Below are positions 1 to 29,717 of a DNA stretch of 29,717 nt, piece by piece. This DNA is from a virus (lineage: Duplodnaviria > Caudoviricetes). Below the pieces are notes generated by a model. That model searched no databases. It was not told the origin of the DNA and saw only the letters and a program-made list of their open reading frames with translations. The translations under genes were made by a program, and so were the position numbers. Location: IMG/VR virus record IMGVR_UViG_3300048848_000285, positions 1 through 29,717 of that record. The stretch is one strand, 5' to 3'. How positions within the stretch are numbered: position 1 is the first letter of the stretch; each line of letters starts with the position of its first letter.

Positions 1-1053
1 CTACCCGGCTTCGAGCTTGCGGATCGCGTTCTCGGCGAGGCGGGGATCCCGGTTGAGGTAGTGCAGGTCCAGGATCTGGTTCACGTCACGGAGCGAGTGG
101 CCCGTCACCGTCGCGATCTCGACCGGCGTGGCGCCGGCGAGGGCCAGACGGGTGACCGCGGTTCCGCGCAGATCGTGGAAGGTGACGTCGGCGACCTTCG
201 CCTTGATGCAGGCTTTCCGCCACGAGGCGCGAAAGCCGGCTTCCGTCCAAGGCGTGCCGCGTTCCGTCAGCAGGATGTGTTGCGTCGCCGGCCGATTGTC
301 CGGGCCCAATGCGTCGAGCGCGGCCTTGAGCGGCGCACCTACCGGAATGACGACGCGGGTGCCCGTGCGGCCTAGCTTCTTGCGCACCGTCTTGCGCTGG
401 ATCAGCCGAATGTGGGTGCCGTCGTAGTTCGCCCAGGTGAGGCGCAGCAGGTCGCCCTGGCGTTGGCCGGTCCAGAGTGCGAGCCGCAGCGCCAGGTGCA
501 GGTGCGCCGGGGCGTGTGCGTAGAAGGCAGCCTCGTCGGTTGCCGTCCAAACCGCATCGGAGCGGGCGGCGCGGTAGACCAAGCCACCGGCCTTGCATGG
601 GTTCACGGTGGCGAGGCCGCGGTCGACCGACCATGACAGCACCCGTGCCAGCACTGCGAAGGAATAGTCGGCCTGGCGGCGTGATTTCAGCGCCAGACGA
701 TCTCGCCACGCCATGAACTCGCCGCGCGTGCGGCGGTCCTCGAGCGCGGCGATCGGGAAGGTGCCGAACTCGGCATCGATGATGCGCAGGTGCTTGCGGT
801 AATCGGCCTTGGTGCGGTCGGCGAGCTGGGCGAAGTCGGACGAGTCCTGATAGCCGTCCAGCAGCGCGCGCAGGATGTCGTCGCGGGCGGCAGCCCGCGC
901 AGCAACGGCGCGGCTGTAGCTCGCGTGGAACTCGGGCGTGCCGAAGCGGCCCTCCACACGCGGCCCACCCTTCCATGCGTAATAGTAGATTTCGACCTGA
1001 CCGTTCGCGAGCTTCTTGCGGACGCGGTTCAGGCCCTTGAGTTTAACCCGCAT
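1..1053 (-). CDS. int: Tyrosine recombinase / phage integrase (350 aa; start re-set to MRVKLKG at 1053)
   Basis: TGQRQGDL (catalytic R), FHDLRGT (HxxR), TGHS and C-terminal HY; N-terminal YYYAWKGGPR arm-binding-like region. Confidence 0.93.
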   Translation of the reverse strand: MRVKLKGLNRVRKKLANGQVEIYYYAWKGGPRVEGRFGTPEFHASYSRAVAARAAARDDILRALLDGYQDSSDFAQLADRTKADYRKHLRIIDAEFGTFPIAALEDRRTRGEFMAWRDRLALKSRRQADYSFAVLARVLSWSVDRGLATVNPCKAGGLVYRAARSDAVWTATDEAAFYAHAPAHLHLALRLALWTGQRQGDLLRLTWANYDGTHIRLIQRKTVRKKLGRTGTRVVIPVGAPLKAALDALGPDNRPATQHILLTERGTPWTEAGFRASWRKACIKAKVADVTFHDLRGTAVTRLALAGATPVEIATVTGHSLRDVNQILDLHYLNRDPRLAENAIRKLEAG

Positions 1054-1240
1054 CGCGCTGTGCCCGCCACGAGTCGAAGGGGGTTGCCGCCGGCGTGCTG
1101 TCGGCCGCGTGCACCAGCACGATGCGGCCGTCGCGATCGATCTCTGTACGGACGATCTCGAGCCCGCCCGCGCGGGTGGCGCGGACGGCACGTGTCAGGT
1201 CGACCTGACGGAAGAGGACAGGCGCCTTTCGCGTCGCCAT
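1043..1240 (-). CDS. Small excisionase-like protein (65 aa)
   Basis: Overlaps the int start; FRQVDLTRAVRATRAGGLEIVRTEIDRDGRIVL resembles small proteins preceding alphaproteobacterial integrases; function inferred from position. Confidence 0.6.
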   Translation of the reverse strand: MATRKAPVLFRQVDLTRAVRATRAGGLEIVRTEIDRDGRIVLVHAADSTPAATPFDSWRAQRDAG

Positions 1241-1244
1241 GGGA

Positions 1245-1376
1245 TTAGCCTTTCGTCTTGGGAGCAGGGGTGAGGGGCAGGAGGCGCAGCTGCCAGCCTT
1301 CCGCGGGGTGCTGCCGGTCGAGCGCCTGGCAGGCGCCGCAGGTGCAGCGGTGCGGGTTGGCCGGCGGCTGCGGCAC
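1245..1376 (-). CDS. Small hypothetical protein with HRCTCGAC motif (43 aa, GTG start)
   Basis: Fills the gap between the GapR-like and xis-like genes; C-terminal part of track ORF 1245..2018. Confidence 0.4.
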   Translation of the reverse strand: MPQPPANPHRCTCGACQALDRQHPAEGWQLRLLPLTPAPKTKG

Positions 1377-1378
1377 CG

Positions 1379-1615
1379 TCAGATCCCGAGCGCTTGCTTG
1401 TAGGTTTCGAGCAGCATGTCGGCTTCGTCGCGGTGGTGCTTCTCCATGCGGCGCAGCTTGATGACGGCACGGATGGTCTTCACGTCGAAGCCGGTGCTCT
1501 TCGCCTCGGCATAGGTGTCGCGGACGTCGTCGGCGATGCCCTGCTTTTCCTCTTCGAGCCGCTCGATGCGTTCGATCAGGAGGCGAAGTTGCTCGGCGGA
1601 AATGGTGTCGCTCAT
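1379..1615 (-). CDS. DUF2312/UPF0335 (GapR-like) DNA-binding protein
   Basis: AEQLRLLIERIERLEEEKQGIADDVRDTYAEAKSTGFDVKTIRAVIKLRRME is the family signature. Confidence 0.9.
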   Translation of the reverse strand: MSDTISAEQLRLLIERIERLEEEKQGIADDVRDTYAEAKSTGFDVKTIRAVIKLRRMEKHHRDEADMLLETYKQALGI

Positions 1616-1623
1616 GAGGGTTC

Positions 1624-1809
1624 CTAGAGGCCGAAGGGGACGAGGAGGCCGGGCCCGTCGGCCAGGCGATCCAGCACGAAGGTGAAGGCTTCTCCGACGG
1701 TGAGGCTGACGAGGACGAGCGCGATCTTGCGCCGATCGGACATGCGCGGCGCGAGCGCGGCGGGCGTGCAGCGGTCGCAGCGGCAGGCGAGGGCGTGGAT
1801 GGCGGGCAT
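1624..1809 (-). CDS. Small hypothetical protein with HALACRCDRC motif and a hydrophobic segment
   Basis: ATG at 1809 directly after the upstream stop (1811-1813); tightly packed in the early operon. Confidence 0.55.
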   Translation of the reverse strand: MPAIHALACRCDRCTPAALAPRMSDRRKIALVLVSLTVGEAFTFVLDRLADGPGLLVPFGL

Positions 1810-1810
1810 G

Positions 1811-1939
1811 TCAGCGCCGATTCGCAAAGGCGCGCGCGAAGATCGCGGCGAGCAGGATCGGCGAGATCAGCAGCGCACCGGCCACTACGGCGAACATGCG
1901 GGCGCGGCGCCAGCGGCGGGGCTGGGCGGCGGCGATCAT
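1811..1939 (-). CDS. Small single-TM protein, 42 aa (MIAAAQPRRWRRARMFAVVAGALLISPILLAAIFARAFANRR); not in ORF track
   Basis: Hand-translated; ATGA overlap with the upstream gene; basic N-terminus then hydrophobic helix. Confidence 0.55.
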   Translation of the reverse strand: MIAAAQPRRWRRARMFAVVAGALLISPILLAAIFARAFANRR

Positions 1940-2355
1940 GCGCCCGGCTCCGCGGCGGGATGGCAGTAGGAGCAGTGGGTGGGCGTGGCCCAGCGGCGAG
2001 GCCCGCGCTGTTCCTCATCCCAGGAGTGCCAGGCGCTTGCTCCGCAGCCCCGACAGACGCGCGGGTGCGGGGCCGGGCCGGCGAGCTGGTAGTAGACGGC
2101 CGGGTCGAGCGGGTAGCAGGCGGCGAGCCGCTCGATCGGCCGCGCCTTGCGCGCGATCACCAAGTCGACCTCCAGCAGGCGGACGAATGCGCGAGCGGAC
2201 GGACGATCGGTGAAGGTCGGCGCGAGCAGGGTCGCGACATCCTCCACCGACAGACCGGCAGCCTCACGCCGCAGCCGCAGATAGGCGGCAGGGCGCAGGC
2301 GCGGCGCTTCGTCGGCGGGCGGCGCGGTGGTGGGCAGGATCAGGCTGTGCATCAT
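1936..2355 (-). CDS. XRE-like HTH protein with C-terminal Cys cluster
   Basis: YLRLRREAAGLSVEDVA (HTH start); CRGC...HCSYC possible Zn finger. Confidence 0.65.
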   Translation of the reverse strand: MMHSLILPTTAPPADEAPRLRPAAYLRLRREAAGLSVEDVATLLAPTFTDRPSARAFVRLLEVDLVIARKARPIERLAACYPLDPAVYYQLAGPAPHPRVCRGCGASAWHSWDEEQRGPRRWATPTHCSYCHPAAEPGA

Positions 2356-2467
2356 TGGGAGGACCTTCTTCACAGACAAGCGGGGGGCGTTCCCGGCGGC
2401 GGGGGAGCCGTGGCCGGGTGGCGGGAGCGGAACGGGGAAGGAGCGTGCGGCCCGGGGCCGCGTCAGA

Positions 2468-2803
2468 TCAGCCGCTCATGGCGGCGTCGGTGGGCGGTGA
2501 GGCAGGGTCGGCGTCGTTCGCCGGCTCCCGCGCGTCGTCGTTGGCGTGGCGGGGGCGGGTGCCGCCAAGCGCGGGATTGCCGACCGGCAGGTGGATGCCG
2601 GCGCGCGGCTTCGCGCTGGGGCGGATCGTGCGGATGACAGAGAGCTGCGCCACGAAGGTGTGGCCGCAATCGTCATCGTCGCAGCGATAGCGCAGCTCGC
2701 GCACCAGCGGCGACAGCTGCTCGCTGGTGCGGACCAGCGACCGCGCGCCGCAATGCGGGCAGTGGATGCTGGGAATTCGGTTCTTGCCAGTCGGCGCCTT
2801 CAT
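2468..2803 (-). CDS. ogr: Ogr/Delta-family zinc-finger late-gene activator (111 aa)
   Basis: CPHCGARSLVRTSEQLSPLVRELRYRCDDDDCGHTF matches the P2 Ogr C4 zinc-finger pattern; ATGA overlap with the upstream gene. Confidence 0.88.
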   Translation of the reverse strand: MKAPTGKNRIPSIHCPHCGARSLVRTSEQLSPLVRELRYRCDDDDCGHTFVAQLSVIRTIRPSAKPRAGIHLPVGNPALGGTRPRHANDDAREPANDADPASPPTDAAMSG

Positions 2804-3294
2804 TGGGCTCCCCCCATTTTCGTGGCGTTCGGCCCCGCGCCGAACGGCAGGAAAGTTCTGAGGCGCCGCATCAGCGCGCCCATGGCGCCGTGCGCCTCTT
2901 CGGCCTCCGCCAGGGCGCGGTGCACGTCGCGCTCGCCGGCGTTGGGCTTGATGACGGCAATGGTCGCCTCCGCCGCCTCGCCGAACTCGCGGGAGGCGCG
3001 GGCGAGATCGTCGGCAAGGCGCAGCTGGCAGGCGGCGTGCTGGGCGACTTCCTCGCCCAGCAGCTCGGCATAGACTTCGTAGAGCGGCGCGCCGTCGCCT
3101 CCCGCAGCGCGATAGGCCGCGTCGAGCGCGATCGCCTGGGGCAGGCTGGGCGCGAAGTCGCTGTCCGGGTCCATCCACTTGTAGATGCGGCGCTCCGCCC
3201 GTCCGGCGACCTTGGCCGCGAGCGGGACGCCGAGCACGCCGACGATCTTCGTGATCGCGTGCGGGATGGTGAGAGGGGTGCGCGGCTTGGTCAC
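2800..3294 (-). CDS. Phage regulatory protein, CII-like
   Basis: N-terminal HTH-like region (AAKVAGRAERRIYKWMDPD), helical C-terminus, position directly after cro. Confidence 0.6.
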   Translation of the reverse strand: MTKPRTPLTIPHAITKIVGVLGVPLAAKVAGRAERRIYKWMDPDSDFAPSLPQAIALDAAYRAAGGDGAPLYEVYAELLGEEVAQHAACQLRLADDLARASREFGEAAEATIAVIKPNAGERDVHRALAEAEEAHGAMGALMRRLRTFLPFGAGPNATKMGGAQ

Positions 3295-3605
3295 GGCCGC
3301 ACCGTGCGGGGCGAAATGGCGCGTCGATCGCCCGAGACGGTCGACGCGCCACCGCCTACCAAGTCCCCCGGCGCGGAAAGGGAAGCGGAGGGCTCGGCGG
3401 GATAGAGATCGGGGCGAAGCAGATGGCGGGAGACGCCGGTCGCGCGCTCAACGGTGAGGACGTGCTCGGCGGGAAGATGTTTGCGGTTGCGCAGCCACTT
3501 CCAGACCGCGGGCTGTGTGACGCCACACAGACGGGCGAACGCCGACTGCGAACCGGATCGTTCAACGGCGTGCTCGAGTGCTGTGGATGCGCCTTGCTGC
3601 GTCAT
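3291..3605 (-). CDS. Cro-like (YdaS family) HTH regulator
   Basis: GSQSAFARLCGVTQPAVWKW and VSRHLLRPDLY motifs; divergent from cI. Confidence 0.85.
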   Translation of the reverse strand: MTQQGASTALEHAVERSGSQSAFARLCGVTQPAVWKWLRNRKHLPAEHVLTVERATGVSRHLLRPDLYPAEPSASLSAPGDLVGGGASTVSGDRRAISPRTVRP

Positions 3606-3688
3606 AACCTCAGCTATGACGAAACTACTAAATGTGTCAAGTGGGAGTCTGCGCTTTGCCGCTATTACCGCGGTAATAGAGTGCGCCC
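3603..3688. promoter_or_regulatory. cI/cro divergent control region with operators
   Basis: Perfect 18-bp palindrome CTATTACCGCGGTAATAG (3662-3679); related CATAACCTCAGCTATG (3603-3618); TTGACA on the minus strand (3635-3640); TTGCCG..TAGAGT just before the cI ATG. Confidence 0.7.
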
Positions 3689-4345
3689 ATGACATTAGGC
3701 GAACGCCTCACAGAACGGCTTGCTAAGCGCGGTCTTTCGCAATCCGAGTTGGGCCGCCGGATTGGTGTGTCTCAGGGCACGATAGCGCATCTCGTGCGTG
3801 GCCGTTCCGTTGGATCGAAGCACCTCCACGCTATCGCGAGAGAGCTAGGCACTACGCCAGCGTACCTGAGCGGCGAGACTGACGATCCCTCTGAGGGAGC
3901 GTTGCCGCTGCCATCGCCGACTGTGATTGCGGAGCAACTCGATCTAGTCGAAATTCGCTCGATCGACTTCGCCTACGGCATGGGCGGCACCTTCGGCGAG
4001 GACCACATCGAGGAGGAAGTCCTGCACTTCCCCCGCAAGTGGATCCGGGCAATTACGTCCTCGCCAGCCCCATCGCTCACCTTTGCGCGGGGCAGGGGCG
4101 ACTCCATGGCCCCCACCATGAACGAAGGCGACGTAATCCTGATTGACCGCTCCCAGCGCACCATCCTGGAGCAAGACGCCATCTGGGCGCTGACCCTCGG
4201 CCCCATCGCCATGGTCAAACGTCTCCGCGTGAAGGGCGAGCAGGTAACCATTTTCTCGGATAACGACCGTGTGTTGCCCGATACGGTTCATGCCGACGAA
4301 CTTAACATCGTGGGACGCGTGGTTTTTGTGGGACGGCGTCTTTAA
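3689..4345 (+). CDS. cI: CI-type prophage repressor (XRE HTH + S24 peptidase)
   Basis: GLSQSELGRRIGVSQGTI HTH; GDSMAPT (catalytic Ser) and MVKRL (catalytic Lys). Confidence 0.93.
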   Translation: MTLGERLTERLAKRGLSQSELGRRIGVSQGTIAHLVRGRSVGSKHLHAIARELGTTPAYLSGETDDPSEGALPLPSPTVIAEQLDLVEIRSIDFAYGMGGTFGEDHIEEEVLHFPRKWIRAITSSPAPSLTFARGRGDSMAPTMNEGDVILIDRSQRTILEQDAIWALTLGPIAMVKRLRVKGEQVTIFSDNDRVLPDTVHADELNIVGRVVFVGRRL

Positions 4346-4346
4346 C

Positions 4347-4373
4347 TTGCGCGTTCCGCACGCCTGCTATTAT
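4347..4373 (+). promoter_or_regulatory. Possible sigma70 promoter for the cargo operon
   Basis: TTGCGC ... extended -10 TGcTATTAT upstream of the ATG at 4395. Confidence 0.35.
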
Positions 4374-4394
4374 CAGCGTTATAGGGGGGCGGTA

Positions 4395-4592
4395 ATGATC
4401 AACTTCATCAACAATCATGCAAGCGAGGTGTGGACCTCCGTAGTTTCGTTGATCGCAGGGTTTGCTGGCGGGTCCCTCGTGACATTACGTATTACGCGCA
4501 GCAACTCGGCGAGCGGCTCCGGCCAGGTAGTGAACCAAAGCCGATCCCGAGTTGGAGGCGATCAGATAGTCGGGGATAAGTACCGCCGGTGA
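4395..4592 (+). CDS. Small membrane protein (65 aa) with C-terminal motif shared with LmuA
   Basis: G-rich RBS-like stretch; hydrophobic VWTSVVSLIAGFAGGSLVTL; tail NQSRSRVGGDQIVGDKY; GTGA overlap with the next gene. Confidence 0.7.
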   Translation: MINFINNHASEVWTSVVSLIAGFAGGSLVTLRITRSNSASGSGQVVNQSRSRVGGDQIVGDKYRR

Positions 4593-4708
4593 ACCGTCTA
4601 CCGGCACCCGGAGGTGACCGCCTCCCGGCGGGGAGTTACCCTGCGCTTGGTGACATCGACCAGAGCCGATCCAAGGTCTCCGGCGACCAAGTCATAGGCG
4701 GGAAGTAC
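4533..4708 (+). repeat. Diverged 51-bp / 17-aa direct repeat (4533-4583 and 4658-4708) lying in two different genes
   Basis: NQSRSRVGGDQIVGDKY vs DQSRSKVSGDQVIGGKY, 11/17 identical. Confidence 0.9.
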
Positions 4709-5224
4709 CACGCGGGAGGGGACATCAATCTTACGACGGTAAACAGCGCTTCCCGGCAGGCGACCGTGCTGGAGCAACTGCTCGTGCGGCTCCATGAGGA
4801 GGTTGAGGGCAGGATTCACTGCCAAGACACTGTAGCTAAGTTACGGCGGTACCAAGGAGGCTCACGTTCAGACGATGTGATTGGGCTCGCTGCTAAGCTG
4901 CAGCGATCGGGGCGAGAGACGCACATCGATGACGCTTTAGAGCAAAAGGAAATGTTCTCTAAACTACTTGAAAGCTGGTCACTGTACGCTTCAGCTCAAG
5001 AGATATTCGTTCATCTTCTTGCTCGTGCTGAACATCTCTTTAAAAGTGAAATACACCCGGACGTAGGGCAGCTTTCAGTATCGGATGTCAATAGGTTGAT
5101 TAACAATCGGATAGTCGACCCGGTTGTTTTTGAGTGTGGTGCCACAATGCTTCAGATTGACCACTTGACCGCGATGGGCATGGTGTATTGGCTCGCAGAA
5201 CAATGCTTTATCCGGTGGCACTGA
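4589..5224 (+). CDS. lmuA: ABC-three-component/Lamassu CTD protein (LmuA-like) with no recognisable enzymatic effector
   Basis: GLAAKLQRSGR...SAQEIF and terminal GMVYWLAEQCFIRWH typical of ABC-3C C-terminal domains; precedes the middle component and SMC-like ATPase. Confidence 0.75.
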   Translation: MNRLPAPGGDRLPAGSYPALGDIDQSRSKVSGDQVIGGKYHAGGDINLTTVNSASRQATVLEQLLVRLHEEVEGRIHCQDTVAKLRRYQGGSRSDDVIGLAAKLQRSGRETHIDDALEQKEMFSKLLESWSLYASAQEIFVHLLARAEHLFKSEIHPDVGQLSVSDVNRLINNRIVDPVVFECGATMLQIDHLTAMGMVYWLAEQCFIRWH

Positions 5225-5225
5225 C

Positions 5226-5741
5226 GTGCTGACCTTTCAGCCTGCACTTGATCCCTTTCACGCGGTATTCCGATCCTTTCGGCTTCTCACCGCGTTGGAG
5301 GAATGTTCGCCGATTGAATGGGATAAGTACCGAGTACTCGATTTCTACCTCGCATTCCCATTCCGGGCCGCGGATTTCAAATTTCCAAAAGGGCAGACTG
5401 CTTTTCGGAAAGTCGCTAAAGCAATGGAATGGATGAGGCCCTATGGTGGTTTGCCGGACGATCAGGATCTCGTCGTCCGGATGGAGCCTGTGCAAAGTGC
5501 CGCCGTCCAGACACTGGCGAGCCTCGGCTACCTCGATCAGGACGCTCTCAAGGGCGGTGCGGTCGACTGGGGTGTCCGGCCCCTGCCGGATCTTCTGAAA
5601 GCTCGAATTCAAGAAGTGAATGGTGAACAGGCCGACCTAATGGTCATGTTATCCAGCCTTTGCTTGAGTGTTCCGTTGCTCGGACAGGACGGGATCAAAC
5701 GGAGGAGTGGCCTCTTGGAATACCGCAATGACGCTATTTAA
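5226..5741 (+). CDS. lmuC: ABC-three-component middle component (LmuC-like)
   Basis: MLTFQPALDPFHAVFR start, LDFYLAFP and GIKRRSGLLEYR; size and position between the CTD gene and the ATPase. Confidence 0.75.
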   Translation: MLTFQPALDPFHAVFRSFRLLTALEECSPIEWDKYRVLDFYLAFPFRAADFKFPKGQTAFRKVAKAMEWMRPYGGLPDDQDLVVRMEPVQSAAVQTLASLGYLDQDALKGGAVDWGVRPLPDLLKARIQEVNGEQADLMVMLSSLCLSVPLLGQDGIKRRSGLLEYRNDAI

Positions 5742-7641
5742 GCCGACGCTGATGGTCGAGCGCATGCTGGTCGAGCGGGACTCGCAGAGCGTGTACGATG
5801 AGATGTTCCACCGTGGTCTGAATGTTGTTCGTGGTGACAATTCGTCAGGAAAATCTACCGTCCTCAATTTTCTTTATTACGGGCTTGGGGGAGACTTGAC
5901 GGATTGGAGCGAGGCGGCGCGTTTGTGCTCCCGTGTTCTTCTGCAGGTGAACATCAATGGAGACACCGCTACCCTAGCGAGGGATGTCACCACAAAGGCT
6001 CGTCCCGCCATGGACATCTTCGCGGGTACGATTGACGATGCGCTTGAAGCTCCTGCGGCGAGGTGGCTTCGGTTTGGATATACCCGCTCCGAAAAGCGAG
6101 AGAGCTTTTCGCAGGCTCTCTTCAGACTCATGGATGTCCCAGAGGTTGCTACCGATCAGTCCGGGAATATCACGATGAATCAGCTTCTCCGCATCTTGTA
6201 TGCGGACCAGCTGAGTCCGGTGGAGACGATTTTAAAGTTCCAAGGAACTTTCGACAACGGTGACCTGCGCGATGCTATAGGGCGGCTGGTATTCGGCGCA
6301 CACTCTATTAAGTTCTATCAAAATGAGCAGGAACTGCGCAGGCTCGACAAAGACCTAGACCAAGTCATCGGTGAGTATCGCAGCCTGCTACACTTTGCCG
6401 GTGAAGCGGGGGAGGGCTTCACCTACGAGTTCCTGCAAGCAGAGCGATCGCGGCTGGAGAGGCTAGCCGCGGACCTTGCGGATCAGGTCCTTTCCATTGA
6501 AAGGTCTGGCGGTGCCGCTTCTGAGGATCAGCCCACTCTGCGCGGGCAAGAGCAAGCTTATGCAGCGGTTGTTTCTGCCCAGACTGCGTTAGCGGACGCA
6601 ATAGGTGAGCGAGACCAGCTAGCCCTTAAGATAGCAGACTCCGACAGATACCTAAAGGCTTTGAGGAACAAGCTCGAATCCCTACAAGACTCATCGATGG
6701 TCGCGGACGTCATAGGTGATGTTTCGTTCAGAGAGTGCCCTGCTTGTCATGCTGTGGTTGAGGAGCCCGACATCCCCCACGCGTGCTACCTCTGCAAAGA
6801 ACCTTTTGATGAGGGGCACGAGCGTGGTCGTATCATTCGACTGATGAACGAGACTGCGCTGCAAATTAACCAGTCCGAGGGTCTTCAGCGCCGCCGTATG
6901 GAGAGGGCGGGCAGTATAGATGAGGAGATTTCCCGTCTAACAAAGCTATGGCGGTCGGCGGCGCAACGTTATCAATCATCCGCGCGATCACCGACGACTG
7001 AAAGCCAGCTGCGCCTTCGGGAGCTTGTCCGGGAGTCGGGCTACGTCTCGCGCCAGCTTGATGAGCTATCCCGCCGAGAGAAATGGGCGGAGCGGCTTTT
7101 GATGCTCGCAGAGCGACGCGAGGAAATATCAGCGCGTATGGCTGGTTTACGAGCGGAGAACGAAGCGCTGGAGCGTGAGCAGCAGCACCGCCTAAACGTG
7201 GCCGCAACCGTTACCTCTGAAGAGGTGAAGGAGCTGCTCAGAAACGATCTGCGACGGCAGGACGTGTTTGAAGATCCCCGTTCGGTTAAGTTCAGCTTTC
7301 GTGATAACATCATATCGGTAAACGACGAAAACTACTTCTCCGCGAGCTCACGTGCTATCCTGAAAAGCAGCCTAACCCTTGGCTTGCTAGCGGCATCTAC
7401 AAAGTTAGAGTTTATGAGGCATCCACGTTTCTGCATGATAGACTCTCATGAAAATATGGGAATGGAGCCTGTTAGGAGTCACAACTTCCAGGAGCAGGTG
7501 CTTCGAGTTTCTCGGGAGAGCAAAGTGGAACACCAGATTGTTATAGGTACCGCGATGATCGCTCCAGAGTTAGATAGCGATGAGTTCACCGTAGGTCGGC
7601 ACTATACACGTGACCAGCCAGCGTTGGCGCTCCGCCTCTAA
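5728..7641 (+). CDS. lmuB: SMC/Rad50-like ABC ATPase (LmuB-like), 637 aa
   Basis: Walker A GDNSSGKST, long coiled coils, central CPAC...CYLC hook, degenerate signature FSASS, Walker B-like CMIDSHE. Confidence 0.85.
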   Translation: MTLFKPTLMVERMLVERDSQSVYDEMFHRGLNVVRGDNSSGKSTVLNFLYYGLGGDLTDWSEAARLCSRVLLQVNINGDTATLARDVTTKARPAMDIFAGTIDDALEAPAARWLRFGYTRSEKRESFSQALFRLMDVPEVATDQSGNITMNQLLRILYADQLSPVETILKFQGTFDNGDLRDAIGRLVFGAHSIKFYQNEQELRRLDKDLDQVIGEYRSLLHFAGEAGEGFTYEFLQAERSRLERLAADLADQVLSIERSGGAASEDQPTLRGQEQAYAAVVSAQTALADAIGERDQLALKIADSDRYLKALRNKLESLQDSSMVADVIGDVSFRECPACHAVVEEPDIPHACYLCKEPFDEGHERGRIIRLMNETALQINQSEGLQRRRMERAGSIDEEISRLTKLWRSAAQRYQSSARSPTTESQLRLRELVRESGYVSRQLDELSRREKWAERLLMLAERREEISARMAGLRAENEALEREQQHRLNVAATVTSEEVKELLRNDLRRQDVFEDPRSVKFSFRDNIISVNDENYFSASSRAILKSSLTLGLLAASTKLEFMRHPRFCMIDSHENMGMEPVRSHNFQEQVLRVSRESKVEHQIVIGTAMIAPELDSDEFTVGRHYTRDQPALALRL

Positions 7642-7679
7642 AGCACGCGGTGCTGAGTGATTGCAGAAGGGCAGTCGGG

Positions 7680-8417
7680 ATGTCTCCAACCTTTTTCGAT
7701 CCTGACGATCCCGAACTGCAGGATCGGGTGGCGAAAGCGATTTACGATACCCAAGTGGGTGATGCGCGCGAGAGGCTCGCCAAGTTCGACTTTCAGCTGC
7801 AGCGCGTTAGAAGCGTATTTGACGTGATGCATGCTGAAACGGATCGATCAGCATCGATATTGATATTTGCCCTAGCCGAAGACTTGATGCTTCATGCGTT
7901 ACAGCACAACATGCCCGGGGAGTGCCCAGGAGGATGGAAATCGGCGACGTCGGGCAACGGAGTCCTTGCTTCCGCAAACGATCGTATCTCCATCCTCGAA
8001 CTTCTGCGATGGATAACACCGCAGTCCGGTTCGCAAATACGCCTTCTCAAAGACATACGTAACAGGTTTGCGCATCATTCAGACGTCAGCGGCTTCGGAG
8101 ATCAGAAGATCCGTGGATGGATATCAAGCATGCTTCCGCTTGAAGCGCCGATTATAGAGATGCTAGCGAAAACTGAAGAAGACAAAGCTGTCAAGCCAAA
8201 GCCCCGTGATTTATTCGTTGTAAGATCGGCGCTGGTAGTCACCCGATTAATTAGCGACTTTGCTGTGCTTCCGGCAGCACAGGCCCGGCGTGTGTCACCC
8301 AATGACGTAATAGGCGGTGGCGATTTCGACAGGCTTCCTGAAGAAATCAAAGAACTCCGTCGTATTGCCGCCGACGTCGCTCTCCGGGTTCTTGGGCCAA
8401 CAGGTTGGCGACGGTAA
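7680..8417 (+). CDS. MtlR-like / HEPN-superfamily protein
   Basis: ETDRSASILIFALAEDL and IRNRFAH (RxxxxH). Confidence 0.7.
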   Translation: MSPTFFDPDDPELQDRVAKAIYDTQVGDARERLAKFDFQLQRVRSVFDVMHAETDRSASILIFALAEDLMLHALQHNMPGECPGGWKSATSGNGVLASANDRISILELLRWITPQSGSQIRLLKDIRNRFAHHSDVSGFGDQKIRGWISSMLPLEAPIIEMLAKTEEDKAVKPKPRDLFVVRSALVVTRLISDFAVLPAAQARRVSPNDVIGGGDFDRLPEEIKELRRIAADVALRVLGPTGWRR

Positions 8418-8542
8418 GCTATGGAAGATGCGGCCGGATGAGCCCACCGGTCGCGCGCTCTGTTTGTACCGTCTAACGCGGGTGTTTTTGCGGATTTGTC
8501 AACCGGAATGGGGAATGTAAACCAGCAGCTGAAGGTGAGGGC

Positions 8543-9193
8543 TTAGGCGGCCTCCAGCTTGACGCCGACCGTATAGCCCCGGTCCTTCGAGAGGCTGTGC
8601 GAAACCTCCGCGATCAGCCAGGCCACCGCATCGATCTCCGGCCGGAAGCCAGCCGTGGTAACCCGCCGCTCGGGGTAGAGATCCGCGCGGCCGAGCGCGA
8701 GCGTCAGCTCCAGGCTGAGCGGCTGCCGGCCGGCACGCGCGCGGGCGGCGGTGGCGGCTTCGCGCGCGGTCGCCTCGCTCGGGTAGACCTTGCGCAGGCG
8801 CTTGGCGCCGTTCTTGTCGCCGACGGTGACGCTCTCGCGCTTCGCACCCTTGCGGTCGTGCCAGCTGGCGGTGATCCCGGTCGCCTCGTCGCGCTTTTCG
8901 ATGCGGAAGCGGTGGCTGTCGCCCTCCCGCCGATGAAGGGTGAGCGACGGGATCGCGCCGCCGGTGGGCGTCACGCCAGCGCCCTTGCGGCTGAAGATGA
9001 GCAGACCCTGCTTGATGGTGGCGACCGCGTCGTGCTGGCGGCCGAGGCGGCGCAGGAAGGCGAGGTCGCTCTCTCGGCTCTGCGCGAGCGCAGGTACGGC
9101 TATGGCGGCCAGCGCAGGCGCGACGCGCGCGGTGAGCCCGTTGCGGCCGGCGAGCGCGGCTAGGACAGCGCCCAGCGTGGTGTCGTGCCAGCT
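8543..9193 (-). pseudogene. 5'-truncated P2 gpD-like late control/baseplate hub protein
   Basis: Frame extends upstream of the track ORF as SWHDTTLGAVLAALAGRNGL...QSRESDLAFLRRLGRQHDAVATIKQGLLIF, then abuts unrelated sequence. Confidence 0.8.
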
Positions 9194-9398
9194 AACCGAG
9201 CTTCGACAGGTCGCCCTTCAGCGTCTTGTTCGTCAGCTCCGAGATCGCCTCGATCGGGGTCTTGCCCTCGGCGTAGAGCTTCTTCAGCGACTTCGGCAGG
9301 TCGACGCCCATCTTCTTGAACGCGCGCACGGTCGCCGGCGACGTGATCTTCTGCAGGATGTTGCCGAGGTTGGTCGCGGCGGTGGCGCTGTCGCCGGC
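9192..9398 (-). pseudogene. Internal fragment of phage tail tape-measure gene
   Basis: Hand translation AGDSATAATNLGNILQKITSPATVRAFKKMGVDLPKSLKKLYAEGKTPIEAISELTNKTLKGDLSKLG*; no start of its own. Confidence 0.7.
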
Positions 9399-9580
9399 AT
9401 TCCCGGCTTCACGTTCTCAGTATCGCCCTCGCAGATCGTCCAGACGCCGACGATGTCGCGATAGGCGACGAGGTGCTCTTTGCCGCCGCTCTCCCAGCTG
9501 GAGACGAACGGCGCGACAATCGCGGCGGCGGCAAGGCCGATCGCGGCAATGGTGCGGGTCAGGCGCGCAGGTGAGGCCGC
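9399..9580 (-). pseudogene. N-terminal fragment of GH24 (SAR-type) endolysin
   Basis: Hydrophobic TIAAIGLAAAAIVAPFV followed by WE...AYRDIVGVWTICEGDT (E/D/T triad), then truncated. Confidence 0.8.
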
Positions 9581-10670
9581 GGCCGAGCTGCACTTCTTGG
9601 GCACCAACTTCCGCACCGCCCAGGGGCGCTCGGGCAACTTCTATTTCGACGAGTTCTTCTGGGTCCACGGCTTCGAGGAGCTGAACAAGGTCGCCTCTGG
9701 TATGGCGACGCACAAGCGGTGGCGGAAAACCTATTTCTCGACGCCGTCGACCGTGGCGCACCCGGCGCATCCGTATTGGACGGGCGAGCGGCGCAACCGG
9801 CGGCGCAAGAAGGAAGACCGGATCGAGATCGACGTCGGCCACGCCGCGCTGAAGGACGGCCGGCTGTGCGAGGATAAGGTCTGGCGCCAGATCGTCACGG
9901 TGCAGGACGCGATCAGCAGTGGTTTCGACCTGGTCGACCTCGACGAGCTGCGCGACGAATATGCCGAAGACGAATTCGCCAACCTGTTCGGGTGCGTGTT
10001 CGTCGACGACAGCCTGTCCGCCTTCAAGTTCAACGACCTGGTCAAGCTGGGCTGCGACAGCCTGGTCGAATGGGAAGACTTCGACCCCGAGGCAGCGCGG
10101 CCCTATGGCAGCCGCGCCGTGTGGGCGGGCTATGATCCGCAGAACAGCGAGACCGGCGACAATGCCGCGCTGGTGATCGCGGCACCGCCAGCGTTTCCGG
10201 GCGGGCCGTTCCGGATCCTCGAGCGCCACCAGCTGCGCGGGCTCGACTTCGAGCAGCAGGCCGAGTTCATCAAGGGCATGCTGTCCCGGTACAACTGCAC
10301 GTACCTGGGCATCGACGCGACCGGCGTCGGCGCCGGCGTCTACCAGCTGCTCGCCAAGCCTGAGAGCGGGATCAAGGGCGTCACCAAGATCGAATATTCG
10401 CTCGAGGTGAAGGCCGGCATGGTGATGAAGGCGCAGAACGTCGTGCGCCGCGGGCGCCTGGCGTTCGACAGCGGCATGCTCGACATCGTGTCGTCGTTCA
10501 TCTCGATCAAGAAAACCGCGACCACCAGCGGGCGCAACATCACCTTCAAGGCCGGGCGCGGCGGCGAGGACGGCCATGCCGACGTCGCCTGGGCGACCAT
10601 GCACATCCTCATGAACGAGCCGCTGGACGGCAAGGAAAAGCCCAAGGGCTCGATGGAGATCTTCGAATGA
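9580..10670 (+). pseudogene. 5'-truncated P2 gpP-like terminase ATPase subunit
   Basis: LHFLGTNFRTAQGRSGNFYFDEFFW, FSTPS, WAGYDP, GHADVAWA; Walker A half missing; first ~33 codons of track ORF 9480..10670 are antisense endolysin. Confidence 0.85.
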
Positions 10671-11725
10671 CGAAGCGGAGCAAGGTGCGGGCGATGTCGC
10701 GCGCGGAGACGGCCCAGGCGGCGACCGGCGCGCTGGTCGCGAACGACAACGGCCGCGCGATCGACGCCTTCAGCTTCGGCGATCCGGAGCCAGTGCTCGA
10801 CCGCCGCACGATCCTCGACATGCTCGAGACGTTCGACAACGGCCGCTGGTACGAGCCGCCGGTGCCACTGGACGGGCTGGCGCGCGCCTATCGCGCCAGC
10901 CCGCACCACAGCTCGGCGATTCAGCTCAAGCGCAACCTGCTGGTGAAGTATTTTGAGCCCTCGGCGCTGCTGTCTTCCAAGGACTTCACCGCCGCGGCGC
11001 TGGACTTCCTCATTTTCGGCAACGCTTATTTCGTGCGGCGGACGAACCGCCTGGGCGGCGTGATCCGGCTCGAGCACGTGCCGGCGAAATACGTGCGCCG
11101 CGGTGTCGAGCCAGGCATGTTCTGGTGGGTGCCGAACGCGCGCGAGGCGGAGCCGTGGGCGCCGGGCGAGGTGCTCCAGATCCAGCAGCCCGACATCAAC
11201 CAGGAGCTGTACGGCGTGCCGGAATATCTGAGCGCCCTGCAGTCGGCGCTGCTGAATGAGGCGGCGACGCTGTTCCGTCGCCGCTACTACCTCAACGGCT
11301 CGCACGCGGGCTTCATCCTGTACGCGACCGGCGAGATCGACACCAAGGACACCGATGCGCTGAAGACCGCGCTCAAACAGTCGAAGGGACCGGGCAATTT
11401 CCGGAACCTGTTCGTGCATGCGCCCAACGGCAAGGAAGGCAGCATCAAGATCCTGCCGATCGCGGAGGTAGGCGCGAAAGACGAGTTCCTGAGCATCAAG
11501 AACGTGACCGCCCAGGACATGCTCGCCGCACACCGCACACCGCCGCAGGTGCTCGGGATCGTGCCGGCGCAGGGATCGAGCGGGTTCGGCAATCCGCTGC
11601 AGGCGGCCGACATGTTCTTCGACTTGGAGATCGAGCCGCTGCAGGTGTCCTTCCGTGAGGTGAACGACTGGCTGGGCCGCGAAGTCGTGACATTCCGCGA
11701 GCGCCTGCCCGCCGCGGCCGCCTGA
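10667..11725 (+). CDS. P2 gpQ-like (PBSX family) portal protein
   Basis: FSFGDPEPVLD, WYEPPV, HHSSAI, YGVPEYLSALQSALLNEAATLFRRRYYLNGSHAGFI. Confidence 0.93.
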   Translation: MTKRSKVRAMSRAETAQAATGALVANDNGRAIDAFSFGDPEPVLDRRTILDMLETFDNGRWYEPPVPLDGLARAYRASPHHSSAIQLKRNLLVKYFEPSALLSSKDFTAAALDFLIFGNAYFVRRTNRLGGVIRLEHVPAKYVRRGVEPGMFWWVPNAREAEPWAPGEVLQIQQPDINQELYGVPEYLSALQSALLNEAATLFRRRYYLNGSHAGFILYATGEIDTKDTDALKTALKQSKGPGNFRNLFVHAPNGKEGSIKILPIAEVGAKDEFLSIKNVTAQDMLAAHRTPPQVLGIVPAQGSSGFGNPLQAADMFFDLEIEPLQVSFREVNDWLGREVVTFRERLPAAAA

Positions 11726-11796
11726 CTATTTCCGGCCGGGGGTGCGGCACCGATAGCGAACGCCCGCTCTGTCTCTCACAAACGGCCTGCCCGCGC

Positions 11797-12099
11797 TCAG
11801 CACCCCGCCGCCTTTTTCACGCTAGGAACGGATCGAGCCACAGCGGCGTGCCCACGATCCGGGTTCTCACTGAAGCTCAGGAAATCGGCCGAGGGCGACT
11901 CACTTCGTTCCCGGTGTGATTCCGCGGATTTTCGGGTGCGCAGCTTGCGAGCTTCACGCAGCCCGGCGGCAAGGGCTTCCCTAGCCCAGGCGGCCGCTGC
12001 CGCGTCGGCTATCATTCTCACATTGTCGAGCGTGGCGGCGCGCGAGAGTGCTCGATGGTGTGCGCCCTGAGCGCGACAGAATGCTGACGACGGCTGCAT
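11797..12099 (-). CDS. Hypothetical protein (~100 aa)
   Basis: GAAAGG RBS-like sequence; FCRAQ...TLDNVRMIA...AAAAW...FSENPDRG resembles a small sphingomonad family (from recollection). Confidence 0.6.
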   Translation of the reverse strand: MQPSSAFCRAQGAHHRALSRAATLDNVRMIADAAAAAWAREALAAGLREARKLRTRKSAESHRERSESPSADFLSFSENPDRGHAAVARSVPSVKKAAGC

Positions 12100-12911
12100 G
12101 GCACGGCCTTTCAATGGAGACGAGGAAGGACGTCAGCCCTTTTTAGCCGGCTGCGCAGGTGGCGTGCCCTTCAGCGAGGGATTGGAAGCGTTCTGTTTTG
12201 GAGGCCCCGCCTTCTTCGGTTTGCGCGCCTCACGGTTGCCGCGCTGTTGTTCCTTAGCCATTTTCTAATCCTTGAAAACTTGGGCCAGACGGGCCCACGA
12301 AGAGGTGGTTAGTGTCGAAAAAGTGAAAGGAGCGGGCGAGATCTTGACGCCGGGCGCGGTCCGAACTGTGCGTGCGCCGATTTCTCCGTCTCTGCCGTTT
12401 GCTTGTGAGCGGCGACGCTGCGTCGCGCGAGCCGAACAAAAGGGGTGTAAGAGATGATTGGCACGAGCACGCTCCGCTTCAGAGCGGGAGCATGAAGAAC
12501 TCTCAGTCGCAACCAAGCTCAAGATGGGCGGCGCGATAAGCGAGTATATGGGGGGCCAATGGTATTGTGCTAGTCCCACGTGCGGAAAGCGCGATTAACC
12601 CGCAGCCATCATCGCTCCTATCGCTCGCGCCCATACCGGGATATCCGATGGTGTTCGTTTCGCCATCCCAAGCCTGCACCGTAAACCGGGCTTGTAGGGA
12701 AGCCGAGTTCGATAATTGCTGCGGCAGTCAAACGCCGGCTCGGCAGCTCGCGCGGAAGCGAGGCAAACTCGGGCCTAGGAGCCCCGCTGAGAGGCTCCCC
12801 ACCTCGGACGCCCAACTCTCCCGACTAGCCGGCGCGCGCATCGTCCCCCAAAGCGGCTCCAGGCCGCGCCCTGGCCGGAGGCAGGCCGACCTTCGTGACC
12901 CCAAAGAACGC

Positions 12912-12931
12912 GCTTTCCACCCCGCCTCGCC
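12912..12931 (-). other. P2-type cos-like packaging site
   Basis: Minus strand GGCGAGGCGGGGTGGAAAGC vs P2 cohesive end GGCGAGGCGGGGAAAGCAC; lies downstream of the portal gene as in P2. Confidence 0.7.
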
Positions 12932-13120
12932 CGCGAGCTTTTCGTGGCGCTTTTGATGCAACAGTAGGGAAGGGTTACGCCCTAGAAAAACTACGGTGGA
13001 CGACCGCGATCCGGCGTCGCCCAGCTGTTGCAGTTTGATGCTGCGTTTCATCCTAACCAAGCGTAGCAGTGAAGGCTAGAATGCGCCGTTGCAAGGCGTT
13101 CCTGAAGTATAGCCTGAGAG

Positions 13121-13146
13121 GCCCCGATCTCCGTAGAGATCGGGGC
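13121..13146. terminator. 11-bp GC-rich hairpin, probable terminator of the beta-helix gene
   Basis: GCCCCGATCTC-cgta-GAGATCGGGGC about 40 bp past the stop; U-tract weak. Confidence 0.5.
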
Positions 13147-13188
13147 TAGTTCATTGCGGACGCCTACTAGAAGCGGGCTGACGACTTC

Positions 13189-14565
13189 TTAGTTAGTCAC
13201 GTAGACCGGCCCGCCCGCAGCGCGGACGTAGAGGGCGCGGGTGCCGAGAGCGGCAACGGCGCTGTTGTTGTCGCCGTAGGTGGGAAGGCCATCCGGAACC
13301 CGGACGAGGCCCTCGAGCTGCGGGTTGCGCGCCCGGAAGCCAGGGGTGCCGCTGTTCGTGCCGCTCCGGAACACCGGATACGGGCTGCCGACGAGCATTG
13401 CGCCGTGACTAACGCGGAAGAGAGACGTCGGGGTGGGGCGGTTGGTGTCCGCCTCGATCAGCAGATTAGCACTGCCTGGATCGACGAAGTTATGCGCGAA
13501 TACGCCCTCCGGGACGAGCACGAGCGGAACGGTGTTATTCGCCGGCTTCAGCGTGTTCCGATCATACTTGATGTACGAGGCTTCACCACCCCTGGTGCCG
13601 AACAGAAATCCGGCCGTGGTGAAGCCGTCGATGAGATTGTCGAAAAGGCCGACTTCCATCGCGCCGCTTGCGCCGATACCTGTGGCACAGTTGCGGATGA
13701 TGTTGTCACAAACAACGATGCCGCGCGGCGTCCCGTGAATCTGGTTGATGTGGACGCCTTCACTTGACCCTTCGATCACGTTGTCCGCCACCAGGGTATA
13801 AGTGACGGTCTCGGGGAAGATGCCTACCCCGCGATTGTTGCGGCAGTGATTTCCGCGGATCGTCACACGTGCCGTAGTCGCCCCCTGAGCGCCACCCGAA
13901 TTGCTGTCCCCGTACACATCAATGCCGTTTTCGCCGTTGGAGTACACGGAGTTAGCGGAGATCATCAGGTCGATAGCCTGGCTGGACTGAATTCCGATGA
14001 AGGCATTGTCATGGACAATGCAGTTCTCAATCCAGAGATCATGCGCGAGGCTATTAGGCTGGCCTACGAGCTGAATGCCTTGGCCGAAACCATTGTACGA
14101 CGCGACCGCCTCGACACGGATACGGCTGCACGTGAGGTTGTCGAAATAACCGAAAAAGATGTTTCCGCCGTTCGCGGGCACAGGATTCACCTCGGGCGCG
14201 AAGCCGGGGATGTTGGCCCGGTTGCCGTCCACCGAGAACGCCTCGAGCGTTACGTCATCGAGGTTCTCCCCTGCGCCGATTACTCGCGCGATGGAGCCCG
14301 GGCCGGGGGCAGGGTCGTTGTCTCGGACTCGCAGGATAGTGCTGAAGCCGTCACCGATGAACTTGATGTGAGACCGCATCAACAAACAATACAGTCCTGT
14401 CACACCGGTCTTTGCCCGATAAGACAGCTTGTACGTGCCGGCCGGAACATAAACCGTCCCCCCGCCGGAGGACGCAACAGAGTCAATCGCACTCTGGATG
14501 GCGGCCGTATCATCGCTGACGTTGTCGCCTTTGGCTCCGAAGTCACGAACATTCACATACGACAT
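13189..14565 (-). CDS. Right-handed parallel beta-helix protein (pectate lyase-like superfamily)
   Basis: VNVRDFGAKGDNVSDDTAAIQSAID...GGGTVYVPAGTY N-terminus; repeated I/V-x-x-N stacks; AGGAG RBS. Confidence 0.88.
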   Translation of the reverse strand: MSYVNVRDFGAKGDNVSDDTAAIQSAIDSVASSGGGTVYVPAGTYKLSYRAKTGVTGLYCLLMRSHIKFIGDGFSTILRVRDNDPAPGPGSIARVIGAGENLDDVTLEAFSVDGNRANIPGFAPEVNPVPANGGNIFFGYFDNLTCSRIRVEAVASYNGFGQGIQLVGQPNSLAHDLWIENCIVHDNAFIGIQSSQAIDLMISANSVYSNGENGIDVYGDSNSGGAQGATTARVTIRGNHCRNNRGVGIFPETVTYTLVADNVIEGSSEGVHINQIHGTPRGIVVCDNIIRNCATGIGASGAMEVGLFDNLIDGFTTAGFLFGTRGGEASYIKYDRNTLKPANNTVPLVLVPEGVFAHNFVDPGSANLLIEADTNRPTPTSLFRVSHGAMLVGSPYPVFRSGTNSGTPGFRARNPQLEGLVRVPDGLPTYGDNNSAVAALGTRALYVRAAGGPVYVTN

Positions 14566-15190
14566 GAAGTGTACTCCTATATACGCCGCGTGCCTAAGCC
14601 CACTGCGTTGCTCAAGACGGGGCTAAAGCGCTCCGCCTTGAGGAACAAAAGCGGAACAAATCCAACATTGCAAATCCTATTTTGCCTTCTCGCGCAAAAG
14701 GCTCGTGGCAAAGCAGGCTGGACTATACGGTCTTCGAGAAAGTTCTTCTGATGATTGGGCGGTAGAGCGGGAGGACTTCGGAAGGGCGGGCGGAAACGTC
14801 GATCAGCGTCGCACTGCCTCAAGATTGTGCTGGCCTCGGGTGATCCGACTCGGCACGGCTGGGCTAAGCCGCCTGGTGCTGCGCAGAGGTAAGGCCTTGG
14901 AAGGGTGCGAACTCCGCCATCGGCCAGCGTGAAGCACATCGTTCGCATGTAGGAAAGGCGTGGATCTGCGAGCTTGATCGGTCCGCAGGACGCTGCCCGA
15001 TCGTGCCCTTCGCGCGGATACGGCGTTCGGAGTTTTTCGGCACGGGTCGTGCTTGCTGCCCTCCGGCAGCCCGTGGCGGCGCAAGCCGCCGCGCTCCGAC
15101 CGCCGGTCTTGGTGGTCGGCTAGGTTGGTTCGTTCGTTCCCACGTCGCGGAACCGACAAGCTGCGCATGCCGCAGGCGTTCCTCTCGTAC

Positions 15191-15898
15191 TTAGATCTCT
15201 TCTGCCGGATTCTGGCCGCCTGGCGGATTCGCGCTATCGACAAAAGAAAGGGACATGCGGGCGAGCGTTTCACGCAGCCCTGTATTCTCAATGGTGGCAC
15301 GGACGCGATCGGGCAGGGGAAGGCTGTCGATCATCCGCCGGAACTCCGCGCGAGCCGACTCGGCTCGCCACGTGGCGTCATGCGGAGTTGGAGCGGTCCG
15401 TCCCAACAGCCGCTTGACGAACTCGGCAGCGGCCTTTGGGAGCGAGAACCAGTAGGCGTTCGGGATCTGCTCGACCTGGGGGCCGGAGCCTTCGTTCTCG
15501 ACCGGTTGCGTGCGTCGTATCCAATTGAGGAAGCCGTGCCTCTTCAGATTGGCGAGTGCGTCGCAAACGGCAGAGCGGGACCGACCGATGGACCGGCGGA
15601 TGTAGTCGATCGAGGGTTCGAGTCGCCCGGTCTTGTAGTCCGCAATTCGATAGAGCTGGCGCAGGACCTCAAGGCCGACATGGCCAAGGGGACCATTTCG
15701 CTTGCCGGCTTCCCGATTGTCCCGATCGTACTCCTCGGCCGCACGCAGCCGTGCGCCGATCTCGCGCTTGTCGATGGCGCGCCAGATGCGTCGCTCGCGC
15801 TCGCCGCGGTGGTAGCTCTTGCGGCGGACAGGCTGGAACGTGCGCTGGCCTTTGGTGGTCGTGCCCCGCACGACGTCATGGAAAGAGCGCGCCATCAC
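15191..15898 (-). CDS. HTH-type replication initiator (plasmid RepA-like)
   Basis: TGRLEPSIDYIRRSIGRSRSAVCDALANLKRHGFLNWIRR...VEQIPNAY winged-helix pattern. Confidence 0.65.
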   Translation of the reverse strand: MMARSFHDVVRGTTTKGQRTFQPVRRKSYHRGERERRIWRAIDKREIGARLRAAEEYDRDNREAGKRNGPLGHVGLEVLRQLYRIADYKTGRLEPSIDYIRRSIGRSRSAVCDALANLKRHGFLNWIRRTQPVENEGSGPQVEQIPNAYWFSLPKAAAEFVKRLLGRTAPTPHDATWRAESARAEFRRMIDSLPLPDRVRATIENTGLRETLARMSLSFVDSANPPGGQNPAEEI

Positions 15899-15926
15899 CG
15901 CGTCACCACGGTTGGAAAAGGGCTCG

Positions 15927-15995
15927 TAAGTGTTTGATCTAGCACGGTGACGATTTTCTCGGTTTGAGAAAATCTGCGAGAAAATCAGAGCTTTA
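15927..15995. promoter_or_regulatory. att arm region: three GAGAAAATC copies and two IHF-like boxes
   Basis: GATTTTCTC 15952-15960 (inverted), GAGAAAATC 15966-15974 and 15978-15986; AATCAGAGCTTTA 15983-15995 and minus-strand ATCAAACACTTA 15927-15938 fit or nearly fit WATCARNNNNTTR. Confidence 0.55.
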
Positions 15996-15999
15996 GTTG

Positions 16000-16047
16000 G
16001 GAATCATAATCCGCGTGTCGGGGGTTCAAGTCCCTCCTCCGCTACCA
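16000..16047 (+). tRNA. 3' half of tRNA-Met(CAT), att duplication (not a full tRNA)
   Basis: GGAATCATAATCCGCGTGTCGGGGGTTCAAGTCCCTCCTCCGCTACCA: CAT anticodon loop, T-arm and CCA; no D-arm or 5' acceptor strand upstream. Confidence 0.88.
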
Positions 16048-17648
16048 ACAGGCCCCCCACTGATACGCAGTGGGGTTTGGTCTGAGGACATCTGGAGCGA
16101 CATCAAGGCGTTAAGCGCCCCGTCGATCACCACACGCAAACCCTTCTGGCTCTCGGCGTCGCGATAGACCGTCACCCGGTGGACCAGTTCGCGGAAGGCG
16201 CTGGCCGCTTCGGTGTTCCCCTCGGCGATACCTTCATTCAACGCCTCGTGGAGGTTCTGGAGCTTCTGCTCGTACTGGTGCATCGCGGCCGGGTGCAGCG
16301 TCACCACGTTGGGCACCTCGTCGGCCCCAGCCAGCTCCTCCTTCAGCTGGGTCTTCTCGGCGCGCAGGACGTGCATGCGGTCGCCCACATCCTCCAGGGC
16401 TAGGTGGCCGCTCTGGATGCCGTCGATGATCCGATCCATGTTCCTCTGCACGGTCGCCAGCTTGCGCTCCAGGCTGGCGCGCTGCCCCATCGACGCCTGC
16501 GCGAGTCGCTTGCGCTCGGCCATGTACGTCTCGATGAACAGGGTCAGCCGCTTCGGCGTCTTCAGCTCGGCTACCAGCGTGTCGACCACCAGCCGCTCGA
16601 TCGTGTCGAGGTAGAAGCTCGCGGGGTCTGGGCAGATGCCGCTCTCAGCTGCAGCCGAGCACCGGATGCGAACCCGGCCTGACTTGTCGGTGCCCTTGGC
16701 GGACATGCCAGCGCCGCAGCAGCCGCACTTCAGCAGGCCTGACAGCAGACGCTTGGGTCGGTTCTGGAGGTGCGGGCGGATGCGGGTGCGATCCTGCTTC
16801 TGCGCCTGCACGGCGTCCCACAATTCCTGATCCACGATCCGGAGCTCGGGGAGGGGCCGTCGCTGCCACTTCTCGGGCGGATTGGGCCGGGAGATGCGGC
16901 GTCCGGTGTCGGGGTCCTTCACCATCTGCACGCGGTTCCAGACCAGCTCCCCGGCGTACAGCGGGTTGCGCAGGATGCCGTAGCCCCGCTCGCCGTTCCC
17001 GTTGATCGTGGAGGCGTTCCACTTATCGCCGCGGGGCGGGCGGATGCGCTGTTCGTTCAGGCTGTAGGCGATGCTGCGCGGGGACTTGCCCTCCGAGAAC
17101 TCGCGGAAAATGCGGCGGACGATCTCCGCCTCTTCCTCCACGATGATTAGCTTGCCTTTGTTGATCGGGTCGGGCGTGTAGCCATAGGATCTCCCCCCGG
17201 CGGACAGGCCCTGCTTGATCAGGCCCGTCATGCCGCGGCGTACCTTGTGGACGTTGTCCTCGCGCATCAGCTGGCCCACGAGCCCGCGCAGGCCAACCAT
17301 CAGCGTGTTCGCGGTGCCTTCGTGGACGGCGCGCAGCTCGATCCCGAGGAAGCTCAGCCGCTTGTGGATGCCCGCGAGGTCTTCCATGTCGCGTGAGAGG
17401 CGGTCCAGCGCCTCGACCACGATGACATCGAACTTCTTGCCCTGGGCGTCTTGCAGCAGGCTGAAGAGCCCGTCACGCCCCAGCATCGACGCCCCCGAGC
17501 GTGCCTTGTCATGGTAGGTGCCGACGACGGACAGACCCTCGCGCTCAGCGTAGGTCCGGCAGAGGTCGATTTGGTCTTCCGTCGAGCGCTCGTTCTGAAG
17601 GTCGGTGGAAAATCTGGCGTAGATCGCAGCGGCCGTAGCTTTAGACAT
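16026..17648 (-). CDS. Large serine recombinase (integrase)
   Basis: YARFSTDLQ (catalytic Ser), LDRLSRD, recombinase domain, LLSGLLKCGCCG Zn ribbon, coiled coil. Confidence 0.95.
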   Translation of the reverse strand: MSKATAAAIYARFSTDLQNERSTEDQIDLCRTYAEREGLSVVGTYHDKARSGASMLGRDGLFSLLQDAQGKKFDVIVVEALDRLSRDMEDLAGIHKRLSFLGIELRAVHEGTANTLMVGLRGLVGQLMREDNVHKVRRGMTGLIKQGLSAGGRSYGYTPDPINKGKLIIVEEEAEIVRRIFREFSEGKSPRSIAYSLNEQRIRPPRGDKWNASTINGNGERGYGILRNPLYAGELVWNRVQMVKDPDTGRRISRPNPPEKWQRRPLPELRIVDQELWDAVQAQKQDRTRIRPHLQNRPKRLLSGLLKCGCCGAGMSAKGTDKSGRVRIRCSAAAESGICPDPASFYLDTIERLVVDTLVAELKTPKRLTLFIETYMAERKRLAQASMGQRASLERKLATVQRNMDRIIDGIQSGHLALEDVGDRMHVLRAEKTQLKEELAGADEVPNVVTLHPAAMHQYEQKLQNLHEALNEGIAEGNTEAASAFRELVHRVTVYRDAESQKGLRVVIDGALNALMSLQMSSDQTPLRISGGPVGSGGGT

Positions 17649-17799
17649 CGGGTGCTAGCTTCGGTTCAGCAGACATCACACGCTCTAAAATGTGGATTAG
17701 TTCGGCTGTAGTGGTGCGCCTGTTACCGGCGGCGCGGTCCTTCAGCCGCATCTTCAGCTCGAGAGGCAGCCTGACGAGCATCTGCGTCTTGGTCATCAT
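17641..17799 (-). CDS. Arc-like ribbon-helix-helix protein, 52 aa; not in ORF track
   Basis: Hand translation MMTKTQMLVRLPLELKMRLKDRAAGNRRTTTAELIHILERVMSAEPKLAPDV; overlaps the recombinase start. Confidence 0.8.
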   Translation of the reverse strand: MMTKTQMLVRLPLELKMRLKDRAAGNRRTTTAELIHILERVMSAEPKLAPDV

Positions 17800-17843
17800 A
17801 CTTTTCCTCTGCACCGTAGTTGTTGAAGCTACTGGTAATCGTA

Positions 17844-17881
17844 TATCACCGAGATAGCTTCATCGCAATATCTCGGAGATA
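17844..17881. promoter_or_regulatory. Paired operator-like boxes between divergent Arc-like genes
   Basis: TATCACCGAGATA (17844-17856) and TATCTCGGAGATA (17869-17881): each is TATC-N5-GATA and they are mutually inverted with 1 mismatch. Confidence 0.65.
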
Positions 17882-17888
17882 GCATAAG

Positions 17889-18233
17889 GTGGATCGAGTC
17901 TTGACGGCTGAACGTAGGAAGCCGCAAACCGGCAAGCAGCTGCTCTTGCGCTTCGCTGAGGGGTCTGATCTGCGTGAGCGTCTGGACCAGATAGCAAGGG
18001 CGAACGGCAGGTCCACGACATCGGAAGTCCTGCTCCGGCTGGAGGCCAGCTTGCAAGCCGAGGAACAGACCGCTGGTTTATCGTTCGTGCAGTCCGTCAG
18101 GAGCGCCGCCTCAAAAGCTGGCTCTAATGATCCTGATCTTGAAGCACGCGTTTCCGAACTCGAGAAAGCCGTGAGATTGCTGAAGCAGGCGCAATCTTCA
18201 TCCGATCTGCCTGCCGCTTGTCCGGATGCGTAA
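17889..18233 (+). CDS. Arc-family RHH DNA-binding protein with C-terminal coiled coil
   Basis: QLLLRF...LRERLDQIARANGRSTTSEVLLRLEASL; LEARVSELEKAV. Confidence 0.75.
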   Translation: MDRVLTAERRKPQTGKQLLLRFAEGSDLRERLDQIARANGRSTTSEVLLRLEASLQAEEQTAGLSFVQSVRSAASKAGSNDPDLEARVSELEKAVRLLKQAQSSSDLPAACPDA

Positions 18234-18249
18234 TGCGCCCCGGCATCAG

Positions 18250-18267
18250 TGTGCAATTAATTGCACA
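18250..18267. repeat. Palindrome copy 1, TGTGCAATTAATTGCACA
   Basis: 18-bp perfect palindrome upstream of mod. Confidence 0.9.
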
Positions 18268-18376
18268 ACAGCTGAGTCGCGGTCACCCGGGTCACCTCCG
18301 CAAGGTCGTTTCCATCGGTTCGGTAAATCGGATAGAGCCGCCCCGACACGTTAGGAAATGGGGCGATTAGTAGCTG

Positions 18377-19912
18377 ATGCCGACCTTACGATGGTTGACG
18401 AGGGACGATGACATCAGGGCTGCCGCGCATGTGCCCTACCGCCTGCTGGAGGAAGTCCCCGATCTCGGTCACGGCGATCGTGATAGCGTCAACATGCTTG
18501 TCCAGGGTGACAATCTCGATGCCCTAAAGGCGCTGCTGCCTTTCTATGCCGGGCAGGTGAAGTGTATCTATATCGACCCGCCCTATAACACCCGGTCGGC
18601 CTTCGAGCATTACGATGACAATCTGGAGCACAGCCAGTGGCTGGCGATGATCTGGCCGCGGCTGGTATTGCTGCGCGAGCTGCTGGCGGAAGATGGCAGT
18701 ATCTGGGTCAGCATCGACGATAATGAGGGTCATTACCTCAAGGTCGTGATGGACGAGGTGTTCGGGCGGCAGAATTTTATCGACACCGTTATTTGGAGGA
18801 AAAACTATTCTCCGAAATCAAGCGCGCGGCATTTCTCAGCGGACCATGATTATATCATAGTCTACGGTAAAAACTCCGACCGCTTTGTTCCAAATCTCAT
18901 GCCGCGCACCGAGAAGCAGGACCGCGCTTACAAGAACCCTGACAACGATGCTCGGGGGCCATGGAAAACCAGCGATCTATCTGCTCGCAATTTTTATAGC
19001 CTCGGTAAATATCCGATCACGTCGCCATCAGGTCGAGTGATCGCGGGACCTCCCGGTGGAAACTACTGGCGCGTTTCGGAGGAGAGGTTCTGGGAACTGG
19101 ACCGAGACAATCGAATATGGTGGGGAGCTAAGGGCGATGCCATACCCCAGATCAAGCGTTTCCTTTCGGAGGTAAAGCAGGGAGTAACGCCCCAGACCTT
19201 CTGGCCATACGAAGAGGTCGGTCACACACAAGACGCGAAGAAGGAGATACTCGCTCTCTTCGGGTCGGATGTATTTGGTACACCCAAGCCTGAACGGCTC
19301 ATGCAGCGTGTAATTCATATCGCGACCAACCCTGGCGATCTCGTGTTGGACAGCTTCCTCGGCTCCGGCACGACGGCGGCGGTCGCGCATAAGATGGGCC
19401 GTCGCTACATCGGTATCGAGATGGGCGATCATGCCGCGACTCATTGCCAGCCGCGCCTCAAGAAGGTCGTGGACGGCGAACAAGGGGGCATCTCCGAGGC
19501 GGTGAACTGGCAGGGCGGCGGCGGCTTTCGCTATTTCCGGCTGGGTGCGTCTGTGTACGACGAGAATGGGCAGATAAGTCCGGACATCGAGTTTGCGGTG
19601 CTAGCTGCGCATGTGTGGTTCTCCGAGACGCAGCAACCGTGGTCCCGGCCCGATCGGCTTTCGCCCGTTCTCGGCGTCCATGAGGGGCAGGCCTATGCTC
19701 TGCTCTACAACGGCATTTTGGGGGACAAGTCGGTGAGCGGCGGGAATGTGCTGACCCGCAAGACGCTGGCGGTGATCCGCGCTGCGTTGCCGGAGGGCTT
19801 CGCCGGGCCCGTCACTGTCTATGGCGAACGATCCGCGCTGTCTGACACTACGCGGGGGAGGGAGCAGATCAGCTTCAAGCAGACCCCCTATGACGTGAAG
19901 GCGCGGGCGTAA
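18377..19912 (+). CDS. mod: Type III R-M methyltransferase Mod
   Basis: YIDPPY, TPKPE, LDSFLGSGTT; 1-nt overlap with res. Confidence 0.93.
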   Translation: MPTLRWLTRDDDIRAAAHVPYRLLEEVPDLGHGDRDSVNMLVQGDNLDALKALLPFYAGQVKCIYIDPPYNTRSAFEHYDDNLEHSQWLAMIWPRLVLLRELLAEDGSIWVSIDDNEGHYLKVVMDEVFGRQNFIDTVIWRKNYSPKSSARHFSADHDYIIVYGKNSDRFVPNLMPRTEKQDRAYKNPDNDARGPWKTSDLSARNFYSLGKYPITSPSGRVIAGPPGGNYWRVSEERFWELDRDNRIWWGAKGDAIPQIKRFLSEVKQGVTPQTFWPYEEVGHTQDAKKEILALFGSDVFGTPKPERLMQRVIHIATNPGDLVLDSFLGSGTTAAVAHKMGRRYIGIEMGDHAATHCQPRLKKVVDGEQGGISEAVNWQGGGGFRYFRLGASVYDENGQISPDIEFAVLAAHVWFSETQQPWSRPDRLSPVLGVHEGQAYALLYNGILGDKSVSGGNVLTRKTLAVIRAALPEGFAGPVTVYGERSALSDTTRGREQISFKQTPYDVKARA

Positions 19913-22551
19913 TGGAACTCAAGACCTATCAGACGCAGACGCTCAACACGCTGCGGCGCTTTTTCGAGAAGGCTCGCGTGCAAGGCCCCGGCGCGGCGTA
20001 TGACGCCATAGTCGCGGAGCCGGAGATGGCGGCGCGCCTCAAGGGCTTTGCTGGGCATTACAAGGCGCCAAACGGGCTGGACGAGACGCCCTATGTCTGC
20101 CTGCGACTGCCGACCGGCGGCGGCAAAACGGTGCTGGCGGCCCATGCGGTGAACATTGCCAAGGAAACTTGGGTCGAACGTGATTTCCCACTGGTGCTGT
20201 GGCTGGTGCCCTCCACCACGATCCGCAAGCAGACGGTGGACGCGCTTAAGAACTCACGGCACCCCTATCGTGCCGCGCTCGACGATGCCTTCGCGGGGCG
20301 CGTCCGTGTGTTCGACATCGGCGACTTTACCCAGCTTCTGCCGCACGATTTGTTATCCAACTGCTGCGTCGTGGTCGCCACGATCCAGGCCCTGCGGGTA
20401 AAGGACACCGAAGGCCGCAAGGTCTATGCCCACCACGAGATGCTGGAACCGCATTTCACCGGCGTCCCTGACAAGATGCCGGGGCTGGAACTGATCGAGG
20501 ACGGCAGGGGTGCGGGGACGATCAAATTCTCTTTCGCCAATTTGATGCACCTGTATCGCCCGCTGATGATCGTGGACGAGGCGCACAAGGCCGTCACCGG
20601 CCTGTCCCGCGAGATGCAGAGTCGGGTGAACCCGACTGCGATCATCGAGTTCACCGCCACCCCGCGCTCCAACTCCAACATCCTGCACTCGGTCTCCGCC
20701 CAGGAGTTGAAGGACGAGGAGATGATCAAGCTACCGGTCATGCTCTCCGAGCATCAGACATGGCAGGCGGCCGTTACCGGCGCGATATCCAAACGGGCCG
20801 AGCTTGCCGAGGATGCGCGACGGGAGCGCGACTATATTCGTCCACTCGTCCTGTTCCAGGCCCAGAACAAGGATGAGGAAGTTACTGTAGCGGCCCTGAA
20901 GCAACATCTAATGGACGTGGAGGGCATCGACGCGCATCGCATCGCCGTTGCCACCGGCGATCAGCGTGAACTCGACGGCATCCACCTCTTCGACCCGGGC
21001 TGCGAGATTGATTTCATCATCACGGTGGAGGCGCTGAAAGAAGGCTGGGACTGCTCCTTCGCCTATGTCTTCTGTTCGGTCGCCAACATCCATAGCGCGA
21101 CAGACGCGGAGCAGCTTCTAGGGCGAGTGCTGCGAATGCCGTATGCCCGCAAGCGTTCGGTCCCCTCACTGAACCGCGCCTATGCCAATCTGACCTCCAA
21201 ATCCTTCTCGGACGCCGCGAACGCGTTGAAGGACCGGCTCGTCTCGATGGGGTTCGAGGAAAGCGAAGCCGAGGACAATATCCTGCCCGAACAGCTTGAC
21301 CTCAATGAAGGGTTGTTCGGCCATGTCCGCCGGGCGAAGCCGAGCCTGACCACGACCATCGCCGTCGAGCCTACAGCGCTGAAAGGGCTGGAAGCGGCGG
21401 CGCCCTCCAAGGTGCGAGTGACCGCCGGGTCCGACGGTAGGACCGTGGTCAAGATCACCGGCTTCCTCAGCCCAGCCGAGAAGGAGAAGTTCTTGGCGGC
21501 CCTGCCCGACGTGGAAGCCACCAGCTTACGAGAAGAGGTCGCGAGCTATGAGGCGGAGCATCAGCGCGACGCCTCACCGGCGGACCGGGGGGAGACGTTC
21601 ACCGTCCCGGCGCTGATGACATGGGTTCAAGGCGAGCTCGAACTGGCCGACAGCGACATCCTAATGGAATATCACGACTGGTCGCTCGCAGATCATTCAC
21701 CCAGGCTGGAGGCCAAGGACTTCGCCATTCAGGCGTCGACTGACACCTTTGAGATCGACGTCGACCGGCAGCGGCTGTTCGTGAAGCACGCAGACCAGAG
21801 CGCCCAACTTCTCCTCGACATCCCCGTTGAGGGTTGGAGCGAACAGACGCTCGTGCTGTTCCTAGACCGGCAGGTGCGGGACAAGTTCATCGGCCAGGGC
21901 GAGCTCGTCCGCTGGCTGACTGAACTGGTCAACTACCTGACCGGCCCCCGCAACATTCCGCTGTCGGCGCTCATGCAATGCAAATACCCGCTCGCGCGAA
22001 AGGTTAAGGAACGGATCGCGGAAATCCGCGCCAAAGAGCGCGAGCACGTCTATCAGCGGTCACTGTTCGCGCCGCAGGCCAAGCCGGAAATCTCCTTCGA
22101 CAATGGATTTGTCTTTGCCGACGACATGTTCGCGGGTGTCCGCACCTATCGCGGCTCCTATCGCTTCTCCAAGCACTTCACCGGCTGGGATCAGGTCGCG
22201 GCTTTCGACGGAGCTGAGGATGGGGAGGAATTGAACTGCGCTAAGGTGATCGACAGCCTGCCGCAGGTCAGGCACTGGATCAGGAACGTCCCCCGCCACT
22301 CGCAAGCGTTCTGGCTGCCGACCGCCTCGGGCCGGTTCTATCCGGACTTCGTGGCCGACCTGACCGATGGCCGGATAATGATCGTGGAGTACAAGGGCGC
22401 GCACCTGGCAGACGCCGCCGACACCGACGAAAAGCGGGCGATCGGCGCGCTGTGGGAGAAGGCCAGCGGCGGCAAGGGACTGTTCCTTATGGCCGAGAAG
22501 CAAGCGAGCGGGAAGGACGTGCGTGCGCAGTTGCTCGCCAAGGTGGGCTGA
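19912..22551 (+). CDS. res: Type III restriction subunit Res
   Basis: PTGGGKT, DEAH, FTAT, LKEGWD, QLLGRVLR, C-terminal YPDF...VEYKG nuclease motif. Confidence 0.92.
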   Translation: MELKTYQTQTLNTLRRFFEKARVQGPGAAYDAIVAEPEMAARLKGFAGHYKAPNGLDETPYVCLRLPTGGGKTVLAAHAVNIAKETWVERDFPLVLWLVPSTTIRKQTVDALKNSRHPYRAALDDAFAGRVRVFDIGDFTQLLPHDLLSNCCVVVATIQALRVKDTEGRKVYAHHEMLEPHFTGVPDKMPGLELIEDGRGAGTIKFSFANLMHLYRPLMIVDEAHKAVTGLSREMQSRVNPTAIIEFTATPRSNSNILHSVSAQELKDEEMIKLPVMLSEHQTWQAAVTGAISKRAELAEDARRERDYIRPLVLFQAQNKDEEVTVAALKQHLMDVEGIDAHRIAVATGDQRELDGIHLFDPGCEIDFIITVEALKEGWDCSFAYVFCSVANIHSATDAEQLLGRVLRMPYARKRSVPSLNRAYANLTSKSFSDAANALKDRLVSMGFEESEAEDNILPEQLDLNEGLFGHVRRAKPSLTTTIAVEPTALKGLEAAAPSKVRVTAGSDGRTVVKITGFLSPAEKEKFLAALPDVEATSLREEVASYEAEHQRDASPADRGETFTVPALMTWVQGELELADSDILMEYHDWSLADHSPRLEAKDFAIQASTDTFEIDVDRQRLFVKHADQSAQLLLDIPVEGWSEQTLVLFLDRQVRDKFIGQGELVRWLTELVNYLTGPRNIPLSALMQCKYPLARKVKERIAEIRAKEREHVYQRSLFAPQAKPEISFDNGFVFADDMFAGVRTYRGSYRFSKHFTGWDQVAAFDGAEDGEELNCAKVIDSLPQVRHWIRNVPRHSQAFWLPTASGRFYPDFVADLTDGRIMIVEYKGAHLADAADTDEKRAIGALWEKASGGKGLFLMAEKQASGKDVRAQLLAKVG

Positions 22552-22587
22552 CCGACGATTAGCAGAGTCCAGCGTAACCGCTGCTCA

Positions 22588-22603
22588 TGCAATTAATTGC
22601 ACA
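22588..22603. repeat. Palindrome copy 2, TGCAATTAATTGCA(CA)
   Basis: Intergenic, between res and the TS-like gene. Confidence 0.9.
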
Positions 22604-22788
22604 GAGATAAAGCCCTTTCTTCGGCCGATTGAAGGCTCTGATAAGTGAGTGTTATCGCTGGTTAGAAGCCAGGAGGTGAAGACTTAGCTTTCTTTTGACC
22701 GGCGTCCGATATGCATTGACGTTACGCCCCTTTTCGTTGATCCACGTTGCGGCAGTCAGTGAGGGGGGCCGCGAAAGCGGTACTGGCT

Positions 22789-23766
22789 ATGGAGATTGAG
22801 CGCGAAAGCCTCGATGCAGTTTTGCATCAGCTTTATCAGGACATCGATGCGTACGGGCATCCACATGCCGGGTCGCGGGGCGAAACGCTTGAACTGCTGG
22901 GCGTGACGCTCCGAATTACCAATCCGCGAGCCAGGATCAGCCGCTCGGAGAACCGCGGCAAGCCCTTCAGCGCGCTGGGCGAGCTGCTCTGGTATTTGTC
23001 CGGTCGGGATAAGCTGGAATTCATCAAGCCCTATGTGTCGGAATACGAGAAGGAGGCCGTTGGTGGCATTCTCGAAGGTGCCTACGGGCCTCGGCTTCTG
23101 GCTATGCGCGGATCGATCGACCAATTAAAAAGCATCGAGACGCTGCTCCGGAGGAAGCCCGGTTCGCGGCGCGCGGTGGTGCAATTGTTCAACGCTGAGG
23201 ACATCGCCACCGATCACGTCGAAGTCCCCTGCACAACTACGCTGCAGTTCCACCAACGTGAGGGACGACTGCACATGTCGGTTACGCTTCGGTCCAACGA
23301 CGCATATTGGGGGCTCCCTCACGACGTGTTCTGCTTCACGATGATCCAGGAGATGATGGCTGGACGTCTCGGCGTTGAACTTGGCGAATACCATCACTTC
23401 GTCGGCAGCATGCACGTTTACAACGACCACCTTGCGGACATGAGGGCCTATCTCGACGAAGGCTTCCAGCAAGTTCACGCAATGCCGGCAATGCCCGAAG
23501 GAGACCCGTTCGACATCGTGGATAGCCTGCTGGCCGTCGAAGCAAGGTTGCGTGTCGGCGACCTGATCGAACCAGAGGAGGTGATGAGCGACCCCTATTG
23601 GTCGGATATCGTCCGGCTGCTGCAGGTGTTCTGGTCACGCAAACACGCCACCAACGTAGAGGACCACGTGCGGCGGCTGAACGGAATTCGCGCGCAACTA
23701 GTGTCGCCATCCTATGGGCCTTATGTCGACGGCAGGAAGGATCTGTCGATCCGCGCACGCGCCTAG
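22789..23766 (+). CDS. Thymidylate synthase / pyrimidine hydroxymethylase family protein
   Basis: GELLWYLSG, AYGPR, SRRA, catalytic PC, RSNDAYWGLPHD, GSMHVY. Confidence 0.88.
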   Translation: MEIERESLDAVLHQLYQDIDAYGHPHAGSRGETLELLGVTLRITNPRARISRSENRGKPFSALGELLWYLSGRDKLEFIKPYVSEYEKEAVGGILEGAYGPRLLAMRGSIDQLKSIETLLRRKPGSRRAVVQLFNAEDIATDHVEVPCTTTLQFHQREGRLHMSVTLRSNDAYWGLPHDVFCFTMIQEMMAGRLGVELGEYHHFVGSMHVYNDHLADMRAYLDEGFQQVHAMPAMPEGDPFDIVDSLLAVEARLRVGDLIEPEEVMSDPYWSDIVRLLQVFWSRKHATNVEDHVRRLNGIRAQLVSPSYGPYVDGRKDLSIRARA

Positions 23767-23797
23767 GCCAACTTTACACCATCGGAGAGCTAAATAG

Positions 23798-24712
23798 ATG
23801 TGGCCAACTAGGGATGCGGAACGCCAGCGCATCACAACCGAACTCACGGCAGCAGTAGGACCACTTGGTCTATCCGGGCTCCCGAACCAGGCGACGATCG
23901 ATACGCTGGCGCTCCAGTTCGTAGCGAGCTTGCGTCGCGAGGACTACTATAAGGTCGTTCAGAGAAAGCGGGTATCTGCCGCGCGCGCCGATCCCAACAG
24001 TCCTGCGTTCGACGCCGAACGCGCGGTCGCTTACCACATGCAGCAGGGCAACGTCGACGAGGCCGGCTGGCTTATCTTCCTGATGACCTACTTCGCCCGA
24101 CCAACAGACACCAAGTGGCAGCGCCTGCAGGACGTCTACGGCCGCCTTGGCAGCGGCGTATGGGATTGGGCGACGGTCAACGCTAACCCTGCCGCATTCT
24201 ATAATTGGATCGATGCAAACTGGCGACAGATCCGCGGCAAATTCGGCAACCATCGGAAATACAACAGCCTGAACCCCAACGCTGCCAACCCGATGCACAT
24301 GACAGTGGGCGACTATTTGACCTGGATCGGTCCGGCCGGGCATGCGGCGTTCTTCGCGAACGCTGTGCGCGCGGCCGGCAACCACCCACACACGATCTAC
24401 GATCACCTCTTCAGCAGGATGAAGGTGCTAACCTTCGCCCGCCTGGGCAAGTTCGACTACCTCTCGCTGGTCGGGCGCTACGGCTTGGCGCCGATCTCGG
24501 CGGGCTCGGCCTATCTCAAGGGAGCGACCGGTCCCCAGAGCGGCGCGCGGCTCCTCGTTGACGGGTCACGGAGCAGCGCCACGTCGCTGGCTGCCCTTCA
24601 GGGGACGCTCGACGCGCTCGACGGGCGGCTGAACGTGGGAATGGCCGTGATGGAGGATGCGCTCTGCAACTGGCAGAAGAGCCCGGCGAGGTTCGTGCAC
24701 TACCTCGGTTAG
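23798..24712 (+). CDS. Alpha-glutamyl/putrescinyl-thymine pyrophosphorylase clade 3-like protein
   Basis: FGNHRKY, FARLGKFDYL, YLKGATGP..GARLL, MEDALCNWQKSP recalled as family motifs; adjacent to a TS homologue. Confidence 0.7.
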   Translation: MWPTRDAERQRITTELTAAVGPLGLSGLPNQATIDTLALQFVASLRREDYYKVVQRKRVSAARADPNSPAFDAERAVAYHMQQGNVDEAGWLIFLMTYFARPTDTKWQRLQDVYGRLGSGVWDWATVNANPAAFYNWIDANWRQIRGKFGNHRKYNSLNPNAANPMHMTVGDYLTWIGPAGHAAFFANAVRAAGNHPHTIYDHLFSRMKVLTFARLGKFDYLSLVGRYGLAPISAGSAYLKGATGPQSGARLLVDGSRSSATSLAALQGTLDALDGRLNVGMAVMEDALCNWQKSPARFVHYLG

Positions 24713-25860
24713 TCGAGCAGCGCCCGCAGCTCGTCCCAGCGCCAGTGGCGCTTCAGGTAGTTCATTTGATGCGGCATTATCATGCCGCGGTGTTGCATCT
24801 GCCCCACGGTCAGCCCTGGCGCAACCTGCGCCTTCACACTGAACCGGATTACCTCGTCCTTCGCCGCGTAAAGGCGCTCAAATTCCTGTTCGCTATTCTC
24901 CGGAATGATGCAGCGAGATGCGAACTCGTTGGCCTCGCGCTCCATCTGATCCTCATGCCCCGCGCCGATGTCACCATCGACGAAGGTCTGCGCGCCATGG
25001 CGTACGACATGGCCGAGCTCGTGGAAGACAGTGAACCAGAAGCGGTCGTCAGACAGACCACGAAAGCTTAGAAGGATCATCGCCTTGTCGGACGCGACCA
25101 TCCGGCTCGCGCCGGACGCGCGGCAACCCTCCGGGGCGCGCTGCGCAACGACGGCGACACCCACCTCGGCGCAGAGCGTCTTGAGCTTGGGAAGGAACCG
25201 GTCCGGCTGACGGACTAGCGACAGCCTCCTGATCGCTTCCATTCGGTCCACCAGATTGTCCACATGGAGCGGCTTCGTGGCCACGAGGTCGGCGCCGAGC
25301 TCGCCTCGGCGAAGCCACATCAGCACCGCGCCGTCGTCCGACGTGAACGCATGCGTCGTGCGGAAGAGCGTCTCCGACCGTATTCGCCCGTAACGGGTCT
25401 CCCATGCCGCCAAGGTTCCCACATTGAAGAACGCTAGGCGTCGTCGCACCTCTGCCCGTCGCGTGTCTTCTGACATCCGCCCGCGGGGCCGGGGCCCGGG
25501 AACGGGAATGAGTAGCCAATCGTCGGCTTCGGTCGCCACCGCGCGATCGACTGCGCGCTCCAGCGCACCCTCGTAGTTCTCCTGTCGCTTCAGCCAGAAC
25601 GAGCTGGAGCCCCCGAGTACCGCGGCCAACGCGCCCGCTTGCTCCCGTCCAATCGCGACGGAGCCGTCGAGTAGGCCTCTCAAGGTTGCCACCCCGCCGG
25701 GCAACCTGTCTGCAACCACCTGTGGCGGCACGCCCCGACGTTGCATCAGAGCGCGCAGCGAGTCCCCAGGCTTCGAGAACCAGTCCGGCTTGAACCCCAG
25801 CACCTCCGTCAAGGCAGCCTCGCGACTTCCACTAGCTTCAACCTCGTCACCGTTTCCCAA
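24709..25860 (-). CDS. HigA-like HTH fused to ImmA/IrrE metallopeptidase
   Basis: PDWFSKPGDSL + HTH, FWLKRQENY, FWFTVFHELGH (HExxH), EREANEFA; start uncertain. Confidence 0.85.
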   Translation of the reverse strand: MGNGDEVEASGSREAALTEVLGFKPDWFSKPGDSLRALMQRRGVPPQVVADRLPGGVATLRGLLDGSVAIGREQAGALAAVLGGSSSFWLKRQENYEGALERAVDRAVATEADDWLLIPVPGPRPRGRMSEDTRRAEVRRRLAFFNVGTLAAWETRYGRIRSETLFRTTHAFTSDDGAVLMWLRRGELGADLVATKPLHVDNLVDRMEAIRRLSLVRQPDRFLPKLKTLCAEVGVAVVAQRAPEGCRASGASRMVASDKAMILLSFRGLSDDRFWFTVFHELGHVVRHGAQTFVDGDIGAGHEDQMEREANEFASRCIIPENSEQEFERLYAAKDEVIRFSVKAQVAPGLTVGQMQHRGMIMPHQMNYLKRHWRWDELRALLD

Positions 25861-26135
25861 AGAACGCTTCCGTCATCAGACCGATTAAACCGGGTTCCGA
25901 CGGGCACAAGCGCCGCGCGATACCCTGCACCAATCGGCACCTGAAGGGAAACGCCCTCCTGGATTATTATGCCGCCGTGCAGGTCGAGCAACTCTTGCGC
26001 GTTCTCCAGCGCTAGCGCGTCAGAGATCAGCGTTACTAAATCCTCTGCCTCCACACGACCATAGAGCCGCTCCGCACGGTCGAGGTCGGTGCACGCGTCG
26101 TGAACCCGCTGATCTTCGAACGACAGCGTGATCAA
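25809..26135 (-). CDS. HigB/RelE-like small protein
   Basis: LSFEDQRVHDAC...AERLYG...; directly upstream of and overlapping the HigA-ImmA gene. Confidence 0.6.
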   Translation of the reverse strand: MITLSFEDQRVHDACTDLDRAERLYGRVEAEDLVTLISDALALENAQELLDLHGGIIIQEGVSLQVPIGAGYRAALVPVGTRFNRSDDGSVLWETVTRLKLVEVARLP

Positions 26136-26193
26136 GGGAAGGCCGCTCCCTCATGCTTCGAGCTCCCGTAGGGTGCAACGGACCTCGGCGCGA

Positions 26194-26565
26194 TCATTCC
26201 GGTAGCGGTGATCCGTGGGGCTTTGCCCGCTGCTTGGCCCGGATCACATCAATCCGCTCCCAGTTACGTTCCAGTTCGCGGTCGCCCGCTTTGTCCATGT
26301 TGATGTCTGACGCGCTGCACAGGCTGGCGAGCGTCACCATCACGCCGCCCACCTCCTGTTCGGGGAGGCCCTGCGGCCGACCAAATACGTACTCGACTAG
26401 AGCGTGGGCGTCGTCGCGGGAACAGCCGTTGGCCTGAGCCAACTCAAGCGCCTCCTCAAGGAACCGGTGCGTGCGCTCACCACGATCGGCCCTAACATCT
26501 GCAGGGAAGCAGGCCTCCAGCCAATGTTCTACCCGCCGCTGATAGGAGGTCACCTCCGATGACAT
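26194..26565 (-). CDS. MazG-like all-alpha NTP pyrophosphatase-family protein
   Basis: RFLEEALELAQA...EQEVGGVMVTL (EExxE ... ExG pattern). Confidence 0.6.
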   Translation of the reverse strand: MSSEVTSYQRRVEHWLEACFPADVRADRGERTHRFLEEALELAQANGCSRDDAHALVEYVFGRPQGLPEQEVGGVMVTLASLCSASDINMDKAGDRELERNWERIDVIRAKQRAKPHGSPLPE

Positions 26566-26896
26566 CCCGCGTGCCCCCTCACCTAATGCGGTCGCCGCGC
26601 CGCTAAACCGTGATACCGTGGACGACGGGCGTGTGGAAGGGGCTGTCCGCAGTCGCCCGGCGGTTCGGGTGAGCCTGCCGAGCTTCCACCCGCGGCATGT
26701 CGGGCCGTTTTACCCGCGCCTCCTACTTAATGGCTGTTCCTGCCGCTTGATTGCCGCGTAGGCCGGCGGGCAGTAATTTGCCAAATCTACGGTGTCTCGG
26801 CTTTTGATCTAAAGGCGGTCGCCGATGTGGTAACAGTGCGGCACTTCACGGGCATCAACCGCAGGAATGTCATAGTAGATAGTTGCCTATTTGCAT

Positions 26897-27883
26897 TCAG
26901 AGTATTGCTCCTGCCGCATTGTCGGCGAACAAGTTCCCGTCGCGAACGTAGCGCTCTAACATTGCTTCGCTCTTGTGGCCCGTTTGTGCCCTGATCTTGA
27001 ACGTGGAGGCCCCGGCCGTGGCCGCACTTGTGGCGAAGCCAGCCCGTAGCGAATGACCGGAGAAGTTTGCCGGATCGAAGCCTACCGCCTCAACGCGTCG
27101 TTTGATGATCGTCGCTACCCCCTCTCCCGATAGGCGGCCGGGCGCGATATGGCCATGCCGGTCTACGCCGCGAAACAATGGTCCTTGCTCGATCCCGGCA
27201 AGGGTGAGCCAGTCGCTCAGGTGGCGCGTGGGGCACCATCGGGTCCGCCCATGCGGGATCGCGATCTTGCGGCCCTGCCCATTTTGATCAGTCTTCGACC
27301 GCCGCAGATGCAGCACGATGCCGCGGCTCACGTGCTCTACATCGCCGAAATCGAGCCCGACGAGTTCGGATCGACGGAACGCCCCCGCGAAGCCGATCAA
27401 GAGCAATGCTTTGTCCCGCACCTCGATGGGCCGGTCGCCCATTCGTTCCAGCACTGTGAACAAATCCTCCCGCTGCAGCGCCTGCACCTCGCGTTGAGCG
27501 ATGCCCTTGGTGCGCCGTATCCCTTGCATAATCGCCTTGATTATTTCGGATCGGCAGGGATCATCGAAGCCTGATGCCCGGTGCGCCTTCGCTATAGCTG
27601 CCACCCGGCGCTTGATCGTCGCGACTGCATGGGTCTCTGCTAGACCGGCCAAATATTCCGCCACGCTCTGCGGCTGAGAGGGGATTTGTCTCCCTGATGC
27701 CCGGAAGTGGGCGAGATCAGCCGCGTAAGCGCGTTGGGTGCCGGCCGACAGGGAAGAGGAGAGGAAGCGGCGGACCGGTTCTGAAATTGCCTGTGAAGGC
27801 GAAGATGCCGTTATGTCTGCTGCGACGATGCCGGAAATGTTTGTGCAATTAATTGCAGACTCGGCTGAAGGCTTTTCGAGCAA
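26897..27883 (-). CDS. Cre-like tyrosine recombinase
   Basis: N-terminal TQRAYAADL SAM-like domain, RDKALLLIGFAGAFRRSEL, SKTDQ, HSLRAG, QTGH, RY. Confidence 0.92.
   Translation of the reverse strand: MLEKPSAESAINCTNISGIVAADITASSPSQAISEPVRRFLSSSLSAGTQRAYAADLAHFRASGRQIPSQPQSVAEYLAGLAETHAVATIKRRVAAIAKAHRASGFDDPCRSEIIKAIMQGIRRTKGIAQREVQALQREDLFTVLERMGDRPIEVRDKALLLIGFAGAFRRSELVGLDFGDVEHVSRGIVLHLRRSKTDQNGQGRKIAIPHGRTRWCPTRHLSDWLTLAGIEQGPLFRGVDRHGHIAPGRLSGEGVATIIKRRVEAVGFDPANFSGHSLRAGFATSAATAGASTFKIRAQTGHKSEAMLERYVRDGNLFADNAAGAIL
27842..27857. repeat. Palindrome copy 3, (TG)TGCAATTAATTGCA
   Basis: Within the 5' end of the tyrosine recombinase ORF (encodes AINC). Confidence 0.9.
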
Positions 27884-27987
27884 TTTTTGCGTTTCTCCAT
27901 TTGGCGTCCGCCGCGGATTTCCGTGGCTCCAGCCCTAAGTCGCTGTAACGAAAATCGGGGGTCACAACCTGCGAAGGCAGGACCCCG

Positions 27988-28533
27988 TCAGCCCAGCTTC
28001 AGCTCCTGCCGGACGTAGGCTTCAGCCAAACGCTCGTTGTGATCTGCGATGAGATCGGGCGTCAGCTTGTGCAGCGTCATCAAGCGCGCTTCAGCCTCTT
28101 CATGGCTTTCCAGCGTGCCGTCGTGCCGAATGTGCGCGACCCGGACATCCGGCAGGTCGTGGAGGTGACGGGCGATCAGCGAGAAGCGATGACATTGCAG
28201 CGGATCACGCTCCGCACATAAGAGGGCGGGTCTGCATTGGGCGGCTATCGCTAGTATGTCGTCGATCGCCATGGTGAAGGCTTCGGTCCCACGCCTCGCT
28301 GCATAGTCGGTGGGGCCGCTTACCGGCATTCCGCCCAGAGCATCGCCCATATGGATGTAGCTAACGCCGATCCGGTTCAGGCTGACCCGCAGTTGCGGCT
28401 TGTTGAAATGCTGCCAGCGTGACCGGGGCAATGATCGCACGTCGATAACGCAGCCGATGCCGAACTGATCGAGGGCGTATGCGAACTCGTCCCAGCCGCT
28501 ATTTGAGTGCCCCACGCTCATCACATCAATCAT
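27988..28533 (-). CDS. DUF488 family protein
   Basis: SVGHSN, IDVRSLPRSR, LGG, ALLCAERDPLQCHR, HI. Confidence 0.88.
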   Translation of the reverse strand: MIDVMSVGHSNSGWDEFAYALDQFGIGCVIDVRSLPRSRWQHFNKPQLRVSLNRIGVSYIHMGDALGGMPVSGPTDYAARRGTEAFTMAIDDILAIAAQCRPALLCAERDPLQCHRFSLIARHLHDLPDVRVAHIRHDGTLESHEEAEARLMTLHKLTPDLIADHNERLAEAYVRQELKLG

Positions 28534-28691
28534 CTTGATCCTTTCAGAATAAAGATGATCCTATGGTCTAAATACCAATTAGACAGCATTTTCGACTATT
28601 TAAATACTTTGCGGTGCCCCGGTCTCACACGGCACCTCCTATTGCCGACGATCCTGCTGAACGGATAGATTGCACACATGATGGTGCGCGA

Positions 28692-29717
28692 TCAGAGCTG
28701 CACCTTCGCCTCCTTCCGCCGCGTGATCTTGGCGCGCTCGCGCTTGACATATTCGGGGTCGATCAACGCGATTGCCCGCTGGTGGTAGGGATCGGCACGT
28801 TCAAAGATGATGTGTGGGCGGTACTCTGGCCACACCCGCTTGAAAAAGGTCATCCACTGCTCCTCCGTCACATGCAATGCTTCGGGTTCGCCTTCGTTGA
28901 TGACGTAGTGCGGGGCCGGAAGGGCTTCCTCACCATCTCGCTCCCGGCAGAGGGCAATATATTCGGCCATCCGCTCGAACTCGATGTCTCGGGCAGACCG
29001 CGAACGGAGTGGAACGATCGGGGTCGGTTTTGCCCTGGGTTCGATTGCGCGGAGCGACGGGGGTGGGGGAAGCTGCTTGTCGCTGGCTGGGGGAGGCGAC
29101 GAACGAGTGCCTGCAATGACCTGGGCTTCGGACCAGCCCCGTGCCAGCCGGTGACGGACGGCGGACGCGGACACACCCTGCAATTTGGCGATGCGGGAGG
29201 CCGTGTAGACCTCGTCGGTCCGCTGATCGTAGATCGTCAGGGTGTCGCCCTTGTTATTGTTCTGCGTCTGTTTGTCGGCCCAGCGCACCTTGCCGGGGGC
29301 ATATTCGCGATCAGTGTTGTCGATCCTGTCGAGGGTGGCACCCGACACGGGCATGGGGCCGACGAGCCGGAGGAAGTCGCGAAACTCCCGGAGGTCGGGA
29401 TGCACGATGTCGCCACGCTGCTTGCTCCGGGCCAACATGTTCCGGTGAGAGTTGGCCTCCGCTGCATATTTCCGTCGAAGCTGCATCTTCGTCAGATGCC
29501 GGAGGTCATGCACGAACCCAACATCCTGCATTTTCTCGACGGGGGGACAAGTGTGATTGGATTTGCTTATGAGCGTGACACTGCCCGTCGGTGCGGGGGC
29601 CAACACAGGCGCGTTTGCTGGGGTTTTGACGATTTTCTCGTCGTCGTCAGATGTCGCGCCATGGGAGAAAATTTCTCCAGCGGTGGACATCAGGTGTGCG
29701 GCGATATTCGACTTCAT
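28692..29717 (-). CDS. HNH-like (homing-endonuclease-related) protein with HTH and C-terminal extension; start uncertain
   Basis: SHRNMLAR, FRDFL..VGPMP, TLDRIDNTDREYAPGKVRWADKQTQNNNK, AVRHRLARGWS. Confidence 0.65.
   Translation of the reverse strand: MKSNIAAHLMSTAGEIFSHGATSDDDEKIVKTPANAPVLAPAPTGSVTLISKSNHTCPPVEKMQDVGFVHDLRHLTKMQLRRKYAAEANSHRNMLARSKQRGDIVHPDLREFRDFLRLVGPMPVSGATLDRIDNTDREYAPGKVRWADKQTQNNNKGDTLTIYDQRTDEVYTASRIAKLQGVSASAVRHRLARGWSEAQVIAGTRSSPPPASDKQLPPPPSLRAIEPRAKPTPIVPLRSRSARDIEFERMAEYIALCRERDGEEALPAPHYVINEGEPEALHVTEEQWMTFFKRVWPEYRPHIIFERADPYHQRAIALIDPEYVKRERAKITRRKEAKVQL

Follow-up and report, generated by a model that had tools for sequence, protein, structure and literature searches.

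A four-gene short Lamassu operon in a provirus, with an enzyme-less LmuA and a small upstream protein sharing a candidate amyloid-type signalling motif

The operon and its four genes

A provirus (IMGVR_UViG_3300048848_000285, analysed here over a stretch of 29,717 nucleotides that we call the window) carries a short Lamassu operon in which a small open reading frame (ORF) sits ahead of lmuA. The features are as follows:

3689..4345, + strand: prophage CI-like repressor (Pfam HTH_3 and Peptidase_S24; PHROG 4)
4395..4592, + strand: small putative membrane effector, 65 aa; ORF with a glycine-rich hydrophobic helix, a basic linker and the C-terminal shared motif
4533..4583, + strand: shared motif, effector copy, aa 47-63
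4589..5224, + strand: lmuA-like adaptor, 211 aa; N-terminal motif, helical core and CTD9, no enzyme domain
4658..4708, + strand: shared motif, LmuA copy, aa 24-40
5226..5741, + strand: lmuC (ABC-3C middle component 5), 171 aa; Pfam MC5 over the whole length, E 1.8e-38
5728..7641, + strand: lmuB, short SMC-like ATPase, 637 aa; PADLOC LmuB, E 9.3e-41

These ORFs, their coordinates and the Lamassu-like character of the operon were given in a preliminary description of this DNA and are borne out by ORF calls and by Pfam and PADLOC matches. The CI-like repressor lies directly 5′ of the small ORF on the same strand with a gap of 49 nt, a purine-rich site (4383-4389) stands ahead of the small ORF, and lmuA begins with a GTG start that overlaps the TGA of the small ORF. 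A promoter scan of the locus performed no better than chance level. Placement of lmuC between lmuA and lmuB is the gene order of short type II Lamassu. LmuB has a Walker A motif at 5833, two CxxC motifs at 6736 and 6784, and a Walker B of the form hhhhD-S at 7429, and it agrees with the length (~600 aa), Walker A (Gx4GK[S/T]) and Walker B (hhhhD[Q/S/T/E]) given for short type II LmuB in PMC12663957. Among the 139 loci whose downstream DNA reaches 900 nt or more, lmuC is present in 133 and lmuB in 135. The ORF at 7650-8417 was considered as a member of the system and rejected; the downstream ORF is unconserved, with a weak match (E 7e-4) in one duplicated locus only. A single-protein viral scan gave no result, and 50,697 GenBank phage records returned no match.

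Pfam CTD9 (aa 99-210, E 8.6e-32) is the sole domain of LmuA. A conserved C-terminal domain of this kind is expected of short type II Lamassu, and CTD9 is listed among the LmuA families in bioRxiv 2025.03.14.643221; the N-terminal enzymatic effector domain by which Lamassu is otherwise recognized is absent. Only 59 residues precede the conserved helical core, with no other family match, so the original estimate of ~55 residues before the C-terminal domain and no nuclease, protease or Sir2 domain was about right. No PADLOC LmuA model matches the protein, and searching PDB sequences with profiles of LmuA and of the small ORF found nothing significant. Homologues of LmuA number 275 (103-331 aa). 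CTD9 was not found in 400 sampled Gammaproteobacteria, the centre genome aside, and it occurs in 2/301 genomes of one order.

The small ORF encodes a glycine-rich hydrophobic helix at about aa 11-34 with the pattern S-xxx-G-xxx-G. Its ORF, overlap and length hold as first described, but the hydrophobicity of the helix is borderline (its best 19-residue Kyte-Doolittle mean is 1.62; family median 1.57, with at least 1.6 in 25/57), and for this reason the protein is called putatively transmembrane. Net charge is more positive behind the helix than ahead of it in 57/57. The family comprises 300 clusters at 50% identity, and a pS of 0.67 against a pN of 0.10 across 62 close pairs indicates purifying selection. 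An Atlas search with the small ORF returned unnamed clusters only, with recognition under threshold, and no family in Pfam, NCBIfam, PADLOC or PHROGs matches it, which makes this very small candidate membrane effector easy to overlook in annotation. The protein is a single helix with no match to PDB 9h9v or HetE-N. It is not a helical bundle of the Bell/HeLo-like kind, a type represented at the divergent locus L135 and perhaps in the subgroup with Bell-like partners. It also carries no helical sheath like that of Bell or Bab to keep the helix quiet, which, like its borderline hydrophobicity, counts against the proposed effector role.

A shared motif and its partners across loci

The effector tail and the LmuA N-terminus are identical at 11/17 residues, five of the 11 identical residues use different synonymous codons, and nucleotide identity is 33/51. 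The residue and codon figures were recounted and agree with those first reported. When both regions were shuffled 5,000 times, the best 17-mer identity averaged 5.3, peaked at 10 and never reached 11. A partial second repeat (4709-4729) directly follows the LmuA copy. In the alignment of effector copies (A2), Q is invariant and G-D, G and K are conserved at 90% or more, and the profile-profile match of A2 to A1 has a probability of 97.1% over 25 columns. Relative to the LmuA core, the tails are enriched in G (15 vs 4.5%), N (10 vs 3.7%) and V (9.4 vs 6.5%) and depleted in L (1 vs 10.6%) and P (0.9 vs 2.1%), with Q about equal, I lower and K higher. BASS motifs as described by Dyrka et al. (bioRxiv 10.1101/2020.01.06.895854) are biased to G/N/V and away from P/L. 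Against the fuller BASS composition (G, N, Q, V and I enriched; P, L and K depleted), the tails agree for G, N, V, P and L and depart for Q, I and K; the lack of Q and I enrichment speaks against an amyloid motif.

Co-occurrence of a small upstream ORF with lmuA had been anticipated, and the ORF is present in 61/61 related loci with upstream DNA, which were fetched with LmuA-core peptides only. A single fused ORF, the outcome that had been named as refuting the proposal, appears in 0/61, which rules out a frameshift or fusion; a dedicated search for longer LmuA forms, weak evidence in itself, found none. The 256-262 aa Sphingomonas LmuAs were weighed as fused forms and rejected, their extension being non-hydrophobic and L001, the one of them seen in context, retaining the small ORF. 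In a second, divergent set, 75 short-LmuA loci had DNA upstream; 74 of these were checked, and every one gave a matching-tail partner. Divergent enzyme-less CTD9 LmuAs have other motifs, each paired with its own upstream partner, and the partners found in this slot are two-transmembrane (2-TM) proteins, Bell-like proteins and, in one clear case, a homologue of Bab whose tail is of the BASS11 type. In four whole genomes of 3.6-10 Mb, the profile of the small ORF matches nothing but the ORF itself and the N-terminus of its own LmuA. Motif pairing is significant (p<0.01) in 63/66 representatives and in 0/66 of the control, and the loci have the BASS-type arrangement of a matching motif at the effector C-terminus and the receptor N-terminus in adjacent, collinear genes. 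No such pair occurs in six CTD9 LmuAs whose N-terminal domains are large (five hydrolases, one frameshifted, plus L129). L065, a CTD9-only LmuA with neither motif nor small ORF, counts against the scheme.

The expectation that the two motif copies co-vary is upheld both across and within motif types. Over six motif types and 66 representatives, the score against the own partner was 54.1 versus 30.4 when permuted (0/20,000 permutations), and the best non-own match was of the same motif type in 64/66; the own partner ranked first in only 19/66 and among the top five in 39/66. Within the window's motif type the scores were 59.2 for own and 45.3 for permuted partners (p 2e-5), and within the Bell-like type co-variation was not significant (p 0.28). 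The own LmuA outscored its three nearest LmuAs in 47/66 and lost in 18 (p 1e-5). At one motif position, 5.8/7 tree-independent pairs change alike and none oppositely, this being the one of five positions at p<0.05, uncorrected. Four of the 58 rows in that test were unparsed, the window's included, and L008, L021 and L054 were mis-registered, which weakened the signal. Besides L035, L043 (frameshifted lmuA) and the duplicates L059 and L161, the automatic pairing left out 25 more loci.

The synonymous differences had been read as selection on the peptide. Five differences alone prove little, but the family-wide codon test carries the reading: the same-codon rate is 43% for own partners and 40% for other partners, so codons are not homogenised and selection therefore acts at the peptide level. 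The test also rules out a recent DNA duplication or gene conversion. It bears as well on the notion that the repeat has no role in the protein and either matters at the DNA or RNA level or was left behind when a gene split or duplicated. The nucleotide identity in the window and the overlap of the genes would suit that notion, which we regard as very improbable given codon identity no higher between own than between other partners, purifying selection on the small ORF, the recurrence of unrelated motifs in matched pairs and the lack of any fused form among the loci.

At one divergent locus, L135, a Bab homologue (PDB 9h9v, E 1.6e-11; GapS6a) takes the place of the small ORF. The Q-D-N spacing of its tail equals that of Bab Q92/D99/N100 and follows BASS11 (Q, D, N at 0, +7, +8), and the L135 LmuA opens with a motif like that of Bab-family partners. 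The link to Bab depends on one metagenomic contig. The window motif is not BASS11; it has D at +8, then Q, with one extra residue between Q and G-D, and hhalign of the window motif against the L135 Bab homologue gives a probability of 7%.

Proposed mechanism and competing explanations

We consider it likely that in this four-gene short Lamassu the killing function now lies in a separate small protein instead of LmuA, the two being coupled via a shared amyloid-type signalling motif. An amyloid-signalling reading of the LmuA/membrane-protein pair was part of the preliminary description, and co-occurrence, the absence of fusion, co-variation and L135 support it. Gene content, adjacency, motif sharing, protein-level co-variation and the replacement of the small gene by other effectors, a Bab homologue among them, are observations. 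From these sequences we infer that the motifs bind and form amyloid and that membrane damage and defence follow. LmuBC would keep LmuA monomeric, sense DNA ends and free LmuA, as is established in other Lamassu systems. Free LmuA would oligomerise via its C-terminal domain, a step established for CTD7 LmuA and predicted in print for CTD9. The clustered N-terminal motifs could then turn cross-beta and template the matching motif at the end of the small protein, whose clustered glycine-zipper helices may damage the inner membrane and so protect the lysogen through abortive infection. The oligomers known for LmuA are small, being tetramers, and possibly a poor nucleus, which counts against this mechanism.

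The same wiring might operate without amyloid if an LmuA oligomer bound a few effector tails by in-register addition of beta-strands or beta-solenoid rungs, forming a finite complex that clusters and activates the membrane protein. Homotypic matching suffices for such a complex and is as far as the sequence data go; Lamassu oligomers are finite, and repeated rungs in some motif types (L090, L091, L094, L158-160) resemble beta-helix turns. We nevertheless judge this unlikely, since the slot also holds a Bab-family effector: Bab was shown experimentally to be an amyloid-activated effector, and its family needs amyloid conversion (bioRxiv 2024.11.07.622273).

The small protein might instead serve as a membrane anchor, or act as an inhibitor by capping an LmuA polymer that is toxic, with LmuA or an unlinked effector as the killer. 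It is very small and weakly hydrophobic, and a membrane helix with its tail in the cytoplasm would suit a tether. This arrangement is quite improbable in our estimation, because LmuA has no other domain able to kill, soluble Bab and Bell-like proteins also occupy the slot, enzyme-bearing CTD9 systems have no such gene, and the ORF 3′ of lmuB is not conserved among loci.

Returning to amyloid-type coupling, we lean towards a wider reading in which enzyme-less Lamassu, probably the unexplained Clade O, is a widespread class that links an SMC-type DNA-end sensor through amyloid templating to interchangeable death effectors (one-helix, 2-TM, Bell-like and Bab). Such a class would span at least five to six motif families, most of them apparently undescribed, and the 65-aa protein would be a minimal amyloid-gated membrane effector. 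If true, this reading gives a testable answer to the stated puzzle of how a Lamassu with a "seemingly lost" effector works, joins SMC/Rad50-like DNA sensing to amyloid signal transduction (unlinked in the literature searched), and extends bacterial amyloid signalling from NLR/TGP receptors to a DNA sensor and to unicellular Proteobacteria. Several natural matched motif pairs are now in hand, and paired motifs allow clean swaps.

Comparison with known systems

The operon resembles the short type II Lamassu/ABC-3C systems of the CTD9-MC5 class in its lmuA-lmuC-lmuB order and in an LmuB that is about 600 aa long and has CxxC, a Walker A and an hhhhD-S Walker B. In Hydrolase-Protease Lamassu, LmuA activates its effector by cleavage. 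That coupling is enzymatic, whereas the LmuA here is without a catalytic domain; L129 is a CTD9 locus with the Hydrolase-Protease layout. The likeness lies in a separate upstream effector gene activated by LmuA (PMC12663957). An enzyme-less LmuA has already been published as Clade O (Haudiquet et al. 2025, PMC12663957), in which lmuC and lmuB are intact and LmuA, across >100 sequences from >40 species, has "seemingly lost the effector domain". The window fits this definition, a likeness by description only, and the present scheme may account for Clade O if the window family belongs there. The main text of PMC12663957 mentions no upstream gene for Clade O and contains no match to amyloid, whereas here a conserved fourth gene shares its motif with LmuA. 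We found no published description of an upstream partner with a shared motif; Krishnan et al. 2020 (ABC-3C) may describe such neighbours.

Closest in arrangement are Bab/Agp (BASS11; GapS6 family), which share adjacent genes with the effector first, carriage as prophage cargo, a motif of ~20 aa common to the effector C-terminus and receptor N-terminus, and an N-terminal hydrophobic effector helix with an early acidic residue. Bab, however, has a Babybell bundle, and the window effector consists of a bare helix and shows no detectable homology to Bab; the Bab/Agp receptor is a TPR-GreA/B-PIN protein, whereas here a Lamassu adaptor is driven by an SMC DNA sensor. The terms "ABC" and "SMC" are absent from Ibarlosa et al. 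(bioRxiv 10.1101/2024.11.07.622273). The BASS1-10 Bell/NLR pairs of Dyrka et al. and fungal HET-S/NWD2 likewise have collinear, often overlapping genes and a motif whose composition the tails match in part (G/N/V-rich, P/L-poor), and one CTD9 subgroup has Bell-like partners, which offers a lead. The one-helix and 2-TM effectors found here appear not to be among the effector types that Dyrka et al. list. BASS1-10 hosts belong to multicellular phyla, whereas the hosts here are unicellular Pseudomonadota, and where BASS1-10 and TGP systems use NLR (NB-ARC/NACHT) or TGP receptors, the receptor here is a CTD9 LmuA.

The operon and its prophage setting

The four reading frames of the operon (small ORF 1, lmuA, lmuC and lmuB), the GTGA overlap and both copies of a shared 17-residue motif, all reported in the preliminary description, were confirmed on the window sequence. 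The motif copies agree at 11 of 17 residues, with five of these written in different codons as had been stated, and this identity was reached in 0 of 5,000 shuffles. LmuA, described as enzyme-less, indeed matches only CTD9 in Pfam, ORF 3 is MC5 (Pfam), and ORF 4 is LmuB (PADLOC, E 9e-41) with a Walker A motif, two CxxC motifs and an hhhhD-S Walker B. The helix proposed for ORF 1 is of borderline hydrophobicity only (1.62). ORFs 2-4 match "short Lamassu" as characterized in the accessible text of PMC12663957, and by its LmuB, LmuC and CTD the system belongs to short type II Lamassu, the enzyme domain being absent.

Features of the window outside the operon
1-1191: integrase, framing the operon
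3291-4345: Cro/CI, framing the operon
7650-8417 (+): ORF, 245-255 aa, immediately 3' of lmuB, with an R-N-x-x-A-H stretch
9480-11725: terminase and portal fragments, framing the operon
13189-14565 (-): beta-helix (pectate-lyase-like) protein
16026-17648 (-): large serine recombinase
18377-22551: type III restriction-modification pair, adjoining the next group
22747-25860: thymidylate-synthase-like gene, aGPT-Pplase3/ADDT gene (E 2.6e-123) and HTH-IrrE gene
27988-28533 (-): DUF488 protein (PADLOC PDC-M45B, E 1.5e-42)

The window is a provirus record of 29,717 bases in IMG/VR. Only 49 nt separate the CI-like repressor from the operon on the shared strand, and we infer cotranscription with cI in the lysogen; a promoter scan gave no signal above chance level. 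GC content drops to 53-56% at 5-8 kb, compared with 66-73% over both 0-4 kb and 9-12 kb, and this lower GC and the position of the operon are what prophage cargo would be expected to show. The closest relative is a Sphingomonas locus, L001 (61% identity in the LmuA core, 60% in LmuB). The ORF following lmuB is perhaps a second cargo gene; it has no match in Pfam, PADLOC, NCBIfam, PHROGs or PDB, is not kept beside other lmuACB loci, and carries a stretch that presumably resembles HEPN/MtlR-type proteins. Lying apart from the phage genes, those at 18377-25860 form an island for DNA modification or defence. At 8543-11725, the C-terminal part of a tail protein (PHROG 52) lies directly against a terminase without its N-terminus and a complete portal. 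The prophage seems to lack most structural genes and looks degenerate or rearranged, yet its defence operon is intact.

Conservation and co-variation of the motif pair

A search with the window LmuA returned 275 homologues of 103-331 aa. Of these, 119 were listed apart from the window protein itself, and judged by eye most of them open with a Q-x6-G-D-x-V-G-x-D-K type motif. Loci were fetched with LmuA-core peptides only, independently of the small ORF, which gave 58 genome and 6 viral loci, mostly from Alphaproteobacteria with some Lysobacterales. Three of the 64 lack upstream DNA; the predicted co-occurrence was borne out in the other 61, every one of which has the small ORF as scored by an HMM seeded from those same loci. 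It is intact and adjacent to lmuA in 57 (L027 and L059 being duplicates), intact and set apart by an insertion in lmuA in one, interrupted by an in-frame stop in one and frameshifted in two. A single fused ORF, the arrangement named earlier as speaking against the pairing, was found in 0 of 61. Among the 139 loci whose DNA extends far enough downstream of lmuA, 133 contain lmuC there and 135 contain lmuB.

The small proteins are 53-74 aa long, with mean pS 0.67 and pN 0.10 over 62 pairs picked at ≥75% identity, which skews pN downwards. Of 57 small proteins, 53 show a small-xxx-G-xxx-small pattern (34 in the strict form GxxxGxxxG), and all 57 have a more positive charge behind the helix than in front of it, which suggests a cytoplasmic tail. 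Their profile matches 300 clusters at 50% identity and no known family; scanned against four whole genomes, it gives two hits per genome, the ORF itself and the N-terminus of its own LmuA. Sphingomonas-type LmuAs of 256-262 aa (L001 3315-4103; P0011, P0022, P0026 and others) have a low-complexity N-terminal extension and two to three tandem partial motif copies; in the window LmuA, a second, partial copy lies at 4709-4729.

Co-variation of the two motifs, also anticipated, was clear among 66 representatives at <75% LmuA core identity: effector tails scored 54.1 against their own LmuA N-terminus and 30.4 when permuted (0/20,000). The match was significant against shuffled tails in 63 of 66, and in 0 of 66 when a segment of the LmuA core served as control. 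Motif types are largely clades on the LmuA tree (8 changes for 8 labels), so type-level matching counts as a handful of events rather than dozens. Within the window's type, own pairs scored 59.2 versus 45.3 (p 2e-5); two-TM types gave p 0.008 and 0.011, and the Bell-like type p 0.28. Own partners beat the three nearest LmuAs 47 times and lost 18 (p 1e-5). Five motif positions were tested on tree-independent pairs, two being uninformative: at the G/R position pairs shift alike in 5.8 of 7 and oppositely in none (median p 0.03), and two others agree in 4/4 and 3/3, too few for significance. Identical residues share a codon in 123/285 cases in own pairs (43%) and 2,845/7,038 in foreign pairs (40%); this near-equality indicates matching kept at the protein level, in line with the peptide-level selection proposed earlier. 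That the shared motif is a non-protein relic is hardly credible. The motif-paired operon is a real, conserved and co-evolving feature.

Exchange of partners and a proposed mechanism

An unbiased CTD9 search over 401 Pseudomonadota genomes gave six matches above cut-off: four short LmuAs with an upstream partner, one hydrolase-bearing LmuA without, and one bare CTD of ~160 aa behind HTH-like fragments (L065, 1039-1848). The last has neither motif nor small ORF at its locus and is either a counter-example or a remnant. One short LmuA (L066) has a different motif, matched in a 97-aa two-helix protein, and extending the search from it yielded 84 loci, many near-duplicates: eight with too little upstream DNA, one with a 388-aa LmuA and 75 with short LmuAs. 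Of these 75, 74 were checked (65 automatically, 9 by inspection; L134 left out), and in every one the tail of an upstream partner matches the beginning of LmuA. At least six partner/motif types occur: the window's single helix, three two-TM types with distinct motifs, a Bell-like type and that of L135. Bell-like partners (112-122 aa) have a "MEPIS"-kind N-terminus, and HetE-N is present in 11-24% of the members of their nearest Atlas clusters, which is no more than a lead. Tails of two-TM partners in L090, L091, L094 and L158-L160 carry two or three N-x-I-x-x-N-type repeats, like beta-helix rungs, against a single LmuA copy, resembling the two-repeat/one-repeat HET-s/NWD2 pattern. Where a CTD9 LmuA has a large N-terminal domain (six cases), no motif pair was seen. 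The 388-aa LmuA (L129, 515-2681), behind a metallo-beta-lactamase-fold gene, is probably Hydrolase-Protease Lamassu; on the tree it falls within the motif-coupled clade, suggesting that loci have switched between enzymatic coupling and coupling by motif.

In L135, where lmuC and the start of lmuB lie 3' of lmuA, the partner is a homologue of Bab, from the BASS11 pair Bab/Agp (PDB 9h9v "Babybass", E 1.6e-11; GapS6a and HetE-N also above cut-off). It retains D2, G11, Y14, D15 and the Q92-D99-N100 spacing, as numbered in the accessible text of the Bab paper (bioRxiv 10.1101/2024.11.07.622273). The L135 LmuA motif is of the kind found on large partners of Bab-family genes (E. coli, Buttiauxella, Pseudomonas).

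Large proteins paired with Bab-family genes (851-930 aa, BASS11-type motif at the start, no Pfam match)
L166: 4070-6862
L167: 3827-6595
L169: 1779-4334

As far as their accessible text goes, three structural Lamassu papers, including bioRxiv 2025.03.14.643221, have LmuBC keeping LmuA monomeric until DNA-end sensing frees it and the CTD oligomerises it; for CTD9 lipase LmuAs, that preprint predicts assembly into dimers and larger rings. The Bab paper, in the part available, describes a shared ~20-aa motif through which amyloid templating passes activation on to an effector that targets the membrane, and suggests that nucleation comes from oligomerisation of the receptor. LmuA release and oligomerisation would supply that step. 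Foreign DNA would thus trigger release and clustering of LmuA, whose N-terminal motifs may form a cross-beta nucleus that templates the small protein's tail; the unsheathed helices could then cluster and damage the membrane, leading to abortive infection. We infer this whole chain and regard it as fairly probable. Sequence alone fits a finite beta-addition complex equally well, but the Bab substitution in L135, on one contig, tilts the odds towards amyloid, and we consider the finite complex unlikely. That the small protein is instead an anchor or inhibitor has a slimmer chance still.

Relation to known systems

In the open literature searched, we found no report of a connection between Lamassu and either amyloid motifs or an upstream membrane effector. 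Searching "Lamassu" with "amyloid" returned unrelated papers only, the main texts of PMC12663957, bioRxiv 2025.03.14.643221 and bioRxiv 2025.09.30.679545 do not use the word "amyloid", and a 2026 signalling-amyloid review (PMC13506858) does not mention Lamassu or SMC. Lamassu effectors in the accessible text of Millman et al. are enzymatic only. Clade O, reported in the available portion of PMC12663957 as effector-less without explanation, likewise has an LmuA lacking an effector domain, a likeness by description only. From its sequence, the window system is a new Lamassu variant that probably signals like an amyloid immune pair. Its working is probably similar to that of Bab/Agp and the BASS pairs, but it does not belong to them: receptor and effector families differ, and its motif is not BASS11.

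What the first reader, a model, noticed from the sequence alone, without database searches (positions are those of the whole stretch)
22789..26565. Candidate base-modification defence module: TS-like + aGPT-PPlase3-like converging on MazG-like, HigB-like and HigA-ImmA genes
Seen: a two-gene operon whose end overlaps by 4 nt the end of a convergent three-gene run, next to a type III R-M system. Known: in phages, TS-family hydroxymethylases and aGPT-pyrophosphorylase-family proteins make hypermodified pyrimidines; to my knowledge bacterial clade-3 loci are predicted computationally but not characterised. No kinase gene is visible in the window. Inference: the module makes or senses a modified pyrimidine, for self-marking, poisoning phage replication or attacking modified phage DNA, with pool sanitising and a TA-like backup.
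Basis: partly seen in the sequence, partly recalled or inferred. Interest (0 to 1): 0.78.

Follow-up and report, generated by a model that had tools for sequence, protein, structure and literature searches.

The report
Cytosine-modifying module with inverted toxin-antitoxin pair
Four genes that travel together across several bacterial phyla are predicted to make a chemically modified DNA cytosine, act on it with an enzyme related to phage DNA-decorating enzymes, and likely trip a toxic protease-repressor protein, which would make them an untested type of anti-phage defence.

Summary
The five genes are real and arranged as described. A four-gene core recurs (TS-like, aGPT-Pplase3, HigA-M78 peptidase, HigB-like): with aGPT-Pplase3 as bait, partners were found in 69-73 of 78 genome loci and 19-22 of 22 viral-contig loci. 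MazG-like is optional (37 of 100 loci; a Nudix gene occurs in 8 others, never both). The type III R-M is incidental (0 of 78). The TS-like protein is closest to MilA and has the dCMP-hydroxymethylase signature, so the base is predicted to be cytosine, not thymine. aGPT-Pplase3 keeps the catalytic Glu/Cys of phage amino acid:DNA transferases but ends before part of their phosphate-release pocket, and no DNA kinase accompanies it. The HigB-like protein lacks RNase motifs in 89 of 89 copies; in the tested PD-lambda-2 system the HigA-peptidase is the toxic part and HigB-like rescues. A UDG-fold glycosylase joins in 19 of 100 loci. Best reading (about 0.4; defence of some kind about 0.75): infection-driven hm-dC enters replicating DNA, aGPT-Pplase3 attacks it, and HigA-M78 aborts infection. 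No activity is shown. An aGPT-Pplase system is already predicted, unvalidated, in DefensePredictor and may be this one.

The parts
22716..22720 (+). TTGAC, possible -35 element of the TS-aGPT operon (weak)
   Evidence: Seen by eye about 75 nt upstream of the TS start in the window and in over a dozen of the closest homologues among the 45 printed; the consensus promoter scan found no site.
22789..23766 (+). TS-fold protein, predicted dCMP 5-hydroxymethylase (core)
   Evidence: Best PDB hit MilA 5b6d E 1.2e-39 against 9e-22 for the best ThyA. C148, R168, S169, N170, D171, D179, H209, Y211 in 94 of 94 locus copies; acidic residue at 145 in 84 of 94; R127 in 65, K in 27. 5 of 5 host genomes carry a separate ThyA.
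23798..24712 (+). aGPT-Pplase clade 3, relative of amino acid:DNA transferases, keeping the Glu/Cys pair (E286, C290), with D287 and a short C-terminus (core)
   Evidence: PF18746 E 2.6e-123 and PF18724 ADDT E 3.9e-70. ED(A/S)(L/M)CNW in 99 of 100 locus copies; chain ends 14 residues after the Cys in 94 of those 99 and in 120 of 120 listed search hits. Aligns to M6 gp51 ETVLCKW.
24709..25860 (-). HigA-type HTH fused to an M78 (ImmA/IrrE) zinc peptidase; likely start 25812; predicted toxic effector (core)
   Evidence: Profile vs HigA 4mct_A E 1e-11 and CapP 7t5t E 0.006; best PADLOC hit PD-Lambda-2_B E 3.4e-19; HExxH in 93 of 94.
25809..26135 (-). HigB-like protein without RNase motifs; predicted inhibitor of HigA-M78 (core)
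   Evidence: Atlas lead 0.89 to a cluster with PF05015 on 12% of members; bridge through P0161; HxLxG and C-terminal (D/N)YH in 0 of 89 module copies.
26194..26565 (-). MazG-like all-alpha NTP pyrophosphatase candidate (accessory)
   Evidence: EExxE motif and a second E invariant in 16 of 16, with G where MazG usually has D (the usual motif is recalled); 4qgp E 0.006; in 31 of 78 genome and 6 of 22 viral loci, never together with the Nudix gene.

Best explanation
This is a conserved, mobile four-gene module that likely defends against phage: its TS-like enzyme is predicted to turn dCMP into 5-hydroxymethyl-dCMP, its kinase-free aGPT-Pplase3 would attack the resulting hydroxymethylcytosine in replicating DNA, and its HigA-peptidase, probably held in check by a HigB-like partner that lacks RNase motifs, would then stop the infected cell. 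Steps: (1) shown by sequence: dCMP-type hydroxymethylase active site; no dNMP kinase or DNA kinase in the module. (2) Inferred: in the uninfected cell little dCMP is available and host kinases pass hm-dCMP poorly, so little is incorporated; MazG-like or Nudix, where present, either removes stray hm-dCTP or supplies dCMP from dCTP. (3) Inferred: phage-driven DNA breakdown raises dCMP and a phage dNMP kinase carries hm-dCMP to hm-dCTP, so hmC enters mainly the DNA being replicated. (4) Shown by sequence: Glu/Cys retained, Thr to Asp beside the Glu, part of the phosphate-release pocket missing. Inferred: Cys290 adds to C6 of a flipped hmC without a phosphate leaving group and leaves a covalent adduct or a lesion (for example deamination to hmU), which the optional UDG-fold glycosylase excises. 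(5) Inferred from PD-lambda-2 and CapP/IrrE-type peptidases: the damage or adduct releases HigA-M78 and infection aborts.
For: Gene order in 72 (TS), 73 (HigA-M78) and 69 (HigB-like) of 78 genome loci and 22, 21, 19 of 22 viral-contig loci, including Acidobacteriota, Bacteroidota and Verrucomicrobiota-type MAGs and actinobacterial plasmids. Trees of the three enzymes share 21-24 of 27 well-supported splits over 87 loci. TS residues match the published dCMP and hydroxymethylase signatures (PMC13326640; PMC5175136) in 94 of 94 copies for S169/D171/D179. Clade-2 catalytic Glu/Cys (PMC8989533; PMC11472151) align to E286/C290; PUGT pocket residues D262 and E265 lie 15 and 18 residues after the Cys, beyond the clade-3 C-terminus. 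PD-lambda-2B is toxic and its HigB-like partner rescues (PMC9519451). All recurrent accessories handle nucleotides or DNA or are uncharacterised: MazG-like 37, Nudix 8, UDG-fold 19, Mrr 7, DUF4031 11 of 100 loci. A related TS alone gave only trace incorporation without its phage kinase. Sporadic and mobile: 2 of 401 Alphaproteobacteria including the seed genome, 10 plasmids, GC below flanks in 57 of 67 loci; the window also carries a Lamassu-like ABC-3C and type III R-M. A TS-containing system (DS-4) is a validated defence.
Against: No activity, toxicity or phage protection has been measured. No structural model of aGPT-Pplase3 was obtained, and its direct profile alignment to clade 2 is weak (hhalign prob 28%, E 6e-4), so the pocket argument rests on one motif and chain length. 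No PADLOC model matches TS, aGPT-Pplase3, HigB-like or MazG-like. Only 9 of 28 sampled loci had a PADLOC hit at E<=1e-20 among the nearest long ORFs, some of them generic domains, 18 had none, and there is no background control. Similarity to PD-lambda-2B is partial (residues 227-358) and no PD-lambda-2C counterpart was seen. Nothing shows a link between the two operons beyond co-inheritance. Five aGPT-Pplase3 genes stand without the module. The UDG-fold gene is absent from this window.
Confidence: 0.4

Rival explanations
1. Nucleotide second messenger: hm-dCMP, or a derivative made from it, accumulates on infection and is sensed as a free nucleotide (by aGPT-Pplase3 or the HigB-like/HigA-M78 complex) to switch on the effector, with MazG/Nudix erasing basal signal. 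DNA is never modified.
For: No kinase is needed on this reading. Interchangeable MazG-like/Nudix genes fit a signal eraser. DS-4 pairs a TS with a TIR effector. Kongming, where a modified nucleotide is the signal, is recalled, not read.
Against: aGPT-Pplase3 keeps a covalent-catalysis Cys and motifs aligning to the DNA-binding Arg-rich loop and FGPW helix of PUGT; UDG-fold and Mrr accessories act on DNA.
Confidence: 0.2
2. Attack on phages that already carry modified cytosine: aGPT-Pplase3 strips or traps glucosyl-hmC or other C5 adducts in incoming DNA (BapA-like role), and UDG-fold or Mrr partners cut it.
For: UDG-fold glycosylases Brig1 and Brig3 excise modified cytosines, and BapA unmasks hmC. 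The accessory has a UDG fold (Z 12.7, rmsd 3.4, 179 aligned).
Against: It does not explain a catalytically intact TS in 94 of 100 loci; the glycosylase is in only 19 of 100; BapA is an ASCH-domain protein, unrelated.
Confidence: 0.12
3. Self-marking: the host DNA is constitutively decorated with a hypermodified cytosine as a self mark or shield, and the HigBA-like pair only stabilises the mobile element.
For: Both enzymes descend from DNA-modifying families and look intact; the module is mobile.
Against: No conserved restriction partner (R-M 0 of 78, Mrr 6 of 78); no kinase to feed the dNTP pool; a generic addiction module would be expected to be swapped, yet it is co-inherited.
Confidence: 0.12
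4. dCTP drain or a non-defence role: MazG/Nudix plus TS trap the dC pool as dead-end hm-dCMP, or the module serves stress response, element maintenance or antimetabolite synthesis as MilA does.
For: The nearest solved relative is an antibiotic-pathway enzyme; 18 of 28 sampled loci have no defence-like neighbour.
Against: S169/R127 point to dCMP, not CMP; no tailoring or export genes recur; a drain leaves aGPT-Pplase3 unexplained.
Confidence: 0.16

Closest known systems
Phage thymidine hypermodification (M6 gp51 / PaMx11 gp46 PUGT, clade-2 aGPT-Pplase; PMC8989533, PMC11472151)
   Same: TS-family hydroxymethylase plus an ADDT-family protein with the catalytic Glu and Cys.
   Different: dCMP-type not dUMP-type TS (M6 TS has N where the window has D179); no 5-hmdU DNA kinase; Thr to Asp; chain ends 14 residues after the Cys against 33 or more; no match in 50,697 phage records; linked to a HigA-M78/HigB-like pair.
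PD-lambda-2 (PMC9519451)
   Same: HigB-like gene upstream of HigA-HTH fused to an M78 peptidase; best PADLOC hit for the peptidase; there the fusion is toxic and HigB-like rescues.
   Different: No PD-lambda-2C seen; match is partial; here the pair is tied to nucleotide-modifying enzymes.
DS-4 (NTTI) and the unvalidated aGPT-Pplase system of DefensePredictor Fig. 6F (PMC13092281)
   Same: Defence systems with a TS or an aGPT-Pplase domain; the Fig. 6F legend also lists HTH, UDG and NMAD.
   Different: DS-4 is TS + dNMP kinase + HMUDK-helical + TIR + one more gene, and its TS has N at the specificity position. The Fig. 6F gene content could not be seen, so it may be this module; the paper says none of those domains was validated.
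MilA CMP hydroxymethylase and T4 dCMP hydroxymethylase (PMC5175136)
   Same: Closest solved relative; Cys, Asp specificity residue and acidic water-access residue shared.
   Different: Window has Ser and Arg where MilA has Ala176 and Lys133, the double change that turns MilA to dCMP; not in an antibiotic cluster; no T4-like kinase or polymerase.
Brig1, Brig3-BapA, Dag glycosylases (PMC11078745, PMC13160076, 10.1101/2025.10.29.685425)
   Same: Glycosylase folds used against modified bases; the optional partner gene has a UDG fold.
   Different: Those act on phage-made modifications and have no TS; BapA is ASCH-type. Sequence kinship of the UDG-fold partner to Brig proteins was not tested.

Membership tests
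aGPT-Pplase clade 3 (PF18746) | Full-length match above the curated cut-off | tested here: met
   411 bits against cut-off 25, model 2-279 of 279.
Amino acid:DNA transferase (clade 2, PUGT/M6 gp51) | Catalytic Cys with Glu four residues before | tested here: met
   E286/C290 in 99 of 100 locus copies; aligned to M6 E243/C247.
Amino acid:DNA transferase (clade 2, PUGT/M6 gp51) | C-terminal part of the phosphate-release pocket (K261, D262, E265) | tested here: not met
   Chain ends at Cys+14 in 94 of 99 and 120 of 120; pocket residues are Cys+14, +15, +18. By sequence only; other segments could substitute.
Phage thymidine hypermodification pathway | 5-hmdU DNA kinase in the cluster | tested here: not met
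   M6 gp54 and gp55 gave no tblastn hit in the loci. Genome-wide PF18748 was 0 of 5, but its controls did not ring, so that part is inconclusive.
Phage thymidine hypermodification pathway | dUMP-specific TS (Asn at ThyA 177) | tested here: not met
   Asp (D179) in 94 of 94.
dCMP 5-hydroxymethylase | Catalytic Cys, N177D, acidic residue at ThyA 143, D169 kept, Ser/Arg deoxyribose residues | tested here: met
   C148, D179, E145, D171, S169, R127 in the window (signatures).
dCMP 5-hydroxymethylase | Measured conversion of dCMP to hm-dCMP | not testable with these tools
   Needs an enzyme assay.
Housekeeping ThyA | NCBIfam equivalog cut-off | tested here: not met
   All 8 models below cut-off; 5 of 5 hosts have a separate ThyA.
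HigB mRNase toxin | Homology to HigB | tested here: met
   Through P0161: hhalign 99.6%, then 4mct_B E 0.024. Indirect.
HigB mRNase toxin | HxLxG His and C-terminal YH (their catalytic role is recalled) | tested here: not met
   0 of 89 module copies; 3 of 78 search hits (P0161, P0186, P0187) have both.
PD-lambda-2 | HigB-like gene followed by HigA-peptidase fusion with HExxH | tested here: met
PD-lambda-2 | Third gene (PD-lambda-2C) and PADLOC match for component A | tested here: not met
   No PADLOC hit for HigB-like or MazG-like; no recurrent third gene of that kind among clusters.
MazG / all-alpha NTP pyrophosphatase | EExxE ... ExxD metal-binding motif (recalled) and family match | tested here: inconclusive
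   EExxE and second E invariant, D replaced by G; E 0.006 to 4qgp; no Pfam or NCBIfam hit.
Anti-phage defence system | Reduced phage plating | not testable with these tools
   Only genomic context.

The most novel reading that the evidence does not exclude
The bacterium makes a phage-style modified base itself, borrows the invader's dCMP flux and kinase to write hydroxymethylcytosine into replicating phage DNA, and uses a kinase-independent clade-3 aGPT-Pplase as a covalent reader of that mark that trips a protease effector held by a dead HigB: a mark-then-attack immunity that inverts restriction-modification logic, and the first function for clade-3 aGPT-Pplases.
Probability: 0.25. Interest if true: 0.9.

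Novelty: new variant of a known kind. Interest (0 to 1): 0.7.

Why it matters
Clade-3 aGPT-Pplases are numerous (2,487 hits among 8,000 scored candidates) and no paper in the library names the clade by its Pfam name. This module gives one a defined partner set and residue-level predictions (dCMP substrate, no phosphate leaving group, dead HigB) that a few assays can test. If right, it adds host-made modified cytosine to the nucleotide-based immune strategies and offers an enzyme that may react covalently with hmC in DNA without prior phosphorylation, of possible use for hmC labelling.

Tried and rejected
Type III R-M as part of the module: rejected, 0 of 78. BapA as the identity of aGPT-Pplase3: rejected, ASCH fold. 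DS-4 as the same system: rejected on gene content and TS specificity residue. 5-hydroxy-dCMP synthase: rejected, D169N signature absent, D171 in 94 of 94. A dNMP kinase in the module: 22 Walker-A ORFs lay within 1.5 kb of 94 modules; the one kinase-like gene (L041) sits in an adjoining prophage beside lysis genes, so it was not counted; the other 21 were judged from motif and size only. A conserved operator upstream of TS or MazG-like: none found beyond TTGAC and clade-specific similarity. PDB sequence searches with the aGPT-Pplase3, HigB-like and UDG-fold profiles found nothing significant. Earlier-findings look-ups by sequence and by the module's words were empty. The papers that defined clade 3 and nucleotide-centric conflict systems (Iyer 2013, Burroughs 2015) are not held, so what they say about these loci is unknown to this report.
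Full report
Observation. The five ORFs, their strands and the 4-nt stop overlap are as described. The window is a 29.7 kb provirus record with an integrase, repressor, Lamassu-like ABC-3C genes, terminase and portal on the left, then a serine recombinase, a type III R-M, this module and a tyrosine recombinase. The module thus lies in cargo between two recombinases. TS and aGPT-Pplase3 and the M78 peptidase are confirmed by Pfam; HigB-like and MazG-like needed indirect tests.

Conservation. With aGPT-Pplase3 as bait, 78 genome loci and 22 viral-contig loci were obtained. Profile searches built from these same loci found TS in 72 and 22, HigA-M78 in 73 and 21, HigB-like in 69 and 19, MazG-like in 31 and 6, a 266-aa gene between TS and aGPT-Pplase3 in 15 and 4, DUF4031 in 8 and 3, Nudix in 7 and 1, Mrr in 6 and 1. 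MazG-like and Nudix never co-occur. Type III Mod and Res were in 0 of 78. Several misses are at contig ends; five loci hold aGPT-Pplase3 alone among unrelated genes. Some loci are near duplicates (for example L093/L094, L099/L100, L098/L101) and the bait favours near relatives, so counts are not independent. Over the 87 sequences sets with all three long proteins, pairwise identities correlate (Spearman 0.81-0.85) and 21-24 of 27 well-supported splits are shared: the two convergent operons are inherited as one unit, which is co-inheritance, not proof of coupling. The family is rare (2 of 401 Alphaproteobacteria, one being the seed), absent from 50,697 phage records at E<=1, and on 10 plasmids; the three plasmid regions viewed show the same TS, aGPT, convergent ImmA order, two in Actinomycetota.

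TS-like protein. Its best solved relative is MilA CMP hydroxymethylase (E 1e-39), well ahead of ThyA. From that alignment (5jnh numbering) R127=K133, E145=D152, C148=C155, S169=A176, D179=D186. PMC13326640 (passages and section 24) gives Asp at ThyA 177 as dCMP-specific, an acid at 143 as hydroxymethylating and D169N as hydroxylating; PMC5175136 (passages) shows that A176S/K133R turns MilA from CMP to dCMP. The window has D179, E145, D171, S169, R127. Across 94 locus copies C148, S169, D171 and D179 are invariant, position 145 is acidic in 84, and 127 is R in 65 and K in 27. All five hosts checked have a separate ThyA. Prediction: dCMP 5-hydroxymethylase.

aGPT-Pplase3. It and M6 gp51 both match the ADDT model end to end, though direct profile alignment is weak (prob 28%). 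The motif EDALCNW aligns to ETVLCKW. In clade 2 this Cys and Glu are essential (PMC8989533 passages); in the PUGT structure E243 and T244 hold a metal at thymine O4, C247 attacks C6, and K261, D262, E265 line the phosphate-release pocket (PMC11472151 passages and section 16). Clade 3 keeps Glu and Cys in 99 of 100 locus copies, has Asp for Thr, and ends 14 residues after the Cys in 94 of 99 and 120 of 120 listed hits, against 33-71 in seven clade-2 proteins, three of them cut short by the fetched stretch. No 5-hmdU DNA kinase was found in the loci. Inference: a shift from phospho-hmU to unphosphorylated hmC; the Asp may read the cytosine amine, parallel to the TS change. That C6-attacking enzymes can dehydrate or deaminate hmC/C without a phosphate is recalled from cytosine methyltransferase chemistry. 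No model was obtained, so this stays at sequence level.

Convergent pair. The large protein is HigA-HTH (E 1e-11 to 4mct_A) plus a peptidase with a weak CapP match, HExxH in 93 of 94, best PADLOC match PD-lambda-2B. The small protein is a HigB homologue through P0161, which carries HPLKGDR and DYH, but 0 of 89 module copies have either motif. In PMC9519451 (passages) the HigA-peptidase of PD-lambda-2 is toxic and the HigB-like protein rescues it. The pair is therefore best read as effector plus dead-toxin inhibitor; this is analogy, not shown here.

Accessories. The 266-aa gene folds with confidence (pLDDT 89.7) as a uracil-DNA-glycosylase fold (Foldseek E 3e-5 to 4zby; Z 12.7 to 1l9g) and all 4 viral-contig copies lie in this module. 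The MazG-like domain is common in longer proteins (3,048 hits among 8,000 scored; 6 of 120 listed named NTP pyrophosphatase, 5 with a Lar domain) and in two PHROG families.

Defence context. GC is below the flanks in 57 of 67 loci. Of 56 loci with full flanks, 28 were sampled (111 ORFs): 9 had a PADLOC hit at E<=1e-20 (Gabija in two, type I R-M, ZacAB, PDC systems, and generic ATPase, kinase or Fic domains), one a weaker hit, 18 none; no background control. This is moderate support.

Mechanism. A dCMP hydroxymethylase with no kinase makes a product that depends on outside help to reach DNA; related enzymes alone gave only traces. Infection supplies dCMP and often a broad dNMP kinase (established phage biology, recalled). 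A DNA-acting covalent enzyme and optional glycosylase and Mrr point to DNA as the site, and a CapP/IrrE-type peptidase as the trigger-sensitive effector. I put this at 0.4, free-nucleotide signalling at 0.2, attack on pre-modified phages at 0.12, self-marking at 0.12, and dCTP drain or non-defence at 0.16.

Literature. Ten searches found no paper describing this gene set; 'aGPT-Pplase3' had 0 hits. PMC13092281 (passages; supplement rows) highlights a predicted, unvalidated system with an aGPT-Pplase; its figure is not held, the term is absent from the 10 readable supplements, and two supplements were too large to read, so it may be this module. Also seen: 10.1101/2025.10.29.685425 parts 1-4 of 6; PMC13160076 abstract and sections 5, 9, 10, 11; PMC11078745 passages; PMC13458397 term search with no occurrences. 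Iyer 2013 and Burroughs 2015 were not held. Verdict: a real, well-conserved, uncharacterised module built from known families in an undescribed or at most computationally noted combination; interest 0.70.

Noticed in passing
window 4589-7641 (+), with 7650-8417: ABC-three-component / Lamassu-like system (CTD9, MC5, LmuB-like ATPase) beside the prophage repressor, followed by a 255-aa ORF with no family hit.
   Followed up: no
window 18377-22551 (+): Complete type III R-M, 237 nt upstream of the TS start; not linked in other loci.
   Followed up: yes
window 27988-28533 (-): DUF488 protein matching PADLOC candidate PDC-M45B at E 1.5e-42.
   Followed up: no
window 26194-26565 (-): The MazG-like gene is a stand-alone copy of a domain found at about 60% identity inside many longer, probably phage, proteins, some with a Lar restriction-alleviation domain; capture from phages or a decoy role is possible.
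   Followed up: partly
L048:7129-7929 and 18 other loci: Unannotated UDG-fold family with no Pfam hit, found between TS and aGPT-Pplase3; a candidate hmC or hmU glycosylase in its own right.
   Followed up: partly
L056:6845-7150 and 10 other loci: DUF4031 recurs next to the module, in most cases upstream in the TS operon, a first hint of its functional context.
   Followed up: no
L041:10406-11225: A prophage end with a dNMP-kinase-like gene abuts the module where only a MazG-like remnant is left.
   Followed up: partly
L065, L066, L076, L078, L079: aGPT-Pplase3 genes without the module, mostly in Acidobacteriota, among unrelated metabolic genes; two have longer C-termini and one lacks the Cys motif in the ORF examined.
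   Followed up: partly
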